This document shows positions 1-58,308 of a stretch of DNA of 58,308 nt, one piece after another. A program made the position numbers and the translations under genes. The notes beneath the pieces were generated by a model. It worked only from the letters and a program-made list of their open reading frames with translations. It had not been told where the DNA came from and ran no database searches. Numbering within the stretch: the first letter of the stretch is position 1; every line of letters starts with the position of its first letter. Source of the stretch: a virus (lineage: Duplodnaviria > Heunggongvirae > Uroviricota > Caudoviricetes); the IMG/VR virus record IMGVR_UViG_2778261696_000003; one strand, 5' to 3'.

Positions 1-49
1 TGAGACCATTAAAAGAGGCGTCAGAGGCAGAAAACGTTGCTTAACGTGA
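1..49 (+). CDS. tnpA: Tn3-family transposase, 3' end (partial; gene continues left of window, stop codon inside the terminal repeat)
   Basis: Open frame from window edge to TGA at 47-49, ending inside the 38-bp Tn3-type IR; Tn3-family tnpA genes typically terminate within the IR. No homology search possible. Confidence 0.4.
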   Translation, partial: ETIKRGVRGRKRCLT

Positions 50-77
50 GTTTTCGTTCCACTGAGCGTCAGACCCC
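40..77. mobile_element. Tn3-family 38-bp terminal inverted repeat (outer GGGG end at 77; transposon body lies left of window)
   Basis: Reverse complement of 40-77 is GGGGTCTGACGCTCAGTGGAACGAAAACTCACGTTAAG, the canonical Tn3/Tn2 terminal IR as I recall it; flanking bases differ from the bla-proximal end, so this is taken as the tnpA-proximal end. Confidence 0.8.
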
Positions 78-217
78 AAGTAAGAGCAAAATACCCCTGG
101 CTGGTCCCTGTTCATGCCGATGGTGTGGTTGGAGGCAAGAAAGAATTCACCTTGCTGAACAAGTCAGAGATGGAGTTACTGGCTGACGCCTATGAGATGG
201 CAAACATCATGCACTAA
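78..217 (+). pseudogene. Possible 3' remnant of a gene interrupted by the transposon (frame ends ...EFTLLNKSEMELLADAYEMANIMH*)
   Basis: Open frame without plausible start, abutting the IR and ending at TAA 215-217; identity unknown. Confidence 0.25.
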
Positions 218-406
218 TAAATATATTATTTTTAATGATAAATGATTGACAACTGACAAGTGACTTCAGTCAGAATCATCACATGCCCGGTACGGATGGA
301 TCCCTTTTCAAATATTCCATGGACGGCACAGTCTGAGTACCGGGCGCTACCTTCAGTTGTATTGCTAAGCCGCCGCTGGTGGCTTTTCTTTTTTGTAGGG
401 GGCGCT

Positions 407-1048
407 ATGGATAAGAAAATATGCGTTGTTTCGATGAGCGTCGGCAAACCGGCGTCAATGACTGCTGCATGGATCAATAACGAGCTGATAATGGCTGAGC
501 GGACCAGCTACCCTGAACGCCGCCGCGATATGGAACTCCAGCTGCTGCGCGAATTGCGAGAAAAAGAGGAAAAGGGTTTTATCGTGCTGGTGGAAGAGGA
601 AAACAGCTTTATTACTGGTCGAGTTGGCCAGCGTGTAAGGTTGCGCGATCCCTTCATGAACGGCAGGCCGGTACTAATTGAGGCAATGCAGATTTATAAG
701 GAGCTGGAACGCCAGAAAGCAATCAAGTTACCGCGCAAGGAATCCGGCAAATACATTCTCCACCAAAGCATCTTCGATTCCGAACACGATAAAAAAGGCG
801 ATGAATTTTTCAACATCAACTGGAGCGAAATAACGACAGAGCATGTTCTGACGTTACTATGTTGCTTTGCGACGGAATACAACAACGTTGCCAGCGCCGA
901 CTACATCAGGGCAATGGCTGGAGAAGTTGAGGCCCGCCAAGAACCATCGTTACTAAGTCCACTGATTAACATAATTCTGGGCACCCAGATACTGGAACAA
1001 AAAAAAGTGCCGAAAGGGGTATTAACAGGCAAGCATAATTATTTTTAA
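407..1048 (+). CDS. Hypothetical protein, 213 aa (accessory locus, upstream of the toxSAS gene)
   Basis: ORF track 260..1048; ATG at 407 preceded by AGGGGG Shine-Dalgarno-like sequence; co-oriented with and 93 bp upstream of the RelA/SpoT-domain gene; no recognisable motifs. Confidence 0.55.
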   Translation: MDKKICVVSMSVGKPASMTAAWINNELIMAERTSYPERRRDMELQLLRELREKEEKGFIVLVEEENSFITGRVGQRVRLRDPFMNGRPVLIEAMQIYKELERQKAIKLPRKESGKYILHQSIFDSEHDKKGDEFFNINWSEITTEHVLTLLCCFATEYNNVASADYIRAMAGEVEARQEPSLLSPLINIILGTQILEQKKVPKGVLTGKHNYF

Positions 1049-1141
1049 CAATTACATACAGTAATTTTGTGGTTACATTCTCCATTGATTTTCTAACCGC
1101 TTTATCATTAGATGTAACAGCATGTAAATCATTTAAAATGG

Positions 1142-2278
1142 ATGAAAGCAATGGGGAATGAAGTTTATCAAAGTCAAAAATGCAAGTTGAAATATTCAAA
1201 ATCTCAAATTGATAGGGCTGCTCAATTGATAAGGCACGGGTGTAGTGACGAAGAAAGGCAGCAATCTATTGAAATGATACAAAATTTCCGTGAGCTGCAT
1301 CTTTATCCATTAATGCTCATGAAAAATCATTTAGCAAGAGCAGCTGCTAAGGTTGACAAGGACAAAAAGATTCTCGTTGCAAGAAGACTTAAGCGACTTT
1401 CTACCATAATAGATAAACTAGAGCGTCCTAGTCTTGATGGAGGCAGAACTAGCAATGCAATTAAATTAACACGGATGCAGGACGTTGGCGGATGTAGGGC
1501 CATTGTCAGAAACTTAGACCAGTTGATACAGCTAAAGGAACGTCTTTTAAAAAGCAAATCTGTTCATAGGATTGTTAAAGAGTATGATTATCTTACTCCC
1601 AAAGACAGCGGCTATAGTGGAATCCACCTTGCATACAGTTGCTTCGATCAGAAAGAGGATCAATATCCGTGGCGAAAAACAAAGATTGAGATACAGTTAA
1701 GAACTCAATTGCAGCATGCTTGGGCTACCAGCCTTGAAATAATTGATACCCTTGAAGGTATCAAGCTGAAAACTTCAAGTGAAGGGCATCCAGAATGGAG
1801 ACGATTTTTCTATCTAGCCGGATGTCTTGTAGCGCACGACGAAAAAGCCTGCACTCTTGATGAGCTAGTTGTATCTCAGTATGAAGGCGAGCTTAAAGAG
1901 CTGGAACGGACTTTATCTGTACGGAGGAAACTAAGCACATACACCATCGCCTTAAATTTAACTTCTGACGCGAATTTGATTAAGAAGTTGCCAAAAAATC
2001 ATAAGGGGCATTACTTAGTAACAATGAGAAATGCAGAAAACAAGCCCAATACAAAAAACAAAAAAATGTTCCTAGTGTCTGTTCGCGCATTTAAAACAAA
2101 AGAAGCAGATGAAGCCCTTGAGGCCTTAAATAAAGACGATTCTAATCCTAATGTATTGATATCTGTTCTCGTTGCTACAGATAACATTAAGTCACTAAAA
2201 AAAGCCTACCCCAACTATTTTGGCTCAACAAACCAGTTTACAAAATTCTTAGATAAGCATCTTCGTAACGAAGGATAG
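1142..2278 (+). CDS. Fused toxSAS-type toxin-antitoxin (CapRel-like): N-terminal RelA/SpoT nucleotide pyrophosphokinase domain plus C-terminal extension
   Basis: 378 aa; RSH synthetase motifs visible: RRLKRLSTIIDKL...MQDVGGCRAIV and GYSGIHLAYS...KIEIQLRTQLQHAWATSLE; about 100-aa C-terminal extension; lies where P1 carries res/mod (recalled map). Confidence 0.75.
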   Translation: MKAMGNEVYQSQKCKLKYSKSQIDRAAQLIRHGCSDEERQQSIEMIQNFRELHLYPLMLMKNHLARAAAKVDKDKKILVARRLKRLSTIIDKLERPSLDGGRTSNAIKLTRMQDVGGCRAIVRNLDQLIQLKERLLKSKSVHRIVKEYDYLTPKDSGYSGIHLAYSCFDQKEDQYPWRKTKIEIQLRTQLQHAWATSLEIIDTLEGIKLKTSSEGHPEWRRFFYLAGCLVAHDEKACTLDELVVSQYEGELKELERTLSVRRKLSTYTIALNLTSDANLIKKLPKNHKGHYLVTMRNAENKPNTKNKKMFLVSVRAFKTKEADEALEALNKDDSNPNVLISVLVATDNIKSLKKAYPNYFGSTNQFTKFLDKHLRNEG

Positions 2279-2286
2279 TTGCTTAA

Positions 2287-2311
2287 TTTTGCCCGGTAAT
2301 TCCGGGCAAAA
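2287..2311. terminator. Perfect inverted repeat hairpin (TTTTGCCCGG-TAATT-CCGGGCAAAA) between convergent genes
   Basis: 10-bp arms read directly from sequence; no U-tract after the stem on either strand, so it may be a binding site rather than an intrinsic terminator. Confidence 0.3.
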
Positions 2312-2314
2312 TTG

Positions 2315-2563
2315 TCAATCTGCATTCAGGAGCAATGCGTTATCTATGATGATCTGCTCCCATTCTTCGAATGCCCGATCGCGGACGCCCTGGGGAACAC
2401 TGTTAGTTTTGAAATCGACCACCGTCCGCCATTTTCCGTCAGGACGGTACATGCGCAGAGCTTTACTTCCCCCTTCCCTGCGCACCTCAACGTTATGCTT
2501 ATCAGCAAACTCTTGTAATGCTCGTAGCGTCCCATGCTTTACTGTGTAGTATCGCTTTTTCAA
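2315..2563 (-). CDS. lxc: Lxc-like small protein (C1 co-repressor/Bof), 82 aa
   Basis: Position downstream of ulx-like and darB on the same strand as in P1; size matches recalled P1 Lxc. Synteny only. Confidence 0.45.
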   Translation of the reverse strand: MKKRYYTVKHGTLRALQEFADKHNVEVRREGGSKALRMYRPDGKWRTVVDFKTNSVPQGVRDRAFEEWEQIIIDNALLLNAD

Positions 2564-3000
2564 GTTTTCTCTCCAGCCTGTGCTAAGGCTTCAACTTCCA
2601 AATCGTAAGACTCAAACTCATAGTCCTGGTCGTCAACCTCTTCAGGCACTGGCAGTAAATGCCAGGCTGAGTATATCTGACCATTATCAAAACGCTCCTG
2701 GCTGTAGAGCGTCGCGGCTATGAGTGTTAGCGCCGGGCGGTCATAACGGTAAATTTTGCGAACGTCACGGTCAACGAGACGACCGAAATTACCATAACCG
2801 CGCTCCAGTAATAATTTTTTAATTTCCGGCCAGTATGGACCATAGCTGCGGTACAGGCGGGGATTTTTCAGTAATCGCCCGCGTAGCCCTGACAGGAAGA
2901 AATCAACGTATTCGTCTTCTGTCTTTCCTAACAACGCTGTACGGAGTACCGCCTCAAGATATGTTTTATTCGGTTTTATTGTATCAGATAGTGTGGCCAT
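2560..3000 (-). CDS. ulx: Ulx-like protein, 146 aa
   Basis: Immediately downstream of darB, 4-bp overlap with next gene; synteny with P1 darB operon. Confidence 0.45.
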   Translation of the reverse strand: MATLSDTIKPNKTYLEAVLRTALLGKTEDEYVDFFLSGLRGRLLKNPRLYRSYGPYWPEIKKLLLERGYGNFGRLVDRDVRKIYRYDRPALTLIAATLYSQERFDNGQIYSAWHLLPVPEEVDDQDYEFESYDLEVEALAQAGEKT

Positions 3001-3033
3001 ATTATGCGACGCCCGGCGAACCGGGCGCTCCTG

Positions 3034-6000
3034 TTATGCGTATTGTTGGATGACGGCCAGAACGTCCGCCACGTTGTGTTTTGTCTCGATAATCCACCAG
3101 TTACCCGGGAAATCGCTGTTCTTCGCCTTCGCTGGCAGCCAGCGAGCGCCGAATTTCGCCTTGATTGCGTCTTTCGCACGGAAAAGAACGCCTTTCATGC
3201 CTGAGGCTTCCTGAAGCCCAAATACCTCGCCAGCGGCGAATTTTGGTGCGTACATCATCTTCAGGTCGGCGGTGGATACGCGATAATTCAGACCAAGAGA
3301 CTGAGCTATGCTGGTGGCATCACCCTGTATTGATGATAACTCTTCTTGTTTCTCGTTTCTGGCGGCAATTTCTTCCTCCGTGATGTTGCCAAGGGCCAGG
3401 TTTATCCGATCAGCGTCTGCCTGTTTCTCTTCATCGGTGCGCCCGGCAAGTACCGTGTTAATTCTGTGCAATATCTCCACATGATTCTTGCGCATGCTGA
3501 GCAATTCCGGCGTAACCTCGTTAAGGTCCACCAGCCCAAGGATGGCAAGGTCGGTAAACATTGATACCAGGTTGTAGGTCATGCGATAGCTGAGTTGCCC
3601 ATAGGCTGATGGCAACTGCACCGCATCCATTTTATAGGCATCCATAAATTTAGAGCCGTCGTTTACGACATCCGCAATTGCCGGTGTGATTTTTCCTGTG
3701 GTGGCGGCCTCCCTGATTGCTGTTACCCACGATTGAGTCAGCGCGGCGACTGCATGATTCAGATTGACTTTCCGTTCTGCTGCAATGCGCGCGCTTGCTG
3801 CGTCCATTGCCTGCTTGATCTCGTCTTTATTGCTGTAAATGCCAATGGTGCCAAACTGTGCTGTGGTGATCTCATAATCTGACGCCCGGAACTCATTGGT
3901 ACCGAAAATGGCATTGGTGACTTCAAGTTCAGAATCCCCGTTACGAGTAGCCCCCTGGCTTGTTTTCTCCGGCATTCTGGCGATCGCATCCGCTATTTTC
4001 TCCTGAATTGCTTCAGGGGATAGCGTATCTCCGTATGACGCGATTACATCGCCATAATTGGAGCCAAACAGTTCAACCAGGAATGCTTCTGCCGAACGGA
4101 TCTGGCGGTTATTCCCTTCCGACATCATACCAAGCACCCATTTTGCAATTGACGACTTCAGCGCGCCGTCACGGCGATCCGGGTAAACCGCATGCTTCAG
4201 TGGGTCCGTATAGGTACCAACAAAATCAATGCTATAGCCTGACTCTGTAGTCTGAACGCCGTATGAGTCAGTGATTTTGATCATGCCGCGCTGCTGGAAA
4301 CGGTAGAAATCGTCACAGGAAACGATGTCGTTAATCCCGGCGATGGAGACGCCACCACTGATTTTCTGCATAACAGCATCTTCATCGGGAGTTACATCAA
4401 CCTGTTTATCCAGCGTCTTCACATCCCAGTTACCAGATTTGGTGCCTTTGAAGGTGAAGATGATCTCCACGTCTGCGCGCTGGCTGTCGAAGTCCAGCGA
4501 CTTAATGCGAACGATATCACCGGCACAATCGTAGTATTGGCCTACACGCCATGAGCGATCGCCGATAACAAGGAACTCACTCGCATGGTTAACCAGGTCA
4601 GGATCAACATCCAGAATGCCTTTATTTAATGCATCCTCCACCAGCGGGCGCAGGCGTTTGATATCCGTCGCGGCCTTCTGAGTACGGTTCAATAATTTCT
4701 CATAGCGGGAGATTGCTTGAGAGATATTAGCCTTGCGCTGAATGGCGCTTTTCAACGACGCGCGATACTGTGCTAACAACATACGGTCTGTGTGATGGAC
4801 ACTCCCCCAGCGTGCCTTCCAGTCTGCGTTATCCGCTGCCTTGGCCATTGCCGCCTGTTTGAATTTAGCTACCTCGGCGGTGGTCTTTTCAAGTTCCGCT
4901 TTGCTTCGCTCTAATTCAGCGGTAAGCACCTCCACATCCTCACCAGCTGCGTGCTGCGCCTTGATGTAGTTCTGAAGGTCGATAGTAGCCTGTTCTTTCT
5001 GGCGAGCGCGTTGCGCAGCTTTCGCCTTATCCATTTGAACCTGCATCATTGCCAGACGTTCGCCATCATCCTTAGCGGTATACATCTGCATTTCGATCAT
5101 ATCGTTGGCGTCGGCGTTCTCCATTTCTGACTTATCTGAACGGAGGATATCGGAGATCCAGCCTGCTTTACGCTTCAGCGTCTTCAGTCGGTATTCATCG
5201 AAAGAACCCTTGCCGCAGTAGTAGTGAACGCGAACGCTTGCACGGTTGGAGCCAACTCGGGCACCGCGACCGTTTCGTTGCGCAATACTGGCTGGAGTCC
5301 ATGGCAACGTCAGATGATGGATGTCAGTCGTTCCTCGATGCAGGTTGATACCCACCTCTGCCTTTTTGTTGCAGATGATGATCGGAGTCCGGCCCTCCTG
5401 GAAGTCGGCTGCAATCTTTTCCAGACCGCCCAACAACATTTCATTTTGCTGCGCGATATAGGCGTCATACAGAGCCATTTGCTCGTTGTATTTCGCTATC
5501 TGTGCATCTGTTGGTTCATCCGGTAACTCTTTCGGCGGTTTAACCGCTTTCAGTTTCTTACCGGTTTTACCTGCCTCGGCAACCGTCTGAGCATTCAGGA
5601 TCCCCACCTTTGAAGGTTCAAGGTTTAGAGCATTGCAGATAATGCGCTTGAGCTTCTGGTGCTGCGTTTTTTCATCGGTGAAGATGATTTGCTTACCTTC
5701 CGGGAAAAACTCCTTCAGCGTGGCGATCAGCTTCGCGTATTTCGGCGTAACGGGGTGAGTTACGGTCTGTTCGTCAATGCCAAACCTGGCCAGGCGCTTA
5801 TTCACTTCCTGCTCGAACGCTTCCGGAACCTGCAACTGAATAAACTCGCCCTTATCTATCAGGGAGTATTGCGATTGCTGCGTGATTGAATCATCACTGT
5901 CGTCGTCTTCGCTGGTGGCTTGTTTAGGCAAACTGTCCGCCAGCTGCTGCACCGCATCGGCGTACTCCGGCAGGAAACGATAGGTGATCCGGCGATAGTA

Positions 6001-9000
6001 CAGGTCCATGTCAGTACATACGCGGTCCATATCCCTGATTATTGAGAAGGTCGGACGGGCTTTCTCGTGCTCAATCACGCCGTCTTCATTGACCGAGGTC
6101 GTTACGCCATTGTTGGCTTTGGCCGCCGCTTCCGCCTGCTGACGCAATTCTTCATACGCCGCCAGTTGTTCTTCAGTAAGTGGTGCATCCTGCTGGTGTT
6201 CGTCCAGCTCCGGGATCTCCACGGTATCCTTAACGTCTTCCGCCGTTTTAAGCGTTACCCAGCGATGGAATATACCGCGCAGCGCATCAAGGTTTTCAAA
6301 GCCCACCAGCGCCATTTTTTCTTCAACTTCACCGCTGATTTTCTGTACCGTTTCCAGCCTGGTCTTGCCGAAGAATTTAACGAAGTCATCAGGACCGTAG
6401 ATCCCCATCTTCTGCCAGTATTCCTTCGGCAGAACATGAGAAAGCATGTTGTATGCATCGATCGGGGTGTTAACGACTGGCGTTGCAGTCAGGAGAACCG
6501 GCCCGCGCCCGCCATTCTTTTTCATCAGGTACGCGTTTTTAATTGCCATATCCCGCGCCGATTGCGCCACCGCGCTGGTGGGCAGATAGGCCAGTTGTGA
6601 CGCTTCGCGACCATTTTTATAGCTATTGCGGTAGTTGTGGCCTTCGTCAGCAATCACGCTGTCGAAGCCCATATCCTCAAAGTACGGATACTTCTCTGCT
6701 TTTTCGGTACCGGTATCTGAATACTCCGACAATACCCGGCGACGCGCCGCCTCTTTGCGGTGGGAGTCGGAGTCCATTGCGCTGGCTACGCGCCCGGCGG
6801 CAACGAAGTCATAAAGCATGTCTTGTGCATGCTCATCTACGGTGTCATCACGTAGCGGAATGCGGGCGTATTGTTCTTTGGTAAACACGACTGCACGGTA
6901 ATTTGAGTGCGGGATCGCGTTCATCCGCGCCGTGATAGTGGCTTCATCTGCCAGCTTAAGAGCATCGCGCATAACTGGAGTGCCATCAGTACCAAGAACA
7001 GGTTTACCGTTCTCATTGAGCACCGGCACCTGGCGAATCTGATCGCCATCCATCAGCACATCAAGACCGACGAACAGGTAGTTACTGAATGCCTCTTCAC
7101 TCAGGAACTCTTTTGCTTCGTAATACCAGTTTTCCAGCACTGATTTAGGCACTACATACGCAGTACGGGTGGAGCGACCGTTCTCATAGTTGAACGCCTC
7201 AAGCGCCAGCGCGGTCGTCGTTTTACCCAGCCCGGTGCCGAAGCCCAGGATGCCGCGCCCATCTTCGGACAGTCGTCTCACCTCGCTATTCTGGTAATCA
7301 AATGGCTGGCGCTTACCGCTTAATCCCTTCAACCCAAGCGGATCGCCAGAGTGTTCATACGGGATATTGCTATTGAACACATCGTTGTATTTGGCAACCA
7401 GCTCATCGTAGCGATCGTGCGTCTTGATCCACTTATTGAACTGGTCCTCAAGCAGTGCCATCTGCTCGCGGTAGCCGTTCGCCGTCGCGCTATCTTTGCC
7501 ACCGATACGCGCACCATTGAGATACTTTTCCAGCTGTGCCGGGAACCCGGTCGCGTTTTCACCTGATTTACGGTCCCACTCGTAGCGGATCTCGCCTGTT
7601 TCTTTATCCTTGCGCTGGACGACACCGTATCGGTGCCCGACGAACAGACCATCACCACCGTGATAGGTGTCAGAAACCATTTCGTCGCCTTCCAGCTGCA
7701 CTGACTGCACATAGCGAAGATCCGGATAGCCGTTTTCCTGCAAAAATTCCAGAATGACGGAACGGTCGAACCAACGGCTATTGAGCTTAAAGCGGATATT
7801 CTCTGCTGGCGTCTTGATGCGCTTCTCTTCGATCGCTGCCAGCTGATTAAGGACGTTGTTCTTTACTGGACCGTCGGGGAGTGTGGCAAGGAATTCCTGT
7901 TTTGGTGCCACTATCTCGTTAATGTCGCCGCTGGTGGCGCGGGCGAACGGAACAATCCCGCCATACGGTGAAACCGCAATGCCAGGGGTGCTGGCCAATA
8001 AATTAAGCAACTCGTCATCACTGGCTGGCAGTTCGCCGGTAAACGCAAGGCGGAAATCATCGAGCTGGATTGGATCGCGAGTGAGATCACTGTAGAGATA
8101 ACGCAGGGTGTCCTGATAGCTGGTAGAGTCATAACTGGCGCTGGAATCATGCGTAACCAGTTTTCCTGTCAGCTCGTCAGAAATAGTGCCATCCAGCTTA
8201 ATTGCACCACGGAAAGCAAACCAGGCGCGCGCACTGCTCCCCGATAATTTCGCTATCGGACCGCGACCGGGGTTACCAAAACGGTCAATCTCTGCCTGCA
8301 AACGGGATACCAGAGAAAGGCGCTGCTGTTCGATTTGTTCAGCACTATGCCCGGCGGCCTTCATGTCCTGATATTCAATTAACATCCGGCCAATCATCGC
8401 CCCGCGATACAAGCGTTCACGGTATTTTTCAGGCTGGCTGTTAATCCAGTCCACCAGCTGCACCATATCGTCGCTGATTGATGTGGTGTACTTATCGCGG
8501 ACATTTGCCATCTGGGTAAATGTCATGCCGAGACGGCCTTCTGTTGTAGTCAGGTTACGCTGAAGAGCCTCCCAGCTATCCGCGCCATAACTGGCAGCAT
8601 CGATCTTAAGTTCCTTCCCTGCATCAGCTTCAATCCAGCGACCACCAGCATATTTTTGCCATACGCCATTAATCAGGCGCATTTCCCCTTCACCAACAAC
8701 GTCTGCGGTCGGTGACGGTTCAGCCATATCGAGCAAAGACCAGTCGATACGGCTTTCGAAACGATGAATCAGCTTCGCTTTAAGAGCCTGGTTATCAATC
8801 TGACCGTCGGCACGAACCTCAATACGCCCCTGGAAGCCCTTTTCCTGGGTGCCATGAACAAACCGGCGGCCATCCTTTTCAAACCACTTGCCAGAAATAA
8901 ACGTTGACCAAAGCACATTTGCCGATTCGAGAGTGCTTTCATCCACCAGGGGGATTTTCTCAGCCATCTCTGCCGGATGTTTGCGCATCAGCACCACATC

Positions 9001-9801
9001 TACGACCGTACTGGTCCCGTTAGCGTCAAAAGTACCGGTAGGCAAGCGGTGGGCACCAAGAAATTCAGCTTTCCGTGATAGGCGCAGGCGTAACCGCTTC
9101 ATGTTTGAACCTGAAACAATGGACGGCGGCACAATCACGCACATGAATCCGCCTGGCTTTATCTTGTCCAGCATGCGGAGCATGAAGTAAGAACCCATGT
9201 CCGTTTCTTCTGCGTAAGGCTTATCGATGTTGCGTGTGTTATCACGACCACCGAACGGAACGTTACCCACAACATGGTCGAATGAATCGTTAGGCGTGCT
9301 TACAGCCAGTTGTTCGAACGGGGAAATCTGTACGCTGTCTTCCGGATGTAACAGCTGGTTTATACGACCGGAAACACTGCTGATCTCAGTCGCGGTCATC
9401 ACCGTACCAACCGGTTTTGTCTCATTAAAAACGCCGGTTCCCGCCGATGGTTCCAGAGTGTTACCTACGTCCGCGCCGTAGAGCTTCATGATCTCCCAGA
9501 CACCTTCAGCGATCGGCTTTGGTGTGTAATATTCGGAGACGGACCCGCCAATGCCGCCTTCGCCGGTGTACCCAGCCAGGATCTGGCGCTGTTCATCTGT
9601 CAGTGTCGCGCCGTCCACCAGCGAATTAAGCAAATCTATCGCCTTCTGATTCGCCTCCCGGCGTAGTCGGTCATAGCTTTTGCCTTCCACCTTTTCCACG
9701 CCGTATCTAATCGGCGCTCGGTGAGATGTTATTGCCCTAATGTATTTCAATATTTCGCTGACACTTGAACAGCGAAACACCCCTATAGATAGCTTGTTCA
9801 T
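3034..9801 (-). CDS. darB: DarB-like giant anti-restriction protein (N6-adenine methyltransferase plus helicase domains), 2255 aa
   Basis: 2255 aa as recalled for P1 DarB; methyltransferase motifs (EPSAGTG; VVGNVPFGG) and helicase motifs (GFGTGLGKTT Walker A; VIADEGHNYRN) read in translation; RBS AAGGA before ATG. Confidence 0.85.
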   Translation of the reverse strand: MNKLSIGVFRCSSVSEILKYIRAITSHRAPIRYGVEKVEGKSYDRLRREANQKAIDLLNSLVDGATLTDEQRQILAGYTGEGGIGGSVSEYYTPKPIAEGVWEIMKLYGADVGNTLEPSAGTGVFNETKPVGTVMTATEISSVSGRINQLLHPEDSVQISPFEQLAVSTPNDSFDHVVGNVPFGGRDNTRNIDKPYAEETDMGSYFMLRMLDKIKPGGFMCVIVPPSIVSGSNMKRLRLRLSRKAEFLGAHRLPTGTFDANGTSTVVDVVLMRKHPAEMAEKIPLVDESTLESANVLWSTFISGKWFEKDGRRFVHGTQEKGFQGRIEVRADGQIDNQALKAKLIHRFESRIDWSLLDMAEPSPTADVVGEGEMRLINGVWQKYAGGRWIEADAGKELKIDAASYGADSWEALQRNLTTTEGRLGMTFTQMANVRDKYTTSISDDMVQLVDWINSQPEKYRERLYRGAMIGRMLIEYQDMKAAGHSAEQIEQQRLSLVSRLQAEIDRFGNPGRGPIAKLSGSSARAWFAFRGAIKLDGTISDELTGKLVTHDSSASYDSTSYQDTLRYLYSDLTRDPIQLDDFRLAFTGELPASDDELLNLLASTPGIAVSPYGGIVPFARATSGDINEIVAPKQEFLATLPDGPVKNNVLNQLAAIEEKRIKTPAENIRFKLNSRWFDRSVILEFLQENGYPDLRYVQSVQLEGDEMVSDTYHGGDGLFVGHRYGVVQRKDKETGEIRYEWDRKSGENATGFPAQLEKYLNGARIGGKDSATANGYREQMALLEDQFNKWIKTHDRYDELVAKYNDVFNSNIPYEHSGDPLGLKGLSGKRQPFDYQNSEVRRLSEDGRGILGFGTGLGKTTTALALEAFNYENGRSTRTAYVVPKSVLENWYYEAKEFLSEEAFSNYLFVGLDVLMDGDQIRQVPVLNENGKPVLGTDGTPVMRDALKLADEATITARMNAIPHSNYRAVVFTKEQYARIPLRDDTVDEHAQDMLYDFVAAGRVASAMDSDSHRKEAARRRVLSEYSDTGTEKAEKYPYFEDMGFDSVIADEGHNYRNSYKNGREASQLAYLPTSAVAQSARDMAIKNAYLMKKNGGRGPVLLTATPVVNTPIDAYNMLSHVLPKEYWQKMGIYGPDDFVKFFGKTRLETVQKISGEVEEKMALVGFENLDALRGIFHRWVTLKTAEDVKDTVEIPELDEHQQDAPLTEEQLAAYEELRQQAEAAAKANNGVTTSVNEDGVIEHEKARPTFSIIRDMDRVCTDMDLYYRRITYRFLPEYADAVQQLADSLPKQATSEDDDSDDSITQQSQYSLIDKGEFIQLQVPEAFEQEVNKRLARFGIDEQTVTHPVTPKYAKLIATLKEFFPEGKQIIFTDEKTQHQKLKRIICNALNLEPSKVGILNAQTVAEAGKTGKKLKAVKPPKELPDEPTDAQIAKYNEQMALYDAYIAQQNEMLLGGLEKIAADFQEGRTPIIICNKKAEVGINLHRGTTDIHHLTLPWTPASIAQRNGRGARVGSNRASVRVHYYCGKGSFDEYRLKTLKRKAGWISDILRSDKSEMENADANDMIEMQMYTAKDDGERLAMMQVQMDKAKAAQRARQKEQATIDLQNYIKAQHAAGEDVEVLTAELERSKAELEKTTAEVAKFKQAAMAKAADNADWKARWGSVHHTDRMLLAQYRASLKSAIQRKANISQAISRYEKLLNRTQKAATDIKRLRPLVEDALNKGILDVDPDLVNHASEFLVIGDRSWRVGQYYDCAGDIVRIKSLDFDSQRADVEIIFTFKGTKSGNWDVKTLDKQVDVTPDEDAVMQKISGGVSIAGINDIVSCDDFYRFQQRGMIKITDSYGVQTTESGYSIDFVGTYTDPLKHAVYPDRRDGALKSSIAKWVLGMMSEGNNRQIRSAEAFLVELFGSNYGDVIASYGDTLSPEAIQEKIADAIARMPEKTSQGATRNGDSELEVTNAIFGTNEFRASDYEITTAQFGTIGIYSNKDEIKQAMDAASARIAAERKVNLNHAVAALTQSWVTAIREAATTGKITPAIADVVNDGSKFMDAYKMDAVQLPSAYGQLSYRMTYNLVSMFTDLAILGLVDLNEVTPELLSMRKNHVEILHRINTVLAGRTDEEKQADADRINLALGNITEEEIAARNEKQEELSSIQGDATSIAQSLGLNYRVSTADLKMMYAPKFAAGEVFGLQEASGMKGVLFRAKDAIKAKFGARWLPAKAKNSDFPGNWWIIETKHNVADVLAVIQQYA

Positions 9802-9812
9802 TGGTAATCCTT

Positions 9813-9823
9813 AACAAGTGACT
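9813..9823 (+). promoter_or_regulatory. Candidate P1-type late promoter element (AACAAGTGACT) upstream of prt
   Basis: Same 11-mer recurs upstream of the lyz operon and the capsid gene (on their coding strands), each followed about 10 bp later by an A/T-rich -10-like hexamer. Confidence 0.3.
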
Positions 9824-9867
9824 AGTGTTAAATTCCGTTCAAACACGATGCGAATTATTCTAATTAA

Positions 9868-12598
<2,731 letters not shown>

Positions 12599-12604
12599 CC
12601 ACCA

Positions 12605-12637
12605 AAAATAACCCCGGCAGCTGCCGGGGTTCTCGTT
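12605..12637. terminator. Bidirectional intrinsic terminator (CCCCGGCAG/CTGCCGGGG stem)
   Basis: Perfect 9-bp GC-rich palindrome followed by T-rich tracts on both strands, between convergent genes. Confidence 0.5.
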
Positions 12638-12642
12638 AACTA

Positions 12643-12903
12643 TTATCGCCTTCGCCTGCGTGCCATATATTTGCGCACCGCGCGGCGTGGACAATCTGAA
12701 GCGGTTTCTTTCTGCTGCATCAATCTCGCAGCCATGCTCAAAAATGTCAGGCACAGCCGAAGCCCGGCATACAATAGCGGTTCCAGTGGCCACGTCTCAT
12801 TGAGCACATATACCGCCATGAAAATCGAGTCAAAAACTATCGCCGCCAGCGATAACTTCATTGTCGAAAGTCGGCGGAGCTGCCGGAGTTTATTCATTGA
12901 CAA
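12643..12903 (-). CDS. Small membrane protein downstream of lyz (lysis-associated), 86 aa
   Basis: Hydrophobic segments and Arg-rich tail; overlaps lyz stop by 14 bp. Confidence 0.4.
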   Translation of the reverse strand: MSMNKLRQLRRLSTMKLSLAAIVFDSIFMAVYVLNETWPLEPLLYAGLRLCLTFLSMAARLMQQKETASDCPRRAVRKYMARRRRR

Positions 12904-13447
12904 GCCCCGTCAGGCAAAGCTGGCGTTCTTTTTCACGGCGAATCTTTAAACCTCGCAGGGGCACGCCGTTACTGTTCACGAAATCAGGGAGATGGTTACA
13001 CATATTCACCCATTCCCCTTTCTGCGCCCACTTGTGGATGGACGTTTCTACTCGCATGCCTCGCGCTTTGCTGTAGTAGGTCCGTAAGCTATTGCATCCC
13101 ATATTGAATGCCGCGCTTGTCATTGCACTGAAGGCATTATCGGGCATGTCTTTGCCCCGGAAGTGCTGATTAATACAGCGTTCAGCGATCAGGATATTCT
13201 TTTCCCAATCAGCGGCGATTTGCTGGTCGGTTTTTCGCACACCCGGCGTTACCCCGTGTGTATTACCGATCCCGTCAGTCCATACCCCCGCCGGGCACAT
13301 GTATGGATCACGTCGGCAACCTTCAGCGTTACCAATCAGCTCAAGCCCCGCCTGGTTGGTTCGCACATTGCCATTACCCATTACGATGGTAATCATCACC
13401 GCGATAGCGCAAATTGCACCGCCTCCTGCGGCTGTTTTTCCCTTCAT
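12890..13447 (-). CDS. lyz: SAR endolysin (lysozyme), 185 aa
   Basis: N-terminal weakly hydrophobic signal-anchor (GGGAICAIAVMITIVMG) then lysozyme-like core (GNAEGCRRDPYMCPAGVWTDGIGNTHG); size equals recalled P1 Lyz. Confidence 0.8.
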   Translation of the reverse strand: MKGKTAAGGGAICAIAVMITIVMGNGNVRTNQAGLELIGNAEGCRRDPYMCPAGVWTDGIGNTHGVTPGVRKTDQQIAADWEKNILIAERCINQHFRGKDMPDNAFSAMTSAAFNMGCNSLRTYYSKARGMRVETSIHKWAQKGEWVNMCNHLPDFVNSNGVPLRGLKIRREKERQLCLTGLVNE

Positions 13448-13545
13448 AAAGACCTCATAAGCGAATTTTTACGCTCCAGGACAAACACCCATTCACAGCC
13501 AATACCGACTGACTCGATCCCTTTAGAAGGCACAGGATAATGCAA

Positions 13546-13558
13546 ATCACTTGTTAGC
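13546..13558 (-). promoter_or_regulatory. Candidate late promoter element upstream of lyz operon (minus strand reads AACAAGTGAT)
   Basis: Motif shared with 9813 and 49896 sites. Confidence 0.3.
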
Positions 13559-13579
13559 TACGTTTCAAAGATATACATT

Positions 13580-13596
13580 ATTGCTCTAATCATTTT
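13580..13596 (+). promoter_or_regulatory. C1-operator-like half match (ATTGCTCTAATcatttt) upstream of ssb
   Basis: First 11 positions match the P1 C1 operator consensus ATTGCTCTAATAAATTT. Confidence 0.35.
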
Positions 13597-13615
13597 ATTT
13601 TATTAGGTAAGATAA

Positions 13616-14104
13616 GTGGCACAACGCGGTGTAAACAAAGTCATCCTGATTGGTACCCTGGGGCAAGACCCGGAGATCAGGTATATACCAAATGGCGGAG
13701 CGGTCGGAAGACTAAGCATCGCAACAAATGAATCATGGCGCGACAAGCAAACGGGCCAACAGAAAGAGCAAACAGAATGGCATAGAGTCGTTTTGTTCGG
13801 GAAACTTGCTGAAATTGCGAGTGAGTATTTACGAAAAGGTTCTCAGGTCTACATCGAAGGGAAACTTAAAACCCGTAAGTGGACAGATGACGCCGGTGTA
13901 GAACGTTACACGACGGAAATTATCGTCAACCAGGGCGGCACCATGCAAATGATCGGCGCTCGCCGTGACGATTCACAGTCCTCAAATGGCTGGGGGCAAT
14001 CGAACCAACCTCAAAACCACCAGCAATACAGTGGTGGCGGTAAACCTCAGAGCAACGCCAATAACGAACCTCCAATGGACTTTGACGACGATATTCCGTT
14101 TTAG
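13616..14104 (+). CDS. ssb: Single-stranded DNA-binding protein, 162 aa
   Basis: Classic SSB N-terminal OB-fold sequence ([19 protein letters not shown]...), Gly/Gln-rich linker and acidic tail DDDIPF. Confidence 0.9.
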
Positions 14105-14306
14105 AGTTTATGAGTAAAAAACGACTGAAAGAAAAGCGGTGGTCAAGACGCCGACAAAAGCACGAACTCGCAAACAAACGCCAAAGTTGGCAATGGCACG
14201 CGCTTTTAACGAATAGAACACCCCGAGATATTGCTTTCGCTGGTGGGAAAACATTCCTAACCAACCTGAAGGCGCAATACATCAGTTTTTAAGCAGAGAA
14301 AAGACT

Positions 14307-15101
14307 ATGACAGCACAAAATACTAAAACCATTCAATACCGCCTGCGTAATGGCCAGAGTGTAGAAGTGACCATCAATAATGATGGTGTACCTGGCGAAA
14401 AGGTTTCGATCTCTGATCTGGCTATCGAAAAAACCATCATGTGCCACCTTGGCTTTACTGAAGAAGTGAGCAAAAAGCATGGTGTAGCTATCTGGCGCAC
14501 AATGGATACTGGCATGCGCAGATTCATTACTGCTCGTACCCCTGGTATGACCATGATGGACCTCATACAGATTGCGCCGCTGTTTGAGTGTGAACCTTTG
14601 GATGTATTCAGCAATCCAGCTATCTGCCAGCAGTTATATGGTGAGATGAAACTCGCGGTTACCCCCATTGTGCTGCATGAAGGATCGCTTGCTGGCGTAT
14701 GGAAAGTAGAGCGAATTTCAAGCTACATGCCATTCCACATCCATGTCAACGGCGTAATCGCAGGTGAAAATCAACCTGTTTCCGTTATAAAGTCAGACCT
14801 CAATCGCGCAATTCTTGAAGCAAGTTGTCGAGTTATCGGCCTGGGCAAACAGTCTTATGTTTCCTTCCCGGCTGGTCCTGAAGGCCCGGCAGAAATTCTG
14901 ATTATGGATGCTGATCTGCTCTGGCAAATACAGTTTCTGATTGGCAAAAGCATCATCCGTGCTGAAGAACTCGATCAGTACATTACCTGCACGATGACGG
15001 ATGAAGTCAAAAGTGTGGCTATAGCCAATGCCCGGAACCTGTGTCGTGCTGCATTAACAGAACCGCAAGAAAACATTCCAGAAGAAACAGAAAGTGACTA
15101 A
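14307..15101 (+). CDS. Hypothetical protein, 264 aa (accessory locus between ssb and ddrB)
   Basis: Long ORF with AGAGAAAAG upstream; followed by a GC hairpin; no recognisable motifs. Confidence 0.5.
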   Translation: MTAQNTKTIQYRLRNGQSVEVTINNDGVPGEKVSISDLAIEKTIMCHLGFTEEVSKKHGVAIWRTMDTGMRRFITARTPGMTMMDLIQIAPLFECEPLDVFSNPAICQQLYGEMKLAVTPIVLHEGSLAGVWKVERISSYMPFHIHVNGVIAGENQPVSVIKSDLNRAILEASCRVIGLGKQSYVSFPAGPEGPAEILIMDADLLWQIQFLIGKSIIRAEELDQYITCTMTDEVKSVAIANARNLCRAALTEPQENIPEETESD

Positions 15102-15298
15102 TAAAAACCCCGTCAGTTGGCGGGGAACTCCACGTCAAATGGCCAATTGTTATGTCAGCTAGCAGTTAAAGCGCCTAGTCATCATCTTTTAAAGAAGTCT
15201 TTTTAACTTACCTAAATTAGTGACACCTCCCGTTTTGCTTGCTATTGTACGCATTCATGAATCTATTCATTAATCTATTCACAATAGTAATTAAAACT

Positions 15299-16603
15299 AT
15301 GGCTATACATGCAACAACAATCCGTAATTTGCTCAATCAAGGTCCTATGACACCAAGACAATTGGTTGAAAGACTAGGTGTTAGCCAACCAACGATATCT
15401 AGAGCATTAAGAGATCTTGGTGATGAAATCGTTAGGATCGGAAATGGAAGATCTATTCAATATGCTTTACGAGACTCTTTTAGAGGATTCGAATCAGTCC
15501 CCATTTATCGTATAACTGAAGAGGGGTGTATTTGCGTTCTTGGTACTCTCATTCCGGTGAGGCCAGAAGGCTATGTTATGGTTGAGGAAGGGAAAAATAA
15601 CAGGCATAGCGATGGGTTACCTTGGTGGTTATTTGATATGCGTCCACAAGGCTTCCTTGGAAGAGCATATGCATCAGCATATGCTCTTGAACTTAACCTT
15701 CCCTCAAATCCAGAGCAATGGTCAGATACTGACGTGATCAAAGCCTTACTTAAGCATGGGCATGATGTTGTTGGTAATTTGTTAATTGGAGAGCAAGCAC
15801 GCACGCATTTTTTAGAGATGCAGCCTCCTGTTCCTGTTAATCGTGAAAGTGAATATCCTGTATTAGCTTTAGCTGCTGGTGAAGGTGATGTGCCCGGTTC
15901 ATCTGCTGGAGGTGAACAACCCAAATTTTGTACTTTCACAGAGCGTGGACATGTATTAGTGAAATTCTCTGCGCCTAACGACACCCCTATAAGTGAGCGT
16001 TGGAGAGATCTCTTGTTTGCTGAACATCTCGCATTAAAAGTTCTGGGGGTAGAAACAGAAGTTTTTGATTATAACGGTCAGAGATTCTTGGAAATTCCCC
16101 GATTTGATCGTGTTGGTCAACTAGGTCGGGTAGGTGTATTCTCACTTCGTGCACTTGATGCAGAATTTGTTGGGAATGCAAGAGCAACATGGCCCTTGCT
16201 GGTTAAAGAGTTGGTAAAAAATAAGTGCGTCCATCCTGATGCGATTATTATAGCAACAAGGCTATGGTCTTTTGGTTTGCTAATAGGCAATACCGATATG
16301 CATAATGGTAACCTATCGTTTATTAGTAGCCACGGACGCCCATATCATATTGCTCCAGCCTATGACATGTTACCTATGGGTTTTGCTCCACGCTCTGGGG
16401 GAGCAATATCTAATGAGCTTAGAAAAACAGCACTACCAGACTTTGTAAGTCGAAAAATATGGGATGAATCTCTTGAATTGGCTGAAAAATTTTATGCATT
16501 GGCCTGTGAGTCCGACAAATTCTCAGCTAACTTTACTCCATGTTTAGAAGCGCTACGCATCCACCTAGATGATTGTAAGATACGCATAGCCCGCCTGGCA
16601 TAA
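15299..16603 (+). CDS. HTH-HipA fusion Ser/Thr kinase (YjjJ/HipH-like HipA-family toxin)
   Basis: N-terminal HTH (TPRQLVERLGVSQPTISRALRDL), HipA-like core motifs (QPKFCTF...VLVKF; FDYNGQRFLEIPRFDRV; GNTDMHNGNLSF with DxHxxN catalytic loop). Start uncertain: TTG 15239, ATG 15257 or ATG 15299. Confidence 0.7.
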   Translation: MAIHATTIRNLLNQGPMTPRQLVERLGVSQPTISRALRDLGDEIVRIGNGRSIQYALRDSFRGFESVPIYRITEEGCICVLGTLIPVRPEGYVMVEEGKNNRHSDGLPWWLFDMRPQGFLGRAYASAYALELNLPSNPEQWSDTDVIKALLKHGHDVVGNLLIGEQARTHFLEMQPPVPVNRESEYPVLALAAGEGDVPGSSAGGEQPKFCTFTERGHVLVKFSAPNDTPISERWRDLLFAEHLALKVLGVETEVFDYNGQRFLEIPRFDRVGQLGRVGVFSLRALDAEFVGNARATWPLLVKELVKNKCVHPDAIIIATRLWSFGLLIGNTDMHNGNLSFISSHGRPYHIAPAYDMLPMGFAPRSGGAISNELRKTALPDFVSRKIWDESLELAEKFYALACESDKFSANFTPCLEALRIHLDDCKIRIARLA

Positions 16604-16610
16604 ACAACAA

Positions 16611-16636
16611 ATCCCGCCGATTGGCGGGATTTCTTC
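16611..16636. terminator. Bidirectional intrinsic terminator (ATCCCGCC-GATT-GGCGGGAT then TTCTTC)
   Basis: 8-bp GC stem with T-rich flanks on both strands between convergent genes. Confidence 0.55.
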
Positions 16637-16943
16637 AATATACGATCTGGTCTGCATGATCACCAAAATCATCGTCGTCGTCCTCATCGCCACCATCTAC
16701 TGCTGGCCAATCAACAAACCAGCCAGCGTAAAGATGCAGCGTTCGGAGAACATCACTTGCGGGAGCATCAAGGGTGTTAACGAATCCCATATAGCTATTG
16801 GGATTTGCCCCAGCTATGGCTTCAGCGATCATGTCCTCGGTAATGTCACCGGAGATAATGCTTAAACGCCCGGAAACTTCTTCATTATCATCAAATTCGA
16901 TAATGGCATCTCCGCCTAATGGCGCTGCGATTTTAATCTGCAT
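16635..16943 (-). CDS. Small highly acidic protein, 102 aa (last gene of the ddrB operon)
   Basis: C-terminus DGGDEDDDDDFGDHADQ; overlaps ddrB stop by 11 bp. Confidence 0.45.
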   Translation of the reverse strand: MQIKIAAPLGGDAIIEFDDNEEVSGRLSIISGDITEDMIAEAIAGANPNSYMGFVNTLDAPASDVLRTLHLYAGWFVDWPAVDGGDEDDDDDFGDHADQIVY

Positions 16944-19920
16944 TATTTAGCTCCTTTGCCACACCTAATAACAGTTCCAGCAATCCGTCACCATTCATCA
17001 GTGATGCGGCAGCGGCCTCTTTGTCATGATACAACTGAAGAGCCATAGAGAATACTTCCGTTGCTGACGTTTTGGAAATAGTCGGTGATTTCTGCCGAAT
17101 TTTCCCGGTGTTACTTACTGAGGCTGGCGGGTATACCTTCGCCATATAAATATTACTCAATCGAGATCTGAAGCACCATTCAGGCTTGCCACGCCCACCG
17201 ATATTAACGAAAGATGGCTTATCCCCTTCAACATTGGCCTTCAGGAATGACCGGGCTTTCTCTAACAAACCAGGGTTACTGTACTCAAGATGATGACCCA
17301 GCTCGTGCCACAGTGCACTTGCATTTTCATCGTTCAAATTGACAGCAACAACACCATTAAGATTTGCATATGCCCTTCCCTGGTGGTGAACCACCTTTGA
17401 TAAGGTCGATATTTTCCCGCCGGTCAGGCGATAAATATCAGCAAGTTCCTTGCGCAGGTCTATCCCACCACTCTGTCCAGCGCGGGCTTCTTCCACTTCT
17501 TCCGTGATAAAAGAGTCGGCCCACTCAAGAGCTTTTTCTTCAGATACGGATGAGTTGGCTATCGCACTATTCATGGCAGATAACACTTTCTCGTGGACCG
17601 AACCCATACTTCGCTGATTCATTTGCCAGCGTGTCTGCGGGTTATATGAGAATCGCTTAAGTAGTTGGTCAAGATGCTCAAGTTCTTCTTCGCTGACATA
17701 CTTTTTAGCCTCACCAATAATGCCGGGGAGAATATTGCCGTTAGGATTAAACGCTCGCGAAAGGAAGAGTTTCAGCGCCCCCATGCCCTCCGATGCTTCA
17801 ATATCACCAATAACACGGTTAACAATGGCCGCACTCTTCGGATTAGCATCCGCCAACGCTCTGGCTACGATTTGCAGGGACGATACGACCTCACGCTGCA
17901 TATCAGTCCTGATCTCATCAATAAACTCTGGCGTTATGCCGTGCTCTTTAAGGATATCCCTGCCTTCCGCCGTTACCCCATCGATATCACCGACATGTTT
18001 ATTAACCTGACTTTGCAATGCCTTAAATGCCTTCAGAATTCCACGGGCATCATCAGCTTTACTAACGGCCTTCCTGAATGCTGGCAAGAAGTCAGAGTTA
18101 ACCTCATTTTGTTGATCGGCCCACTGAATGGAGGCTTCTTTCATCTCGTCCAGAGTCAGATCACCCAACGCGGTATGGTCTGTGAATATGAGCGACAACC
18201 TCTGAACCATTTCTGCCAATGGTGATGCCGAATGCGCCGCGCTAAGGAATGCTTTCACCCTGGTTGGGCGAATGGAAAACCAGTCAATAGCTGGTGGCAT
18301 ATCTCCGTTTTTTATCGCCTGCGCTATCTCGTCAAAGCCATCGCGCCCAAGGGAGGATGCGTGATTTAACAAGCCGCGAAGTAACGAATTGCTGATACCG
18401 AATAATCGGCACCATTTTTTCACGTCGGCAACAGGCATTCGAACAAAATGCGCAAGCACTTGTACAAGCTGTTCATCCTGGGGATCTGTGCGGGAAAGCA
18501 GCCTGATCAGATGAATAATGTCTTTGATGCCGGATGCCCGATGTAATAGCAAACTGGTATACGGAGCAACACCGTTGTAACTACCGCCGGAAACGGACTC
18601 GAAAAGACCGCCGGATATCCCTTGCATGCCTTCGTTTTCCAGTTCCTGAGACACCTGGCGAAGGATATCCTGTAACGACACATCACCACCGCCAAACATA
18701 TCCCCCAGCGCCTGGCCCTGGTGCTGTAACTCATCATTGATACGTTGAGCCATCAATTTAAAGGCGGTGGCCATACGCTTCGCGCTACGGTTATTCGCGA
18801 CGATGAACAACGCGAGCGCTTTCACTTCCGGGGCTGTTTCGCTGAACATATCCCCCTGAGCAATAACATCGATAATATGTTGGCCTGACTCCTTCGATTG
18901 CCTTACCAGGTCTACCGCATCTTTCAATGCCGCCAGCGCCTTTTTATCGAGACTATCCGCTGTCTCAATACCATCAACAATAGTTGTCACAGCCTGCTTG
19001 TGCGCTTCTCCTGATAAAGCCTGCATCTGGACAAAATCATTGGCTGCCGCATTAAGCGCCGTCAGAACATTACGCATATCCGGATCAGGTTCTTCTGCAA
19101 CCATCCTTACCAGGCGCGCATCCTTATATGCCTTGGCAAAGATCGCGTTTTGTATACGGTCTACAAGTTGCCGTGTTGGTCGCCCATCTTCCGTTACAAG
19201 GCCAGCAGCCTGTGTGGCACCAACTTGCGTCATGAATCCGCGAATAAACGCGTCATTACTGCGGCTAAGCAGATCTCCGCTTTCTGATGGGTTAAACAGC
19301 GTCATCATCGCCGGAGTTATGCTGTCAGCATCAACAAAAGCCTTTTCACTGGCTGCCATTTCCTGAAGATCAGAAATATTTGAGTCCTTGGCAAACTGAA
19401 CGCGGTCAACCTTAGTTAACCGGCGGCGCACCAGTACCGGAGCCGCCATTGATTCAACCTTTTCAGGTCGTATGCCGAATTCGGTCGCATGATCAATCAG
19501 GTACTCACGATACCGATCCGCATTGCCGTCCTGATAGGCTTTGATGATCCCCATGGTCCGTCCATTACCTGACTCAACGGCATTGTCCTCACCAATTATC
19601 GGCGCGCCATGGCTGGATAAACCGGAATCGGTAAGCTGGGCAGGACGCAAATCCTTGGATATCTGGTTGACCTGAAGAAGACTGGATGCGCGGGTCCGGT
19701 CGCGCGGCTGAAGTTCCTGGGGATAGTCAGGGTTAATTTTCCCGTCCAGAGTATTGGATACCAAAAGAGCTGAGGCATCGACGATATCAAACGCTGTTTT
19801 TACCTCGTCTCCCTTCGCTGTCACCACATACGAAACCCGCCCGTAATTGGGCAGGTTTTTTAGCAGCTCGATCAGCGTTTCTATGCTGGTGGCCATTACC
19901 ACCTGATCGCTTAAGCTCAT
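16933..19920 (-). CDS. ddrB: DdrB-like protein, 995 aa (Dar anti-restriction operon)
   Basis: Position after darA-ddrA in a tightly packed operon; synteny with P1 darA operon. Confidence 0.5.
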   Translation of the reverse strand: MSLSDQVVMATSIETLIELLKNLPNYGRVSYVVTAKGDEVKTAFDIVDASALLVSNTLDGKINPDYPQELQPRDRTRASSLLQVNQISKDLRPAQLTDSGLSSHGAPIIGEDNAVESGNGRTMGIIKAYQDGNADRYREYLIDHATEFGIRPEKVESMAAPVLVRRRLTKVDRVQFAKDSNISDLQEMAASEKAFVDADSITPAMMTLFNPSESGDLLSRSNDAFIRGFMTQVGATQAAGLVTEDGRPTRQLVDRIQNAIFAKAYKDARLVRMVAEEPDPDMRNVLTALNAAANDFVQMQALSGEAHKQAVTTIVDGIETADSLDKKALAALKDAVDLVRQSKESGQHIIDVIAQGDMFSETAPEVKALALFIVANNRSAKRMATAFKLMAQRINDELQHQGQALGDMFGGGDVSLQDILRQVSQELENEGMQGISGGLFESVSGGSYNGVAPYTSLLLHRASGIKDIIHLIRLLSRTDPQDEQLVQVLAHFVRMPVADVKKWCRLFGISNSLLRGLLNHASSLGRDGFDEIAQAIKNGDMPPAIDWFSIRPTRVKAFLSAAHSASPLAEMVQRLSLIFTDHTALGDLTLDEMKEASIQWADQQNEVNSDFLPAFRKAVSKADDARGILKAFKALQSQVNKHVGDIDGVTAEGRDILKEHGITPEFIDEIRTDMQREVVSSLQIVARALADANPKSAAIVNRVIGDIEASEGMGALKLFLSRAFNPNGNILPGIIGEAKKYVSEEELEHLDQLLKRFSYNPQTRWQMNQRSMGSVHEKVLSAMNSAIANSSVSEEKALEWADSFITEEVEEARAGQSGGIDLRKELADIYRLTGGKISTLSKVVHHQGRAYANLNGVVAVNLNDENASALWHELGHHLEYSNPGLLEKARSFLKANVEGDKPSFVNIGGRGKPEWCFRSRLSNIYMAKVYPPASVSNTGKIRQKSPTISKTSATEVFSMALQLYHDKEAAAASLMNGDGLLELLLGVAKELNNAD

Positions 19921-19932
19921 CCCTGTTACGCC

Positions 19933-20298
19933 TTACTCTGCCTCTTTAATGTTGGCGGCTATCCATGCCGCCGTGTGCTGTTTAACCTGGTCCAGATCGA
20001 TGTATGTGCCAACATATTGACTCAAGTCCTGCAACGTACCGATAAATGCATCGGTGCTCTGATCGACGAATTTATCAGCCAGGAAATCAGCAACCAGTTT
20101 TGGCACACCATCATGTACCGAAGGTTGTTTTTCCTCGCCACTACTGCCGCCGGACACACCGTACCCCATCTGTTGCATGATCTGGTCAATTTCATCGCTG
20201 ATATCCAGCAACTCCATGCCACTCGCGGTAGCCGCTTTGGACATCAGAGCATCCAACTTATCGCTGAGATCCATTAACTCAATAGCTGATAGTGTCAT
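19933..20298 (-). CDS. ddrA: DdrA-like protein, 121 aa
   Basis: Synteny; 4-bp overlap with darA-like gene. Confidence 0.45.
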   Translation of the reverse strand: MTLSAIELMDLSDKLDALMSKAATASGMELLDISDEIDQIMQQMGYGVSGGSSGEEKQPSVHDGVPKLVADFLADKFVDQSTDAFIGTLQDLSQYVGTYIDLDQVKQHTAAWIAANIKEAE

Positions 20299-22214
20299 GC
20301 CGCTACCCCCGCTTTCTGGATTGCTACCAACAGATCAGCCAGGTGGCGAGCTGCGCCGTTAACCAGCTCTTCGTTTTCCTCAAAACGTCCGGCAGCCTGA
20401 AGGGCTGCAATCGCTTCCCGGACATTGCCCCGGGCGTTACGGATCTCCGCCATGTCAGTGCTTTGTATATCCATCACGTTATTGAGATATTCAATGGCTT
20501 TATTAGCCTCTGCATCTGCTTCGCTAACCGTTTCATCAGGCTGTGCCGGGGCCGGTTCTGGCTGAGTAATCTCACCGACTTCGGCCTGCAATGCATTGAT
20601 CATGCTCTGCACCATTTTCTCGGTGCCAGCGCCCCCAGGAAACGCAATATTGGGGAAAGTTTTTTGAAACTGAGTTTTCAGCATTACGCGGAACTCGTCT
20701 GGTGAGCTGGTGGCCAGCTCCAGAGCTTTTTGTGCATATTTGCCAAACGGACCATTAGTAAGTGTCTTCGCCAGGAAGTCGAAAGAATCCTCGCGAGGCA
20801 ATAACTTCAGGTCGTACTCACTCATTTGCTGATCAGAAAGCGGGGTATCGTAAGTAGCAATGCCGTAGCGTGCATATTCATAATACGGGTCACCTTCATC
20901 AGGGCGCGGCAGAATTGCTTTGTTACCTTCAGGTATTGCGCCAGGGGCCGCCGGACGCATTTGCAAGGCATATCGATATGCACCTACAGAGACTTCTGGT
21001 TCAGGCGAAGAGCTACCGGTATCCTCCGCTGGTTCAGGTTCGACGTTTTCCGGTTTATGTTCTTCTGGTTGGACCAGATATTCCGATACATTACCCGCTT
21101 TGTAGGCTTTAAACAGCTTGCCGATCGCATCTGCCATGTCCACACCCTGTATGGATTTAGCCTTGATCATGTACACGCTGCCATCCGAATCGGTTAACTG
21201 GATATACCCTTCGCCGTCCTCAATGAATTGCTTCATTGATGCTCCATTACTGAGCGTCACTTCCCCGTTCATATGCATACGATTTTTGATACTGGCAAGG
21301 CGATCCGTCAGCGCGCGCGAGTGCCCACCAGTCATCCCCGCTGGATCAATGGTATCGCGCCCACCTGTGCGATTGAGCTGATCAATCTCCGTCTGCAAAC
21401 GCTCATTCTCTTCATAAAGAGAATCCGCTTCCGATGCAACAGCGTTAATTTTCTGCTCCAGATCTACCTTCTGCCCTTCTACCGCTGCCACCTGATCCGC
21501 GAGGTCGCTCATGGCATCCTCTTTCTGGTCACTGTCAGCCTGTAGTTGGGTTATTTCATCAACCAGGGCTTTTTTCTTCTTCTGCGCACGCTGGAATTTT
21601 GCCGAGTTTTTCTCTGCAAGGTTGGCAAGTTTCATGGTGACCTGCGCCAGCGTCATATCACGTCCACTCATCGGAGCAACGGTGTGAGTAACGTCTTTTT
21701 TATTCAGTAAGAACTGGAAAGCAACCAGCGTATCGCTATTGGTGATCCGGTTTTCCGCTGTCGGGCTATGAAACAGAATGCTGATAGTCTGACCATCACT
21801 GAGCGGAATAATGGCTGGCAGGACCGGCAGCCCGTTAACGTTACGTGCCCGGCCAATTTCAGCACCGCCGATCGCGCGCGCGCCGCTCTGGGCCACCTCC
21901 CCCGTTTTATCACTCCCCGCAGAGATTCCGGTACCATTCAGCTTCTGGTTCAATGCCCGGACAAATGCCTGCATGGTCCGGTGTAACTGCAAACGAGTAG
22001 AACTAATCGCCTCCAGTAAATCCGTAGCACACCAGTGGATCGGCGTGTCATAGAAGAACGTAGCCTCGATTTCCTCCAGGGTGTTGGATTCCGTCATCAG
22101 ATAGCGGTCCTCACCGGCCATTAATGCGCGATATTCATCATCAGTCACTGGCGGGGGAAGCACGTCAAGCCCAGGCTTGATCGTCACCCCTTTATTGATA
22201 TTTAACTGTTCCAT
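20295..22214 (-). CDS. darA: DarA-like internal head/anti-restriction protein, 639 aa
   Basis: Synteny and size; coiled-coil-rich sequence. Confidence 0.55.
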   Translation of the reverse strand: MEQLNINKGVTIKPGLDVLPPPVTDDEYRALMAGEDRYLMTESNTLEEIEATFFYDTPIHWCATDLLEAISSTRLQLHRTMQAFVRALNQKLNGTGISAGSDKTGEVAQSGARAIGGAEIGRARNVNGLPVLPAIIPLSDGQTISILFHSPTAENRITNSDTLVAFQFLLNKKDVTHTVAPMSGRDMTLAQVTMKLANLAEKNSAKFQRAQKKKKALVDEITQLQADSDQKEDAMSDLADQVAAVEGQKVDLEQKINAVASEADSLYEENERLQTEIDQLNRTGGRDTIDPAGMTGGHSRALTDRLASIKNRMHMNGEVTLSNGASMKQFIEDGEGYIQLTDSDGSVYMIKAKSIQGVDMADAIGKLFKAYKAGNVSEYLVQPEEHKPENVEPEPAEDTGSSSPEPEVSVGAYRYALQMRPAAPGAIPEGNKAILPRPDEGDPYYEYARYGIATYDTPLSDQQMSEYDLKLLPREDSFDFLAKTLTNGPFGKYAQKALELATSSPDEFRVMLKTQFQKTFPNIAFPGGAGTEKMVQSMINALQAEVGEITQPEPAPAQPDETVSEADAEANKAIEYLNNVMDIQSTDMAEIRNARGNVREAIAALQAAGRFEENEELVNGAARHLADLLVAIQKAGVAA

Positions 22215-22215
22215 G

Positions 22216-22818
22216 TTAATTTCCTGCTTTCAGTTGCTTAAGACGACGTTTGAGTTCGCCATTCCGTGCCTTTTCGTTATTGAGTCGGCCCGTCTCCTTA
22301 TCCAGCTTCGCCCGCAAATCAGTGATCTGCTGTTGATTGAAAGACACCGAATTCTGCGCGGACTTATAAGCGGCAACCACCTGAGCATTCCGCTGTTTTG
22401 CTTCTTGCAGGCGCTGAAAGTTGGATTTAACTGCCGGTTTCTTGTCTACCGGATTGGCAACACGCTTCGCTTTGGCGATCAGTGATTTCTGGAATTTTGC
22501 GGAGTTTTTGCGGGCCGCCTGTCCCATGACGGTACCAAGCGTCTTGATATCCGGCGACTGAGCGTTAGGAATAGCTTTTCCATTCAGTTTCACAGACGAT
22601 ATATCGCCAGTATCGTTTACCTGTATGGCAAGAATTTGTCCGTCGTTAAGAACCAGCTTTGCGGTTTTAACTTTAACGCCATCTTTCGTTGTTGCGCGGT
22701 TGCTGGAGTCAACCTCAATTACCGTAACACCGGTTTTATTGATCGCCGCGATAAGGGATTTCAGCCCCTTTTCATTAACCTGGTCAAAATCGACCGTTGC
22801 ATACTTATTTTTCGTCAT
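22216..22818 (-). CDS. hdf: Hdf-like protein, about 200 aa
   Basis: Second in-frame ATG has AGGA RBS; synteny upstream of darA. Confidence 0.45.
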   Translation of the reverse strand: MTKNKYATVDFDQVNEKGLKSLIAAINKTGVTVIEVDSSNRATTKDGVKVKTAKLVLNDGQILAIQVNDTGDISSVKLNGKAIPNAQSPDIKTLGTVMGQAARKNSAKFQKSLIAKAKRVANPVDKKPAVKSNFQRLQEAKQRNAQVVAAYKSAQNSVSFNQQQITDLRAKLDKETGRLNNEKARNGELKRRLKQLKAGN

Positions 22819-23248
22819 CTGACACATCCTGTGCGAGATTTATTACGTAACTTCTGCGGATTTGCTGAGTAACAGGGAAAATCCGATACAACGGGTTAAT
22901 GAACGAGTCGCCATGCGTAACCATGATGTTGAAATGCCACAGTCGCTCTCCTTTACCCATATATTCAGTGGGTATGTACAACCATTCACTGTTTTCGCCC
23001 TGTTCAGCCGACGTCAGACAACGTTGTTCACCTTCAATCACTGTCGTCGGCTTCTGAACATCGCGGATCCAATATCTGACCGTTGCGCCGCGCAAAAACG
23101 GGAATTTAGACCGGTACTTGAACGGCACCCGGATGAAACCCGGTTTAATTTCCACATCACCAAGTTCTAAATGCGTGATGTCCTTGCGTTTTAGCAAATA
23201 GCGATCGGCTAAGGCTAACGCAAGAACGCATACACCCCAGCCAATCAT
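22805..23248 (-). CDS. lydB: LydB-like antiholin candidate, 147 aa
   Basis: Synteny (lydA-lydB precede the dar genes in P1). Confidence 0.4.
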   Translation of the reverse strand: MIGWGVCVLALALADRYLLKRKDITHLELGDVEIKPGFIRVPFKYRSKFPFLRGATVRYWIRDVQKPTTVIEGEQRCLTSAEQGENSEWLYIPTEYMGKGERLWHFNIMVTHGDSFINPLYRIFPVTQQIRRSYVINLAQDVSDDEK

Positions 23249-23574
23249 TTCCCGCCTCCCTTTTTCACCAAACTTGTAAGAACATTCAGAATGCTATCGA
23301 TATTCACTCGTTTCATCCCTGAAATCACCTCATGACCGTTATTGCTGGCTATCGTTACCATTAAGTACGTAATTGATAACTCCCAGCCCTCGTGTTGCCC
23401 CAATAGGTACGCCACCGCGCCAGCTGTCACTGCAACAAAGATCTCCGTAACCAATCCCAACAAATTGCCAGACTGGCGACCGTCTCGGACATCCATCAGG
23501 AACGTGCCTATCCCACCAATTACTGAAAGCAGGAGCGCAATAGCAACTGGAGCTAATTCCTGTGTGTCAAGCAC
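23245..23574 (-). CDS. lydA: Holin (LydA-like), 109 aa
   Basis: Two or three hydrophobic helices and charged C-terminus (KKGGGK). Confidence 0.5.
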   Translation of the reverse strand: MLDTQELAPVAIALLLSVIGGIGTFLMDVRDGRQSGNLLGLVTEIFVAVTAGAVAYLLGQHEGWELSITYLMVTIASNNGHEVISGMKRVNIDSILNVLTSLVKKGGGK

Positions 23575-23641
23575 AAGTTCCCTCCTACGTTGTCAGGAGG
23601 TAATGGTATGCAAAGTAACTTCTCAACCGGTCATTTGTTGC

Positions 23642-23923
23642 TTAAGAGGCATTTCTATTGAGGTACGAATCGATAATCCTTTGTAACTTTTCAAGAATGA
23701 GCCTGTTATTGATGCTGCAAATAATAGTCACGCAATTCTGAAGACTTTCATCCATACCCTTATATTCCGCGAAATACATGCCTATAAAGCCTGCAAGTAC
23801 GGCAGCAATACACTCGGCCATCAATTGCCTGTATGACGCTTCGTAACGTTTTTCACGAACCCCATTCAGAAACGAATGCACCCCGCCAAGGATGGAGAGG
23901 AGCATTATTGTGAAATCACACAT
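23642..23923 (-). CDS. Holin-like small membrane protein, 93 aa
   Basis: Hydrophobic helices; position upstream of lydA. Confidence 0.4.
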   Translation of the reverse strand: MCDFTIMLLSILGGVHSFLNGVREKRYEASYRQLMAECIAAVLAGFIGMYFAEYKGMDESLQNCVTIICSINNRLILEKLQRIIDSYLNRNAS

Positions 23924-24050
23924 AACTATTTCCTTAATAGTGAATTAAATATCATTGGGAAACGGTATGTACTTTGTGATTTCCACACATACTGGTTTTT
24001 GTTAATTAAAATCCGCAGCTTGCTATAAATAACGATAGTGAGCAGAAAAT

Positions 24051-24350
24051 ATGCTAATAGGCTATGTACGCGTATCAACAAATGAACAAAACACTGCTTT
24101 ACAACGAAACGCTCTTGAAAGCGCAGGATGTGAGCTAATTTTTGAGGACAAGGCGAGTGGAAAAAAGGCTGAACGACCAGAGTGAAAAAGGCTTTTGATA
24201 GGTAAACTCTGGTCGTATGAAAGTTAAATTTGCGTGGGTGCAGCATGCGCTCACTCTTGAGGCATGAACGGTAATCATCTGATAACTTGTAGCTCGATTA
24301 TCCGGACGCACTGGAACCAGTCGATGCTTCCAGCGATCCAGATATTTCAT
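24051..24350 (+). pseudogene. cin: Decayed cin-type serine DNA invertase (Cin/Hin/Gin family) pseudogene
   Basis: Reads [34 protein letters not shown]... then stop at 24183-24185; downstream frames retain recognisable fragments (LVV*KLNLRGCSMRSL versus recalled Cin LVVWKLDRLGRSMKHL). Confidence 0.7.
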
Positions 24351-24358
24351 TAAATGGA

Positions 24359-24769
24359 CTACGCCTCCGGGAACGCTGGCCAATTGACATCTGGTGCAGT
24401 GCTGGTATCCGTTGCGGTCACCGCATCGATATAATCCAGCACAGCGTTAAGACGGGTGGTTTCAGCCTGCGTAAGATTCCGCCCGGCCTGTAATTTCAGT
24501 TGAATAAGACTAATGGAAGCCATTGCGGTATCAATCAGCGACTGTTTTTTCTGTTCAGCGTCAGCTACCAGTTCATCATGAGAACGTTCCGGAGTGGGTG
24601 GCGCAGTAAATCCCCCGTCTGAATACACCCAGCCGATTCCGGGCTGCTCACTGATATCAGAAATATTAATGAGCTGCTGATTATCCGGCACTGTGAATTC
24701 AGCCTCGCCATCCCAGACAATGACATTCACAACCATCCCATTTTCAATAACTGCATATGATGTATTCAT
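24359..24769 (-). CDS. Tail fibre assembly chaperone (U-like), 136 aa
   Basis: Tfa-type C-terminal motifs (QLKLQAGRNLTQAETTRLNAVLDYIDAV...WPAFPE); start ATG overlapping tail fibre stop. Confidence 0.65.
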   Translation of the reverse strand: MNTSYAVIENGMVVNVIVWDGEAEFTVPDNQQLINISDISEQPGIGWVYSDGGFTAPPTPERSHDELVADAEQKKQSLIDTAMASISLIQLKLQAGRNLTQAETTRLNAVLDYIDAVTATDTSTAPDVNWPAFPEA

Positions 24770-27700
24770 TATGCAAACTCCTCGATAATACAAATCCCTG
24801 CAGCGCCTTTCCCGCCCGTCATACTGGTTCCGCTATAACCGGCATCGTATGCACCACCGCCGCCCGAACCATATGCCCGACCGATAACGCCACCGCCAGC
24901 GCCTGCGCGACCACCGCCCCCCCAGAACGATGATCCTCCTTCACCACTGACGCTGATATTTCCGGACTGACCGTCACCTCCATGCCCACCAATAATGCGG
25001 ACATCACCAGTATTCGGCGCGCCTCCATTACCACCGTTCGTGTTTGTGACTCCTACTTTCCCGCCGCCTTCACCGCCAGGGGCTATTACCGTTCCGAACG
25101 AGCTATCACCGCCCTTGAGGCCGTTCGTCGCACCAACACCGCCGCCCCCACCTGCGCCGATAGTGACTGGATAACTATTCTGTGTCGGGGTCATTATTGA
25201 AATTATTGTCCCACCGGCCCCACCGCCAGCACCGAAAAACGTCTCGTTATTGGATGTAGCCTGGCAGCCACCACCTCCGCCACCGCCGCCCGTAATTGTG
25301 ACCCTGATTCGTTTTGTTCCTGGCGTCGGGGTATACGTACCTGATGAAGTGAAAACCCGGGTATTCACCAAACGCCCAACATATCCGCTTGAATCGCTCA
25401 GGCCAAGGTTAGCAGCAGTTAAAGTAATATTTGCAGAACCATCAAACTTAACACCGTTGATAGTGCGTGCAGTCTGTAGTTTCGTTGCGGTTGCGGCATT
25501 ACCGGTAGTGCTCTGATTACCTGCTTTATTCACGCCCGGCAGGTCGATATTGGCACTACCATCGAATGACACTCCGCCTATTGTGCGTGCTGTTTGCAGT
25601 TTTGTTGCAGTTGCAGCATTGCCGGTAGTGCTCTGATTACCTGTTTTATTCACGCCCGGCAGGTCGATATTGGCACTACCATCAAATGACACCCCGCCGA
25701 TTGTGCGTACTGTTTGCAGTTTCGTAGCGGTTGCAGCATTGCCGTTCAAACTACCATTGATGCCGCCAGTAACATTGAGTCCATTACCGATCGTAACAGT
25801 ACCATTGGCATTGTTAATGATAAGCGGCCTTAAATTATTATAGGTTCCCAGGCTGTTACCCGAATTGGTCAACATGAAATATGTGTTTGAACCATCGTTT
25901 CGGATAAAGAATCCGTAGTTTCCGTAGGCAATGCGCAGACCATTCGCCGATTTTGAAATGATCTCACCAGTAGCCGTTAAACCGCCGTTGAGATTTCCTC
26001 CGGTTATTGGTAATGCGCCGACATCCGTGGCGGTCGGTTTAATGTGCGAACTGTAAATTACATATACAGTTCCATCTGTCAGGCCTGTTGGTTTATTCGC
26101 TGTATAAGATGGTGATGTATGAATCGTTACGCTGGCGTTACTGGTATAATCCCACTGAATATTAACACGTGTGGTGTAATTACCTATTTCAACATAAACA
26201 TCATAGGTATCACCGGATGTATTCACCCATGCAAAATTAGTAAATCCAACCGATGTCCGTCGCCATAACGCACCAGTAAGACCTTTTGGATTCCCATTTC
26301 CCGCACGAAGAACAAGTTCAGATATACCAGCCTGCATAGGGGAGTTAACATTATATCCAGAACCACCAATCAGGCTTATGTAAACCACGGAACTGGACTG
26401 TGGCATGGTTACAGTTGCCAGCTTGAACCATCCAGTACCACCACTAAAAGACATTGTTGTTGAGTTGATCGTGCCTATAGACCTTGGAGTTAGCTCAATG
26501 TTTTTAGAACCGTCAAACAACACCCCATTTATAGTTCTAGCGGTTTGTAACTTGGTCGCTGTCGCTGCATTACCGGATGTATTCTGATTACCCGCAACGT
26601 TAACACCAGGTAAATTAATATTCGCAGTACCATCAAAGCTAACTCCGCCGATAGTTCTTGCCGTCTGTAGTTTTGTAGCAGTTGCCGCATTGCCAGTTGT
26701 ATTCTGATTGCCAGTGGCATTCACACCAGGAATGGAGTCCCTTGATGTATATACCTGCGCCCACGCTGACCATGCCGCATCAGTGTGATCTCTTCGGGAG
26801 CGAATGAAAACCGGCGCATGTGCACCGCTCGTACCACTCCAGCCAATAAGCAACTCGCCCTCACCAGCAGCACTCGCACCTTTCATGTGCAATACGTTGC
26901 CATACGCGGTCGGGTAGCTATTGTTGTACGCCTCATACATCTGCAATCCAGTAGAAGCACCTTGTGTTGTATCGGTGAGCGCAGTAACACGCCCTCTGGA
27001 CGCAATTGTTGGTATCGAAATGTTCGCAGAACCATCAAACTTAACACCGTTGATTGTGCGTGCTGTTTGCAGTTTTGTTGCAGTTGCGGCATTACCGGTA
27101 GTGCTCTGATTACCTGCTTTATTCACGCCCGGCAGGTCGATATTGGCACTACCATCAAATGACACCCCGCCGATTGTGCGTACTGTTTGCAGTTTCGTAG
27201 CGGTTGCAGCATTGCCGGTAGTGCTCTGATTACCTGCTTTATTCACGCCCGGCAGGTCGATATTGGCACTACCATCGAACGACACTCCGCCGATTGTGCG
27301 TGCTGTTTGCAGTTTTGTGGCGGTGGATGCATTACCTGTCAAAGATCCACTAAGAGCCACGGCACTAAGAGACTTAACACTTACATCCTGACCCCATCCG
27401 GAAACAACAACCTGACTCCACGCTGCCCAGCTTCCATTAACAACAAAGCGAACGTATATACGTTTTGTGTCGTTGCTGATCAGCGTTTGCATGTTCGCAT
27501 AATCCGAAGCAGAAACTTTGCGAGTCGACTCTACACGGAGCAAAAAGTTACCGTTTACGCCGTCAGGCTTGTTGGTGATATTTGCACCACCTCCAAAGGT
27601 TGGACAATAATAATATTTAATTGCCCCGACATCTGAGCTGATGGTCAGGTTGTTAAGATCAACCGTCTGGTCGCCAATTTTTTCCGGCTCGATGGCTCCT

Positions 27701-29193
27701 GCTATCCCGGCACTGAATGTAGCAGCAGCTGAAAACGCTGTCTTACCTTTGAAAGTCTGTTGAGAACTCCAGGTATTAGCTGTGCTCAACAGGGGGATCT
27801 TTTCGCCGCTGGTTCCGATTTCTCTTAAACCAAGGTATTGGATAACAGCCAGTGTGCTTGTTTTAGCCAGGATATCGCGACCGACTGACGTTAAATCAGT
27901 CTGGGAAACAGTGTCTGTACCGGTAAAGTACGGCAATTTATTTGCGCCTGTCGCAAGACCAGCAAGCGCGGTTAAAGTTGCATCCAGAGGCTGTTTGCCT
28001 GCCAGCGCATTTGTCATTGTTGTCGCAAAGTTCGGGTCATTGCCCAGTGCTGCTGCAAGCTCATTCAGGGTATCAAGAGCTTCAGGTGATGAGCCGACCA
28101 ATGCAGAGATAGCAGCTCTTACATAAGCGGTCGTAGCAATCTGCGTGTTATTCGTACCCTGTGCAGCGGTAGGCGCAGTAGGTATTCCCGTTAATGCAGG
28201 ACTTGCTAAAGGAGCTTTAAGAGCCAGAGCATTGTTGATAGTTGTGCTGAAATTCGGGTCGTTATTGATCGCAGCAGCTATTTCTTTAAGCGTATCCAGA
28301 GTGCCAGGTGCACCGTTGATAAGTGCCGTTATAGCTGCCTTAACAAAGGCTGTATTTGCGATCTGCGTGCTGTTTGTACCTTGCGCTGCCGTCGGCGCGG
28401 TTGGCGTTCCTGTCAGACTCGGGCTTTCTATTGGCGCTTTGGTATCAGCCAGCTCTTTTACAGACTTAACGGCTTTAGGGGTAGCCGCCATTGTTTCGCT
28501 GTCGCTGTTAGTTGCGCTACTGAGCTGAACTAATCCCTTTTGTGTTGTGCTTGCATCCTGCGCCGTATACTTGCTTTTAGCCAGATCGTAGGCTTTTTTA
28601 ACCGCCAGCGAACTTGCAGCGACATCACTTCTGGTACTGGTTACAGAGTCGGAAATTTCAATGCCTATCGCGAGATCGATGCGGTCGGATACATCTATCA
28701 TTTCCTTAGTAATAGCAGATACGCCAGCAGGGATATTCACCGTACAAACAAGCAGTTCTCCATCTCCTAACTGATATGAATCGGTATAGGTTCTGGCAAC
28801 AAATTCAGCCGCATGAATATGTGACGCGGTATTAACCTGATAAGAATCTTCTCCAAGGAGGTATCTTCCCTTCAGCACAATTGCATATTTCTTACCTGCG
28901 CTAAGTGCAAGAGAAATATCCTTACGCTGCTGAATAGTTACCTGGTAGAATTCACCAATATTCACTGACGCCGCGCCAGCGGTTTTATCACCATCCACTG
29001 AGGTGATTAACAGGTTCATCCCACCGCCAGGCTTAGGAAAAAAACCGGCATAAAATCCAGGGTCAACAATTCCCCTGAATTTTCGGTTTAGCGCGGCTGA
29101 CAGATATGGTTCGTGGTATTGCACATCAGCCACCAGAGCCAACGACTCGGGTGATGGGTAAGTAACCGATGTGACAACTGTAACGTCATTCAT
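24769..29193 (-). CDS. Tail fibre protein (S-like), about 1474 aa, with internal sequence repeats and Gly-rich C-terminal domain
   Basis: ATG at 29193 with AAGGA RBS, 12 bp after R-like stop; repeated peptide GNAATATKLQTARTIGGVSFDGSANIDLPGVN; C-terminal GGGGGG-rich region. Confidence 0.8.
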   Translation of the reverse strand: MNDVTVVTSVTYPSPESLALVADVQYHEPYLSAALNRKFRGIVDPGFYAGFFPKPGGGMNLLITSVDGDKTAGAASVNIGEFYQVTIQQRKDISLALSAGKKYAIVLKGRYLLGEDSYQVNTASHIHAAEFVARTYTDSYQLGDGELLVCTVNIPAGVSAITKEMIDVSDRIDLAIGIEISDSVTSTRSDVAASSLAVKKAYDLAKSKYTAQDASTTQKGLVQLSSATNSDSETMAATPKAVKSVKELADTKAPIESPSLTGTPTAPTAAQGTNSTQIANTAFVKAAITALINGAPGTLDTLKEIAAAINNDPNFSTTINNALALKAPLASPALTGIPTAPTAAQGTNNTQIATTAYVRAAISALVGSSPEALDTLNELAAALGNDPNFATTMTNALAGKQPLDATLTALAGLATGANKLPYFTGTDTVSQTDLTSVGRDILAKTSTLAVIQYLGLREIGTSGEKIPLLSTANTWSSQQTFKGKTAFSAAATFSAGIAGAIEPEKIGDQTVDLNNLTISSDVGAIKYYYCPTFGGGANITNKPDGVNGNFLLRVESTRKVSASDYANMQTLISNDTKRIYVRFVVNGSWAAWSQVVVSGWGQDVSVKSLSAVALSGSLTGNASTATKLQTARTIGGVSFDGSANIDLPGVNKAGNQSTTGNAATATKLQTVRTIGGVSFDGSANIDLPGVNKAGNQSTTGNAATATKLQTARTINGVKFDGSANISIPTIASRGRVTALTDTTQGASTGLQMYEAYNNSYPTAYGNVLHMKGASAAGEGELLIGWSGTSGAHAPVFIRSRRDHTDAAWSAWAQVYTSRDSIPGVNATGNQNTTGNAATATKLQTARTIGGVSFDGTANINLPGVNVAGNQNTSGNAATATKLQTARTINGVLFDGSKNIELTPRSIGTINSTTMSFSGGTGWFKLATVTMPQSSSVVYISLIGGSGYNVNSPMQAGISELVLRAGNGNPKGLTGALWRRTSVGFTNFAWVNTSGDTYDVYVEIGNYTTRVNIQWDYTSNASVTIHTSPSYTANKPTGLTDGTVYVIYSSHIKPTATDVGALPITGGNLNGGLTATGEIISKSANGLRIAYGNYGFFIRNDGSNTYFMLTNSGNSLGTYNNLRPLIINNANGTVTIGNGLNVTGGINGSLNGNAATATKLQTVRTIGGVSFDGSANIDLPGVNKTGNQSTTGNAATATKLQTARTIGGVSFDGSANIDLPGVNKAGNQSTTGNAATATKLQTARTINGVKFDGSANITLTAANLGLSDSSGYVGRLVNTRVFTSSGTYTPTPGTKRIRVTITGGGGGGGGCQATSNNETFFGAGGGAGGTIISIMTPTQNSYPVTIGAGGGGGVGATNGLKGGDSSFGTVIAPGGEGGGKVGVTNTNGGNGGAPNTGDVRIIGGHGGDGQSGNISVSGEGGSSFWGGGGRAGAGGGVIGRAYGSGGGGAYDAGYSGTSMTGGKGAAGICIIEEFA
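25430..27390. repeat. Three clusters of tandem 120-bp coding repeats inside the tail fibre gene (about 25430-25790, 26500-26740, 27020-27390)
   Basis: Repeat starts read at 25441/25561/25681, 26507/26627 and 27031/27151/27271, period 120 bp. Confidence 0.7.
27990..28430. repeat. About 219-bp coding repeats (two to three copies) in the tail fibre gene
   Basis: TTTGCGATCTGCGTG... unit recurs near 28133 and 28353; encodes repeated ...AAISALVGSSPEALDTLNELAAA... peptide. Confidence 0.5.
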
Positions 29194-29204
29194 CAAGCAT
29201 ATCC

Positions 29205-29639
29205 TTATGCTGTAGTCGTGTTTATGGCCATAACTGCGGTATATGTTTTGCCCACATACAGCGAGTCTTCCTGGACACAAATAATGGCGATTGGCTTGTT
29301 CTCGTTATCCAGAACAACCAGAGTGTTGAATGGGTAGTTTTTCCCTTTCTGCAACTGGCTTTGATCAAGGTCCATTCGGACAGTAATTATCCCGCCTGAG
29401 TAGGTTGGGACGAGGTTGATGGTGCAAAATTTACTGGTCAGTTCTGCCAGCTCGAAAGCCTTTGGCAGTTCTCCAATCTCATAAGTGCCATCTCCTTTCT
29501 TAGTAACCAGTGAACTGGTACCGAAAACGGCCTTGCTGATTAAAAATCGAGAGCCTTTGTTAATGGACGATTCAGCGCGCCGCTGATAGTAATAGTCCAA
29601 CAACTGACTCTTATAGAGGTTTGTTGAGACGTCAGACAT
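29205..29639 (-). CDS. Tail fibre-associated structural protein (R-like), 144 aa
   Basis: Immediately upstream of tail fibre gene in same operon; synteny with P1 R-S-U. Confidence 0.45.
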   Translation of the reverse strand: MSDVSTNLYKSQLLDYYYQRRAESSINKGSRFLISKAVFGTSSLVTKKGDGTYEIGELPKAFELAELTSKFCTINLVPTYSGGIITVRMDLDQSQLQKGKNYPFNTLVVLDNENKPIAIICVQEDSLYVGKTYTAVMAINTTTA

Positions 29640-29717
29640 GATTTTCCCTAATCAATGTTGTGAAGCCTCATTGTAAGAGAAGTAACTTGTCACCCCGCCC
29701 TGCGGACGGGGTGATTG

Positions 29718-30557
29718 TCAGGCGTCGCTATCCAGCAACAAATCATCTGCGCGTGTGCGATCAAACGTAGGTGTCGCTTTCACAATAGTGCCACCAGGCG
29801 TTGCGGTGATCGGGGCGCTAATCGACGTAACTCCAGTAAGCGAAGTTGTATCCGAAGTTTCAAACCAGCAGTACGCTTTTTCGGTATCAGAAATCTCGTT
29901 CAAAGTGATCATGTCGGCCTGTTCATTCACAACAACCGACAAATAGAGCGTAAGCCCATCAAACACTATATGCAGTGGCAGTAGAGGCTTTACGAACTGA
30001 TTAAACTTTCTGAGAATTTCTTCTGTAATTGCGGACTGATCTATCGTGCCAGTAATACCCATTGTCCGGGCCAGGTCGTTTATGGGAATACTGATCATCC
30101 CTCTGGAAGTCAGAAACATCTCACCGAATGTGCCGCCGGTAGTTTCCAGTGTGCTTTCTGGTATTAGAACTGTGCCATAGGGATGACGTTCAAGGTCCAC
30201 CGGTGCATATATCGGATCCCATAAAACAGAAATACCATTAAATTCGCGGTAAATTGTCTGGTTTATAGGGCGTTCAGTCCCCTTAAAGTGAATCTCATCA
30301 AGCCGCTGTTGTAACAACATCGGAACGGAAGATGAGTTTGAGGTTCTGATAGTAAAGAACTGGCCAAGTTCATTTGTCCTGGTCTCCAGATCCTCCTTGC
30401 TCATGGAAAAAATAGACTTCCGGTTGGTAATTCGCTCCAACCATGGGTCAACAAAGGTGTCCATCATTGACTGAACCAAATCAGCCAATGATTTATAGAG
30501 CAATGACTTTTGCTTAGCTGATGTAAGCCGATTATTAAACCAGGAACGTTGCATCAC
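29718..30557 (-). CDS. Baseplate/tail structural protein, 279 aa
   Basis: Overlapping operon with downstream baseplate-like genes; synteny. Confidence 0.45.
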   Translation of the reverse strand: MMQRSWFNNRLTSAKQKSLLYKSLADLVQSMMDTFVDPWLERITNRKSIFSMSKEDLETRTNELGQFFTIRTSNSSSVPMLLQQRLDEIHFKGTERPINQTIYREFNGISVLWDPIYAPVDLERHPYGTVLIPESTLETTGGTFGEMFLTSRGMISIPINDLARTMGITGTIDQSAITEEILRKFNQFVKPLLPLHIVFDGLTLYLSVVVNEQADMITLNEISDTEKAYCWFETSDTTSLTGVTSISAPITATPGGTIVKATPTFDRTRADDLLLDSDA

Positions 30558-31987
30558 TCCTCCTCATACGAAATATTAAAGGTGGAGTTTTCTGTATCCA
30601 GATAAACGAAATCGTAAAAGCCGTTGGACTCATTCCACTCGACAAATTCCAGATAAAAGTCGCGGAAATAACCCAGCGTTTCGATAAATGCCCAAACGTC
30701 TTTTTTCTTGATCAGGATGTACTTGCCGACACCGTTCGGATCAAAGAAATTTGAGTCGCGCCCAAATTTTGTTTCCAGTGCCGACTTCAACTCATCAGTC
30801 ACGTTCTCAATAGTCAGGCTTGCCGATATCCGCCCGGTGATGGTTATCTTAAATGGTAGTTTTCTGACCTCTTTATAAGAGAATTTCTTGTTCAGTTCAT
30901 TCGGTACCTTCTTAAAGGCAGTCAGGATCATTTCTTCAAGCTCTGACTGGCTTTTATTTGGATGCCATCCTGAAATAAATATCTTATTGATATTCTGAAC
31001 ATTATAAGCACCATCTAATTTCTCTTGCTGGCCTTCGCCCCATGCCTTTACCCAGGACAGCCCCGGGATGTTACGAACCAGAAAATACGTATAGTCCCCG
31101 CCCCATACGACCTGATCATCATAGGCAAGGTAATATTGTGCACGGTTACGTGTGATCTCCGTTGTTTCAGCATCGGTACCTGCGGTTATAGGTGTCGTTG
31201 TCTTAACTGAAATCAAATTAGCTAAATTAGCCGCAGAATCGACAGGCGTCAGGTTTTGGCCAGCAACCAGGGTTATATCGCCGTTGGTGCACCATACCTT
31301 AAGCGTAATTGTCGAACCTTCTGGCGGTATTTGCCCAATTAGCCCATCGCCGAATCGAACCCCCAACTGCTCGGATGGTTTATAAAACTCAACGTAGACC
31401 TGGCTTTTACTACCGGCTAACCGGAACATAGTGCTGGAAGACCACTGCGTGGTCTTACCATCGGTCGTCACGAATACTTCCAGCTTATAGCAGACAGCAG
31501 TAAGAGCCTTTGATAACACGACTTCCAGAAATTCTTTGGCTGCCGTAACGGTATATGTCACCTCCTGGATTTCCAACTGTGCCACTTCTACCGTACCGGT
31601 GCCGTCAACCAACCTGCATACATCCATAGTCATGTAAGGGTACTGGTCGTCAGATATTAAAGGCATGTTTTTGGGGATTACCGCTGGGGCATCTTCACTT
31701 GTGGCGGTGATCTCAATCATCCCCGATGACGGTGTTGGCTTGGTACCAACGTAACTATTCGTTTCTGCCGCTGCCAGGATAGAGGAACGCCGCGTCGCGG
31801 TCGATATAAAGCCTTCAGCCAGCGCCGCATCGGCATACTGAAAGCACCTGTAGACAATCTGGGTAATAAACAATGTCAGCATCGAGACAAATTGAGAGCC
31901 GACAAACTTCGACCAGAATGAATCTTTCTCGACAAGCTCTTCAAACTCTGCACGAATACTGTCTTTAGTCGGTGTTGTTTTACTCAT
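30554..31987 (-). CDS. Baseplate protein (J-like wedge candidate), 477 aa
   Basis: Size and position between sit and tail fibre genes; 4-bp overlaps. Confidence 0.45.
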   Translation of the reverse strand: MSKTTPTKDSIRAEFEELVEKDSFWSKFVGSQFVSMLTLFITQIVYRCFQYADAALAEGFISTATRRSSILAAAETNSYVGTKPTPSSGMIEITATSEDAPAVIPKNMPLISDDQYPYMTMDVCRLVDGTGTVEVAQLEIQEVTYTVTAAKEFLEVVLSKALTAVCYKLEVFVTTDGKTTQWSSSTMFRLAGSKSQVYVEFYKPSEQLGVRFGDGLIGQIPPEGSTITLKVWCTNGDITLVAGQNLTPVDSAANLANLISVKTTTPITAGTDAETTEITRNRAQYYLAYDDQVVWGGDYTYFLVRNIPGLSWVKAWGEGQQEKLDGAYNVQNINKIFISGWHPNKSQSELEEMILTAFKKVPNELNKKFSYKEVRKLPFKITITGRISASLTIENVTDELKSALETKFGRDSNFFDPNGVGKYILIKKKDVWAFIETLGYFRDFYLEFVEWNESNGFYDFVYLDTENSTFNISYEEE

Positions 31988-32343
31988 AGCACCACGTCCT
32001 GTGTGATAGTTATATCCCTGATACGAATGGATATTTTCAACTTATCAAAAGCATCTCCCTCGGCTACTGACAAGCCAGAAATCGGTATGTCAGGTAAATC
32101 TACCGTCAGTTTTTGCAACAGCATTGCCTCAACCGCAATTTGAACATGCGACAAGTTGGTCGGTTCGTGTTTAAACTGCGGTAAAACATTGCCCCATGAC
32201 GGATCTCCGTATACCTCACCCTGATAAGTGTTTAGCCACTCATATAAACGAGCGCCCCAGGCCTCCTCCTGGGACTCATACGTTTTTACGCCGGATAACT
32301 CCAGCGTCAGCAAAGGATCAATTTCGTTATTGTTGGCCATCAA
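31984..32343 (-). CDS. Small baseplate-associated protein, 119 aa
   Basis: Translationally coupled between sit-like gene and baseplate gene. Confidence 0.4.
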   Translation of the reverse strand: MMANNNEIDPLLTLELSGVKTYESQEEAWGARLYEWLNTYQGEVYGDPSWGNVLPQFKHEPTNLSHVQIAVEAMLLQKLTVDLPDIPISGLSVAEGDAFDKLKISIRIRDITITQDVVL

Positions 32344-34880
32344 TCAACTCTCGCGTAGTCATTCATCAACGGATCATCAATTGACAGTGGTACCGTGCGC
32401 ATAACGCCCGGCTGAGGCGTGCTGACCTTTACGACAGTTCCCTGGCCTTTCGCCGAGTCTTTGGTGTGCTCTTCAATCCTGGCAAGCAATGAGGTCATCT
32501 GCGCAAACAGCCGCTTCGTTTCACCATCAAGTGAAACGGTATTATCAGCCAACTGCATTGTCGGCTTGGCACCGGAACCGCCAAGGTCACTAATAACCTG
32601 CCCGTCTATCTGCATACGACCGGTTGGTTGCTGCAAATCGTTGGCGGCAGTCGTCACCTTGGACGTGGAGGCTGGTTCAGTCGCATTATTTTTCCGCATC
32701 CCCGGCGAGTTGCGGAGTTTATCGAATAGTCCATCAATCCCCATTTGTGCGCCGAGTTGGTCAAAGTAACTTGAGTTGCTGGCCACCGGACGCGCCTCTT
32801 CAACTGGCATCGGAGTATCAACATACACATTGCCAGCTGCTGTTGCGGTCCCCTTCCCTCGTGCACGTTCTTCGAGCGTTCCCTGAACGACTTCCCGACG
32901 CATACCCCGGCCATTCATGAATTTGTTGACCAGATCGTTAACGCCAACAGCATTGCCGATTTTGTCTACCAGACCGCCTTTCTCAAACGGGCTATCACCA
33001 GGGGTAAACGCCAGGCCAGTAGACTGATCGATAACAGCGTTATCAGGCAGTGGTCCCCTCACTCCATATTGCGCCCCACCCTGTGCTCCTGCTCCAGGTG
33101 TATAGATTTCACCACCTAAATAGCGAGCACGATGAGTATTGACCTTGATCGCGTACTCACGGTTTTCTTTCGATAAGTCACCTGTGCCTTTTTTCCACTT
33201 ATTGATAGTGCCAAACCCAGCGTTATATGCAGTGATGGCCTCGTTTAAGTCTCCATTGGCTTGCTTCAGATACTTGCTCATGAGAAGAGCCGCAGCTTCT
33301 GCCGATTTCACAGGATCAAACGATTCACCTTCAGCTAAGCCAGTCTCTTCACGAGCAATCCCCGTGAACTGAAACATTCCCAGAGCACCGGTTTGGGATT
33401 TTGCATACGGATTACCACCAGATTCAGTTGCAGCAATCGCGTAAAGAGTGCCTTCTGGAAGACCATATTTATTCTCTAGTTCAGCAAAATACGGAGCCAA
33501 CTTATCGAGATTTGCCTTACCTTCAGATCCAAGACTTCCGACTTTTACATCCAAGCGGCCATTGTTGTAGGTATCCGCAGCTTTCTGAATGTCATTCCTG
33601 GTGCCAGTGGTATTAAGCGACGATGATGACGAGCTATTTTGACCAATAGCTTTATCAATTTTCTGCAACGCGCTATTGCCCGTTTCTACGGCATTTGCAT
33701 TGATAATCTGATTCGCAGTTTCTTTAACTGTTTTATTGCTATCTTTCGCCGTGTCCAGTGCCGCATTTATCACGCGGGTAACAATATTAGTCTGTTTGGC
33801 ATCGGATTCAGTTTTAGAATCAGATGTCTCCTGGTGGCTATTAACCGGAGCTTTTAACTCTGGAGTGATTTCTTTCGCATTAGCCTCGCTCTTAACCGGA
33901 GCTTTTAACTCTGGAGCGATTTCTTTCGCATTAGCCTCGCTATTAACCGGAGCTTTTAACTCTGGAGTGATTTCTTTCGCATTAGCCTCGCCGATCGGAT
34001 TGGGTATTTTTGATACAATCATTGCCGCAGGGGTATTTTTAACGGCATCAACCGCTGCATCTAATGCTTTACCAGGTAAATTTTTAACCCCATCCCAAAT
34101 ATTACCAGCCGCCTCTTTAATGTGTTTCCCTGGGTTCTTAATGAAATCAATTGCACTATCAATTGCATCACTGAAAACCTGTTTCAGGTTATCAACAGTA
34201 AAGAAGTCTTTGATGGCATCCAGCTTTTCAAGCAGCTTATTAGATGTATCGCTAAACCATGCTGAAACAGCATCACCAATCTTTGCTGTGTAATCTTCGA
34301 ACTTGGTAGAAATGGTGTCGCCAAGGTTAGAAATATATGTTTCTAAGTTGGTAATCCCACTATCAATGGCCTGGGCAATACTTTCCGTCGAAAATGATTG
34401 CAACATATTGCCGATATCCTCAAATCCAAGTGATTTGAGAACCTCACCAATGGCGCTGCTAATACCAGATACCAGTCCCCCCATATCAAGAACATTGGCT
34501 AACGTATAAGCGGCTTTTTGCTGGAATGATGGATCTTGTCCTGATTTAAGCCCAAACGCTCGACGTTGCGCTTCTGTATCATTCCAACCGGTTACCGCAT
34601 CATAAATACCTCCAGCCACTGTGCCGACTAAGGGAATTGCGCGTAACGCCCCTTTACCAACTGCCTTTAATCCAAGTTTACCTGCTGCCCGGGCAGCCAA
34701 ATCTCCACCTTCATGGGCGATAGTCTTCTTGCCACCACCGCGTAGCATTCCTACAAGTTTCTTTGCCCCCAGAGCGCCAAAAGCGAGTGCTCCAGCTTTT
34801 TTCAGCATGCCACGCCCCATTAACAACGACGCGACGCCACCGGCCCCCTTCCCTAACAGGCTAAATAGTTTGGACAGCAA
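32340..34880 (-). CDS. sit: Sit-like tail protein with lytic transglycosylase domain, 846 aa
   Basis: SLT-type motif region (GALGMFQFTGIAREETG...AYNAGFGTINKW) and Gly-rich N-terminus. Confidence 0.65.
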   Translation of the reverse strand: MLSKLFSLLGKGAGGVASLLMGRGMLKKAGALAFGALGAKKLVGMLRGGGKKTIAHEGGDLAARAAGKLGLKAVGKGALRAIPLVGTVAGGIYDAVTGWNDTEAQRRAFGLKSGQDPSFQQKAAYTLANVLDMGGLVSGISSAIGEVLKSLGFEDIGNMLQSFSTESIAQAIDSGITNLETYISNLGDTISTKFEDYTAKIGDAVSAWFSDTSNKLLEKLDAIKDFFTVDNLKQVFSDAIDSAIDFIKNPGKHIKEAAGNIWDGVKNLPGKALDAAVDAVKNTPAAMIVSKIPNPIGEANAKEITPELKAPVNSEANAKEIAPELKAPVKSEANAKEITPELKAPVNSHQETSDSKTESDAKQTNIVTRVINAALDTAKDSNKTVKETANQIINANAVETGNSALQKIDKAIGQNSSSSSSLNTTGTRNDIQKAADTYNNGRLDVKVGSLGSEGKANLDKLAPYFAELENKYGLPEGTLYAIAATESGGNPYAKSQTGALGMFQFTGIAREETGLAEGESFDPVKSAEAAALLMSKYLKQANGDLNEAITAYNAGFGTINKWKKGTGDLSKENREYAIKVNTHRARYLGGEIYTPGAGAQGGAQYGVRGPLPDNAVIDQSTGLAFTPGDSPFEKGGLVDKIGNAVGVNDLVNKFMNGRGMRREVVQGTLEERARGKGTATAAGNVYVDTPMPVEEARPVASNSSYFDQLGAQMGIDGLFDKLRNSPGMRKNNATEPASTSKVTTAANDLQQPTGRMQIDGQVISDLGGSGAKPTMQLADNTVSLDGETKRLFAQMTSLLARIEEHTKDSAKGQGTVVKVSTPQPGVMRTVPLSIDDPLMNDYARVD

Positions 34881-34909
34881 GCCGCCCTTCTTTTTCCCGG
34901 TGTTTTTGG

Positions 34910-36604
34910 CTATCTGATCAAGGGCGCTGAGAATCTTGTCATTGCCCTCTTTAATTTCGCTGGTCTGCTCCTGAAGTTCCTGAACTGTCCGTTTTTGGGT
35001 GTTAACCTGAACGACATCGGCACTATTTTGCGATTTACGCCTAAAAAAACTTTTCTACGGCTGTTATCGTCATTGCCACGAATCACATCGGCAATAGACT
35101 TTCTGGCACCATTAAGCGATCCACCAACTTCTTTTGATATCCCGCCAAGCTCCTTCCCTGCTGCCCACAATGGACCAGCAACGGCATAACCTAACGCATC
35201 AACGGCACGAGTCTCTGAAGGGTTACCTATGCCTTCAGCTACTTTTGACAGTTTTTTTAATAAACCTGATTCAGCATTTAGACGCTCATCATCCTCTTTG
35301 CGCCTGGCCTTTTCAGCACGTTCAGCACGGGCATCTTCCGCTGCGGCCTTACTCCCTGACTTTCCAATAAAACGACCACGCGCATCGCGTTGGTTTTGGC
35401 TTTTTTGCGCACCGCCTTTTTGATCGAACATTTCGCGAGCGTGTTCGGCTGCTTCGGTCCGTTGTGCCTTTATATCCTCTGGTATAGCCTTCCTGCGTCG
35501 TTTTTTACCCTTTGGTGTAGTTGATTTGGCCTGCTGTTCCTGTTGAGCAATGCCCTCCTGAACTACACGAGAAACGTCCCCTAAATTAAGCCGTTTCATT
35601 GCGTCAACAATAGGGTCTACTGATGGCGCATTGGCCACAAAGTCTGGCCGGGAATTTTCGATTGTTCGATTTAATGCCGACACACTGCGAGATACTGGGT
35701 CAACCGTTGCAACGCGTTCCCCTTTCAAATCACGAGCGAGTTTGACCGTTTCTAACCGCTGTGCTTTAACATCCTCTGTTATTGCCTCTCTTCGTCTATT
35801 TGGGGGATTGTGCGCTGTTGGTGCAGCCTGCTGTTCACGGTTAGTGACTTTGTCCTCCCGTATACGAGAAACGTCCCCTAAATTAAGCCGTTTCATTGCG
35901 TCAACAATAGGGTCTACTGATGGCGCATTGGCCACAAAGTCTGGCCGGGAATTTTCGATTGTTCGATTTAATGCCGACACACTGCGAGATACTGGGTCAA
36001 CCGTTGCAACGCGTTCCCCTTTCAAATCACGAGCGAGTTTGACCGTTTCTAACCGCTGTGCTTTAACATCCTCTGTTATTGCCTCTCTTCGTCTATTTGG
36101 GGGATTGTGCGCTGTTGGTGCAGCCTGCTGTTCACGGTTAGTGACTTTGTCCTCCCGTATACGAGAAACGTCCCCTAAATTAAGCCGTTTNNNNNNNNNN
36201 NNNNNNNNNNNNNNNNNNNNNNNNNNNNNNNNNNNNNNNNNNNNNNNNNNNNNNNNNNNNNNNNNNNNNNNNNNNNNNNNNNNNNNNNNTGTTGGTGCAG
36301 CCTGCTGTTCACGGTTAGTGACTTTGTCCTCCCGTATACGAGAAACGTCCCCTAAATTAAGCCGTTTTATTGCGTCAACAATAGGGTCCACTGATGGCGC
36401 ATTGGTCACAAAGTCAGGACGTGAATTTTCGATTGTGCGATTTAATGCCGACACACTGCGAGATACTGGGTCAACAGTTGCAACTCGTTCCCCTTTCAAA
36501 TCTTCAACAGCTTCCCGGATACCTGCAAGCTCTTCCAGCTCTTTTGCACTGGCGGTTTCAACTGTCCTTATAACATCGTCAATGTTGGCGTTTTTTCTTT
36601 CCAT
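34910..36604 (-). CDS. Repeat-containing tape-measure-like protein (N-terminal module preceding sit), at least 564 aa; interrupted by assembly gap
   Basis: ORF contains X run from the N gap; 99-aa peptide unit repeated at least three times; basic coiled-coil C-terminal region. Confidence 0.5.
   Translation of the reverse strand: MERKNANIDDVIRTVETASAKELEELAGIREAVEDLKGERVATVDPVSRSVSALNRTIENSRPDFVTNAPSVDPIVDAIKRLNLGDVSRIREDKVTNREQQAAPTXXXXXXXXXXXXXXXXXXXXXXXXXXXXXXXXXKRLNLGDVSRIREDKVTNREQQAAPTAHNPPNRRREAITEDVKAQRLETVKLARDLKGERVATVDPVSRSVSALNRTIENSRPDFVANAPSVDPIVDAMKRLNLGDVSRIREDKVTNREQQAAPTAHNPPNRRREAITEDVKAQRLETVKLARDLKGERVATVDPVSRSVSALNRTIENSRPDFVANAPSVDPIVDAMKRLNLGDVSRVVQEGIAQQEQQAKSTTPKGKKRRRKAIPEDIKAQRTEAAEHAREMFDQKGGAQKSQNQRDARGRFIGKSGSKAAAEDARAERAEKARRKEDDERLNAESGLLKKLSKVAEGIGNPSETRAVDALGYAVAGPLWAAGKELGGISKEVGGSLNGARKSIADVIRGNDDNSRRKVFLGVNRKIVPMSFRLTPKNGQFRNFRSRPAKLKRAMTRFSAPLIR
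35500..36500. repeat. Tandem array of 297-bp (99-codon) repeats, at least 3.3 copies, copy number unresolved because of gap
   Basis: Unit starts at 35568, 35865 and 36162 (period 297); partial copy resumes after the N run. Confidence 0.8.
36191..36289. other. Assembly gap (99 N) inside the tandem repeat array
   Basis: Run of n characters in the sequence. Confidence 0.99.
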
Positions 36605-36685
36605 GATCTTATCGCCTACCGTTTCGGTTTAAGTTTTTCTTCCAGTTTCTCCAACAGGAAAAACGCATAGGATTCAGTAAGCCTT

Positions 36686-37567
36686 TCAGCGTCCTGAATC
36701 GGTATACCCCCATACAAAACCAGGTTGGACACTAAGGTCTGATAGCTTTTCAATCCCCACCTGTGGAATGAAGTCGGTAGCCCGAAAGGGCACCCACAGA
36801 CGGGTATACGCACCCTCTGTGGACTCCTTTTTATCCTGATTTGGGCATTTATGCGGCGGGAGACGAAGACGCATTTCACCTTTATCGATGTAGCACGGTA
36901 AACCATGTTCGAGCTTTTCATGAGCCAGTCGGATGTGTGCCGCCAGCTTCATAAATTCAGTATCAATGGCCATCCGTTTAATCGTTTCATAACGACGCTC
37001 AGCCTGATCTTCACGAGTACCGCTAACATCGTTATAAAGCTCACACTGATAAGCGAATTCCCAAAAACGCAAATCAACGATCGCTTCTTTGAATTCCGCG
37101 TCGTCTTCAGGTGGCAATGCTGCACGGCGCATCTCCAGCATTTCCATTGCCCAACCATCAAGCGGCACGATACGCCATTGATAAGGTACTCCCTCTACAG
37201 ACACCTCAATATCGTCAATGAAAGGTTCCACTTCCAGGACCTGGATATCTTCAGCCAGAGCATTCATATCGCAATCGTAATAATGCTCTTTACCGCAATG
37301 TTTACAGGTGTAAGTGAATGTCTCGACCGGTGTTTCACGGGAGCCGGTAAATATCCACCATAACGCGGTAATCCGGTCCTGCGCCGTCCATGTCAGGGGA
37401 TCATGTTTCGCGGGTTCAGCCAGCAAGGCTTTTAAATACGCCGTTGTCTGTTGTTCTTGTTCCTCCGGTGTTATCGAGTTGAAACGCATCGCATCAGCAA
37501 TATTTGGCTGACGGAACTGGATCAATTCAGTTGGCCGCGATGGTAGCGGGAAAAGGGGTAAAAGCAT
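36686..37567 (-). CDS. Phage structural/morphogenesis protein with Cys cluster (CKHCGKEHYYDCD), 293 aa
   Basis: ORF with possible zinc-binding motif; position in tail gene cluster. Confidence 0.4.
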   Translation of the reverse strand: MLLPLFPLPSRPTELIQFRQPNIADAMRFNSITPEEQEQQTTAYLKALLAEPAKHDPLTWTAQDRITALWWIFTGSRETPVETFTYTCKHCGKEHYYDCDMNALAEDIQVLEVEPFIDDIEVSVEGVPYQWRIVPLDGWAMEMLEMRRAALPPEDDAEFKEAIVDLRFWEFAYQCELYNDVSGTREDQAERRYETIKRMAIDTEFMKLAAHIRLAHEKLEHGLPCYIDKGEMRLRLPPHKCPNQDKKESTEGAYTRLWVPFRATDFIPQVGIEKLSDLSVQPGFVWGYTDSGR

Positions 37568-37581
37568 CCTTGCTCCTTAAT

Positions 37582-38193
37582 TCAAAGAGAAAAACTAAAG
37601 CCCAGAAGGGAAGCCAAAGAACTTGAGGATTGGTTAAACGTGCTGTGCAATGCGAAGGTCATTGGGAATGACTTAAATTCCGTAACCTGATCCCGCGCAT
37701 AGGTGACATCGCCGGTAGTGACCGGGAATACAGTCATCTCATTTTCCAGTTTGGTTAAGCCGGAAGACAGCAACCGATAAATACGCACATTGAGCAAATA
37801 TTTAGACGGTATATTCCCGGTACCGTCTGGATTAATCACCCGACTTTTTGCCGTCTTAAACCAGTCCAAAACGAGGCCATCAACGGTATCCCTGACCATC
37901 ATTGTTATCTGCCCTGGCGAACGCTCCGTTGGTTGAAGGATATTCCCTCCGCCGATTTTAATCGTTTCATATTCGATGCTGTAATCGTGGTAGGTAATAT
38001 CTTTGGCAAAGAAGTCTGCTCCCTCCAGTCCATCAACTTCGACAGAGAACTGCCATCCTTGCGCGAACAGCATTTTGTTCATGATGATTGACGTCAGCTT
38101 ACCAACTTCCCGCTCACCAACGCCGGAGCCAAATAATGTCGTCGTTAATGCCGAAGATACATAAGACTTTACTGAAGCAACATTAAGCCCCAT
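37582..38193 (-). CDS. Tail structural protein (tube-like candidate), 203 aa
   Basis: Synteny; no motif confirmation. Confidence 0.35.
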   Translation of the reverse strand: MGLNVASVKSYVSSALTTTLFGSGVGEREVGKLTSIIMNKMLFAQGWQFSVEVDGLEGADFFAKDITYHDYSIEYETIKIGGGNILQPTERSPGQITMMVRDTVDGLVLDWFKTAKSRVINPDGTGNIPSKYLLNVRIYRLLSSGLTKLENEMTVFPVTTGDVTYARDQVTEFKSFPMTFALHSTFNQSSSSLASLLGFSFSL

Positions 38194-38203
38194 ATCAGCC
38201 CCC

Positions 38204-38794
<591 letters not shown>

Positions 38795-38921
38795 TTAACC
38801 GATTCTACGAGTAGTCATTTGTTCATTGAGTAGGAATATTGTTGTCTGGGGGGTAATCAGTGTAGGTGGAATGAGGGATATGATATGGTTATCACATAAT
38901 CAGGTTGTTTTGAGTAAAACA

Positions 38922-38950
38922 ATAAAACGCCCTTTAATGGGCGTTTTTTT
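38922..38950. terminator. Bidirectional intrinsic terminator (AAAACGCCC-TTTAAT-GGGCGTTTTTTT)
   Basis: GC stem plus T7 run; downstream of sim-like operon. Confidence 0.6.
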
Positions 38951-38979
38951 AAAACTTAAATTGACTATCCTTTCAAATA

Positions 38980-39792
38980 CTATTTTAATTCTATGTAATT
39001 TTTAAATTCTCCCTCATATTTATACATGATGCTATCAAATCCTTCCATTACATCAACGAATTGTTGTGAACATTCCGGCTTCCAAGGCGTACACTTACGA
39101 ACCATATCCATTTTTTTCTTATCCTTCGTTGTATCGACTAAGGATAGGTACCCTATAAAATTCATCATCTGAACAGGATCTTGATTTGTGAATATATATT
39201 TGACGTTTTGCTTAGTAGGCGAAAAAGAATCAAAAGCAGGGAACATATATTCACCAGAAAAAGAGAGTGCAGCATCAATGACGTCTGTTGCAGGAGTGCA
39301 GTTGCTCAGAATTGGCACTAAGCTAAAATTAGCACCTGAGCACACTGCATATATATCATCCCCTTTTTTTAGTTTTAACAGAGAGTCTTGCTTTGAATCC
39401 AATATTTTCAATTTGATATAATTTAGTGGCGTTGCATTTTCCCCTGGAGTAAATAACTCTACAATTGGTTTATTATTCACCATTCTTATGGATTTTATTT
39501 CACCATACACAATTGGAATTGTGTTCCATTTTTCCTGAGCAGCAAATTCATTATCTTTAAAATCATTAACCAACTCAGATGGCAAATGATAACCAAATTG
39601 ATTGTTCATTGCTTTCGAAGCAAATCCAGACAAATAGAATGCCCTTACTAAATCATAATCTTTCTTTGAGGTAGAAAGCCAATCTGGCAATTTATTATCA
39701 GCTATCGCGCTTCCAGCAAAAATAGCACAACAAAATGTTATTACATTAAATAATTTCATTTTCCATTCACTCATTAATCGGTTTAAACTCAC
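38980..39792 (-). CDS. Secreted protein with signal peptide (SimC-like superinfection exclusion candidate), 270 aa
   Basis: N-terminal signal peptide (MKLFNVITFCCAIFAGSAIA); position between tail genes and immunity region as for P1 sim. Confidence 0.45.
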   Translation of the reverse strand: MSLNRLMSEWKMKLFNVITFCCAIFAGSAIADNKLPDWLSTSKKDYDLVRAFYLSGFASKAMNNQFGYHLPSELVNDFKDNEFAAQEKWNTIPIVYGEIKSIRMVNNKPIVELFTPGENATPLNYIKLKILDSKQDSLLKLKKGDDIYAVCSGANFSLVPILSNCTPATDVIDAALSFSGEYMFPAFDSFSPTKQNVKYIFTNQDPVQMMNFIGYLSLVDTTKDKKKMDMVRKCTPWKPECSQQFVDVMEGFDSIMYKYEGEFKNYIELK

Positions 39793-40102
39793 TAATTAAT
39801 TCACCAAGACTATTTGGGTATGCTTTATAAATAACATACTCCGAAGAGCCATCTGAATATTGGTAAGCCCCATAACAGATCAGTTTATTTATTCCTTTCT
39901 GAATAGTTTTTTGATTATAAGAATCAACCACTGTTATTCCATATGACGATAATATTTCGTTATATTCTTCAATAAGAGCTTTTCTTGTTTCCACTGAATT
40001 ACAATCTACCTTCGAAAAGTCAACTTCATCAGCAAAAACATTAAATGTTAAAAAGGAAAGCACTAAAAACAAACGAATCAGCATAAATCCACTCCTACGC
40101 AT
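39767..40102 (-). CDS. Small secreted protein (SimB-like), 111 aa
   Basis: Signal peptide (LFLVLSFLTFNVFA). Confidence 0.4.
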   Translation of the reverse strand: MRRSGFMLIRLFLVLSFLTFNVFADEVDFSKVDCNSVETRKALIEEYNEILSSYGITVVDSYNQKTIQKGINKLICYGAYQYSDGSSEYVIYKAYPNSLGELISEFKPINE

Positions 40103-40105
40103 GGA

Positions 40106-40237
40106 TTAATAGTCATTGATCGCAAAGGCGTAAACTTGCCAAAGGTATTTCGTATAATCGGTACAAATCTCCTTTACGCTTGATGCTGCATTAACAGTCC
40201 CAGCCATAAATAATAACGATAGTAATAGTTTTCTCAT
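40106..40237 (-). CDS. Small secreted peptide, 43 aa (not in ORF track)
   Basis: Manual translation MRKLLLSLLFMAGTVNAASSVKEICTDYTKYLWQVYAFAINDY; signal-peptide-like N-terminus. Confidence 0.3.
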   Translation of the reverse strand: MRKLLLSLLFMAGTVNAASSVKEICTDYTKYLWQVYAFAINDY

Positions 40238-40332
40238 TATAACCTCACCTGCCTTATAACCCATTTAGGGTACATATTTTCGCCTTTAAAAAAAAGAGGT
40301 TATTAGATCCAATTGTGTATTTATTAAGTAGA

Positions 40333-40349
40333 TAATGCTCTAATAAATT
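40333..40349 (+). promoter_or_regulatory. C1 repressor operator (aATGCTCTAATAAATTT) upstream of the c4-icd-ant operon
   Basis: 16/17 match to P1 C1 operator consensus ATTGCTCTAATAAATTT. Confidence 0.6.
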
Positions 40350-40519
40350 TGTATTTTTAAGTCACGAATGCTATCTTTTCGCATCATATTGACCTTTTAA
40401 TCGTTCAGGCTTATAGTTCCGCCGTCGTAGCAAATTCTGCGACCGGGTTTAGCAGCCTGAATGATTGTGCGGACAGCCGCAGATATCCGATATTGCGGTA
40501 TTTTTGTGTCCGTAAAACC

Positions 40520-40600
40520 GCGTTACGCCCAAATTATGGTGGGGCGTGATGGGGAGGCTTCGGCCTGCTGGTTTCACAATCGCCAGTCTGCTAACCCCGT
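40520..40600 (+). ncRNA. c4: Candidate c4-type antisense immunity RNA
   Basis: Segment carrying TCACAATC and CTGCTAAC, complementary to GATTGTG/GTTTAGCAG elements found both upstream (about 40447-40470) and downstream (about 40615-40650, covering the icd RBS). Boundaries approximate. Confidence 0.3.
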
Positions 40601-40664
40601 CACGTCCTGCCACCTGTTTAGCAGCGGGTAGCAGGTTGTTAAACCTGATTGTGAGGCCGTAACT

Positions 40665-40886
40665 ATGGTTAATGCCAATCCTTGCGCACGCCCAGAATTC
40701 ATCTGGCGTTTCTATTCCTGTAAAAAACACCACTATCACTTCGTTATCGCAGCAACTGAAGACGAAGCACGCTCTCAATTGCCTGATGGCCCCTGCATTT
40801 TTACTGCCCGTTTTTCAACTAACTCGCGCAATTCACTTAGTTACTGGAGCCTCCCCTTCTCTGCCGACGTTCAGGGGGGTTTATGA
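40665..40886 (+). CDS. icd: Icd-like small protein, 73 aa, overlapping ant start
   Basis: 73-aa ORF with GAGG RBS whose stop overlaps the ant ATG. Confidence 0.5.
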   Translation: MVNANPCARPEFIWRFYSCKKHHYHFVIAATEDEARSQLPDGPCIFTARFSTNSRNSLSYWSLPFSADVQGGL

Positions 40887-41926
40887 AAAAACCTCTCGTC
40901 ACCCGTAATGACATAGCCGAAGCGATCGCCCTGCATACTGCCTGTATACCGACACGGGAGATCCCCGGCGCAATTGCCAACTATTTCATGATAACCAGGC
41001 GTTTTTATACCCGAACAGATAAGGCTGTGATCAACAGGCTACTGATAGCCGAGATCAGGGATTATTTGATTGAACAAGGACGTCTACGTTACGCAACGGT
41101 GGCAGCAGAAATGAGAAAGGAGGCACATAGAATGACCAGTAATAATTTGAATGTTAAAAAACCAGCACCTGTTGCTTCAGCAACGCCAGCACCAGCCGTG
41201 AATGTCATCCCCACCACCGGAGACACAATCGACAGCCTGACACTGTTAAAGATGGTCAATGAAGCGCGTAAGTTATGTGGGGAACCAGAGGTTCGGAACA
41301 ACAAATTCATCGAAAAAATACTCGACGAATTAGAAGGTGAGGACGGTTACACAAAAAGTGCAACCGTGCCGCCAGGTGGCGGTACGCCTATGGTTGTCAT
41401 AACCATGACCTACAAACAAGCCCTGCGAGTCGCCGCGCGCGAATCGAAAGCGGTCCGCCGTTCGCTGATCGACAAACTGGAAGAATTGCAGCAGGCAAAC
41501 TCCCCTACCCCATCGATCCCCCAAACATTACCAGAAGCCCTACGCCTGGCTGCCGAGTTGGCAGAACAGAAATTGCAGCTGGAACAACAGCTGGTGGCCG
41601 CAGCCCCTAAAGTCGATTTTGCCGACCGGGTATCAGTGGCTAATGGAATCCTGATCGGGAACTTTGCAAAGGTCGTTGGACTTAAGCAAAACGCCCTTTT
41701 CTCATGGTTGCGCCAGAACGGCATTCTCATGGCTTTTGGTGCGCGCAAAAACGTACCGAGCCAGCAGTACATTAACGCCGGGTATTTCACGGTGAAAGAA
41801 GTGGTGCTGGATGATGAAAATGGCTACCAGATACGGCTGACGCCCCAATTAACGGGTAAAGGCCAGCAGTGGTTAACTCGCAAGCTACTTGATGCTGGTT
41901 TGTTAAAACCAGTAGCAATAGGTTAA
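40883..41926 (+). CDS. ant: Antirepressor Ant (KilAC/ANT C-terminal domain), 347 aa
   Basis: C-terminal domain near-duplicate of the KilA C-terminus (LPEALRLAAELAEQK...PKVDFADRV...GKGQQWL); position after c4/icd. Confidence 0.7.
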   Translation: MKKPLVTRNDIAEAIALHTACIPTREIPGAIANYFMITRRFYTRTDKAVINRLLIAEIRDYLIEQGRLRYATVAAEMRKEAHRMTSNNLNVKKPAPVASATPAPAVNVIPTTGDTIDSLTLLKMVNEARKLCGEPEVRNNKFIEKILDELEGEDGYTKSATVPPGGGTPMVVITMTYKQALRVAARESKAVRRSLIDKLEELQQANSPTPSIPQTLPEALRLAAELAEQKLQLEQQLVAAAPKVDFADRVSVANGILIGNFAKVVGLKQNALFSWLRQNGILMAFGARKNVPSQQYINAGYFTVKEVVLDDENGYQIRLTPQLTGKGQQWLTRKLLDAGLLKPVAIG

Positions 41927-41931
41927 CAAAA

Positions 41932-41964
41932 GAAAAAACCTGCCAGCAAACTGGCAGGTTTCTG
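41932..41964 (+). terminator. Intrinsic terminator after ant (CCTGCCAG-CAAA-CTGGCAGG then TTTCT)
   Basis: 8-bp GC stem followed by T-rich tract. Confidence 0.6.
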
Positions 41965-42003
41965 AGCAGATCGACCAACCCGATCTGGATCGAGTCAGAA
42001 AAA

Positions 42004-42020
42004 TTTGCTCTAATAAATTT
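42004..42020 (+). promoter_or_regulatory. C1 repressor operator (tTTGCTCTAATAAATTT) upstream of kilA-repL
   Basis: 16/17 match to P1 C1 operator consensus. Confidence 0.6.
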
Positions 42021-42089
42021 CGTTTTCTAAGTGCAAAGAATCACCATTTCGAGCTGGTGATTGAAGGTTGATGCAAATTTGGAGAAAAA

Positions 42090-42890
42090 ATGCAACAAAC
42101 ATTCAATGCGGATATGAATATATCAAACCTTCATCAAAATGTCGATCCTTCAACCACTCTGCCTGTTATTTGTGGTGTTGAAATTACGACCGACCGCGCT
42201 GGCCGTTACAACCTTAATGCTCTACACAGAGCGAGCGGACTCGGTGCCCATAAAGCGCCAGCTCAATGGCTAAGAACGCTGTCAGCCAAACAGCTCATCG
42301 AAGAGCTTGAAAAAGAAACTATGCAGAATTGCATAGTTTCGTTCGAAGGCCGTGGCGGCGGCACTTTTGCCCATGAATTGCTCGCTGTGGAGTACGCAGG
42401 CTGGATTTCTCCCGCGTTTCGGCTGAAGGTAAACCAGACATTTATCGACTATCGAGCCGGAAGATTACAACCTGCTATTCCGCAGAGTCTCCCTGAAGCT
42501 CTCCGTTTGGCTGCCGACCTGGCAGAGCAAAAGCAACGGCTGGAGCAAAAAATGCTTATGGATGCACCTAAAGTCGAATTCGCCGAACGCGTTGCTACCG
42601 CCAGCGGGGTTCTAATCGGCAACTATGCCAAAGTGCTCGGTCTGGGCCAAAACTATCTCTTCACCTGGTTGCGTGATAACGGAATTCTGATCGCAACCGG
42701 TGAACGCAGGAACGTCCCCAAACAAGAATACATATCCCGTGGGTATTTCACCCTTAAAGAAACCGTGATCGATACAAGCAATGGAAGCAGGATTTCTTTC
42801 ACGACTCGTATAACCGGCAAAGGTCAGCAGTGGCTGATGAAGCGATTGCTTGATGCTGGTGTGCTGGTACCTGTCGCGGCAACGCGCTAA
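42090..42890 (+). CDS. kilA: KilA (KilA-N plus KilAC domains), 266 aa
   Basis: N-terminal KilA-N-like region (RYNLNALHRASGLGAHKAPAQWLRT), C-terminal ANT/KilAC region; size equals recalled P1 KilA. Confidence 0.8.
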   Translation: MQQTFNADMNISNLHQNVDPSTTLPVICGVEITTDRAGRYNLNALHRASGLGAHKAPAQWLRTLSAKQLIEELEKETMQNCIVSFEGRGGGTFAHELLAVEYAGWISPAFRLKVNQTFIDYRAGRLQPAIPQSLPEALRLAADLAEQKQRLEQKMLMDAPKVEFAERVATASGVLIGNYAKVLGLGQNYLFTWLRDNGILIATGERRNVPKQEYISRGYFTLKETVIDTSNGSRISFTTRITGKGQQWLMKRLLDAGVLVPVAATR

Positions 42891-42919
42891 CAGACGTAGT
42901 AAGAACCACCAGCATTGTA

Positions 42920-43765
42920 ATGCTGGCTAAAGTCACTTTCCTGAGCTGTATAACGATGAGCGATTTTACTTTTTCTGGCTATGAATTGGCCTGCTTTGTA
43001 ACACACTCCGGTCTATCCCGTAGCGCCGGGCATATCCTGTCGCAATGTGCAAATCTCGCGGCAACAACCAGTGAATACTTCATTCACAAGCCTCACCGCC
43101 TGATCGCGGCAGAAACTGGTTATAGCCAATCAACCGTCGTTCGTGCATTCCGTGAAGCTGTAAACAAAGGAATTCTATCTGTAGAGATTGTTATCGGCGA
43201 TCACCGTGAACGTCGCGCTAACCTGTACCGGTTTACACCATCCTTTTTGGCCTTCGCACAACAAGCCAAAAATGCGCTGATTGAAAGCAAATTAAAGATC
43301 TCTTCAGCGGCAACCAAGGTTAAAGCTGTTCTCGCTAAGACATTGGCTTTATTTAATTTTTTATCCACACCCCCATGTCAAAATGATACCCCCTCCCCCT
43401 GTCAGGATGACGTGGCAATAAAGAATAAGAAGTCACAAATTAAAAAAACAAAAAGATCAGTTTCCGGCGGTGCCGAAACGACCAGCCTCAAAAAACTGAC
43501 TTCATGGATCGCCGAGGCAAAAGCAAAGGCTGACAATCTGCGGTTATCCAAAAAACGCGCTCAAAAACATGAGTTCAAGCAGAAAGTAGAGGCGGCAGCG
43601 CGGAAATATGCTTACCTGAAGAACAAGCGTTCTCCTGATATTGGCGGGGTATCAAACTTCGATAATTTGCCGCATTGCATGACGGTAAACGAAGCTCTTA
43701 ATGCGGTTTTAGCCAAAAATAAAGATAACGAACAATGGGGTATACCGGCAGGATTTAGAGGGTGA
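42920..43765 (+). CDS. repL: Lytic replication initiator RepL, 281 aa
   Basis: Follows kilA under a C1 operator; size equals recalled P1 RepL. oriL expected inside the gene. Confidence 0.7.
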   Translation: MLAKVTFLSCITMSDFTFSGYELACFVTHSGLSRSAGHILSQCANLAATTSEYFIHKPHRLIAAETGYSQSTVVRAFREAVNKGILSVEIVIGDHRERRANLYRFTPSFLAFAQQAKNALIESKLKISSAATKVKAVLAKTLALFNFLSTPPCQNDTPSPCQDDVAIKNKKSQIKKTKRSVSGGAETTSLKKLTSWIAEAKAKADNLRLSKKRAQKHEFKQKVEAAARKYAYLKNKRSPDIGGVSNFDNLPHCMTVNEALNAVLAKNKDNEQWGIPAGFRG

Positions 43766-44061
43766 TAGATTGCTCTAATCTGGAGTCACCTGGCGTTTTC
43801 AGTTTGAGGTCGGAGATGCAATCTGATTTTTTACAGTTAGCGATCGCTTTTGCAGGATATGTTTGTATTGGCTTCTGTGTATACATGATCAGCCGAAAAA
43901 TGCTTGTCGATATCGACCGCAAAGAACAAGCAGAGGAGATCTTAGTATGGATTTTCTTTGGCGCGGTCTGGCCATTAGGGATCATGTTTGCTGCAACATT
44001 TCTTCTGATGTGGATATTCACCCTTCCAGGTGATTTCTATAGAAAAAAAGCCAGACATTGA
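43762..44061 (+). CDS. Small inner-membrane protein, 99 aa
   Basis: Two hydrophobic helices; 4-bp overlap with repL stop. Confidence 0.4.
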   Translation: MIDCSNLESPGVFSLRSEMQSDFLQLAIAFAGYVCIGFCVYMISRKMLVDIDRKEQAEEILVWIFFGAVWPLGIMFAATFLLMWIFTLPGDFYRKKARH

Positions 44062-44129
44062 TACAATCGTTGCGGGTGCTTGAGGCTATCTGCTTCAGGC
44101 ATTACCCGAAAAGCAGATAGAAGAAAGCC

Positions 44130-44200
44130 CCAGATAACATTACGCGTCCTGCAAGACGCTTAACATTAATCTGAGGCAATATCTATGCTTAGCATACGTA
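44130..44200 (-). ncRNA. sok: Candidate Sok-type antisense RNA of the hok/mok locus
   Basis: Minus-strand promoter-like TTGACC (plus coords 44225-44230) with GCTAAT -10-like hexamer, directed across the mok start/hok leader. Boundaries approximate. Confidence 0.3.
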
Positions 44201-44391
44201 GATTAGCCTCTTACCGACCAAAAGGTCAAGGAGAAGCAGGCTATGAAGCAGCAAAAAGCGATATTAATCGCTCTGATCGTCATCTGTTTAACCGTCATTG
44301 TGACGGCACTGGTAACGAGGAAAGACCTCTGCGAGGTACGAATCCGAACCGGCCAGACGGAGGTCACTGTCTTCACAGCCTACGAATCTGA
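44185..44391 (+). CDS. mok: Mok-like overlapping reading frame (translational coupling frame for hok), 68 aa
   Basis: ORF overlapping hok in another frame, as in hok/mok/sok loci. Confidence 0.45.
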   Translation: MLSIRRLASYRPKGQGEAGYEAAKSDINRSDRHLFNRHCDGTGNEERPLRGTNPNRPDGGHCLHSLRI

Positions 44392-44398
44392 AAGGTAA
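44243..44398 (+). CDS. hok: Hok/Gef-family type I toxin, 51 aa (absent from ORF track, under 60 aa)
   Basis: Manual translation MKQQKAILIALIVICLTVIVTALVTRKDLCEVRIRTGQTEVTVFTAYESER matches the Hok family pattern; AAGGAGAAG RBS before ATG. Confidence 0.8.
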   Translation: MKQQKAILIALIVICLTVIVTALVTRKDLCEVRIRTGQTEVTVFTAYESER

Positions 44399-44470
44399 GA
44401 GACCTGGCGGGGAGAGATCCTCGCCACTCTTCGTGTGTCAGGTATCCTCAATGCACCCTTTCCTCTCCAA

Positions 44471-44498
44471 ATAAAAAAGCTCCCGAAGGAGCTTTAAA
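44471..44498. terminator. Intrinsic terminator hairpin (GCTCC-CGAA-GGAGC flanked by A6/T-rich)
   Basis: Stem-loop with T-run on minus strand, downstream of minus-strand structural gene. Confidence 0.5.
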
Positions 44499-44514
44499 AT
44501 ACAAGGGATGACTC

Positions 44515-45024
44515 TTAATCCCACTCAATCCAGTTGTAGACGATACGAAGTGACGGGCGCACAGCGGCAGTCACATCTTCGGTACTAAAGTCGATTGCAT
44601 CACTGTAGATTTTGCAGTCCAACATTTCAATTGTTGTAGCAGCTTTTGTCACAGCGTTAACCCCGGAAGATTTGGATTCAGGGGTAGCAGCCATCGTGAT
44701 ATCAACATAGTCCTTCGCCGCAATGCGATCTTTAATGAACTGAAGAATATCGCCTTCGATAGTCTCCACGCACTGGACCTGGATTTCCCCTGAGTTTCGA
44801 ATTGGACCGTGCTGGTTGAACTTCACACCATTCGGACCATAGTCCTCCACATCCTCGCGGGTCATTTCAGGAATTTGCGACGTGCGAACCAGTACGCTGA
44901 TATCTTCATGGCCTGCAAAAGTGAGCTGGAATTCAGAAGATACCAGTCGTTCGCCTTTGGCCGCGTTGGCAGTATAGCGGCCCTTAATAAATTTACGGTT
45001 TCCCTTAGTGTTATTGTGCCCCAT
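44515..45024 (-). CDS. Phage tail structural protein (tube-like size), 169 aa
   Basis: Position in sheath/capsid operon; synteny. Confidence 0.4.
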   Translation of the reverse strand: MGHNNTKGNRKFIKGRYTANAAKGERLVSSEFQLTFAGHEDISVLVRTSQIPEMTREDVEDYGPNGVKFNQHGPIRNSGEIQVQCVETIEGDILQFIKDRIAAKDYVDITMAATPESKSSGVNAVTKAATTIEMLDCKIYSDAIDFSTEDVTAAVRPSLRIVYNWIEWD

Positions 45025-45035
45025 ATAAAATCCTT

Positions 45036-45617
45036 TTACTGGAACGCCCGAACAATATCGGAGCTGTTATATATCGAAGAACCGGTCAACTGGAGGTTGA
45101 CGGTGTTTTTCAGGAAATGTCCATTGCTGTCCCTGGGCGCATCGAGATCGAAACTTATGTCCTGGATAGCGACATCAATGATGTTGATCCGGCGACCAAT
45201 GTTTAGCGTCACACGCTCCGGGATTCGACCACCAATACTGGCATCTTTAAGTTCCGGGCTAATCATCGCTGACAATGCGGCGATAGCTCCTGAAACCTCC
45301 GTGAATGGGTCAAACAAAGCGATGAAAGTTACTGGCAGCGTGAAAGTCGGCGGTGTTCCCCCTTCCCAAACCATTAAGCTGTTCCAACGGGCAACCGACG
45401 TTGTTTCAGTACCAACCTGCGCAAAACCACTGAAGGCACCAGCAACAGATCCCATGGACATACCGGTAAACGGCGCTTCCCAATTCTGGGCCATGTTCAT
45501 TGCCGCTCCCTGGCTGATATATCCGGTAACCTGGTACTGAGAGTTCGTTAAAGTAACTTTCAGATATGGCGATACACCGTCAGCCTGGCTGTAAACCCCA
45601 TAAGGAATAGGTGCCAT
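45036..45617 (-). CDS. Phage tail/baseplate structural protein, 193 aa
   Basis: Synteny. Confidence 0.4.
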   Translation of the reverse strand: MAPIPYGVYSQADGVSPYLKVTLTNSQYQVTGYISQGAAMNMAQNWEAPFTGMSMGSVAGAFSGFAQVGTETTSVARWNSLMVWEGGTPPTFTLPVTFIALFDPFTEVSGAIAALSAMISPELKDASIGGRIPERVTLNIGRRINIIDVAIQDISFDLDAPRDSNGHFLKNTVNLQLTGSSIYNSSDIVRAFQ

Positions 45618-45652
45618 TCAAGTTAAAGGCCGGAGTTCTCCGGCCTCCTCCT

Positions 45653-46468
45653 TTAGCCAAGGCGCTTACGGCGCAGTTTCATTGACTTTTTGCGGGCAAG
45701 TTTTGCCGCGCCGGTCTGGGCTTTTCGACGCGCTTTTTTCAGCGCCGATTTTTGAGCCGCAGTCAGACGTTTTTTACGCAGGCGTTTACGGATGAGTTTG
45801 ATCTCACCGTTACGAACAACCTTCTTAAATGCTTCAGTCAGCATTTCATCAGAAGTGCCAGCAACAACAAACGCCGCTTCCAGTTCGTCGCGGTCGTCGC
45901 TATCTAAACCAGCGATAGAGGCACCAACATCAGCAGCTGCGTCGTCGTCTTCATCGTCAGCCAGTGCTTCGATCAGGTCATCATCTACACCGCATGCTGC
46001 GAGGAAGTCAGCAACATTTGCCCATGCTTCGTTATAGGCATCGTCCTGTTCTTCTGTAACTTCGGAGTCGTCGTCATCAGAGATACCAGCGATAGCCTGA
46101 ACGAAACCATCAAGGGAGTCGAAAGTCAGATCACCGCTATCAGCCCAGGCGAAAACGGCGTCGGCCGCATCACTCAACGCATTTTGCATAGCACTTCGAT
46201 TTGCAGCTTCCAGAATCATCTGGTGCGCCTGTTCGACGGTCCATTCTTTACCGTCTTTCCCTTCCAGGATTTGCTCAGGAGCCTGGGCAGATGGAACGTT
46301 ATCGTTAGTCTGTGCCGCCGGTTCCGGATTATTATTAATAACCGGATCTGTTGGCGGTTCAGCGCTTGCTCGGGCAGACTCCATCAGCTGCACAGGATCA
46401 GAGTTCAAAGCGAAACGAGACAGTCCATTCCCCAAAAATGCCCCGGATTGAAAAAAGTTTTTGCTCAT
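45653..46468 (-). CDS. Acidic phage protein with highly basic C-terminal tail, 271 aa
   Basis: Asp/Glu-rich core and KRLRKKRLTAAQKSALKKARRK tail; between sheath-like and tail genes. Confidence 0.4.
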   Translation of the reverse strand: MSKNFFQSGAFLGNGLSRFALNSDPVQLMESARASAEPPTDPVINNNPEPAAQTNDNVPSAQAPEQILEGKDGKEWTVEQAHQMILEAANRSAMQNALSDAADAVFAWADSGDLTFDSLDGFVQAIAGISDDDDSEVTEEQDDAYNEAWANVADFLAACGVDDDLIEALADDEDDDAAADVGASIAGLDSDDRDELEAAFVVAGTSDEMLTEAFKKVVRNGEIKLIRKRLRKKRLTAAQKSALKKARRKAQTGAAKLARKKSMKLRRKRLG

Positions 46469-46477
46469 TGTATTCCC

Positions 46478-48067
46478 TTACTTAATAAGCAGCGGTACGC
46501 CCTGGATACGACGGGCTACGCCAGTCGGGCAGCAGGCCCAGACTACTTCCCATTTATCGAATTCCGCCTGCGTAACTTTCAGCACATACGGTTCTGTACC
46601 GTCAGCATCAGGATCACGAGGAGCCACCAGAGCGCCGGAGGCGACAAAGCGATCTAAAAGTTTGGTCATCCCTTTAGTCAGGCCAGCCGCAGTAATACCG
46701 TCCGGGCTATGCTTCATCTGTCGGGCTAACTGGACAAAGAAACGGCTGATTGCATTCATCAGGGATGGGACGTGCTGGAAGTGCAGATAGTTATCCTGCG
46801 TGCAGCAAGTTAAAGCATCGTCGATGATCATCTGGCCAGAGGTGCCAACAGATACTTTATTGAGACGGCCCTTGACCATTGCTTCTTCGTCCGGGGTATC
46901 TTCCGGATACAGCGGTTGAATTGACGCACGAGCAATGACGGCACGTTCTTCACCAGCCGGTGAGTAATGCCAACCGCCGACATCAGAGTTTTTCTTGACG
47001 CCACGAGCTTTCGCCGCATACGCCACGCCAGACAGACCAAAGACCACACGGGATTGGGTCCATTTGTCTTTGCAGGAGAACGGGTAGTGATAGACAGCAC
47101 AGCTTACATAATCGGTACCAAGTAAACCGGTATCTTCAACAGCAGAGATCGCTTCCGTGTACGTCAATGTCGGTTTGACATCAAAGAAGCCATCAATCAG
47201 GCGATCTGCACAGATTTTACCTAATGCGGTGATAGCCGCATTGTCATAGCAGCCCAGGCCAAGAACAGCGGTGTACATGTACGGCGCATTATTCAGCACT
47301 TTAACCGCACGCAGGTACGCAGCGGTTGAGATTTTCGACTGATCGCCGTTGGTACCGCCAGTGAACGCCAACGATTTTTTGTTTGTTACTTTCGCTGTCG
47401 AAATCAGCTCTTCATTAACAACCGCGCGCAGATATTTAGAACGGGCTTCCAGAGCCGTAGGCAGATAACACAAGCGGCCCATGTCATCTTTCGCTTCTTC
47501 CGCCAAAGACACAGTGTGTGTCTCCAGGGTCGTTACCACGCCGAGCGAAGTCGTCTGGGTCAGTTTTAAGAGGAAGCGTTCATTACCCGCGCTGTCCGCT
47601 GTTGCCGTTTCGATGGTTAACTCACGGGTAGGTGAAATACACGGATCACCATCATCAACGTAGATAGCAAAGGCTTCGCCACTATCAAGTTCAATTTCAG
47701 AACCGTATGGCAACGCACTGTAAGCCGGTTCGCCTGATTCATCGAACATAATAATCGGGAACTTCGCATCATCCGGAACAGCGCGAACAACATAACCAGA
47801 CGTTTGCTGAATAGCTTCGTATACATGGCGAATTGGTTCGAACTGTGAGCCGGAAGACGGCTTCAGCGGTTCGCCGAGAACATCTTCGTAATTGGACTCA
47901 GTAACCGCAAGAACAGTAAACGGCTTGCCACGCGCAAATACGCCAATACCAGCCCATAAGCTGCTATTTAATGCAACACCGGTAGATAACGTCGCATCGG
48001 CATTGATCGGGCTAACCGCGACGCCGGATGCATTACCTAATGACTGTTGAATTGAATATTGAGACAT
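46478..48067 (-). CDS. Tail sheath protein candidate, 529 aa
   Basis: Size and position next to the capsid gene as recalled for P1 gene 22. Confidence 0.5.
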   Translation of the reverse strand: MSQYSIQQSLGNASGVAVSPINADATLSTGVALNSSLWAGIGVFARGKPFTVLAVTESNYEDVLGEPLKPSSGSQFEPIRHVYEAIQQTSGYVVRAVPDDAKFPIIMFDESGEPAYSALPYGSEIELDSGEAFAIYVDDGDPCISPTRELTIETATADSAGNERFLLKLTQTTSLGVVTTLETHTVSLAEEAKDDMGRLCYLPTALEARSKYLRAVVNEELISTAKVTNKKSLAFTGGTNGDQSKISTAAYLRAVKVLNNAPYMYTAVLGLGCYDNAAITALGKICADRLIDGFFDVKPTLTYTEAISAVEDTGLLGTDYVSCAVYHYPFSCKDKWTQSRVVFGLSGVAYAAKARGVKKNSDVGGWHYSPAGEERAVIARASIQPLYPEDTPDEEAMVKGRLNKVSVGTSGQMIIDDALTCCTQDNYLHFQHVPSLMNAISRFFVQLARQMKHSPDGITAAGLTKGMTKLLDRFVASGALVAPRDPDADGTEPYVLKVTQAEFDKWEVVWACCPTGVARRIQGVPLLIK

Positions 48068-48127
48068 AACTTTCCCTGTTATGCGCCCCGCACGGGGGCG
48101 CTATGTTAAACGGAGAACTTCCCCTGA

Positions 48128-49855
48128 TTACTCAGAGTCACCGGCATCAATCGTGTCGCCGCTAATGAAGTTAAGCCCGCCTTTTTTGGCCATTGTCAGC
48201 GTTACACGAGTGAAGTAATCAGCGCCGTTGCGTGGGTGCATATCGTTGATAGCCGAACCCCACAGCGTGGTACGGTTGACCAGCGCCGGAGTGGTCGGAT
48301 GCTGGAACGGGATGGCCGGGACAGCATCACCAGTCACGAAGCCTGCTTTACCCGGATTTTCATCACGGACGTAGCACAGCACATCCATCGAGCTGAACTG
48401 AATGTTCTCTGTCGTTAAGTTCTTACAAATACCAGCAGGTACTTCGTACACTTTCACGTTACCGAACAGGGTACCGATGTAGTGAACATACGGAGTCTGG
48501 ATATAGTCTTCGGCTGGCTGGAAGAAATCCTTCGGCAACTGTTTGAAGAAAGATGCTGCATCAGCACCAGCAAACATCCCCATCGCACCAGAAGATTTAA
48601 CGCGCTCAATAATGTCGCGATATACAGTCTGGAATTTGCCACGAATGATGGTTGCCCATACATCAAAGGACTGGTTAACCGGCAGAGCGATGTCAAAGGT
48701 GTCGGTCGCAAGAGTACGCCAGATCATGATGCGAAGACGCAGCATATCCTGTTCATGAGACAGGTATTCCTTCAGGGTGCGGAACTGTAGGGAACCCAGG
48801 TCCAGACCAAATTCACGCTGTGCTTCATACGCCGCCTGTACCGTGTGCTCAGCCGCGATAACGAACTGGCTTGGGAACAGGGTGTATTTCTTCATTTCGT
48901 GGTTGATCAGCGGGATCAGCTCAGGAGCGGCTTCAATATTGATTTCCGTCTCAATTGCGATCTCAGTGCCTTTATCCGGCGCTTTGGAGAACGACAGGGC
49001 AATCTGACCAATGTTGTAGTTCAGAGAGCAGGTAACAGTGATTTGCTCACCAGCAGCATTAGTAAACGAGTGAAGTAGGCTGCCGGAACCGTTATCAACA
49101 ACAGACTTAATACGGTTAACGTAGATATTAGTGCGACCTTTTCGGATTGGTACATTCTGGCCTTCGAAGTCTTCCATCTTGAAGGTTGCGGTTTTGCTGG
49201 TGCCATCGGAGCTTGCCACCAGCACATAGCGGCGGCGTAACTGGCTGTACACACCGACGGATTGCATGTCCAGAACATCACCAGCAGCATAAGAACCAAA
49301 AGAGGAACCTGCCACGTTAAAGACTTCATAGATGTCGGACTGGTCACGCGTAACCGGAATGAAGGTACACGCATCAGCGGTAGCTGCCCCCAACTGAACA
49401 GGCAGGATCATCGCGAGGAATAAAGGCAGACGCATAACACCGTCAGAAACGCTCATCATCTCTGCTGCGACGGATTCCAGCATCGCTTTATTAGTGGCAT
49501 CCATGCTATTGCGGGTGGACTCAATCAGGCAGTTTTCCAGCGTCTGGTGGCAGGAGGCCAGAATTTCCGGACGCGGCATAGATTTATGTGCTGCGGCGTA
49601 GTCAGCCAGTGCACTTGCCCACGCTGTAGCGATTTGAGCGGTGGCATTATCAGAGATACCCGCAAAAACCGGGTCTTTACGTGCAGCTTCAAGGATAGAT
49701 GCGGCACGCGCGGCATCATCTTTAATGAATTGGTTATCAGTACCGAACTGCGCAGTGCTTGCCCAGCCAAGCACAGCTTTAGAGCGTTTTGCGATATCTG
49801 CAATACGATTCTGGTATTCGCGTAAGTTACTCAATTTACTCTTCCTTAAACACAA
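48128..49855 (-). CDS. Major capsid protein candidate, 575 aa
   Basis: Position immediately before parS/parB as recalled for P1 gene 23; late promoter motif upstream. Confidence 0.5.
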   Translation of the reverse strand: MCLRKSKLSNLREYQNRIADIAKRSKAVLGWASTAQFGTDNQFIKDDAARAASILEAARKDPVFAGISDNATAQIATAWASALADYAAAHKSMPRPEILASCHQTLENCLIESTRNSMDATNKAMLESVAAEMMSVSDGVMRLPLFLAMILPVQLGAATADACTFIPVTRDQSDIYEVFNVAGSSFGSYAAGDVLDMQSVGVYSQLRRRYVLVASSDGTSKTATFKMEDFEGQNVPIRKGRTNIYVNRIKSVVDNGSGSLLHSFTNAAGEQITVTCSLNYNIGQIALSFSKAPDKGTEIAIETEINIEAAPELIPLINHEMKKYTLFPSQFVIAAEHTVQAAYEAQREFGLDLGSLQFRTLKEYLSHEQDMLRLRIMIWRTLATDTFDIALPVNQSFDVWATIIRGKFQTVYRDIIERVKSSGAMGMFAGADAASFFKQLPKDFFQPAEDYIQTPYVHYIGTLFGNVKVYEVPAGICKNLTTENIQFSSMDVLCYVRDENPGKAGFVTGDAVPAIPFQHPTTPALVNRTTLWGSAINDMHPRNGADYFTRVTLTMAKKGGLNFISGDTIDAGDSE

Positions 49856-49895
49856 GGCACTTGTGTGAATCCCTTTTCGGAAGAGATTTTATTGA

Positions 49896-49908
49896 AAGTC
49901 ACTTGTTG
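49896..49908 (-). promoter_or_regulatory. Candidate late promoter element upstream of capsid gene (minus strand reads AACAAGTGACT, then TAAAAT)
   Basis: Motif shared with sites at 9813 and 13546. Confidence 0.3.
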
Positions 49909-49965
49909 ACTTTCTCGTGACAAGCAATTTTTTTATTTTTTTCGGGAGTAGGGGCGGAAGGTAAA

Positions 49966-50056
49966 ATCCAAGGTGAAATCGTGGCGATTTCACCTTGAAA
50001 TTTTAGATGGATTTACTTTAAAAACAGTAGGTTAATAGTGAAATTTGAATGGCGAA
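49966..50056. other. parS: parS partition site (centromere) with ATTTCAC heptamer and TCGCCA hexamer boxes
   Basis: Inverted ATTTCAC heptamers around the TCGCCA hexamer, matching my recollection of P1 parS; directly downstream of parB. Confidence 0.75.
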
Positions 50057-50059
50057 AGT

Positions 50060-51061
50060 TTAAGGCTTCGGCTTTTTATCGAGGCTCTTTCTAAGGATAT
50101 GCCCAATCATCCTGTCGAGTTCTTCCTGTAGCTCTTTTGAAAGTCGATTAAACTCATAAGAAAATGCACGGCCTTTCACGCGTTTCCTTGCAAAGCGATC
50201 CTTGTCCTCAAATTTCCATAATTCAGTAACTACGGACTTATCTTTAGAACCTTTATCCGTGAGTAGTGAGGCTTCCTTTGTTATCAAGCGCAGGATTTTA
50301 TTTTTAACTTCATCTTCGGCCATTTCTTCAATGGATAAGATGTCGTTTATTTCCGGGGATATGTTTTGAATAAGCTGATCAAACTCTAAATTCTTGTTCC
50401 CCATTTCGTCGCCAACAGCACAAAGCGTTTTGTAGTCCGAAAAGGTTAATTCCGACTGCACAGGGAAAAGGGCGACTAATTCTTCCGGAGCACTCGCTGC
50501 CTGGAGAGCACGCGTGACCTTCGCCTGAGACAGCCCTTCTTTGGCTGCAATATCCTTCTGACTCATCCCATCATTTTTCATTCGCATCAAACGCAGACCT
50601 ATTTCTCGAATGCTGTGCTGCAATGCTGTCTGAACGTCTTTCGCTAAATTTTGCGCTTCCTGAACGCTGATCTCCTGGTCCGTGACTAAAACCCGCAACC
50701 CTACGTTCTCTAAGATGGCAGAAGCTCGACGCCGGGAACCATCCAAAATTTCAATTTTCCCTGTAGCCCGTCTAACACCTATTGCAGGGTAAAATTGCTG
50801 ATGCTTAATAGTGCTTCGGATACTTTTTAATGATTTTGGCGTAAGAGATGCCTGGTCACGCCCGTTGTTATGCTGATCAACAAAGGTATCGCTTTCTACC
50901 TGGTTCGGAGGTATTACCTCTTCAATAAATGTGGCCTGGCGACCAGTTGATAACTTGAATACCTGCTCGACTCGATCGCCAGAGGCTGAAGAACTATCAA
51001 ATCCGCTTAATATTGAAGGATTAAGGGTTCGCCCAATTGTTGGTCTGTTTTTCTTTGACAT
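50060..51061 (-). CDS. parB: Partition protein ParB, 333 aa
   Basis: Size and position after parA and before parS; HTH region present. Confidence 0.85.
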   Translation of the reverse strand: MSKKNRPTIGRTLNPSILSGFDSSSASGDRVEQVFKLSTGRQATFIEEVIPPNQVESDTFVDQHNNGRDQASLTPKSLKSIRSTIKHQQFYPAIGVRRATGKIEILDGSRRRASAILENVGLRVLVTDQEISVQEAQNLAKDVQTALQHSIREIGLRLMRMKNDGMSQKDIAAKEGLSQAKVTRALQAASAPEELVALFPVQSELTFSDYKTLCAVGDEMGNKNLEFDQLIQNISPEINDILSIEEMAEDEVKNKILRLITKEASLLTDKGSKDKSVVTELWKFEDKDRFARKRVKGRAFSYEFNRLSKELQEELDRMIGHILRKSLDKKPKP

Positions 51062-51077
51062 GGGGGGTTCTTACTCC

Positions 51078-52274
51078 TCAGTTAGATCTGATAAATTCAA
51101 TACGGTCAAAAACTGCTTTAGCAAAATCTTCCGCGGCAATTCGCGCGTTCTTCAATGCATCAGCACTACCAACATACGTTGCCGGGTTAGCTGAAATAAC
51201 AGTGTCAAAAGACTCGCCGCAACGTTCAAAACCGTCAAGGCGAGGGAGGACGACATCGAGCATATCCCCACCGAACACTTCTTTAGCCAGGCTATGGCAA
51301 TACTTATGATCTGCCTTGTTACTCAACTTGGACATAAAACCAATGTTAGTCGCAAGCTGGCACTCGCAGCCTTCATCCGAAATGAGTTTTACCAACTCAG
51401 GAAGGCGGGCAACGTATTTAAGCGATGAGTGGAAATCGACAGTTGCTGGCGGCAGAGGTGTAAACAGTATATTGGCCGAGGCCAAAGCATTTTTCAGGAA
51501 GGCGTCAAGGTGAGGACCACTATCAACGAGGATAAAGTCATAATCGCTCTTCAGCTTATCAATCACATTTTCTTTCAGGACAGCATGGATGTTCTGACCC
51601 GGTAGATGCTCATTGCACAGCTCTCTCCAATCGGATGCAATAAAGGCATCGTCAATCGACGCAGGCATAACGTCAACCCCAGGTACAACAGAAGGAACAA
51701 TAAACTCCTCTAACAGCTCTTCACGGCTTACATTCTGCAACATAGCCTGTGCAGATGTTGCGTTTACGATACCAATAGAGTGTTTATGGCTTAAAAACAT
51801 CGTTGCGGAAGATTGCGGATCAAGGTCAATAACCAGAATCCTTAAATCCTCCATAAGAAGATGAGGGTGAGCACGCATTGCATGCGCCAGAGAAACCGTC
51901 GATACAGTTTTTGACACACCGCCTTTAAGATTGGAGATGAAAATCACATACGCTTCGCTGTAGCGATCCCGGTATTTTGGCACTCCGCGATGTTCATATA
52001 TGTCAATGATGTTCTGAATTGACATCGCATATTTCATTGAAGAGCCAGCAGGGCGTTTATCGAAAACATAACCCTTTTCTTCCATTTCACTTACGGCATA
52101 GTCAACGTTCGCTCGAGTCAGTAGAGGCAATTTTGCCAGTGCCGCTTTCGCATAGACCTGGTAAAACTCGTTCGCGTGTAGCTCATCCTTTTGCAACTGT
52201 ACTTGTTCAGTCAGAACATTGAGCATTCTGTTTGCTCTTTGAGCAACCTTGTGAAGCTGGCTGGAATCACTCAT
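51078..52274 (-). CDS. parA: Partition ATPase ParA, 398 aa
   Basis: Deviant Walker A (KGGVSKTVSTV) and N-terminal extension typical of type Ia ParA. Confidence 0.9.
   Translation of the reverse strand: MSDSSQLHKVAQRANRMLNVLTEQVQLQKDELHANEFYQVYAKAALAKLPLLTRANVDYAVSEMEEKGYVFDKRPAGSSMKYAMSIQNIIDIYEHRGVPKYRDRYSEAYVIFISNLKGGVSKTVSTVSLAHAMRAHPHLLMEDLRILVIDLDPQSSATMFLSHKHSIGIVNATSAQAMLQNVSREELLEEFIVPSVVPGVDVMPASIDDAFIASDWRELCNEHLPGQNIHAVLKENVIDKLKSDYDFILVDSGPHLDAFLKNALASANILFTPLPPATVDFHSSLKYVARLPELVKLISDEGCECQLATNIGFMSKLSNKADHKYCHSLAKEVFGGDMLDVVLPRLDGFERCGESFDTVISANPATYVGSADALKNARIAAEDFAKAVFDRIEFIRSN

Positions 52275-58308: not shown

Follow-up and report, generated by a model that had tools for sequence, protein, structure and literature searches.

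A probable blaTEM-type Tn3-family transposon end in the ref gene of a P1-like phage-plasmid

Introduction

The viral contig IMGVR_UViG_2778261696_000003 (58,308 bp; the window, hereafter, is this whole stretch of DNA at its full length) opens on a short piece of mobile-element sequence abutting an open reading frame that has no start codon. The locus raises three questions: which element ends at the left edge of the window, which gene it has broken, and what would be found to the left of the first base. The window was compared with the genomes of phages P1 and P7, with canonical Tn3-family transposons and with plasmid and Escherichia coli records carrying the same junction. The features that define the left edge are as follows.

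1-44, plus strand: 3' end of tnpA, the Tn2/Tn3 transposase gene, assigned by 77/77 identity to the tnpA end in P7
40-77, minus strand: 38-bp terminal inverted repeat of the Tn1/Tn2/Tn3 type, tnpA-proximal, an exact match and the sole copy in the window
78-82, no strand: AAGTA, right-hand copy of a 5-bp target-site duplication (P1 2498-2502), read as such in relatives
78-217, plus strand: truncated ref, last 140 bp, codons 142-186 read from window position 80, stop codon at 215-217

Results

A transposon end at the left edge of the window

The 38-bp repeat GGGGTCTGACGCTCAGTGGAACGAAAACTCACGTTAAG has one site in the 58,308-bp window, at positions 40-77 of the minus strand and with no mismatches. 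Dinucleotide-preserving shuffles yielded no match in any of 100 when up to three mismatches were permitted, and a second copy sought throughout the 58-kb window at the same tolerance was not found. In the transposon annotated in P7 (AF503408), both repeats have the sequence found at 40-77, and its tnpA-proximal end agrees with the whole of window 1-77 at 77 of 77 positions. The same 77 bp are present at 100% identity in at least 5000 plasmid records, many of them annotated at this point as 'Tn3-like element Tn3 family transposase'. Positions 3-41 encode the last 13 codons of tnpA, RPLKEASEAENVA, and the TAA stop codon at 42-44 lies within the repeat. Both elements of an earlier sequence-only reading, an exact reverse-complement match to the Tn3 repeat at 40-77 and a tnpA-like open frame running into it from the window edge, are therefore borne out.

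The part of tnpA inside the window itself amounts to these 13 codons. In relatives the frame extends leftward as a 433-codon remnant that contains a complete DDE_Tnp_Tn3 domain (PF01526, full-length, E 1e-148; read in locus L001, a 100%-identical relative). Window 1-77 very probably represents the outermost 77 bp of a blaTEM-type Tn3-family transposon inserted in the non-essential gene ref. The assignment to a P7-type element is drawn from the relatives, in which the 1.3 kb that is kept is, base by base, indistinguishable from the P7 transposon. The window alone does not allow a call between Tn1, Tn2 and Tn3, the diverged element of locus L007 being also identical over the 77 bp. The 58-kb window, with its single repeat, contains no blaTEM, no tnpR/res and no second repeat; these are present in the relatives L006, L008 and L009.

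The broken ref gene and the control region of mat

The sequence to the right of the repeat belongs to ref. Window 78-217 aligns with P1 2498-2637 without gaps and with 138 of 140 positions identical, and the ref coding sequence of P1 occupies 2077-2637 (186 aa; NC_005856). The frame without a start codon, which had been read from the sequence as a gene broken by the insertion, is thus identified by comparison with P1. The break falls inside codon 141 and the first 141 codons are gone, which accounts for the missing start in the 78-217 fragment. Besides the start codon, the fragment lacks the ref promoters P1ref and P2ref and residues 96-136 with their Cys/His cluster. It matches positions 63-102 of 103 in the Pfam family RecA_dep_nuc (PF16786, E 2e-13), compared with positions 1-102 for the full Ref protein; the nuclease domain of the latter spans residues 80-182, of which the fragment keeps only the portion within residues 142-186 (45 codons). 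RefSeq labels the same stretch a partial Ref family nuclease. We infer that the 45-codon tail is a dead remnant, that is, a non-functional pseudogene fragment.

The last bases of the fragment overlap the control region of the downstream gene mat, whose features are:

208-225, minus strand: C1 repressor operator Omat, intact, identical to P1 2628-2645 (NC_005856 annotation)
246-276, plus strand: promoters Pmat and LPmat of mat, intact, identical to P1 2666-2696
296-1048, plus strand: mat (maturation control), coordinates from the P1 annotation, start region identical to the P1 mat start

In the automated annotation of RefSeq (PGAP), mat begins at 407. Window 78-993 displays 96.5% identity to P1 overall, and Omat, Pmat/LPmat and the mat start are base-for-base as in P1, so that the control of mat was left intact by the insertion. 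A promoter and terminator scan of positions 1-1200 returned nothing beyond the P1 annotation.

The target-site duplication

The right-hand AAGTA at 78-82 directly follows the repeat; its left-hand counterpart is beyond the edge of the window. Both junctions could be read in pEF45-2 (locus L006), the EC052 plasmid (L008), pECD97-2 (L009) and the ETEC1720 plasmid (L007), where the order is ...gctgAAGTA-IR ... IR-AAGTAagag. The left junction was also predicted as a chimeric query composed of P1 2381-2502 (which ends in AAGTA), the repeat and the bla-side interior; its expected order is the ref 5' part, ...GCTGAAGTA, then GGGGTCTGACGC. In the plasmid collection, this query was matched over its whole length by pEF45-2 and pECY44-3, two plasmids that also have the right junction of the window. 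The sequence-only reading had pointed to a 5-bp duplication as the mark to look for, and AAGTA is found in the relatives that keep both junctions; its presence on the two sides demonstrates genuine transposition. Replicative transposition would have brought the element into ref of a P1-like phage-plasmid, duplicating AAGTA and splitting codon 141.

The left side in related plasmids is cut by IS26

Two sets of relatives were used, eight plasmid records with 100% identity over window 1-3000 and seven E. coli RefSeq records with 100% identity over window 1-400, which together, once the overlap was removed, comprise 11 distinct plasmids. IS26 is found at an identical distance from the junction in all 11 (loci L001, L004/L006, L005, L008, L009 and L011-L015). 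It truncates tnpA approximately 1.34 kb from the end, leaving codons 569-1001 of 1001 in each of the 11 identical-junction records, a feature read in the relatives only; the IS26 end at the cut is ...TTTGCAACAGTGCC. What remains, 1335 bp, has the sequence of the P7 element throughout and, because tnpA is cut by IS26, is unable to transpose on its own. The other transposon end is kept beside the 5' half of ref in L006, L008 and L009, in the order repeat, blaTEM, tnpR and then IS26, and in the last two the full layout is ref5'-IR-blaTEM-tnpR-IS26...IS26-tnpA remnant-IR-ref3'. In p1540-3, by contrast, the 5' half of ref seems to have been lost through a deletion mediated by IS26.

The DNA beyond IS26 varies from plasmid to plasmid. 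At this place p1540-3 has aph(3')-Ia, strAB, a class 1 integron, aac(3)-IV and aph(4)-Ia, and pE92-3 has bleO and mcr-1.1. In pEF45-2 there is sul2, along with other genes and a tail-fibre segment that has been displaced, and the EC052 plasmid carries aac(3)-IId, lnu(F) and aadA. The earlier proposal that the body of the transposon lies to the left and might carry resistance cargo is thus sustained, since every relative has cargo leftward, with the refinement that the transposon of the relatives is not intact, being cut by IS26 in 11 of 11, and that most of the cargo consists of IS26-bounded modules and not of the transposon itself.

The most likely history would begin with a single insertion of a Tn2-type element into ref. 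IS26 would then have inserted in tnpA, leaving codons 569-1001, and variable resistance modules would later have been gained and lost through IS26 between the two original ends of the transposon. This history agrees with the published picture of P1 subgroup 1, in which IS26 is the dominant driver of resistance-gene acquisition and 'Ref family' appears among the genes that flank resistance regions (Pfeifer et al. 2022, PMC9600943). Judged from the relatives, the source of the window is likely to have the same IS26-truncated left side.

Several of the P1-like phage-plasmids (among L001, L004-L006, L011 and L013) are typed 'IncHI1B' by MOB-suite in PLSDB and others with the same backbone are typed IncY; the IncHI1B call is probably a replicon-typing artefact.

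Contig ends and the mosaic backbone

The ends of the contig and the make-up of its backbone bear on how far the relatives can speak for the source of the window. Two further features are needed here.

58232-58308, no strand: end of IS100kyp (IS21 family) in dmt, 77 bp, the last 77 bp of the window matching records annotated IS100kyp
14307-16603: HipA-family locus downstream of ssb, comprising a 264-aa ORF without a family match and a 454-aa protein

The match to the P1 backbone in the methyltransferase gene dmt stops at window position 58231. Each end of the window therefore consists of precisely 77 bp from a multi-copy element, the transposon on the left and IS100 on the right. We take a 77-bp repeat at both ends to be the signature of a short-read contig assembled with a k=77 de Bruijn graph and broken at repeats. 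An assembly break of this kind would explain why the window starts 77 bp into the transposon, with a left neighbour that is known only by inference.

The first 3 kb of the window resembles the p1540-3 group of plasmids. Plasmids of the pEC18-3 type match it at the HipA-family locus (14.3-16.6 kb) and at the IS100-in-dmt junction; in them ref is intact and the slot between mat and lxc holds another gene pair. The 454-aa protein is annotated in relatives as the HipA-family toxin YjjJ, and the plasmids that share the Tn-ref junction have ompC in place of the HipA-family locus, which makes this a second variable slot. Among the plasmid and E. coli records searched, none combined the Tn-ref junction, the HipA-family locus and the IS100-in-dmt junction, and no database record matched the backbone of the window as a whole. 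On these matches the source backbone is a mosaic, so that the left side of the source could be unlike that of the 11 relatives.

Alternative readings of the junction

Three other readings were weighed against an IS26-cut remnant. In the first, the end is still functional in cis, conferring Tn3 target immunity and allowing the 11-23 kb resistance region to move as a unit when TnpA is supplied in trans. A single Tn3 repeat together with TnpA confers target immunity, both perfect 38-bp repeats surround the whole region in inverted orientation in L006, L008 and L009, and Tn2/Tn3 copies are abundant in the hosts, with matches in 3082 of 5426 E. coli genomes. Against this, every copy found is at the same AAGTA site, which favours vertical inheritance and recombination over transposition; only one repeat is present in the window and nothing points to movement of the compound unit. 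We consider this reading unlikely.

The second reading, implied by the sequence-only analysis, places an intact and transposition-competent Tn2/Tn3 (tnpA-tnpR-res-blaTEM, 4.95 kb) directly to the left of the window. Such elements do exist in ref: the plasmids of the pig ETEC isolates ETEC1720 and ETEC1722 contain a 1001-aa tnpA, tnpR and blaTEM-1 at the same site, with AAGTA on both sides, and in ETEC4085 a complete element lies at another position in ref. However, the ETEC1720 and ETEC1722 plasmids match the first 400 bp of the window at only 98% and have SIR2 in place of the CapRel-like gene, and the ETEC1720-type element differs from the P7 type and from the remnant of the relatives at 15 of the last 1335 positions, whereas all 11 records that are 100% identical at the junction and its flank have tnpA truncated by IS26. 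An intact element to the left is, on this evidence, quite improbable.

That the repeat derives from a cloning vector or an assembly chimera can be dismissed as next to impossible: although the bare 38-bp repeat also matches phiX174, lambda and other records, where it most likely represents vector sequence, and although the window ends are assembly-type 77-bp overlaps, pBR322-type vectors carry the bla-side repeat only and window 1-39 is tnpA-side interior, which rules out vector contamination, while at least 11 complete plasmids, assembled independently, have the identical junction and flanks and a matching left junction with the expected 5-bp duplication exists. The preferred reading remains that of a Tn2-type insertion into ref later cut by IS26.

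The ETEC1720 element itself (L007 4189-12077, NZ_CP122864.1) is 2.6% diverged from the P7 type, mostly in tnpR/res, and occupies the same AAGTA site. At the left junction of L007 only the repeat and 5 bp are kept, followed by a floR segment and then by a second repeat. This element looks like a replacement by homologous recombination and not like a second transposition.

The neighbouring CapRel-type gene

The gene that follows mat occupies the slot between mat and lxc.

1151-2278, plus strand: CapRel-type fused toxSAS toxin-antitoxin, in the mat-lxc slot where P1 has the EcoP1 res-mod genes

The encoded protein displays a Pfam RelA_SpoT domain (PF04607) at residues 79-193, the gene matches PADLOC PDC-S33 (E 8e-86), and across 371 of 375 aa the protein shares 74% identity with CapRelSJ46, the RelA/SpoT protein of phage SJ46. 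The catalytic Tyr155, within the motif GYSG, is conserved. CapRelSJ46 is a fused toxin-antitoxin that pyrophosphorylates tRNAs once a phage capsid protein binds its C-terminal domain, and its Y155A mutant served as a negative-control construct (PMC9712102). By domain content and similarity, the product of 1151-2278 qualifies as a CapRel fused toxSAS protein, in which an N-terminal toxin domain of the RelA/SpoT synthetase type is joined to a C-terminal antitoxin/sensor region, with a predicted anti-phage role. The G+C content of the gene is 38.7%, compared with 47.8% for the window.

The content of the slot differs among P1-like genomes: P1 has res-mod there, L007 and L017 have SIR2, L016 and L019 a YaaC-family pair, and L018 chromosomal genes flanked by IS1. 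The slot therefore looks like an exchangeable site for defence genes. The sequence-only reading had set the insertion beside an accessory defence locus; a CapRel-type gene is indeed nearby, but the target of the insertion is ref and the defence gene is approximately 1 kb away, with mat in between. Nothing links the transposon end functionally to the CapRel-type gene, and the gene in the slot varies among relatives with the same or nearby transposon insertions.

Discussion

ref as a repeated target of insertion

Across the window and loci L003, L010, L017, L018 and L019, the 561-bp ref gene of P1-like elements contains at least five insertion points of Tn2/Tn3-type elements, at P1 positions ~2132, 2278, 2387, 2498 and ~2611. 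The duplications are GTAAA at 2278, where the element is complete, AAGTA at 2498 and TGAAA at ~2611, and the Tn1721 end of SJ46, at ~2609, is 2 bp from the P7 site. In four of the five Tn2/Tn3-type ends tnpA faces mat, and two diverged transposon variants share the identical AAGTA site. It is possible, but doubtful, that ref is a preferred target of Tn3-family elements, perhaps with an orientation bias, and not merely a gene in which they are tolerated. The insertion survey covered ref only, and the same pattern would also fit simple tolerance in a dispensable gene under antibiotic selection. If targeting and not selection were responsible, a local feature would steer the transposase and ref would be the main entry gate of resistance into P1-like phages; candidates for such a feature would be the C1 operators on both sides, AT-rich DNA and the direction of replication.

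The contig belongs to a lineage of P1-like phage-plasmids that come for the most part from Chinese livestock and human isolates, in which the ref locus is the anchor of an IS26-driven multiresistance region. Among the relatives examined, this region contains mcr-1, blaTEM, class 1 integrons and genes for resistance to aminoglycosides and sulfonamides. Enlarged in this way, the genome may be too long for a P1 headful. For annotators, the break of the contig is due to repeats, and resistance genes are to be looked for on other contigs. The acquisition of resistance by P1-group phage-plasmids at few loci, through IS26 and transposons, has already been published (PMC9600943, PMC6906374), and the present finding matters little beyond bookkeeping.

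Comparison with known elements

The Tn-ref junction is already known from public complete plasmids, in which RefSeq annotates a partial Tn3 family transposase beside a partial Ref family nuclease. The same junction is present in p1540-3, pEF45-2, pE92-3/pE94-3, pAH25-2, pHNSD133T1, pECY44-3, pA163_p0, EC052 unnamed4 and pECD97-2. In the literature on the named plasmids only tabular mentions were met (pAH25-2, PMC8546713), and a description of the junction was not found there. Plasmids of the p1540-3 group are 100% identical to window 1-3000 (two records, to 1-400) and share its order of mat, CapRel-like gene, lxc, ulx and darB. They differ from the window in having the ompC locus and a left side that can be read, with IS26 1.34 kb in, and the IS100-in-dmt junction was not seen in this group.

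The closest phage counterpart is the transposon of P7 (AF503408 / NC_050152), labelled Tn3 in GenBank and named Tn2, with blaTEM-1b, by Venturini et al. 2019 (PMC6906374). It has the same 38-bp repeats, is identical over 1335 bp and is similarly located inside ref of a P1-family phage-plasmid with a 5-bp duplication. In contrast, the P7 insertion is ~115 bp further downstream, near P1 2611-2615, with TGAAA as its duplication, and the P7 element is complete, lies in the opposite orientation (bla end toward mat) and alters only the C-terminus of Ref. Site, duplication and orientation thus rule out that the junction of the window is the P7 insertion itself, and the two are independent events.

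Salmonella phage SJ46 (NC_031129) is likewise a P1-like phage-plasmid in which a Tn3-family end adjoins a 3' remnant of ref upstream of mat, and it also has a CapRel gene in the mat-lxc slot. Its transposon, however, is Tn1721, with a different repeat and a position near P1 2609, and its CapRel protein is 74% identical to that of the window. The locus has several features of canonical class II elements of the Tn1/Tn2/Tn3 type: repeats of 38 bp, a DDE transposase gene whose end lies in the repeat, a 5-bp AT-rich duplication and, through the relatives, a tnpR-res-blaTEM module. It differs from them in that the window has only a terminal fragment and that the element of the relatives is disrupted by IS26 and non-autonomous.

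Follow-up and report, generated by a model that had tools for sequence, protein, structure and literature searches.

The open reading frame upstream of a CapRel-type toxSAS gene in a P1-like phage-plasmid is very probably the maturation gene mat, whose product has a predicted terminase-nuclease-like fold

The stretch of DNA analysed here (58,308 nucleotides, called the window below) encodes, at positions 407 to 1048, a protein of 213 amino acids directly upstream of a CapRel-type toxSAS gene. The initial annotation took this open reading frame (ORF) for either an independent accessory gene or an undescribed partner of the toxSAS gene. It is almost certainly mat, the particle-maturation gene that belongs to the P1-family backbone, and not a partner of CapRel. 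The identity of the ORF as mat is already known, and the only new element about Mat is possibly the assignment of a fold and of a wider family, neither of which is mentioned in the accessible papers, a set that does not include the primary mat literature.

The product of the ORF shares 94.8% identity with Mat (‘maturation control’) of P1 and P7 over all 213 residues (tblastn E 1e-109) and 96% identity with Mat of RCS47 and SJ46. It also matches PHROG 1837 over the whole profile (E 1.4e-112), and ‘maturation control protein’ is the annotation of its homologue in several records; a protein to which no features had been assigned at first is a named P1 protein. The window aligns at 100% identity with P1-like Escherichia phage-plasmids, mostly typed as IncY. 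The gene order in the window is a Tn3 end with a ref remnant, mat, a RelA/SpoT gene, lxc, ulx and darB; that of P1 is cra-cre-c8-ref-mat-[res-mod]-lxc-ulx-darB, and the two are the same except for the gene after mat. The ORF thus occupies the P1-type position, downstream of ref and with lxc-ulx-darB past the variable slot. The features of this part of the window are as follows.

1..77, minus strand: end of a Tn3-family transposon, with its 38-bp inverted repeat at 40-77; 100% identical to the left end of Tn3 in P7
78..217, plus strand: 3′ remnant (last 140 nt) of ref (recombination enhancement, RecA-dependent nuclease); 98% identical to P1 2498-2620
208..276, plus strand: mat control region, with coordinates transferred from the P1 record (offset 2420)
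367..395, plus strand: terminator-like hairpin and T run in the mat leader, from a consensus scan (8-pair stem AAGCCGCCGCTGGTGGCTT, then TTCTTTTTTG)
407..1048, plus strand: mat; residues 1-160, predicted terminase-nuclease-like (RNase H-like) domain; residues ~190-213, variable tail with the end LTGK
1049..2314, no strand: cargo cassette of the mat/lxc slot, with a low GC content (0.30-0.44), delimited by homology borders against other cargoes
1151..2278, plus strand: CapRel-type fused toxSAS gene, 375 aa from the ATG at 1151 or 378 aa from the ATG at 1142
2315..2563, minus strand: lxc (C1 repressor modulator), the right border of the slot; 100% amino acid identity to Lxc of P1, P7, RCS47 and SJ46
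2560..3000, minus strand: ulx; 98.6-100% amino acid identity to P1 Ulx and P7 OlxA
3034..9801, minus strand: darB, encoding a 2255-aa methyltransferase/helicase that protects against restriction; annotated as N-6 DNA methylase/DarB in identical plasmids and in P1

The likeness to mat of P1 and P7 (formerly gene 1) concerns the amino acid sequence, the neighbouring genes and the operator/promoter region upstream. The differences lie in the last ~25 residues of Mat, which represent another mosaic variant, in the slot after mat, which holds EcoP1/EcoP7 res-mod there but CapRel here, and in the length given to the protein, since the P1 record has Mat begin at an ATG further upstream (250 aa), a start against which indel evidence argues.

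The ORF begins with ATG on the plus strand and comprises 213 codons and a stop codon (1046-1048); a Shine–Dalgarno-like AGGGGG at 397-402 precedes the ATG with a spacing of 4 nt, so that both the ORF and the ribosome-binding site described initially are confirmed. That the ORF arose by chance is excluded by its recurrence in 694 plasmid records, 22 phage records and 143 clusters, the latter counted in a protein library of 1.84 billion representatives. Read mechanically, the frame reaches upstream to a GTG at 260, and in the P1 reference record (NC_005856) and some RefSeq plasmids the 250-aa Mat starts at an ATG equivalent to window 296. The disputed N-terminal extension corresponds to window 296-406 (P1 NC_005856 2716-2826). 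The start giving 213 aa is correct because SJ46 and a plasmid with a GNAT cargo have a 1-nt deletion in the G run 398-402 that puts the upstream ATG out of frame, because residue 1 of the 213-aa protein is the first position of the PHROG 1837 profile, and because distant homologues, down to 17-40% identity, always have an N-terminus equivalent to M-[D/N]-K-K-I. A Mat of 250 or 262 aa initiated upstream is ruled out by the frameshifting indel and the N-termini of the homologues.

In the DNA preceding mat, the Tn3 insertion point corresponds to P1 coordinate 2498, within ref, the end of which (P1 2637) is window 217, and P1-like plasmids without the Tn3 insertion align from window 78 onwards only. 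In P7, Tn3 likewise lies in ref, at another site (window about 195). The ~330 bp located 5′ of the mat start (78-406) differ little from the corresponding segment of P1, where Omat, the sigma-70 promoter Pmat and, overlapping it, the late promoter LPmat are annotated. Based on this P1 annotation, mat is predicted to have a control region of its own, in which a C1 operator is combined with a sigma-70 promoter and a late promoter that overlap. The C1 operator Omat would lie at ~208-225, the −35 element TTGACA at 246-251, the −22 box of the late promoter at 258-266 and the −10 element at 271-276; the region is invariant over most of its length in an alignment with P1, RCS47, SJ46 and the GNAT-cargo plasmid. 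The C1-repressed sigma-70 promoter annotated in P1, overlapping an Lpa-dependent late promoter, appears to be conserved in the window, and mat would be expected to stay off during lysogeny and to be switched on in lytic growth. The leader hairpin at 367-395 is invariant in the five elements aligned (window, P1, RCS47, SJ46 and GNAT-cargo plasmid); it is located 3′ of the annotated Pmat/LPmat and ~10 nt 5′ of the ribosome-binding site, is absent from the annotation of the P1 record and could be an attenuator of mat expression.

The next ORF on the plus strand after mat encodes a RelA/SpoT-domain protein (Pfam PF04607, E 3e-12) and has two in-frame ATGs, at 1142 (93-bp gap to mat, as reported initially) and at 1151 (102-bp gap). 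The CapRel gene is probably 1151..2278 (375 aa), because the ATG at 1151 is preceded by the Shine–Dalgarno-like GGATGA and because RefSeq proteins and the characterized CapRelSJ46 begin at its equivalent, three codons later (MGNEV/MGSEV). Its product is 74% identical over the full length to CapRelSJ46, which sits at the equivalent slot in Salmonella phage SJ46, and matches the PADLOC single-gene candidate PDC-S33 (E 8e-86). A CapRelSJ46 clone with the ORF and just 100-200 bp of upstream DNA is sufficient for phage defence, and in vitro the capsid protein of the phage regulates purified CapRelSJ46 (PMC9712102). In SJ46, mat stops 112 bp upstream of CapRelSJ46, and therefore no complete mat is contained in the published CapRelSJ46 constructs. 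The CapRel gene of the window, which is lodged between the mat and lxc stop codons and preceded by an AT-rich region of its own, is probably likewise a self-contained defence cassette consisting of one gene. The locus resembles the two-gene toxSAS operons (PhRel/ATphRel and FaRel2/ATfaRel2) and the fused CapRelSJ46 in that the downstream gene is of the CapRel type and the locus is that of SJ46; it differs from them in that Mat is not antitoxin-like and has neither antitoxin homology nor a conserved linkage, and in that CapRelSJ46 is autonomous.

CapRel occupies a slot, the borders of which were defined by comparing the window with 14 other P1-type elements. On the left, homology ends at 1048-1053 in most elements; three lose it earlier (916-1042) and one at 1063. 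On the right it sets in again at 2311-2317; the slot borders are the stop codons of mat and lxc. The GC content drops at the slot from about 0.50 to 0.30-0.44. The other contents found at the same position are listed below.

Type III res-mod: P1, P7 and one plasmid
No cargo (about 40 bp): RCS47
SIR2 protein: a plasmid
PIN/DUF4935 protein, opposite strand: plasmids
DUF2971 protein, opposite strand: a plasmid
GNAT acetyltransferase: a plasmid
GNAT split by an ISApl1-mcr-1-pap2-ISApl1 composite transposon: pHYEC7-mcr1 (NZ_KX518745.1 8952-14311)
YaaC protein and a 169-aa protein: a plasmid (NZ_CP060935.1 8844-10393)
EAL and HTH genes with IS3: a plasmid

Several of these cargoes match the PADLOC single-gene defence candidates PDC-S25, S31 and S34. 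As seen in pHYEC7-mcr1, the mat/lxc slot captures resistance genes as well. In NZ_CP060935.1, one cargo protein belongs to the YaaC family (Pfam E 1e-45) and the 169-aa protein is weakly nucleoside 2-deoxyribosyltransferase-like; neither gene has a PADLOC match and, judged by their location, the two are a possible uncharacterized defence system. In the P1-like plasmid NZ_CP027443.1 (13886-16156), which carries type III restriction–modification, no ulx or darB is listed between lxc and the portal gene, and the Dar anti-restriction locus appears to be deleted, PLSDB gene tables being incomplete. The res-mod region has been described as the low-GC ‘highly variable region 1’ of P1-like phage-plasmids (PMC9603915), and 1049..2314, at the res-mod position between mat and lxc and with its low GC content, resembles it. 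The stop-to-stop borders and the catalogue of single-gene defence candidates (PDC-S25, -S31, -S33 and -S34) go beyond this description and were not found in the accessible papers.

A functional pairing of Mat with CapRel, as a regulator, sensor, additional antitoxin or anti-defence factor in a two-gene system, would be in keeping with two adjacent, co-oriented genes separated by a gap of 93-102 bp, with the lack of any plus-strand terminator-like site between them and with the position of both CapRel alleles of P1-like elements directly after mat. The distribution of the genes speaks against it. All mat matches in the plasmid collection are enterobacterial, and a contiguous mat-CapRel-lxc arrangement occurs in 72 of the 703 plasmid records matching the region; in E. 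coli complete genomes, mat and the cassette (407..2314) are contiguous in 78 of 696 matching genomes. By both counts about 10-11% of mat-carrying elements bear CapRel, so that about 89-90% of mat genes are without it, and the slot holds many unrelated cargoes or none. Counted in reverse, the CapRel clade stands beside mat in 72 of ~74 enterobacterial plasmid records, a high rate that we attribute to residence in the P1 slot. A CapRel homologue also exists elsewhere without Mat: an intact copy, 68% identical, lies on a Kluyvera chromosome among GmrSD, resolvase and integrase genes, with no Mat within ~4.4 kb upstream or 6 kb downstream. A chromosomal copy in Enterobacter, which looks degraded, also has no Mat nearby. 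In a scan of genome contigs for CapRel, three loci were recovered, of which two seem degraded and the third has insufficient DNA upstream; more distant RelA/SpoT relatives occur in Nostoc, Aliarcobacter, Acinetobacter and rhizobial plasmids.

Properties of mat itself also count against a pairing. Searches of Mat against Pfam, NCBIfam and PADLOC gave no match, and no antitoxin or defence-family homology was detected. The gene is older than the cassette, as indicated by the different GC content and by homology that stops around the mat stop codon in most variants, CapRelSJ46 functions alone (PMC9712102), and the C1 repression annotated in P1 would turn mat off in the lysogen, when CapRel must guard. 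Variation of the Mat tail is not tied to CapRel. Among lineages, the last ~25 residues are mosaic because recombination junctions fall inside the 3′ end of mat, and a tail co-evolving with CapRel was rejected, since the tail of the window is shared with GNAT-cargo plasmids and that of SJ46 resembles the tail of RCS47, where the slot is empty. In the window, the mosaic part is 916-1048 (Mat ~170-213), residues 1-165 being nearly identical among E. coli P1-like elements. The last 25-45 residues exist in several divergent variants that partly travel with the adjoining cargo, one being common to res-mod elements and another to PIN/DUF4935 elements, and the motif VPxGxLTGK is kept in all of them.

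A Mat–toxSAS partnership is not supported, and we regard a two-gene system as extremely improbable. The idea fails because of the ~10-11% linkage, the varied cargoes, the Mat-less homologue in Kluyvera and the ability of CapRelSJ46 to work alone. The suggestion of an undescribed toxSAS partner falls with the linkage value, with at least nine other cargoes or none in the slot and with the Kluyvera homologue; the co-occurrence check proposed with it showed that linkage of the two genes is not conserved, and the upstream gene has a clear annotation of another kind, which contradicts the suggestion. The other option offered at first, an independent accessory gene, is correct as to independence and incorrect as to accessory status, mat being a conserved morphogenesis gene of the backbone. 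A link at the level of transcription, where read-through from Pmat/LPmat boosts CapRel during the lytic cycle of the element with no partnership of the proteins, is also rather unlikely. The common orientation of the two genes in both CapRel alleles and the result of the consensus scan, with no plus-strand terminator-like site between 1048 and 1151, would allow it, but the PIN, DUF4935, DUF2971 and res/mod cargoes are oppositely oriented and the 100-200 bp preceding CapRelSJ46 suffice for its expression.

With mat thus separated from CapRel, the question becomes what Mat does. The older literature (Lehnherr 2001, as cited in PMC10695390) counts the gene as essential, whereas CRISPRi knock-down of P1 mat lowered plating (EOP) only to 0.28 (PMC10695390). 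A profile search of 1.84 billion representatives yielded 143 relatives, nearly all of them stand-alone proteins of about 190-230 aa; the family amounts to about 140 clusters at 50% identity and has no Pfam model. Two long proteins, P0160 (1062 aa) and P0202 (700 aa), contain five to seven separate stretches matching the Mat profile, each limited to profile positions ~58-107, which suggests a repeated sub-motif and not the Mat domain. The remote-homology and structure predictions that the initial annotation had recommended gave a divided answer. No Pfam or NCBIfam family was matched (the Pfam scan of 77 family members gave noise only, and the Mat profile found insignificant matches only among PDB sequences), whereas AlphaFold2 gave a confident model with a terminase-nuclease-like fold. 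This model, based on an alignment of 77 sequences, has a pLDDT of 91.2, with residues 1-160 above 90, and a pTM of 0.78; an earlier one from 14 sequences was weaker and of equal topology. The fold of Mat is predicted with high confidence to be RNase H-like, of the terminase-nuclease type.

In RuvC and terminases, the first catalytic Asp is located at the end of strand 1. With the strand register taken from secondary structure and not from superposition, the corresponding position 9 of Mat is Ser in 40, Thr in 17 and Cys in 11 members (68 of 77), positions 63-64 at the end of strand 4 are acidic in 74-76 of 77, position 138 is Asp in 48 and Asn in 20 of the 77, the P1 clade having Asn, and an acidic residue occupies position 145 in 35 of 77. 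The RuvC fold with its D-E-D/H-D catalytic tetrad, as in RuvC-type Holliday-junction resolvases, was not found in Mat. The nuclease domains of large terminases (T4 gp17, Sf6 gp2, G20c, E217 and HCMV UL89) differ from Mat, which stands alone without an ATPase domain, shares 4-11% sequence identity with them and no profile match, has Ser/Thr/Cys in place of the strand-1 Asp and conserves the third acidic position poorly. Fusion of Mat to an N-terminal packaging ATPase was not observed, P1-type PacB being a separate 494-aa protein; besides Mat, P1 has its own terminase, PacA/PacB. PacB shows no significant Pfam terminase match and aligns collinearly, but weakly (E 0.28), with the large terminase of Sf6; present family models thus capture the P1 terminase poorly. 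A Mat supplying the nuclease that PacB lacks is not favoured, as the collinearity between PacB and Sf6, weak at E 0.28, spans the C-terminal nuclease region.

The molecular activity of Mat may be approached from this model. Mat would be a stand-alone domain of terminase-nuclease fold with a flexible tail and would act in virion or DNA maturation rather than with the toxSAS; its metal site (Asp-Glu-Asp) is seemingly incomplete, so that it may be either an atypical nuclease or a non-catalytic module binding DNA or the portal. Our tentative reading, which we hold with limited confidence, is that Mat represents an unrecognized stand-alone terminase-nuclease-like family and, in P1-type myoviruses, a second DNA-maturation factor beside the terminase. 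It would be an atypical nuclease or else a catalytically degenerate mimic of a terminase nuclease docking on DNA or the portal via its conserved C-terminal tail, and its gene would ancestrally head the baseplate operon. If Mat is non-catalytic, its role might resemble that of the C-terminal ‘vestigial nuclease’ domain of phi29 gp16, which we take to have a terminase-nuclease fold, to have lost its catalytic residues and to play a binding or structural role in packaging; that domain is fused to the packaging ATPase, whereas Mat is the product of a separate gene.

That Mat is instead an active DNA nuclease of terminase-nuclease or RuvC-like type, trimming or debranching DNA for packaging or head completion, is doubtful; such an enzyme would be a functional analogue of T4 gp49 and T7 gp3 or of T4 gp4. 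Nuclease activity is called into question because the strand-1 residue is Ser/Thr/Cys in 68 of the 77 members and never acidic in the family consensus; in addition, the P1 clade has Asn at position 138, less than half of the members have an acidic residue at position 145, no nuclease family is matched by sequence, and the match of PacB to Sf6, non-significant at E 0.28, includes the C-terminal nuclease region. The head-completion nuclease gp4 of T4, whose structural genes resemble those of P1, provides another example of a separate small nuclease on which morphogenesis depends, and gene 4 adjoins gene 53, whose P1 counterpart, gene 26, comes after mat in distant relatives. However, the fold of gp4 is that of a restriction endonuclease (TnsA-like) rather than RNase H-like (PMC7824862), and genes 4 and 53 are transcribed divergently, so that the likeness of gp4 to Mat is analogy only; orthology of Mat and gp4 is ruled out by the different fold and the divergent gene orientation.

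The neighbourhood of mat in distant relatives points in another direction. In D6 and four metagenomic relatives, mat is found directly 5′ of a small gene sized like P1 gene 26 (~105-113 aa), the start codon of which overlaps the mat stop in the metagenomic relatives, followed by a ~390-400-aa gene-25-like gene and by baseplate genes including Phage_base_V and PAAR. In these distant relatives, ref (RecA_dep_nuc) is often located directly 5′ of mat. P1 gp26 resembles the T4 baseplate protein gp53 (PMC9024508). Since mat heads this baseplate operon in D6 and the four metagenomic relatives, Mat might serve in the assembly of the tail or baseplate, as a chaperone or initiator, and not be a factor for DNA or head maturation. 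We consider this unlikely, while keeping a tail or baseplate role in view because of that synteny: a terminase-nuclease-like fold is not known in a baseplate component or chaperone, mat is kept apart from the 26-25-7-24-6-5 operon in P1 and in the window, no mention of Mat was found in the text of the paper on the P1 virion proteome (PMC9024508), and the place of a gene in an operon is by itself weak evidence.

As a candidate toxSAS partner, the ORF is without weight, CapRel being the usual single-gene system and the upstream gene a named phage gene. The mat/lxc junction has a value of its own as a precisely bounded slot in which single-gene defence candidates are swapped (CapRel, SIR2, PIN/DUF4935, DUF2971 and type III restriction–modification); it is convenient for mining new defence genes, such as the two-gene YaaC cargo, and for inserting test genes. 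For Mat, accessible sources give no biochemical assignment, and the predicted fold suggests experiments on P1 ‘maturation control’. If true, the reading of Mat as a stand-alone terminase-nuclease-like family would provide a molecular handle on the ‘gene 1/particle maturation’ phenotype of P1, unrelated to CapRel.

Follow-up and report, generated by a model that had tools for sequence, protein, structure and literature searches.

The stretch of DNA analyzed here (58,308 nucleotides, hereafter the window) starts with 9 kb that were 100% identical to the E. coli plasmid p1540-3 (NZ_CP019054.1), a P1-like phage-plasmid carrying an IS26/aph resistance region upstream of the shared stretch. The window opens on the end of a Tn3-family transposon (positions 1 to 77, plus strand), which serves as context only and lies outside the defense gene. 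This end comprised the last codons of tnpA (1 to 44, stop codon at 42 to 44) and a 38-bp terminal inverted repeat of Tn3 type (40 to 77) that matched the Tn3 ends found in P7 and in cloning-vector records; in NZ_CP019054.1, the DNA upstream of the shared stretch encoded the C-terminus of a Tn3-type TnpA. Next to it, a 3' remnant of ref (Δref, 78 to 217, plus strand, stop codon at 215 to 217), cut by the transposon insertion, was recovered by megablast to P1, window position 78 corresponding to P1 nucleotide 2498 (ref of P1 spans 2077 to 2637). The maturation control gene mat (296 to 1048, plus strand) displayed 96 to 99% identity to mat of P1 and its relatives; its start is placed at 407 by RefSeq and by the SJ46 annotation, and the gene measures 642 nt in SJ46 and p1540-3.

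Downstream of mat, a low-GC cargo cassette of about 1.25 kb (1043 to 2290, plus strand) had a GC content of 0.34 to 0.42, against about 0.52 in its flanks. It encompassed the very end of mat (two codons and the stop codon), an upstream region of 93 to 102 nt, the capRel gene and 12 nt past its stop codon. A GC-rich hairpin (2291 to 2307, GCCCGGTAATTCCGGGC), located where capRel and lxc converge, formed the right boundary of this slot, of which mat is the left flank, and probably acts as a bidirectional terminator. On its other side were lxc (a modulator of C1 that flanks the slot on the right, 2315 to 2563), ulx (a Ulx-like anti-restriction component, 2560 to 3000) and darB (a 2255-aa methyltransferase/helicase for defense against restriction, 3034 to 9801), all encoded on the minus strand. 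No tRNA gene was detected in the window by a tRNA scan.

The gene order in the window was accordingly Tn3-type end, Δref, mat, capRel, lxc, ulx and darB, while phage P1 (NC_005856) displays the order ref-mat-res-mod(IS5)-lxc-ulx-darB and phage SJ46 the order Tn1721 tnpA-mat-capRel-lxc-ulx-darB. A preliminary description of this DNA had located the gene between a transposon end and lxc/ulx/darB; the right-hand neighbors were as described, but the immediate neighbor on the left is mat and not the transposon end. The statement, in the same description, that P1 carries type III restriction-modification genes at this position was accurate, res-mod lying between mat and lxc in NC_005856. Judged by eye, the regions 5' of capRel in the window and in SJ46 appear related.

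The ORF list of the window contained an intact ORF of 378 aa at 1142 to 2278 on the plus strand. The three motifs that had been quoted from it in the preliminary description were all found as given, at aa 112-122 (MQDVGGCRAIV), aa 157-166 (GYSGIHLAYS) and aa 181-197 (KIEIQLRTQLQHAWATS) in the 378-aa numbering. Translation is likelier to start at ATG 1151, which yields a protein of 375 aa (1151 to 2278), than at the alternative upstream ATG 1142, since the former matches the N-terminus of the SJ46 and PDB sequences as well as the RefSeq entry WP_000526244.1, and is preceded by the Shine-Dalgarno-like motif GGATGA. The 375-aa form was present on at least 1,000 contigs. A scan of positions 900 to 2700 against the sigma-70 consensus called no promoter directly upstream of capRel; the lone weak promoter-like site in this range (966 to 993) fell within the 3' end of mat, and such sites were fewer than in shuffled sequence. 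By analogy with the native-promoter constructs of SJ46, capRel is assumed to be expressed.

The Pfam RelA_SpoT profile matched aa 82-196 above its gathering cutoff (E = 3e-12, 47.2 bits versus 27 bits), as the preliminary description had anticipated, and the PADLOC candidate PDC-S33 matched over the full length (E = 6.7e-86, 286.9 bits; aa 14-374 against positions 4-342 of the 349 of the profile). The toxSYNTH toxin domain, a RelA/SpoT nucleotide pyrophosphokinase, spanned 1151 to 1750, and was followed by a C-terminal antitoxin/sensor region (1751 to 2275), delimited by alignment to SJ46/7ZTB with region roles taken from PMC9712102 and PMC11578894. Within the latter, the same alignment placed helix α9, part of anchor-1, at nt 1958-1987, the pseudo-ZFD at about nt 1988-2164, and the YXXY motif (YPNY) of anchor-2 at nt 2207-2218 (aa 356-359 in the 378-aa numbering), all on the plus strand. 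A C-terminal extension had thus been rightly recognized in the preliminary description, but its length had been put at about 100 aa, while about 175 aa (the anchors and the pseudo-ZFD) follow the catalytic domain, about 100 of which correspond to the sensor and the last anchor. Both the phmmer matches and the ORFs of the cassette placed the antitoxin/sensor on the same polypeptide as the toxin: capRel was the sole gene of the cassette, within which no separate antitoxin ORF was found.

When all PDB chains were searched with phmmer, the protein aligned in one full-length stretch with 7ZTB_A (E = 4.9e-185, query aa 4-374 against chain residues 1-370) and likewise with 9ERV_A (E about 1e-185). 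[quoted passage not shown] Nature 2022 and 2024). Identity was 73.7% end to end, and this full-length identity of 74% to a crystal-structure sequence settles the homology to CapRel, in agreement with the family assignment first made from the letters of the sequence. Both proteins display the same single-polypeptide architecture of toxSYNTH domain, anchors and pseudo-ZFD, and the SJ46 gene occupies the same slot in the same orientation in a P1-like phage-plasmid (mat | capRel | lxc-ulx-darB).

Conservation was unevenly distributed along the protein. Using approximate region boundaries drawn from the residues named in PMC9712102 and PMC11578894, identity reached 79% in the toxSYNTH domain (SJ46 residues 1-200), 71% in residues 201-269, 80% in helix α9 of anchor-1 (270-279), about 59% in the pseudo-ZFD region (280-337) and 72% in residues 338-373. 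The sensor was the most diverged part (53 to 60% identity in 30-aa sliding windows), and the pseudo-ZFD of the window allele differed from that of CapRel^SJ46 by a 1-aa insertion. [quoted passage not shown] The alignment also displayed conservation of L280 and L307, the substitution of which abolished or reduced capsid binding in CapRel^SJ46 (PMC9712102). Among the residues involved in sensing Gp54 (roles from PMC11578894), L270, D273, N275, L276, K278 and K316 were kept, and two positions were changed (S279 to K, R314 to K).

At the nucleotide level, the two capRel alleles shared 68.6% identity. Synonymous divergence was saturated (pS 0.85) against a pN of 0.17, and pN peaked in the sensor region (0.235) and was lowest in the toxin domain (0.142), a pattern that agrees with the published description of the pseudo-ZFD as the least conserved part of CapRel. 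By these substitution patterns, the two alleles are old and deeply diverged under purifying selection. The plasmid matches obtained by tblastn fell into two groups, at 95% identity or more (52 records) or at 60-80% (22 records, with matches at 74-78%, the full-length ones listed being at 74%); no intermediates between the two groups were found among these plasmid matches, and the next relatives stood at about 30%.

Identical copies of capRel (100%) occurred in at least 24 PLSDB plasmids among the matches listed, and the window allele was found at 99% DNA identity or more in 52 PLSDB plasmids. At the same identity, it was present in 83 of 5,426 complete E. coli genomes, and 83 of its 87 places there were on plasmids. 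The P1-type lxc-ulx marker was detected in 699 of these 5,426 genomes, about 12% of which carried the window allele. The SJ46 allele was present in only 14 of the 5,426, so that the window allele was about six times more common. Variation within the allele was restricted to 2 to 4 conservative substitutions (S39A, D170E, K249R, I266L, N332D, E374K), and a search of these polymorphisms for diversification of the sensor displayed no notable clustering. The occurrence of identical or nearly identical copies in many plasmids and genomes indicates that the gene is maintained and not decaying. A reading of capRel as a pseudogene was ruled out by the intact ORF together with the identical copies in many plasmids.

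The content of the mat-lxc interval was compared across 83 loci, comprising 80 P1-like IMG/VR loci fetched through a Ulx anchor together with P1, SJ46 and vB_EcoM-673R5, and could be scored in 74 of the 83. In vB_EcoM-673R5, capRel is annotated as split, by frameshifts that belong to that record and not to the window. Interval length ranged from 35-47 bp, in seven loci where the slot was empty, up to 6.3 kb, and about 15 classes of sequence, amounting to about a dozen kinds of cargo, were found besides the empty state, with all cargo classes being GC-poor (0.32 to 0.43). Cargo identities were obtained from family scans of class representatives, and counts spanned all 83 loci, the window itself being excluded. 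A SIR2_2/PDC-S25/ThsA-like protein (12 + 2 loci), the EcoP1I type III res/mod (10 loci), a DUF2971/PDC-S31 protein (10 loci) and the SJ46 allele of CapRel (7 loci) were accompanied by PIN_12 (5 loci), two versions of a GNAT acetyltransferase (4 + 4 loci), ANT/KilAC with HTH and JukA (4 loci), the window allele of CapRel (3 loci), EAL with or without an AraC-like protein (3 loci), YaaC with a nucleoside-deoxyribosyltransferase-like protein (2 loci) and a small lipoprotein (2 loci).

The junctions of the cassette were sharply defined. On the left, homology to an empty-slot locus (L033) stopped at about 1042/1043, two codons before the stop of mat, and on the right it restarted at 2291 with a hairpin identical to that of the window; comparable GC-rich hairpins ended almost every cargo class. 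The window locus shared the features of the variable res/mod slot, namely a position between mat and lxc-ulx-darB, a low GC content and alternative contents in relatives. Among 54 P1-like phage-plasmids, res-mod has been described as the low-GC 'highly variable region 1' (PMC9603915). The comparison of loci supports the view of the mat-lxc interval as a swappable defense cargo slot, as had been suggested from the single locus.

The same slot in P1 holds EcoP1I res/mod, which is likewise a low-GC accessory defense cargo, but one with an unrelated mechanism (DNA restriction) that consists of two genes over about 5-6.3 kb and lies on the strand opposite to that of capRel. The same principle of swapped defenses at fixed positions between conserved genes has been reported for temperate elements of a family other than that of P1 (a 2022 study cited in PMC10879196; PMC13586616).

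With the homology and the genomic position considered together, it is highly likely that the window gene encodes a fused toxSAS anti-phage protein of the CapRel family, carried as accessory cargo in the P1-like mat-lxc slot and acting by a mechanism predicted from its homolog CapRel^SJ46. Every structural element needed by the SJ46-type mechanism was conserved in the protein. In an uninfected cell, the C-terminal pseudo-zinc-finger sensor would be folded onto the N-terminal RelA/SpoT-type pyrophosphokinase, with the YXXY motif wedged between the ATP-coordinating R79 and R116, where it would block the adenine site and keep the protein autoinhibited. Upon infection by a sensitive phage, a newly made phage protein would bind the pseudo-ZFD and the anchors and hold the protein open, and the opened toxin domain would then transfer pyrophosphate from ATP to the 3' CCA ends of tRNAs, which would halt translation and abort the infection. 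For CapRel^SJ46, toxicity of the N-terminal fragment is relieved when the C-terminal fragment is supplied in trans, the Y155A substitution leads to loss of defense, and pyrophosphorylation of tRNA 3' CCA ends results in translation arrest (PMC9712102). By analogy with this 74%-identical homolog, the window allele is predicted to be toxic, to modify tRNA and to protect against phages upon sensing a phage trigger.

The genomic distribution of the gene could also be read differently, as that of an authentic CapRel which chiefly benefits the phage-plasmid itself, through superinfection exclusion of rival P1-like or other temperate elements or through plasmid maintenance, and not as a general defense against lytic phages. 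Its near confinement to P1-like plasmids (83 of the 87 occurrences in E. coli genomes) fits such a role, as do the adjoining anti-restriction genes of the element, ulx and darB, and the finding that a related system, PhRel/Gp30 of mycobacteriophage Phrann, stops superinfecting temperate phages (PMC9712102). Toxin and antitoxin being one polypeptide, a fused CapRel cannot work as a classical post-segregational killer, however, and the CapRel^SJ46 encoded in the same slot confers protection from lytic phages of the T-even and SECΦ27-like groups (PMC9712102). This reading was considered very unlikely; host defense and benefit to the phage-plasmid are compatible with each other.

Likewise, a CapRel-fold toxSAS that would act by (p)ppApp synthesis and ATP depletion (FaRel/Tas1-like) instead of tRNA pyrophosphorylation seems very unlikely, for although (p)ppApp is made by some toxSAS toxins (PMC9712102), CapRel is described as a toxSAS subfamily that inhibits translation. 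The weakest reading, a housekeeping-type small alarmone synthetase (RelQ/RelP/YjbM-like) making (p)ppGpp for the host or plasmid without any toxin-antitoxin defense, can draw on matches of the catalytic domain to SAS structures (6EWZ, 5DEC and others; phmmer against PDB, E = 1e-5 to 2e-8) and to the YjbM family (NCBIfam GTPPhKinYjbM, NF053588, E = 8e-9), but was rejected as very improbable on these same NCBIfam and PDB scores, the former reaching 35.5 bits against an equivalog cutoff of 320 and the latter covering aa 78-198 only against the full-length match to CapRel^SJ46, while the autoinhibitory C-terminal YXXY and interface residues, at odds with a plain SAS, were kept, and the gene is located in a phage-plasmid defense slot.

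Small changes in the sensor shift specificity in the CapRel family. For the anti-phage CapRel preferred here, a trigger range that overlaps that of SJ46 without being identical to it is most likely, as most contact residues were kept and yet the pseudo-ZFD was only about 59% identical. A phage capsid protein had been proposed as the signal in the preliminary description. This holds for CapRel^SJ46, which is triggered by the major capsid protein (PMC9712102), but the capsid is not the only trigger of the family: CapRel^SJ46 also responds to Gp54 of Bas11, a small protein that binds α9 and the pseudo-ZFD (PMC11578894), and CapRel^Ebc is activated by Gp0.4 of T7 in combination with the host protein FtsZ (PMC13423816), an activation that extends the triggers of the family beyond capsid proteins. 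CapRel^Ebc (Enterobacter chengduensis) and CapRel^Kp (Klebsiella pneumoniae) are fused CapRel defense proteins as well, in which a variable C-terminal domain determines phage specificity (PMC9712102); they differ in phage range (T7 and SECΦ18, respectively), and their likeness to the window protein is by description. Other prophage-encoded defenses, PhRel/ATphRel (Gp29/Gp30) of Phrann, FaRel2 and PhRel2, also rely on a RelA/SpoT-type toxin that pyrophosphorylates the tRNA CCA end (PMC9712102), but their toxin and antitoxin are separate genes, unlike those fused in the window protein.

A broader reading, in which the trigger set of the allele differs from that of SJ46 (possibly including non-capsid triggers) and the mat-lxc interval is a true defense hotspot with cargos that represent new systems, is tentative, being a real possibility though somewhat more doubtful than probable. 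If the interval is such a hotspot, these new systems may act in defense or in counter-defense, and GNAT, YaaC with the nucleoside-deoxyribosyltransferase-like protein, EAL with or without the AraC-like protein, DUF2971/PDC-S31, PIN_12 and the small lipoprotein may be candidates among the cargos of one or two genes.

The assignment to CapRel is correct but was already known, since the P1-like phage SJ46 has its own CapRel in the identical slot; the family and the locus are known, and the allele is catalogued in databases. CapRel^SJ46 itself was picked from the temperate phage SJ46 and also occurs in E. coli prophages (PMC9712102), and, according to a 2025 preprint, CapRel or dGTPase is commonly carried by E. 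coli P1-like phage-plasmids, while those of Salmonella have type III R-M (10.1101/2025.09.12.675607). In the searchable literature, no paper naming the mat-lxc interval as a defense hotspot was found besides general statements and the region of PMC9603915, which is a gap in labeling and not a new kind of biology; the literature likewise returned no paper testing the window allele and no mention of PDC-S33 or WP_000526244. Reading of the sequence alone recognized the CapRel gene and its genomic logic, and added little new biology. The mat-lxc slot nevertheless offers a compact and well-bounded place to seek more single-gene defense candidates. A modest new point is that the window allele, and not the studied SJ46 allele, predominates in E. 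coli; as the common E. coli allele, its phage range matters for phage therapy and for work with P1 transduction.

The slot, i.e., the interval between mat and lxc that holds capRel in the window and other cargos in related P1-like phage-plasmids, ended on its right side with a GC-rich hairpin (GCCCGGTAATTCCGGGC, 2291-2307) that separated the cargo from the stop codon of lxc. Empty slots also kept this hairpin, and nearly all cargo classes displayed a similar hairpin of different sequence at the cargo 3' end (loci L002-L082 of the surveyed P1-like loci). The hairpin may act as a shared bidirectional terminator or, alternatively, may show where recombination into the slot stops. On the mat side, the 3' end of mat was itself swapped in some cargo classes, the match to mat stopping at nt 510-581 of 642.

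Cargos without an established defence role were also found in the slot (loci L004-L083). They encompassed a GNAT acetyltransferase (201-202 aa, in two versions), a YaaC-like protein paired with a nucleoside-2-deoxyribosyltransferase-like one, a lipoprotein of 135 aa, and an EAL-domain protein that was sometimes accompanied by an AraC-like regulator. Phage vB_EcoM-673R5 (ON470615.2, locus L001) harbored the capRel allele of the window at 5070-6169, where frameshifts that are absent from the window and from dozens of plasmids split the annotation into two coding sequences. These frameshifts are probably sequencing errors in the record, or possibly reflect a recent inactivation of the gene.

The left edge of the window (1-77) consisted of a Tn3-family transposon end, with the tnpA stop codon at 42-44 and a 38-bp inverted repeat at 40-77. 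This transposon end interrupted ref, of which only the final 140 nt were kept (to position 217). In SJ46, a different transposon, Tn1721, was located near the same site, upstream of mat. In the E. coli plasmid p1540-3, DNA upstream of the part identical to the window carried IS26 along with aph(3'')-Ib, aph(6)-Id and aph(3')-Ia.

An ORF of 454 aa on the plus strand (15239-16603), located in an island of low GC content (about 0.40), encoded an N-terminal winged-helix HTH (MarR/ArsR-like) fused to a HipA_C kinase domain. The phage-plasmid may thus carry, in this gene, a second accessory function of the toxin or defence type. Its site appears to correspond to the IS1/isaAB region of P1, which would place it in another variable region already published. 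A full-length sok antitoxin RNA was detected on the plus strand at 44074-44248 (Rfam, 114 bits versus a gathering score of 59), therefore implying a hok/sok-type module 3' of the kilA-like gene (42090-42890), at a position that seems close to the variable rlfA/rlfB region of P1.

Two elements of the P1 immI immunity region were intact on the plus strand, namely the C4 antisense RNA at 40532-40617 and, at 40411-40463, the a1/b1 sites that it targets. The GC minimum of the window (0.35) was found just upstream, at 38701-40500, and included an ORF of 270 aa on the minus strand (38980-39792) with no match in Pfam or PADLOC.

Near the end of the window (56458-58247, plus strand), the gene for an RdgC-family protein of 339 aa preceded an ORF of 257 aa for a C-5 cytosine DNA methyltransferase. 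The latter may have an anti-restriction role, since its top PADLOC match was an orphan-methyltransferase model.

Follow-up and report, generated by a model that had tools for sequence, protein, structure and literature searches.

When a gene for a growth-arresting kinase is found on a phage-plasmid with no antitoxin beside it, one has to ask how it arrived there, what holds it in check and what the element may gain from carrying it. The window examined here, by which we mean the whole 58,308-nucleotide stretch of DNA that was analysed, belongs to a P1-like element, a low-copy IncY plasmid prophage, and contains a gene of the HipH/YjjJ type. Toxins of this type are known, and the gene, which falls clearly within an established family, is already called yjjJ in RefSeq. 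Among the HipA-type kinases that have been characterised, HipH/YjjJ is understood least: it lacks an antitoxin gene, its control "remains unknown" according to Gerdes et al. (PMC8262856), and recent papers disagree on whether it acts as a kinase toxin or as a DNase (PMC9948734, PMC11452175). We think it probable that the locus is a horizontally acquired, self-contained, autoregulated single-gene HipH cargo cassette lying in a hypervariable slot between isaA and hxr; this degree of confidence applies to the identity of the protein, its cargo status and the autoregulated-cassette reading, and a role in defence lies outside it. A divergent HipH, maintained by selection, has been captured and widely spread by E. 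coli P1-like phage-plasmids, which are also vehicles of resistance genes, and with isogenic lysogens that differ only in the cassette the locus offers a natural and easily handled system in which HipH function can be studied at native level.

The initial annotation had described an open reading frame of 454 amino acids starting with TTG (15239..16603, plus strand), and it exists exactly as claimed, together with both of the motifs quoted from it, TPRQLVERLGVSQPTISRALRDL and GNTDMHNGN. The extent of the gene is right except for its start: the TTG at 15239 is probably 20 codons (60 nt) too early, and translation almost certainly begins with the ATG at 15299, so that the protein has 434 amino acids and TPRQLVERLGVSQPTISRALRDL occupies its residues 18-40 (nt 15350-15418). 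We dropped the TTG because close homologues all begin at the aligned methionine (M1 is invariant), because the PGAP start in identical plasmids is the same ATG, and because the 60 nt from TTG to ATG contain a conserved non-coding repeat array, described below, which falls within the putative extension. In identical plasmids PGAP names the gene yjjJ (WP_024192174.1), a label that RefSeq uses for it in dozens of plasmids; an identical protein in PHROGs is labelled 'unknown function' and uses a third start, an in-frame ATG at 15257. The gene order is ssb (13616-14104), an isaA-like gene (14307-15101), hipH, hxr (16635-16943, minus strand) and ddrB (16933-19920, minus strand), so that the slot, which had been placed between ssb and ddrB, does lie there and is more precisely the interval from isaA to hxr. 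The gene and its surroundings are as follows.

14307..15101, plus strand: left flank, isaA-like gene of 264 aa, P1 backbone (96.7% nucleotide identity to P1 through 15102; phrog_2326)
15103..16608, plus strand: cargo block (hipH cassette), about 1.5 kb that P1, P7 and empty-slot P1-like plasmids do not have
15105..15125, minus strand: left hairpin CCCCGTCAGTTGGCGGGG, which has a T-run on the minus strand and duplicates the backbone terminator in diverged form (terminator-like site scan)
15299..16603, plus strand: hipH (yjjJ-family) coding sequence, 434 aa, predicted Ser/Thr kinase toxin with an N-terminal winged helix-turn-helix (NCBIfam NF007297, Pfam, PGAP)
16609..16632, no strand assigned: backbone bidirectional terminator hairpin AAATCCCGCCGATTGGCGGGATTT, between hipH and the convergent hxr (terminator scan)
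16635..16943, minus strand: right flank, hxr, 102 aa, P1 backbone (P1 annotation; no Pfam match)

The view that this is a helix-turn-helix fused to a HipA-family kinase in a single chain of the YjjJ/HipH type is borne out, as the protein scores 533.4 bits against the YjjJ/HipH equivalog NCBIfam NF007297 (cutoff 401; E=4e-160; profile positions 3-446 of 446) and aligns end to end with K-12 HipH by BLASTP (35% identity, E=6e-90). Pfam HipA_C matches it with E=3e-15. In a PDB profile search HipT and HipA were matched only over the core (E~1e-5 to 1e-3), as against the full-length match to K-12 HipH, and by curated family score and BLASTP the protein stands nearer to HipH than to any of the other Hip clades, HipA and HipT included. 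The kinase core was poorly modelled by AF2, which, given a 33-sequence alignment (at least 67% identity), reached a mean pLDDT of 55.8, and the profile search was used instead. The functional parts of the protein are these.

15299..15478, plus strand: winged helix-turn-helix, aa 1-60, with recognition helix S29-Q-P-T-I-S-R35 (AF2, PDB profile, conservation)
15893..15928, plus strand: Gly-rich (P-)loop PGSSAGGEQPKF, aa 199-210, with the Ser-Ser autophosphorylation site S201/S202 (alignment)
16286..16312, plus strand: catalytic loop GNTDMHNGN, aa 330-338, with D333, H335 and N338 (alignment)
16364..16366, plus strand: Mg2+-binding Asp D356 in the motif PAYDMLP (aligns with HipA D332 and K-12 HipH D364)

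An alignment with HipA and YjjJ, which had been proposed as the check on the catalytic residues, finds the catalytic Asp and Asn conserved. HipA S150/D309/H311/N314/D332 correspond in it to S201/D333/H335/N338/D356, and S201/A203/G204, D333/H335/N338 and D356 are invariant with respect to both HipA and K-12 HipH, where the catalytic-loop columns hold D309/H311/N314 and D342/H344/N347, respectively; the loop motif also aligns in the solved HipT(Lp) and HipA chains. The S201 column is that of HipA S150 and K-12 HipH S200, and the pair S201/S202 equals K-12 S200/S201, at which K-12 YjjJ is autophosphorylated in vivo (PMC9948734). The alignment has a gap at the ATP-binding lysine, HipA K181; K222, which is invariant in 7/7 aligned sequences including HipA, is at most a candidate for its equivalent. 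Judged by its sequence, the protein is thus a member of the HipH/YjjJ kinase family, clade X of PMC8262856, with the catalytic and autophosphorylation residues all intact.

The N-terminal extension of about 100 aa that bears the HTH in clade X is present as well. Pfam HTH_5/MarR_2 (ArsR/MarR-type) matches fall at residues ~24-62 of the 454-aa reading frame, PDB profile matches at residues 8-62 are to the ArsR-family repressors NmtR and ArsR, and residues 1-60 are the sole confidently modelled part of the AF2 prediction (pLDDT 78-89; helix-helix-helix-strand-strand). The recognition helix reads SQ[PSA]TxSR in all 82 homologues compared. Tagged K-12 YjjJ gave no DNA binding in a ChIP-exo screen under the conditions used (PMC8464067).

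The gene is monocistronic, its chromosomal relatives are solitary too, in agreement with the definition of the family (PMC8262856), and it has terminator hairpins on both sides and P1 backbone genes as neighbours. The window holds no ORF for a co-transcribed upstream HipB (Xre-type HTH) antitoxin and no DUF3037/DUF1829 partner, the isaA-like gene and hxr having no Pfam domains. A hidden antitoxin was considered and rejected: the 196-nt leader contains only unsupported ORFs of 21-39 aa, and Hxr gave no BLASTP alignment to HipB. PADLOC returned nothing meaningful, only weak catalytic-loop matches to PDC-M03A with E>=1e-3.

The leader contains, or lies near, the following elements.

13580..13596, plus strand: C1 repressor operator Ossb before ssb; of the C1-controlled sites upstream, the one closest to the cassette (P1 annotation Op21/Ossb)
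15220..15248, plus strand: promoter-like site, -35 GTGACA, 17-nt spacer, extended -10 TGcTATTGT (consensus scan)
15251..15298, plus strand: leader array of four 12-nt units, GCATTCATGAAT, CTATTCATTAAT, CTATTCACAATA and the degenerate GTAATTAAAACT, abutting the ATG; candidate operator of the winged HTH

Taken alone, the promoter consensus scan is not significant (5 sites against 7.9 expected); homologues from other genera likewise have a GTGAC(-35)/TAnnnT(-10) geometry upstream of the repeat array. The array lies between the -10 element and the ATG, and its triple ATTCA with a 12-nt period is unique in the window (0.03 expected). When the cassette was compared with 80 homologous loci, the array was present in 72 of 82 hipH leaders, K-12's included, and perfect in 59 of the 82. 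It spans Gamma- and Betaproteobacteria as well as the viral copies, accompanies hipH through unrelated neighbourhoods, is found in K-12 despite the low identity of the protein there, and is kept in a second P1-borne allele though spacer bases differ. One distant homologue (L118) is without the array, and its recognition helix is different. No Shine-Dalgarno sequence precedes the ATG at 15299, and no C1 operator was found at the cassette. The leader has no RNA structure by folding (z=-0.18); an RNA element was rejected, since the only Rfam match, to an sRNA and over the terminator, is at chance level (E=0.14; 22 bits, where the gathering score is 114). Rejected likewise was a palindromic operator, ATTCATGAAT/ATTCATTAAT: the second P1-borne allele has lost the palindrome but keeps the direct-repeat cores.

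The presence of the array in 72/82 leaders, together with the SQxTxSR helix in 82/82 proteins, suggests that the HTH regulates hipH through its own leader. Since helix and array are both invariant, this is co-conservation and not covariation, and another conserved host factor could bind the array instead of HipH. The family-wide ATTCA array and the gene's own promoter-like site are new here; we found no description of the array in the literature that we consulted on HipH. The array makes the regulation of orphan HipH proteins directly addressable by EMSA or reporter assays.

As for the origin of the cassette, the initial annotation had taken the region to be a variable cargo site and had placed an IS1-containing region at this position in P1. 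P1 does have one there, its order being ssb-isaA-IS1-isaB-hxr-ddrB, and variability is evident, as P1, P7 and other P1-like plasmids differ in the isaA-hxr interval: P7 has the porin gene nmpC at the position of hipH, and in other P1-like plasmids the interval is empty or filled by a DUF2829 gene, a further gene, a porin or an annotated anti-phage dGTPase. It had been stated beforehand that a conserved backbone in all P1-like phages would speak against a cargo site; since the contents of the slot vary among relatives, the interval is not such a backbone. BLAST homology to the P1 and P7 loci stops at 15102, one base past the isaA stop, and restarts at 16637, at the hxr stop; against the empty-slot plasmid pGN4554-1 the backbone restarts at the hairpin beginning at 16609. 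This backbone hairpin lies directly 3' of isaA in the empty-slot, DUF2829 and extra-gene variants. The left hairpin forms with 16609-16628 a 20-nt direct repeat, 80% identical, and is exclusive to hipH carriers. The GC content of the cassette is 0.39-0.45, against 0.45-0.55 in the flanks. A transposon-like insertion was rejected, terminal inverted repeats and a transposase being absent and the only duplication being that of the imperfect hairpin. Being present or absent among collinear relatives and having its own promoter-like site and terminators, the cassette is, on this comparative evidence, accessory (moron) cargo. The other cargo of this slot (IS1 and isaB of P1; the NmpC/OmpC porin of P7, JL22 and phi456; the dGTPase; DUF2829) shares the insertion region and likewise consists of self-contained units with their own terminators, swapped flush to the flanking stop codons; these are different genes and, unlike hipH, lack the duplicated, diverged left terminator hairpin.

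In the PLSDB slot census 29 of 510 P1-like plasmids carry hipH, so about 94% are without it. A natural carrier is pEC18-3 (NZ_CP060916). A P1-like sublineage that has spread widely has the gene fixed in a single slot: the protein recurs without any change in 1,264 sample blocks, and the neighbours are the same in 10/10 places read, one truncated by an IS605-family element. The reading frame is intact in all copies examined. Between two P1-borne alleles there are differences at 25 of the gene's 1,305 sites and at 12 of the leader's 196, with dN/dS 0.195 and with catalytic residues, promoter geometry and leader cores preserved, from which we conclude that hipH is under purifying selection. The nearest relatives are at most 72% identical, chromosomal and from other genera; the chromosomal members of the subclade come from Pantoea, Serratia, Enterobacter, Proteus and many Betaproteobacteria, not from E. 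coli. The donor is unsampled, because no relative exceeds 72% identity. A recent copy of the host gene was considered and discarded, as blastn does not detect the chromosomal hipH of E. coli, whose protein shares only 35% identity. A tblastn search of 50,697 GenBank phage records gave no homologue, and we found no paper on the gene as phage cargo, nor one pairing P1-like elements with YjjJ. Most chromosomal relatives have housekeeping-type neighbourhoods and do not lie in defence islands. One of them adjoins a type I R-M system.

Comparison with known systems places the cassette nearest to K-12 HipH/YjjJ (b4385, clade X, PMC8262856), with which it shares the N-terminal HTH, the HipA_C core, the four kinase motifs, the Ser-Ser pair beside the Gly-rich loop, a monocistronic gene without a linked antitoxin, and a leader array, in which three ATCTATTCA-type repeats run up to the ATG in both genes with a 12-nt period. 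It differs in that the K-12 gene lies between deoD and lplA rather than on a phage-plasmid, and in that the window protein, 35% identical, belongs to a separate subclade. With hipBA of E. coli K-12, whose toxin arrests growth, it has in common the homologous kinase core, with the Asp/His/Asn, the Mg-binding Asp and the P-loop Ser conserved, and an HTH tied to autoregulation (in the window, by the reading above). In contrast to hipBA there is no HipB, the HTH being fused in cis and ArsR/MarR-like rather than Xre-like, and the candidate operator is made of direct repeats with a 12-nt period. The detected similarity to solved HipA chains is likewise confined to the kinase core, the window N-terminus matching ArsR-family HTH proteins. 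HipA-like kinase + DUF3037 systems (DS-6 / HipAD / PADLOC candidate PDC-M66) consist of two genes with a DUF3037/DUF1829 antitoxin partner, whereas the cassette is a single gene with a fused HTH.

How the cassette might work can be put together as follows. In the lysogen the gene's own promoter would drive transcription of hipH without control by the P1 C1 repressor, and the winged HTH, with its helix SQPTISR, would bind the array overlapping the transcription start and the leader and so repress production of the protein. Activity may be held low by the lack of a Shine-Dalgarno sequence and by autophosphorylation of the Ser-Ser pair. Once accumulated or released from control, HipH would phosphorylate host proteins and arrest growth; that members of the family are toxic and have kinase activity, a kinase-dead mutant being less toxic, has been reported (PMC9948734). 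If K-12 HipH is a guide, the candidate targets might be ribosomal protein L31 and CsrA, though substrates are not transferable at only 35% identity.

Of the benefits that such a cassette may bring to the element, the one that we rank, tentatively, as most likely is abortive infection or competition against other phages. Defence is a plausible lead because an annotated anti-phage dGTPase occupies the same slot of sister plasmids and because HipA-like kinases have been validated as defence toxins: in DS-6/HipAD the HipA-family kinase is the toxic effector and a catalytic residue is needed for anti-phage defence, the validated cases all being two-gene HipA+DUF3037 systems (PMC13092281, PMC12548924). 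What speaks against it is that these validated systems have two genes, that PADLOC gave no match beyond E~1e-3 on the catalytic loop, that there is no sensor or antitoxin partner, and that the surroundings of most chromosomal relatives are of the housekeeping type. A more elaborate proposal, which we regard as rather doubtful, is that of a one-protein self-repressing toxin switch, in which the HTH on 3-4 ATTCA cores (12 bp apart) would replace the antitoxin, the whole having been captured as an abortive-infection/superinfection-exclusion module that might cross-regulate the host hipH. If so, it would be the first HipH carried by a phage and the first single-gene HipA-family defence, and it would explain how orphan HipH kinases are controlled. 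Next after defence, and somewhat unlikely, we rank modulation of host physiology (lysogenic conversion) with no part in phage defence, whereby low kinase activity would retune translation and carbon storage or cross-talk with the host hipH/hipBA, aiding stress survival of the lysogen. K-12 HipH does phosphorylate L31 and CsrA and shows cross-talk with HipA and HipB (PMC9948734), porin genes, a classic conversion cargo, occupy the same slot of P7-type relatives, and most chromosomal relatives, as noted, lie outside defence islands; moreover, the host hipH leader has the same ATTCA array, so that each HTH, that of the prophage and that of the host, could bind the other's operator. Yet the phenotype of HipH at native level is known only as a biofilm persister effect (PMC11452175), overproduction of YjjJ did not raise antibiotic tolerance (PMC9948734), and this reading is hard to separate from defence without experiments.

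The remaining explanations concern the chemistry of the toxin and the maintenance of the gene. If the report that K-12 HipH is a DNase restrained by c-di-GMP, with toxicity needing the HTH and not the kinase motif (PMC11452175), is right, the effector step proposed above would change: the protein would be an HTH-dependent genotoxin, binding the nucleoid through its HTH and damaging DNA, with c-di-GMP as both small-molecule antitoxin and promoter inducer, and on a phage-plasmid growth arrest or persister formation would be coupled to the c-di-GMP state of the host. In uropathogenic E. coli the toxicity of HipH survives deletion of the kinase motif and is abolished by deletion of the HTH, HipH is found at the nucleoid, and c-di-GMP acts at the hipH promoter region (PMC11452175); the winged HTH and the leader array are the best-conserved non-kinase features, and the two readings can be reconciled if c-di-GMP alters operator binding. 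We nevertheless hold a genotoxin to be clearly unlikely here, since strict conservation of the four kinase motifs and the Ser-Ser pair in the protein and its relatives argues that kinase chemistry is under selection, the kinase activity and the reduced toxicity of the kinase-dead mutant (PMC9948734) point the same way, Pfam finds no nuclease domain in the window protein, and the HipH studied is only 35% identical to it. The gene could also serve plasmid maintenance, cells that lose the low-copy P1-like plasmid being killed or arrested as with plasmid-borne hipBA. Residence on a low-copy IncY plasmid prophage, retention and spread with one P1-like sublineage, and the ability of HipA-family modules to stabilise plasmids (PMC11487325) would fit such addiction; post-segregational killing, however, requires a plasmid-encoded labile antidote, which is not present, and since some 94% of P1-like plasmids in PLSDB do without the gene as well, we consider this very unlikely. 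Finally, as the gene is one of many alternative contents of a slot that is viable when empty, it might be an inert passenger, a hitch-hiking remnant without function for the phage-plasmid. That appears highly improbable, as against it stand the frame intact in every copy examined, the dN/dS between alleles that preserve catalytic residues, promoter geometry and leader cores alike, and the recurrence of exactly the same protein in 1,264 sample blocks.

Judged from its own sequence and those of its relatives, hipH is an intact, selected and solitary gene for a winged-helix (wHTH) kinase of the HipH family; it has its own conserved leader and occupies a phage-plasmid slot whose contents are prone to swaps. 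The initial annotation had placed an HTH-HipA fusion kinase at 15239-16603 on the plus strand, and that ORF is present (454 aa counted from TTG), as are both motifs quoted from the protein, but the TTG is probably not the start. Since the aligned methionine is the first residue in all close homologues, PGAP starts the gene at ATG 15299 in identical plasmids (WP_024192174.1), and the 60 nt separating TTG 15239 from that ATG are a conserved non-coding element, hipH likely begins at ATG 15299 and would encode 434 aa. From end to end the protein fits the NCBIfam equivalog model NF007297 ("type II toxin-antitoxin system HipA family toxin YjjJ"; E=4e-160, 533 bits, curated cutoff 401 bits), while Pfam gives HipA_C (E=3e-15) and, near the N-terminus, several ArsR/MarR-type winged-HTH models. 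It has all testable defining HipH/YjjJ features, i.e. architecture, motifs, Ser-Ser site, monocistronic layout and curated score. RefSeq already names the gene yjjJ in dozens of plasmids, and PHROGs contains the identical protein, labelled "unknown function".

Residues were mapped by aligning the window protein with E. coli K-12 HipA and HipH, seven sequences being included in the alignment.

Kinase residues (role; HipA; K-12 HipH; window protein)
P-loop Ser (autophosphorylated); S150; S200; S201
Catalytic Asp; D309; D342; D333
Catalytic-loop His; H311; H344; H335
Catalytic-loop Asn; N314; N347; N338
Mg-binding Asp; D332; D364; D356

The Ser-Ser pair S200/S201, at which K-12 YjjJ autophosphorylates (PMC9948734), has its counterpart in S201/S202. 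HipA K181 falls opposite a gap; K222, unchanged in 7/7 aligned sequences including HipA, is a candidate equivalent. In the PDB, which has no HipH structure, a profile from 33 homologues matches solved chains of HipT(Lp) and of E. coli HipA in the kinase core and, over residues 8-62, the ArsR-family repressors NmtR and ArsR. The AlphaFold2 model is poor overall (mean pLDDT 55.8) and confident only for residues 1-60 (pLDDT 78-89), whose predicted helix-helix-helix-strand-strand pattern is consistent with a winged helix.

Window protein and K-12 HipH can be aligned from end to end, yet the two are only 35% identical, and the window gene detected no chromosomal E. coli hipH at the DNA level. Clustering at 90% puts the exact protein in a single group (192 member sequences, 714 contigs); YjjJ proteins from Pantoea, Serratia, Gibbsiella, Enterobacter, Scandinavium and Dickeya come next, at 67-72% identity, and a genome scan added others at 48-65% in Proteus and many Betaproteobacteria. 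From the low identity, the missing DNA-level match and the closer relatives elsewhere, the window HipH therefore appears to be a separate subclade missing from the E. coli chromosome; the cassette's donor is unsampled, and a lysogen carries two divergent hipH paralogues. The genomic location of hipH differs by genus: the Gibbsiella quercinecans homologue (71%; L101, MJLU01000023.1, 1-5766) is divergently oriented to, and adjoins, a complete type I restriction-modification operon, hsdR-hsdS-hsdM, whereas those in Enterobacter and Salmonella adjoin cusCFBA and an invasin.

Upstream of the start codon lie two elements:

15220-15248, plus strand: promoter-like site (GTGACA, 17 nt, TGcTATTGT)
15251-15298, plus strand: leader array of four 12-nt units (GCATTCATGAAT, CTATTCATTAAT, CTATTCACAATA and a degenerate fourth)

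The units extend to ATG 15299, with no Shine-Dalgarno sequence between array and ATG. An ATTCA triple at a 12-nt period occurs once in the 58-kb window, against 0.03 expected. We compared 82 hipH leaders (80 homologous loci, the window and K-12, whose leader, L004:6730-6769, reads ...ATCTATTCAagtATCTATTCAcgaATCTATTCAttaATG): the ATTCA cores are exactly 12 nt apart in 72 and form a perfect triple in 59, always after a -10-like element and before the start codon, the DNA farther upstream being unrelated. The array, as three to four direct repeats with the core (C)TATTCA, is found, with no Shine-Dalgarno sequence, in hipH genes of Gamma- and Betaproteobacteria (leaders L006-L085, L111-L114 and L117), and five homologues from contigs predicted to be viral retain it. 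The predicted recognition helix SQ(P/S/A)TxSR occurs in 82/82 homologues; an outlier at 38% identity has neither array nor SQPT helix. In a second P1-borne allele (the pMBT-5 type, L090) the cores are kept and the spacer bases altered, for which reason a palindrome in the window leader, considered as an operator, is regarded as incidental. Leader RNA structure is not significant (z=-0.18), and Rfam gave no noteworthy match in the leader.

The array accompanies hipH wherever the gene sits, in chromosomes, plasmids and phages with unrelated surroundings, and is therefore most simply read as a binding site for the wHTH that hipH itself encodes, which would make the gene autoregulatory. Neither helix nor array varies, which is co-conservation without covariation. 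A ChIP-exo screen did not detect binding by tagged K-12 YjjJ (PMC8464067), and three HipH papers (PMC8262856, PMC11452175, PMC9948734) do not describe the array.

The gene order in the window is P1-like (pro-lydD-lyz / ssb-isaA-hipH / hxr-ddrB). P1 itself has ssb-isaA-IS1-isaB-hxr-ddrB, its annotation confirming the IS1 that the initial annotation placed here, and P7 has ssb-nmpC-odaA-prt. Homology to P1 stops at 15102, 1 base beyond the isaA stop codon, and restarts at 16637, the hxr stop codon; the cassette has a GC content of 0.39-0.45, below its flanks. Among 510 P1-like PLSDB records, 29 carry hipH (97-100% identity), and a spread sample of the 510 gave these alternatives in the slot:

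empty, e.g. pGN4554-1
DUF2829 gene
additional hypothetical gene
OmpC/NmpC porin
IS elements
"anti-phage deoxyguanosine triphosphatase"

The last annotation lies in the ssb-hxr region of L087 (NZ_CP031351.1, p2RM9154-C1; 1054-2409), H206 and H212; plasmids of this type have a second small gene alongside, and isaA is replaced too. Known defence cargo therefore occurs in the slot. Of the 5,426 E. coli genomes that are complete, 26 have hipH, and an index of sample blocks lists the exact protein in 1,264, while tblastn found no homologue among 50,697 GenBank phage records. The neighbours of hipH were the same in 10/10 places inspected, one of them cut in a 575-kb contig (L100, GCA_958333505.1), where the P1 segment ends after ddrB at an IS605-family (OrfB/TnpB) element followed by chromosomal-type genes. 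The same hipH-bearing P1 segment lies inside a further chromosomal-size contig (NZ_CM148631.1, 4437480-4439020). Such segments are either integrated/decayed P1-like remnants or mis-assemblies. The P1 annotation gives isaA 320 aa and a start 30 nt past ssb, whereas the isaA-like gene of the window (14307-15101) has 264 aa, likewise in PGAP-annotated relatives, and a distinct ORF of 60 aa, strongly basic and in a different frame, lies ahead of it (14110-14292, MSKKRLKEKRWSRRRQKHE...); a frameshift/indel difference, or a wrong annotated start in one, would explain this.

Where the slot is empty, a hairpin, AAATCCCGCCGATTGGCGGGATTT (L086:1807-1830), comes immediately after the isaA stop codon and is itself followed by the hxr stop codon. 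The same hairpin stands at 16609-16632 in the window and, since the empty slot has it, is counted as backbone, the predicted bidirectional terminator of isaA and hxr. The cassette (15103-16608) opens with a diverged second copy (15105-15125; 80% across 20 nt), so that two bracket hipH, as against one in empty and other slot variants; it has no IS-like ends and no transposase. Recombination may have left the duplication as a footprint, or the likeness of the terminators may be due to chance.

By both scan and P1 annotation the nearest C1 operator is Ossb (13580-13596), ahead of ssb, with none at the cassette; the P1 consensus ATTGCTCTAATAAATTT, at <=3 mismatches, matched the plus strand five times (9731, 13580, 40334, 42004, 56206; 0.25 expected). 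We would expect hipH to be expressed in the lysogen from the cassette's own promoter. As only the minus strand of the hairpin following isaA carries a T-run, some lytic-phase read-through into hipH from ssb-isaA is possible.

The window and L090 alleles differ by 25 nt and 10 aa, with catalytic positions unaffected, and by 12/196 leader positions; flanking backbone genes show divergence of similar order, 0.6% (hxr) to 4.5% (ssb). With 15 synonymous and 10 non-synonymous changes (dN/dS = 0.195), hipH has been kept under constraint, which makes an inert passenger unlikely. An addiction role is also unlikely: a labile antidote is missing, and Hxr is not HipB-like. HipB, the defining feature of hipBA, is likewise missing from the locus. 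Overproduced K-12 YjjJ arrests growth, less so when kinase-dead, and is rescued by HipB (PMC9948734); in a conflicting account HipH is a DNase that depends on its HTH and is kept in check by c-di-GMP, which acts at the hipH promoter too (PMC11452175). We propose that the cassette would be self-repressed via the array, hipH translated weakly and HipH activity limited by autophosphorylation, and that loss of control would let HipH arrest growth.

As to the benefit for the element, we slightly favour defence or abortive infection, host modulation being the main rival. In sister plasmids this slot contains a gene annotated as an anti-phage dGTPase, one chromosomal relative adjoins a type I restriction-modification system, and HipA-like kinases are validated defence toxins, although only with a DUF3037 partner (PMC13092281, PMC12548924). 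That partner is missing here, hipH having no partner gene at all; moreover, PADLOC gave no meaningful match, and other relatives lie beside cusCFBA or an invasin. In the library searched, no paper mentions "P1-like" together with "YjjJ", and the single match for P1-like, phage-plasmid and HipA combined was a paper on a Cronobacter plasmid. Recurrent, selected hipH cargo in the P1 family is a modest addition, as is the family-wide array, through which the regulation of HipH becomes open to direct testing.

The L090 plasmid (NZ_CP058684.1), whose hipH allele is divergent (98%), is typed by MOB-suite as IncHI1B, not IncY, which suggests replicon exchange among the P1-like group. On a predicted viral contig of 67% GC (L112, IMGVR_UViG_2911098371_000001), a hipH homologue (5001-6317; 53% identity) that shares the leader array has a lambda-type portal/large terminase on one side and a tape-measure gene on the other; an unrelated prophage may have captured hipH independently, or the region may be chimeric or degraded.

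Follow-up and report, generated by a model that had tools for sequence, protein, structure and literature searches.

A truncated cin remnant beside a single tail fibre gene in a P1-like phage-plasmid of Escherichia coli

The annotated record of P1 places the invertase gene cin on the plus strand, ending in the crossover site cixL, followed by a 4.2-kb C segment (Sv′, U′, U, Sv), with cixR inside the tail fibre gene S. The series lydC-cin-Sv′-U′-U-S is a hypervariable region of P1-like phage-plasmids (PMC9603915), and in D6-like plasmids the tail fibre inversion region is the most divergent one (PMC6799933). For the plasmid pSvP1, Venturini et al. 2019 (Sci Rep; PMC6906374) described a 'partial invertase orf' and considered that the switch and the flexibility of host range were presumably lost. 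The remnant that is the subject of this report is already known, both as a partial recombinase pseudogene in RefSeq and through the same conclusion reached by Venturini et al. for pSvP1. Its anatomy, its distribution and its probable origin are described below.

Setting of the locus and the P1 backbone

The window, meaning the whole stretch of 58,308 nucleotides that was analysed, is part of a P1-like phage-plasmid of E. coli. Positions 18150-30800 are 100% identical over 12,651 nt to pEC12-3 (NZ_CP060935.1), a sequenced plasmid of 91 kb that matches the window at 99.4-100% identity over almost the whole length. Positions 1-2316 are not colinear with pEC12-3, the sole match there being 78-987 at 96%. 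As judged from these alignments, the window comes from a sister plasmid of pEC12-3 that differs in a variable region, which adjoins a gene annotated on the pEC12-3 map as encoding a Ref family protein.

Repeats were also found elsewhere in the window. A perfect (100%) tandem duplication with a period of 297 nt and 2.1 copies occupies 35567-36190; the blastn match to pEC12-3 splits at 36190/36290, adjoining this repeat, and PGAP annotates the corresponding large gene of pEC12-3 as frameshifted or partial, which suggests either variation in repeat copy number or assembly collapse in this gene. Arrays of ~21-31-nt repeats with the motif CAGCACACAT (ATGTGTGCTG on the other strand) are located at 52641-52721 and 53749-53853, flanking the position of repA; we take them to resemble the RepA iterons of P1 (incA/incC) and to be normal for a plasmid replicon.

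The cin remnant is flanked on both sides by minus-strand genes: the P1 lysis genes lydB, lydA and lydC upstream, and a chaperone gene, the long fibre gene S, R, gene 16 and bplA, in that order, downstream. The features of the locus are as follows.

23929-23955, plus strand: putative homologue of the predicted P1 promoter P2cin (P1 annotation transferred at a gapless offset of +22890)
23980-24012, plus strand: putative homologue of the predicted P1 promoter P1cin (P1 annotation transferred at the same gapless offset, +22890)
24051-24185, plus strand: cin remnant orf of 44 codons with the catalytic Ser motif YVRVSTNEQ, ending at TGA (tblastn, Pfam, PGAP)
24051-24172, plus strand: cin block A, the P1-type 5′ end, cin nt 1-122 (alignment to P1)
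24069-24140, plus strand: sequence identical to the P1 recombinational enhancer inside cin (P1 annotation 31678-31749; 100% identity)
24173-24255, plus strand: cin block B, old, diverged and broken, about cin nt 123-217 (gapped blastn and alignment)
24256-24283 (28 nt), no strand: deletion junction of uncertain origin, without a convincing DNA match to cin or tfa′
24284-24387, plus strand: 3′ stump of a convergent tfa′/U′-like gene, reduced to its final ~35-42 codons and interrupted by in-frame stops and a +5-nt frameshift (tblastn, DNA alignments)
24359-24772, minus strand: chaperone gene tfa (U-like), 137 aa, apparently intact (Pfam Caudo_TAP, E=3e-22, profile positions 25-131 of 131)
24769-29193, minus strand: single tail fibre gene S, 1474 aa, with a P1-type constant part and a long non-P1 variable part (blastn, Pfam, PGAP CDS in pEC12-3)
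27820-27845, plus strand: orphan cixR inside S, 26/26 identical to P1 cixR

When the window was aligned by blastn to P1 cin and the C segment, a check that the first-pass annotation of this DNA had recommended, homology extended from 23000 to 24255 and resumed at 27746, in a stretch that includes cixR; the comparison yielded no counterpart of cin beyond nt 217, of cixL, of Sv′ or of U′. From 27746 to 30500 the window is 95.5% identical to the Sc-R-16 region of P1, and 23900-24149 is 100% P1. A consensus scan of 23850-24850 for promoters and terminators gave no plus-strand terminator-like site, and its promoter-like sites were not above those of shuffled sequence.

Anatomy of the cin remnant and the tfa′ stump

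The observation that set off from the sequence alone, a near-perfect serine-invertase N-terminus of 44 codons with the catalytic Ser region followed by a stop, is borne out: 43 of the 44 residues are the same as in the N-terminus of P1 Cin, the exception being G44E, and residues 1-49 of P1 Cin align by tblastn at 91.8% identity (E=5e-25). The Pfam Resolvase match of the orf (E=3e-11) spans profile positions 2-51 of 145 only, compared with positions 2-144 plus HTH_7 at residues 138-181 for P1 Cin, and neither tblastn nor Pfam found an HTH_7 counterpart in the window. Thus the Ser motif is present but a complete resolvase-type catalytic domain (~140 aa) is not, and the reading frame, which in an intact invertase would run for ~186 codons, is closed by a stop at codon 45 and damaged further on by a 12-nt gap, frameshifts and a second stop. 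PGAP annotates the same span of pEC12-3 as a partial 'recombinase family protein' without its C-terminus, and in a group of ~93% identity RefSeq/PGAP adds 'frameshifted; internal stop' to the recombinase pseudogene.

At the nucleotide level, 24040-24157 is identical to P1 at 118/118 positions, and over 24040-24172 there are two differences in 133 aligned positions (24158 and 24161), both synonymous and specific to the lineage of the window. The TGA at 24183-24185 that creates the 44-codon orf is TTA in related plasmids, which here agree with P1, so it is a late change that is likewise specific to this lineage. By nucleotide homology, which reaches cin nt ~217, and by its conserved position directly after lydC and the cin promoters as in P1, the remnant can be assigned as a homologue of P1 cin and, as the first-pass annotation had it, a pseudogene.

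Gapped blastn extends the cin homology through block B to window position 24255, about cin nt 217, and tblastn in another frame reads 24206-24259 as TLVV*KLNLRGCSMRSLL against Cin 57-74 TLVVWKLDRLGRSMRHLV; the Cin-like fragments previously noticed in other frames were recovered in this way, up to ~24255. Relative to P1, block B has ~20 substitutions between 24173 and 24249, a 12-nt gap near 24190, one deletion and one insertion of a single nt each, and a TGG codon changed to TGA at 24218-24220, and about a quarter of the aligned positions in its ~80 nt are different. Divergence from P1 has the form of a step, rising from 3 of 958 nt (23200-24157) to 21 substitutions in 95 nt (Fisher p=2e-20), where there are 13 indel columns besides. 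The first few differences of block B are synonymous third-position changes, weakly suggestive of a once-functional diverged allele. Block B is ~25% diverged from every known cin, which exceeds what simple recent decay would give. A distant blastn search of phages, plasmids and E. coli genomes with 24150-24300 found no closer intact invertase above ~73%, and no chromosomal pin-type gene of the E. coli genomes matched this sequence at E<=1e-5. The remnant is therefore best placed in the P1-family cin lineage, and an origin of block B from pin, gin or min is unsupported by these searches.

The range 24051-24350 had initially been read as cin throughout; cin-derived sequence continues to ~24255, but 24284-24387 is the stump of a convergent tfa′. 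Between them lies the 28-nt junction, of which a part, together with the first bases of the stump, is missing from pSvP1 and pCARB35 (18 nt in all). A candidate match of Cin codons 84-90 to 24263-24290 (GAGGCATGAAC against GAGGCATTAAC), ~62% by eye over 26 nt, was indistinguishable from chance or from tfa′ and was rejected.

The stump reads DYPDALEPVDASSDPDI against DYLDALELVDTSSAPDIEWPTPP. With the intact Tfa′ of a chromosomal module (L006) as tblastn query, amino acids 107-137 match window 24257-24349 with 58% identity over 31 aa (E=1e-5), and amino acids 136-148, the terminal 13, match 24349-24387 after the frameshift. The assignment agrees with DNA alignments to the stump of an e14-like prophage (L004), to the intact gene of a D6-like plasmid (L005) and to the intact gene of L006. 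Matches in chromosomal prophages begin at ~24282, under two convergent tail fibre assembly genes, and the stump overlaps the 3′ end of the surviving tfa as in intact modules. From these comparisons 24284-24387 is identified as a homologue of the C-terminus of a Caudo_TAP-type Tfa′, convergent with and overlapping tfa, and not as an intact gene.

A single fibre gene and a single crossover site

The first-pass annotation had counted one fibre gene and one assembly chaperone after cin, and these are S (24769-29193) and tfa (24359-24772), both on the minus strand, the ATG of tfa overlapping the stop codon of S. In the plasmids, as in each of the chromosomal prophages that were examined, PGAP flags tfa (24359-24709) as 'incomplete; missing N-terminus'. 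A broken chaperone was considered on account of this flag and rejected: the chromosomal copies have the same flag, the beginning of the orf coincides with the S stop codon, and the Caudo_TAP profile is nearly full. Probably PGAP misannotates this short subtype of Tfa systematically.

The variable part of S, on the 3′ side of the P1-like stretch 27746-30500 with respect to the gene, has patchy similarity to P1 only. Pfam identifies Phage_fiber_2, Gp34_trimer and Gly_rich_2 in the protein, and the C-terminal domain is glycine-rich. S also contains, on the minus strand, two arrays of a 120-nt (40-aa) repeat that encodes GNQSTTGNAATATKLQTARTIGGVSFDGSANIDLPGVNKA-type units, at 25306-25845 and 26899-27438 (also 26497-26796); repeats match at 87-89% within each array, and one stretch of 300 nt is 93% identical between the arrays. 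Such arrays could allow variation of fibre length by unequal recombination.

The search for cix sites around the fibre genes that had been recommended at the outset found one exact cixR without a partner in the window or the full plasmid. This cixR is the only match in the window with <=8 mismatches in 26 (0 expected by chance), and no second site within that limit was detected in the window or in the full 91-kb pEC12-3. Scanning with up to 9 mismatches, and for half-sites, produced chance-level matches only (e.g., 25882, 9 mismatches) in the window and the whole plasmid. The inverted repeats flanking the fibre genes are pairs of 14-15 nt, with none longer. No other serine invertase or Cin homologue was found in the window or in full pEC12-3, of which the only other annotated site-specific recombinase is a Cre-like tyrosine enzyme. 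The alternative fibre end Sv′ is absent, and of a second chaperone there is only the ~100-nt frameshifted tfa′ stump. Hence neither of two attributes of a P1-type C segment, a pair of inverted crossover sites and an Sv′ with a U′ in the opposite orientation, is present. All of the 44 PLSDB records that cover the locus have it in one colinear piece, with no inverted isomer among these assemblies.

Because there is one cixR, no Cin homologue, no Sv′ and no flanking inverted repeats, Cin-type switching of this fibre is, on present sequence evidence, structurally impossible. The earlier surmise that host-range switching had been lost is upheld by the single cixR, the missing Sv′, the reduction of tfa′ to a stump and the lack of a serine invertase. 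It is extremely improbable, but conceivable, that the retained cis elements are still in use, namely the cin promoters, which are identical to those of P1, the Fis-type enhancer, and the orphan cixR where the constant and variable parts of S meet. A Pin-family invertase supplied in trans by a resident prophage would then recombine S with pix/cix sites of chromosomal e14-like prophages whose fibre modules are homologous. If so, fibre ends would be exchanged between replicons instead of being switched within one molecule.

Distribution, origin and related systems

The remnant was compared among the window, pSvP1 and pCARB35_01. Common to all three are the changes at 24173-24181, a gap of ~10-12 nt that varies among them only in the length of an A-run, the TGG to TGA change at 24218-24220, the 1-nt insertion and the tfa′ stump junction. 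Since these lesions and the junction are shared, the cin pseudogene is evidently older than the split of the three lineages. The pairwise differences by block are as follows.

Block B, diverged cin (24173-24278): window and pSvP1, 12.3%; window and pCARB35, 12.3%; pSvP1 and pCARB35, 0.9%
Block C, tfa′ stump (24298-24380): window and pSvP1, 2.4%; window and pCARB35, 9.8%; pSvP1 and pCARB35, 8.5%

Thus pSvP1 is a mosaic, with a block B like that of pCARB35 and a tfa′ stump like that of the window, and this block-wise mosaicism indicates that the plasmids exchange segments by homologous recombination. The 5′ block varies by 1.5-6% between lineages, as does the flanking backbone.

An 851-nt query from the locus matched 44 PLSDB plasmids with at least 80% coverage in a single colinear piece; among the matches listed, 12 have 99.6-100% identity and were isolated from humans, poultry, ducks and cattle. 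The arrangement was found in 73 of 5,426 complete E. coli genomes with each of two probes (24150-24800 and 24150-24300). As a share of the replicons that match the 24150-24300 probe, it amounts to 44 of 257 PLSDB records (~17%) and 73 of 185 in the complete E. coli genomes (39%). A large and successful subgroup of P1-like phage-plasmids would seem to have given up Cin-mediated host-range switching and to have one fixed, non-P1 fibre, which is relevant to host-range prediction for these elements, as they can carry resistance genes. The truncation is real and common, and matters little beyond correct annotation.

The explanation that we prefer, with a probability of roughly 0.9, is that an ancestor with the layout of P1 lost cin through a deletion or illegitimate join, after which the leftovers decayed and the fibre was fixed. 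We infer the following order of events. The ancestor would have had lydC, cin on the plus strand ending in cixL, an invertible segment with Sv′ and tfa′ facing tfa and Sv, cixR, and the constant region of S. Either a deletion or an illegitimate join to the same effect, made upon acquisition of the glycine-rich fibre module, would then have removed cin nt ~218-561 (~344 nt, ~60% of the gene), cixL, Sv′ and ~105 codons of tfa′, all but the last ~35-42. Such a single loss would have taken the recombinase, one of the two sites and the alternative fibre end together, and would consequently have left the surviving fibre gene fixed in one orientation. The remnants, no longer functional, would later have been altered by small indels and by point mutations, among them the one that gave the TGA at codon 45. 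The 5′ ~120 nt have probably been kept P1-like by homologous exchange with the majority of P1-type plasmids, those with intact cin, up to ~24172 where the similarity ends, and block B may reflect either long neutral drift or descent from a diverged allele. One internal deletion is the simplest account because the 5′ end of cin and the 3′ end of tfa′ are on the same strand in P1-type order, and because the junctions are not at cix sites, the event would not have been mediated by Cin. None of the P1-like plasmids sampled combines this exact fibre module with tfa′, Sv′ and cin all intact, so the ancestral state is a reconstruction; more distant intact versions of the tfa/tfa′ module exist in a D6-like plasmid and an e14-like prophage. 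The locus would be a clear small example of how recombination with intact relatives can keep part of a pseudogene fresh as the rest decays.

The probability that the truncation is an artefact of sequencing or assembly and that the real genome has an intact cin is as good as nil. The homopolymer A-runs at the 10-12-nt gap, of which the length varies between records, are of the kind that such an artefact would involve, but what is missing is >2 kb and not a single base, and among the plasmids listed, 12 that differ in host and country of origin agree with the 851-nt query at 99.6-100% identity; with the same junction in 44 PLSDB records and 73 complete E. coli genomes, the truncation is not a sequencing error. 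Gradual decay of P1 cin in place, by point mutations only and with neither a large deletion nor a mosaic history, would account for the stops, frameshifts and many non-synonymous changes of block B, but it is very improbable given that ~344 nt of cin, cixL, Sv′ and most of tfa′ are physically absent and that divergence from P1 is stepped (3/958, then 21/95, p=2e-20) and not uniform. The first-pass description of cin as decaying is accurate with respect to the stops and frameshifts and has to be amended in that the main event would be a deletion, followed by a non-uniform, mosaic decay. It is about as improbable that the remnant is kept for a function, such as antisense transcription into tfa and S, or interaction of its peptide or of the orphan cixR with Pin-type invertases of the host. 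The identity to P1 of the 5′ block with its annotated promoters and enhancer, the 26/26 conservation of cixR and the commonness of the arrangement would fit this proposal, but cixR is within coding sequence and would be conserved anyway, the variation of the 5′ block between lineages (1.5-6%), being like that of the backbone, points to no special constraint, recombination would explain the identity step, and in the consensus scans promoter-like sites were no commoner than in shuffled sequence and no terminator-like site appeared on the plus strand.

A tentative variant, rather doubtful but equally compatible with the end state and with the same functional consequence, is a one-step import, in which an Sv-tfa module that already had only a tfa′ stump would have come from an e14-like chromosomal prophage and become fused to cin at nt ~217 by an illegitimate event; the P1-like lineage would then never have possessed a full invertible segment with this type of module. 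Chromosomal e14-like prophages do have this tfa and this fibre with its glycine-rich domain at 86-94% identity, in some of them (L004, L007) tfa′ is likewise reduced to a stump, and an intact version of the exact module was not found in any P1-like plasmid. Against this, the chromosomal stumps have other upstream junctions, adjoining a ClpP-like gene, the collinear order and shared strand of the cin 5′ and tfa′ 3′ ends are what a simple internal deletion predicts, and D6-like plasmids show that the family includes intact tfa/tfa′ modules of this type. Deletion from an ancestor with the P1 layout is therefore retained as the preferred explanation.

Compared with the cin/C-segment system of P1, the window has the remnant in the same position after lydC, identical or nearly identical promoters, ribosome-binding site, enhancer and first ~120 nt of cin, an identical cixR in S, and the constant part of S, R and gene 16 at 95.5% identity. 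It differs in having no Cin residues from ~73 onward, no cixL, no Sv′ and no more than the end of U′, so that it is not invertible, and in having a variable fibre part with a glycine-rich C-terminal domain and a 137-aa Tfa. The plasmid pSvP1 (NZ_MN510446.1) has the same remnant, junction and shared lesions, with 94% identity to the window over 23950-24800 and 88% over 24040-24380; it differs by having 18 nt fewer at the junction, a 10-nt gap (12 nt in the window) and TTA in place of TGA, and by being recombinant in block B.

The e14 Pin/P-segment modules of chromosomal prophages are homologous to the window in tfa, tfa′ and the glycine-rich end of the fibre (DNA identity 86-94%), and decayed invertases and tfa′ stumps are also frequent there. 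In two e14-like prophages (L004 and L007, at ~4845-6095), an invertase pseudogene with an internal stop and an inserted ClpP-like gene is accompanied by a 137-nt frameshifted tfa′ stump, adjoining the same glycine-rich fibre and tfa module; with this independent decay, loss of the inversion system beside this module seems to be recurrent. Unlike the window, e14-type modules resemble Mu gin in that the strand of the invertase relative to the segment is reversed, and the cin remnant matches no chromosomal invertase at E<=1e-5, the closest sequences being P1-family cin alleles. D6-like plasmid prophages (e.g., pF719-4; PMC6799933) belong to the same P1 supergroup and have tfa and tfa′ genes that converge and overlap, with 83% identity to the stump and the tfa 3′ end of the window. 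They differ from the window in having an intact invertase gene, Sv′, tfa′, tfa and S, and in the reversed orientation of the invertase gene.

What the first reader, a model, noticed from the sequence alone, without database searches (positions are those of the whole stretch)
24769..29193. Tail fibre gene built from tandem coding repeats with a glycine-rich distal domain
Three clusters of 120-bp repeats and a second family of about 219-bp repeats are embedded in a single 1474-codon fibre gene, ending in a long Gly-rich C-terminal segment. Such modular repeats are substrates for recombinational length and specificity variation, and the architecture differs from what I recall of the shorter P1 S protein. 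This gene is the likely host-range determinant.
Basis: seen in the sequence. Interest (0 to 1): 0.5.

Follow-up and report, generated by a model that had tools for sequence, protein, structure and literature searches.

The report
P1-type tail fibre with repeat ladder
This is the long tail-fibre gene of a P1-like phage-plasmid of E. coli. The switchable end of the P1 fibre has been replaced by a fixed, longer, borrowed end that carries a glycine-rich receptor-binding tip, and its 40-residue repeats gain and lose copies in nature. It is a real and tidy example of a known kind of gene, not a new one.

Summary
Window 24769-29193 (minus strand) is one 1474-codon gene. It holds eight 120-bp (40-aa) units in three clusters (3+2+3), two 222-bp units, and a 204-aa C-terminus that is 33% glycine.

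It is gpS of a P1-like phage-plasmid (100% identical to pEC12-3). Residues 1-483 are P1's constant part Sc, and the 222-bp units are P1's annotated b1/b2 elements. A perfect cixR site survives, but cin is truncated and cixL, Sv', U' and U are gone, so the fibre can no longer invert.

The replacement 3.5 kb encodes knob domains separated by the repeat clusters. It ends in a TNF-like/glycine-rich tip homologous to cyanophage Pam3 gp24, followed by an intact 136-aa Tfa chaperone that RefSeq calls a pseudogene.

Among 120 close homologues, clusters 1 and 3 vary from 2-4 and 2-5 units, with at least 17 and 27 independent changes. Cluster 2, whose units share only 8 exact nucleotides, changed once. 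This fits homology-dependent unequal recombination.

The receptor and host range remain untested. Novelty is low: a new member of a known kind.

The parts
24769..29193 (-). Tail-fibre gene S (gpS homologue), 1474 aa plus stop
   Evidence: ORF and translation. Identical to RefSeq WP_077251300.1 'tail fiber protein' in pEC12-3. PHROG and Pfam tail-fibre hits.
27746..29193 (-). Constant part Sc plus the first 87 nt of the P1 variable part (aa 1-483). By homology this is the end that attaches to the baseplate.
   Evidence: 95% nt identity to P1 36394-37841. 95% aa identity over residues 1-483.
27994..28437 (-). Two 222-bp (74-aa) repeats, equal to P1 'repeated elements' b1 (28216-28437) and b2 (27994-28215)
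   Evidence: P1 annotation mapped onto the window. 69% aa and 64% nt identity. A natural variant has three copies (P0132).
27820..27845 (+). Fossil cixR, the Cin crossover site, lying in frame inside the gene
   Evidence: 26/26 identical to P1 cixR. No second site with up to 3 mismatches in the window or in the rest of the plasmid.
27337..27744 (-). Knob domain 1 (aa 484-619). First module of the acquired distal part.
   Evidence: P1 homology ends at 27746. 82-94% nt identical to chromosomal prophage fibres that NCBI names 'pyocin knob domain-containing'.
26977..27336 (-). Repeat cluster 1: 3 x 120 bp (aa 620-739)
   Evidence: Natural range 2-4 units, at least 17 independent changes.
26695..26976 (-). 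Knob domain 2 (aa 740-833)
   Evidence: Constant 94-aa spacer in all 120 homologues. About 70% identical to the P1 Sv region that follows P1's single repeat.
26455..26694 (-). Repeat cluster 2: 2 x 120 bp (aa 834-913), with diverged units
   Evidence: The units share only 8 exact nt. One copy-number change among 120 homologues.
25744..26454 (-). Domain 3 plus a T4 gp34 / Mu S-like trimerisation domain (aa 914-1150)
   Evidence: Pfam Gp34_trimer at aa 1044-1126, 2.5e-28. PDB sequence hits to Mu S 5yvq and T4 gp34 4uxe. 26030-26466 is 96% identical to a P2-like prophage fibre.
25384..25743 (-). Repeat cluster 3: 3 x 120 bp (aa 1151-1270). Also the junction where distal modules are exchanged.
   Evidence: Natural range 2-5 units, at least 27 changes. 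Homology breakpoints of relatives fall at 25426-25583.
24772..25383 (-). Distal tip: TNF-like plus glycine-rich (TG) domain, the presumed receptor-binding domain (aa 1271-1474)
   Evidence: Pfam Gly_rich_2 scores 41.6 bits against a cut-off of 24.3. A profile hits Pam3 gp24 at E=1.6e-13. AF2 model has pLDDT 92.9. Foldseek finds the Pam3 fibre at E=3.9e-9 with TM 0.69, then the Bxb1 tail tip and ALK/LTK.
24359..24769 (-). Tail-fibre assembly chaperone (short Tfa, 136 aa). Its ATG overlaps the S stop codon (TAATG) and a GAGGAG sequence lies just upstream.
   Evidence: Sequence. Pfam Caudo_TAP and phrog_188. The ORF is intact in diverged prophage copies, with dN/dS 0.11-0.19. Homologues of 135-138 aa are widespread. 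The model's only significant fold match is the Pam3 chaperone gp25.
24051..24255 (+). Remnant of the invertase gene cin. The reading frame breaks after codon 44, and DNA homology to P1 cin ends at about 24255.
29205..29639 (-). Gene R, the P1 tail-fibre structure or assembly protein, first gene of the operon
   Evidence: phrog_2032 at 8e-84. P1 annotation.
29670..29688 (-). Late promoter LPs of the R-S operon (by homology)
   Evidence: P1 LPs annotation mapped onto the window. One mismatch in the 36 nt compared.

Best explanation
This is the gpS long tail fibre of a P1-family phage-plasmid.

**Proximal third (aa 1-483).** This is the P1 constant part. It is expressed with R from the late promoter LPs.

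**Loss of the switch.** In P1 the fibre continues into a segment that Cin inverts. Here a 3.5-kb block (24256-27745) has replaced the 3' part of cin, cixL, Sv', U', U and most of Sv. The fibre is therefore fixed. One perfect cixR and a 44-codon cin stub are left as fossils.

**Acquired part.** It is a string of globular modules: a pyocin-type knob, a second knob, a third domain, and a T4 gp34 / Mu S-like trimerisation domain. Three clusters of a 40-aa shaft repeat separate them.

**Tip and chaperone.** The fibre ends in a TNF-like plus glycine-rich domain. In this domain conserved Gly motifs form the scaffold and the variable loops are presumed to bind the receptor. The translationally coupled 136-aa Tfa downstream is its cognate chaperone, which folds and trimerises the tip, as in the Pam3 gp24-gp25 pair. 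The same tip and Tfa cassette circulates in P2-like and e14/Mu-tail-like E. coli prophages.

**What the repeats do.**
- Adjacent units that share 39-60 exact nucleotides undergo unequal homologous recombination or slippage. This gives in-frame +/-40-aa length variants.
- The repeats are shared between fibres of different phages, so they act as homology patches at which distal modules are swapped or deleted.

**Shown versus inferred.** Shown: the anatomy, the homologies, the loss of the switch, the natural copy-number variation, and its link to unit identity. Inferred: the recombination mechanism itself, chaperone dependence, receptor binding, and any effect of fibre length.
For: **P1 identity and loss of the switch.**
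- P1 homology boundaries, the cin stub and the perfect cixR.
- No invertase gene and no second cix site in the rest of the plasmid.
- The window region is 100% identical to plasmid pEC12-3, and eight further complete plasmids carry the full-length region at 96.6-100% identity.
- Venturini et al. 2019 (PMC6906374) reported a truncated cin in the related plasmid pSvP1 and noted that the P1-like plasmids they studied lack a complete C segment. pSvP1 carries this fibre type with 6 units.

**Tip.**
- Pfam Gly_rich_2.
- Profile hit to Pam3 gp24 at E=1.6e-13, end to end.
- AF2 model pLDDT 92.9.
- Foldseek hits to the Pam3 fibre, the Bxb1 tail tip and the ALK/LTK TG domain.
- The Gly motifs are invariant and the loops are variable among 155 distinct E. 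coli tip sequences.
- The Pam3 structure and the role of its chaperone: PMC9608196.

**Tfa.**
- TAATG overlap with the S stop and an upstream GAGGAG sequence.
- Intact ORF in prophage copies that are 87% nt identical, with dN/dS 0.11-0.19.
- 135-138-aa homologues are widespread.
- The only significant fold match is Pam3 gp25.

**Repeats.**
- Unit identities and exact shared stretches of 60, 39 and 8 nt.
- Architectures range from (2,2,2) to (3,2,5) units.
- At least 17, 1 and 27 independent changes in clusters 1, 2 and 3. Proteins identical in all 1219 non-repeat columns differ by one unit.
- Records from complete-genome assemblies show 2, 3 and 4 units in cluster 1.
- P0244 (983 aa) is exactly the product expected from recombination between clusters 1 and 3, and lies in the same P1 gene context.
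- Module sharing with P2-like and e14-like prophages.
Against: - No experiment links this fibre to adsorption, and the receptor is unknown.
- Part of the copy-number ladder, and the single 983-aa deletion variant (one draft contig), could come from short-read assemblers mis-resolving 120-bp units that are 91-99% identical.
- The parsimony counts rest on an NJ tree of a gene that itself recombines, so they are rough.
- This particular plasmid may not make particles. Its sit (tape-measure-like) gene is split by a frameshift.
- The 40-aa repeat has no solved structure. The only PDB sequence match is the C-terminal region of the phage L Dec protein, so calling it a 'shaft' is an inference.
- The Foldseek TM-score of the Tfa model to gp25 is low (0.39). 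The match is significant, but the relative position of the two domains differs.
Confidence: 0.8

Rival explanations
1. The repeats, or their number, are an assembly artefact of this record.
For: Units of clusters 1 and 3 are 91-99% identical, and the two clusters share a 99-nt exact stretch. Short-read assemblers can mis-resolve sequence of this kind.
Against: Nine complete plasmid records from different hosts and countries carry the region at the same length with 96.6-100% identity. The exact protein is on 21 contigs. All variants are in frame and differ by whole units.
Confidence: 0.03
2. The gene is a decaying relic in a defective plasmid prophage. The repeat variation is neutral noise with no role in infection.
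For: cin is truncated. sit is frameshifted in this plasmid. In pXH987-OQX an IS26 element cuts the same gene. Venturini et al. discuss impaired P1-like plasmids.
Against: The 1474-codon ORF is intact, as are more than 100 variants of it. The tip has dN/dS 0.23 and the chaperone 0.11-0.19. The coupled RBS and start codon are preserved. The late promoter is conserved.
Confidence: 0.12
3. The glycine-rich end is a disordered low-complexity tail, or a T-even gp38-type adhesin fused on, rather than a Pam3-type trimeric tip.
For: The composition is 33% Gly. Single-sequence phmmer against the PDB gives only E=0.8. According to the Pam3 paper, S16 gp38 shares the glycine-rich lattice.
Against: The AF2 model has pLDDT 92.9 and pTM 0.85. 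The profile E-value to Pam3 gp24 is 1.6e-13 over the whole domain. Foldseek ranks the Pam3 fibre first, and S16 gp38 is not among the matches listed. Pfam finds no GP38 hit at E<=0.01. The domain is covalently part of the fibre and is followed by a gp25-like chaperone.
Confidence: 0.05
4. The distal part can still be switched, by an invertase supplied in trans acting on the retained cixR.
For: cixR is 26/26 identical to P1. E. coli chromosomes often carry Pin-type invertases, and a recombinase remnant sits next to the same cassette in a prophage.
Against: There is only one cix site in the whole 91-kb plasmid with up to 3 mismatches. There is no alternative Sv' or U' segment to bring into frame. 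Perfect conservation of 26 nt at 95% background identity is not unusual (about 1 chance in 4, my calculation). The cix-like core at 25352-25365 lacks the flanking half-site bases.
Confidence: 0.03

Closest known systems
Bacteriophage P1 gpS / gpU tail-fibre operon with the Cin-invertible C segment (also P7, p15B Min)
   Same: Same operon position (LPs-R-S). Residues 1-483 are 95% identical, including the a and b repeated elements and cixR. P1's own variable part also begins with one copy of the 40-aa repeat.
   Different: There is no working cin, no cixL, and no alternative Sv'/U'. The distal part is about 990 aa rather than about 500 aa. It has a different module set, a different tip (glycine-rich, not Mu S-like) and a shorter chaperone.
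P1-like plasmids pSvP1, pJIE250-3 and pTZ20_1P (Venturini et al. 2019, PMC6906374)
   Same: pSvP1 carries the same fibre type with a truncated cin. [quoted passage not shown]
   Different: pSvP1 has 6 units (2,2,2; 1394 aa) against 8 here. In the passages read, the paper does not describe the repeat architecture, the tip fold or the chaperone.
Cyanophage Pam3 tail fibre gp24 with chaperone gp25 (PDB 7YFW, 7YPX; PMC9608196)
   Same: The tip is homologous over the whole TNF-like plus glycine-rich domain, right to the C-terminal strand. The chaperone gene lies downstream, and the predicted chaperone has the same two-domain build: an N-terminal beta domain and a C-terminal helical domain.
   Different: Pam3 gp24 is a minimal fibre of 280-289 aa with an N-terminal helical bundle. 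Here the tip caps a 1270-aa modular shaft. Sequence identity is only about 26% for the tip and about 22% for the chaperone.
T-even gp38 adhesin (Salmonella phage S16, PDB 6F45) and the ALK/LTK TG domain
   Same: Glycine-rich motifs pack into a lattice, with variable loops at the distal end. This is stated in the Pam3 paper. ALK and LTK appear as weaker fold matches.
   Different: gp38 is a separate monomeric protein that caps gp37. No Pfam GP38 hit was found, and S16 gp38 is not among the fold matches listed.
Mosaic tail fibres of P2 (gpH), Mu (S/U), lambda (Stf/Tfa), e14 (StfE/StfP) and T4 (gp34/gp37) that share sequence motifs. From my own memory: Haggard-Ljungquist et al. 1992; Sandmeier et al. 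1992; Sandmeier 1994.
   Same: The Gp34_trimer / Mu S-like domain, the Phage_fiber_2 repeats and the tip-plus-Tfa cassette are shared with P2-like and e14-like prophages at 87-96% nt identity.
   Different: Here the shared 40-aa motif is amplified into three tandem clusters, and their copy number is polymorphic among near-identical fibres.

Membership tests
P1 gpS tail fibre (Punavirus) | N-terminal constant part Sc homologous to P1 gpS | tested here: met
   95% nt and 95% aa identity over aa 1-483.
P1 gpS tail fibre (Punavirus) | Located in the LPs-R-S operon, between the baseplate genes and the lyd/dar genes | tested here: met
   R, gene 16 and bplA lie upstream. lydC, lydA, lydB and a DarA-family gene lie downstream. 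LPs is conserved.
P1 gpS tail fibre (Punavirus) | Cin-invertible C segment: intact cin, cixL plus cixR, and alternative Sv'/U' | tested here: not met
   cin is reduced to a 44-codon stub. Only cixR is present. There is no Sv'/U', and no invertase gene elsewhere in the plasmid.
Gly_rich_2 (PF21722) / Pam3 gp24-type TNF-like plus glycine-rich fibre tip | Sequence match above the curated threshold, and to the solved member | tested here: met
   Pfam 41.6 bits against a cut-off of 24.3. Profile against Pam3 gp24 gives E=1.6e-13.
Gly_rich_2 (PF21722) / Pam3 gp24-type TNF-like plus glycine-rich fibre tip | Fold: a beta-sandwich followed by a lattice of glycine-rich strands, at the extreme C-terminus | tested here: met
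   AF2 pLDDT 92.9. Foldseek top hit is the Pam3 fibre, TM 0.69. The domain is C-terminal in almost all representatives.
Gly_rich_2 (PF21722) / Pam3 gp24-type TNF-like plus glycine-rich fibre tip | Cognate Tfa-type chaperone encoded immediately downstream | tested here: met
   A 136-aa Caudo_TAP protein with a coupled start. Its fold match is Pam3 gp25.
Gly_rich_2 (PF21722) / Pam3 gp24-type TNF-like plus glycine-rich fibre tip | Binds the host receptor through the distal loops | not testable with these tools
   Only indirect support: variable positions cluster in the loops between invariant Gly motifs.
T-even gp38 adhesin | A separate adhesin protein that caps the fibre, belonging to the GP38 family | tested here: not met
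   The domain is fused to the fibre. No Pfam GP38 hit at E<=0.01. S16 gp38 is not among the Foldseek matches listed.
Caudo_TAP tail-fibre assembly proteins (lambda Tfa / Mu U) | Family match, plus an intact and selected ORF | tested here: met
   Pfam 79.5 bits against a cut-off of 22.1. dN/dS 0.11-0.19. 135-138-aa homologues are common. It lacks about 25-42 N-terminal profile positions, which probably explains the RefSeq pseudogene flag.
Tandem-repeat contingency locus (in-frame copy-number variation) | Copy number polymorphic among otherwise identical alleles, always in frame | tested here: met
Tandem-repeat contingency locus (in-frame copy-number variation) | High-frequency switching within a clone, with a phenotypic consequence | not testable with these tools
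   This needs single-clone long-read sequencing and adsorption assays.

The most novel reading that the evidence does not exclude
After losing the Cin switch, this fibre lineage may use its two high-identity repeat clusters as a fast, reversible length dial. RecA-dependent gain and loss of 40-aa units on a multicopy plasmid prophage would produce mixed populations of virions with fibres of different reach. This could match hosts that differ in O-antigen or capsule depth. The same repeats would serve as docking points for capturing new tips from resident prophages. In that reading, a recombinational contingency system has replaced a site-specific one.
Probability: 0.15. Interest if true: 0.55.

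Novelty: new member of a known kind. Interest (0 to 1): 0.3.

Why it matters
P1-like phage-plasmids are common carriers of resistance genes in E. coli, and their tail fibre sets which cells they can reach.

This locus shows one common way the P1 host-range switch is lost: it is replaced by a fixed fibre assembled from modules that circulate among P2-like, e14-like and lambdoid prophages.

The repeat ladder has a built-in control. The cluster with low unit identity almost never changes. That makes it a clean natural example of homology-dependent length variation in a structural virion protein. It is also a warning for annotation and assembly pipelines. The chaperone is wrongly flagged as a pseudogene, and many fragments of the tip are named 'carbohydrate kinase'.

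The tip and Tfa cassette is a ready candidate for retargeting P1-based delivery vectors. None of this changes current concepts.

Tried and rejected
1. The longer mechanical ORF from the TTG at 29280 (1503 aa). Rejected: the P1 gpS start MNDVTVV aligns at 29193, and the extension overlaps the end of R.
2. A second cix-like core at 25352-25365 (AAAACCCGGGTATT), found with a degenerate 14-nt pattern. The flanking half-site bases do not match cix, so I treat it as chance.
3. Minus-strand ORFs 23926-24246 and 24135-24383. They overlap the cin remnant, and the one scanned (23926-24246) has no Pfam hit. I treat them as spurious.
4. Single-sequence PDB searches of the tip and of the Tfa gave nothing significant. 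Only the profile and the predicted folds connected them to Pam3.
5. PDB searches with the 40-aa repeat found only the C-terminal region of the phage L Dec protein, so no structure is available for the repeat.
6. NCBIfam gave no hit for the fibre or the Tfa.
7. A literature search for PF21722 / Gly_rich_2 returned only plant papers. The P2-pseudotyping and RBPseg papers only cite the S16 gp38 work.
8. Counting copy number from megablast spans in complete genomes worked only in part, because pieces from clusters 1 and 3 are joined.
9. GC content shows no sharp foreign-DNA signal beyond the Gly-codon-rich tip.
Full report
**1. Checking the observation**

The minus strand carries one ORF that ends at 24769. 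Taken mechanically it runs up to a TTG at 29280, but the ATG at 29193 gives 1474 codons starting MNDVTVV, which is the start of P1 gpS.

A motif scan finds eight 40-aa units with the consensus GNAATATKLQTARTIGGVSFDGSANIDLPGVNKAGNQSTT. They lie in three clusters: aa 620-739 (3 units), 834-913 (2 units) and 1151-1270 (3 units). Tandem Repeats Finder and the repeat finder detect clusters 1 and 3 independently. They also detect a 300-nt stretch that is 93% identical between those two clusters.

At the DNA level the four 'full' units of clusters 1 and 3 are 91-99% identical. The last unit of each cluster diverges in its second half, where it runs into the next domain. The two units of cluster 2 are only 54% identical to each other. 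The best off-diagonal 120-nt identity is 93%, against at most 47.5% in 100 codon shuffles.

The second family is 222 bp (74 aa) x 2, at 27994-28437, with 69% aa identity. The last 204 residues are 33% glycine.

The region is 96.6-100% identical at full length in nine complete plasmid records from different hosts and countries. The exact protein is found on 21 contigs.

**2. What the window is, and what happened at this locus**

The window is part of an E. coli P1-like phage-plasmid. This region is 100% identical to pEC12-3, NZ_CP060935.1. Comparison with phage P1 shows two blocks of homology:

- Window 27746-30000 is 95% identical to P1. This block covers the late promoter LPs, gene R, the constant part Sc of gene S, the cixR site, and 87 nt beyond it.
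- Window 22785-24255 is 97% identical to P1. This block covers lydB, lydA, lydC and the first 217 nt of cin.

The 222-bp repeats are therefore P1's own annotated 'repeated elements b1/b2'.

Between the two blocks, 3.5 kb (24256-27745) replaces P1's 4.5 kb, which holds the rest of cin, cixL, Sv', U', U and most of Sv. The reading frame of cin breaks after codon 44. The 26-bp cixR is 26/26 identical to P1 and lies in frame at 27820-27845. No second site with up to 3 mismatches exists in the window or in the remaining 33 kb of the plasmid. That remainder also encodes no serine invertase.

The fibre is therefore fixed. Venturini et al. 2019 reported a truncated cin in the related plasmid pSvP1 and noted that the P1-like plasmids they studied lack a complete C segment (PMC6906374). 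pSvP1 carries the same fibre type with six units.

**3. Anatomy of the acquired part**

From proximal to distal the acquired part consists of:

- **Knob 1 (aa 484-619).** It is 82-94% nt identical to chromosomal prophage fibres that NCBI names 'pyocin knob domain-containing'.
- **Cluster 1.**
- **Knob 2 (94 aa).** It is about 70% identical to the P1 Sv region that follows P1's single copy of the repeat.
- **Cluster 2.**
- **A 237-aa stretch.** Its second half is the T4 gp34 / Mu S-like trimerisation domain (Pfam 2.5e-28; PDB 5yvq and 4uxe).
- **Cluster 3.**
- **The glycine-rich tip.**

Fifty-six PHROG families hit the protein, most of those listed annotated as tail-fibre or tail proteins.

The 40-aa repeat has no solved structure. 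A profile of the units matches only the C-terminal region of the phage L decoration protein Dec (E=6.9e-6). Calling the repeat a trimeric shaft element is therefore an inference.

**4. The tip and its chaperone**

*The tip.* Pfam places the tip in Gly_rich_2, at 41.6 bits against a cut-off of 24.3. An exhaustive search finds 8049 cluster representatives at E<=0.001, and in almost all of them the domain sits at the extreme C-terminus.

A profile built from 28 diverse members hits the cyanophage Pam3 fibre gp24 at E=1.6e-13, end to end. The AlphaFold model is confident, with pLDDT 92.9 and pTM 0.85. Its best structural matches are the Pam3 fibre (E=3.9e-9, TM 0.69), then mycobacteriophage Bxb1 tail-tip proteins, then the TNF-like/glycine-rich domain of ALK and LTK.

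In Pam3 this domain is the proposed receptor-binding end. Its conserved Gly motifs form a lattice, its distal loops are variable, and it needs the Tfa-like chaperone gp25 (PMC9608196). Among 155 distinct E. coli tip sequences the Gly motifs are invariant, and variation clusters in a few loops.

*The chaperone.* Directly downstream, an ATG overlaps the S stop codon (TAATG), with a GAGGAG sequence just upstream. It opens a 136-aa Caudo_TAP protein. RefSeq flags this gene as a pseudogene 'missing N-terminus'. Four lines of evidence say the gene is intact:

- The same ORF is intact in prophage copies that are 87% identical in DNA, with dN/dS 0.11-0.19.
- Homologues of 135-138 aa are widespread, including in the lytic phage Goslar.
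- The predicted structure has an N-terminal beta domain and a helical hairpin.
- Its only significant fold match is Pam3 gp25 (E=3.8e-4).

The cassette of tip plus short Tfa occurs about 500 times in E. coli chromosomes. Two examples were examined: a P2-like prophage, and a prophage with an e14-like stfP gene and a Mu-type baseplate that sits next to an invertase remnant.

**5. What the repeats do**

*Copy-number variation.* Among the 120 closest full-length homologues the spacers between clusters are constant at 94 and 237 aa. The number of units is not constant: cluster 1 has 2-4, cluster 2 has 2-3, and cluster 3 has 2-5. This gives a ladder of 1394, 1434, 1474, 1514 and 1554/1555 aa. One variant has three b units instead of two.

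Several pairs of proteins are identical in all 1219 non-repeat alignment columns and differ by exactly one unit. On a neighbour-joining tree of the non-repeat parts, parsimony needs at least 17 changes in cluster 1, 27 in cluster 3, and only 1 in cluster 2.

This tracks sequence identity. Adjacent units share exact stretches of 60 nt in cluster 1, 39 nt in cluster 3, and only 8 nt in cluster 2. As I recall, the minimal length for efficient RecA recombination is about 25 nt. Cluster 2 therefore acts as a built-in control, and the pattern fits homology-dependent unequal recombination or slippage.

Records from assemblies at complete-genome level also show 2, 3 and 4 units in cluster 1.

*Deletion between clusters.* Clusters 1 and 3 share a 99-nt exact stretch. 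The deletion product expected from recombination between them is 1474 - 491 = 983 aa, consisting of Sc, knob 1, four units and the tip. Such a protein exists as P0244, in the same P1 gene context. It comes from a single draft contig, so assembly collapse is not excluded.

*Module exchange.* Junctions fall at or next to the repeats:

- Homology of many relatives to this gene starts at 25426-25583, inside cluster 3.
- The 1566-aa class has an extra 132-aa domain between cluster 3 and the tip.
- pB188 has a different tip after its repeats.
- A P2-like fibre joins aa 900-1059 directly to the tip at about aa 1253.

**6. Comparison with what is known, and verdict**

The gene is a member of the P1 gpS family by its N-terminal part and its operon position. 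It fails the 'invertible C segment' feature. Its tip and chaperone belong to the Pam3 gp24/gp25 type and not to the separate T-even gp38 adhesins.

Mosaic fibres that exchange modules at shared motifs have been known since the early 1990s (my own recollection of Haggard-Ljungquist 1992 and Sandmeier 1992/1994). Loss of the Cin switch in P1-like plasmids has been published. The glycine-rich tip fold is solved.

Two things appear to be undescribed in the literature I could search:

- the population-level +/-40-aa ladder, with its dependence on unit identity;
- the correction of the chaperone annotation.

Both are modest. The receptor, the effect of fibre length, and whether this plasmid still makes particles are untested. 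On the last point, its sit gene is split by a frameshift.

Verdict: a real, well-explained, ordinary-to-mildly-interesting tail-fibre gene, and a new member of a known kind. Interest 0.3.

Noticed in passing
window 24359-24769 (-): RefSeq annotates the tail-fibre assembly gene as a pseudogene 'missing N-terminus', both here and next to the same tip in chromosomal prophages. It is an intact 136-aa ORF with a coupled start, it is under purifying selection, and 135-138-aa homologues are widespread.
   Followed up: yes
window 32340-36604 (-): The sit homologue (tape-measure / transglycosylase) is split into two ORFs in different frames (34910-36604 and 32340-34880) and is flagged as frameshifted in RefSeq. 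This is either a real defect or a sequencing error. If real, this plasmid may not produce virions.
   Followed up: partly
window 35567-36190 and 33837-33991: The sit gene contains a perfect 297-nt tandem repeat (2.1 copies, 100% match, with a further 70% copy at 36291-36587) and a 51-nt repeat x 3. This is a second virion gene in the window with in-frame coding repeats, possibly affecting tail length.
   Followed up: no
window 52549-52719: A cluster of short direct repeats containing ATGTGTGCTGGAGGGAA. From memory, they look like the RepA-binding iterons of the P1 plasmid replicon (incA/incC).
   Followed up: no
window about 15300-16603 (locus L001 1-1304): A HipA-family toxin gene (yjjJ) is annotated as cargo next to the dar genes of the phage-plasmid.
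   Followed up: no
P0008-P0120; loci L007, L008: Hundreds of chromosomal 308-aa ORFs made up of this glycine-rich tip are named 'carbohydrate kinase' in public databases. They look like fragments of prophage tail-fibre genes, some next to invertase remnants, so the name is probably an annotation error.
   Followed up: partly
locus L006 (pXH987-OQX, NZ_CP102674.1) 8375-9079: In a sister plasmid, an IS26 element that brings the oqxAB resistance genes cuts the same fibre gene after the repeats. This shows one way that P1-like plasmids lose their fibre.
   Followed up: partly
window 25352-25365: A cix-like core (AAAACCCGGGTATT) lies at the junction between cluster 3 and the tip. The flanks do not match cix half-sites, so it is probably chance. 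It was not compared with the pix or gix sites of the donor prophages.
   Followed up: partly
P0501: The lytic phage vB_EcoM_Goslar encodes a 138-aa homologue (69% identity) of the short Tfa. This suggests that the same tip and chaperone cassette also occurs outside temperate phages.
   Followed up: no
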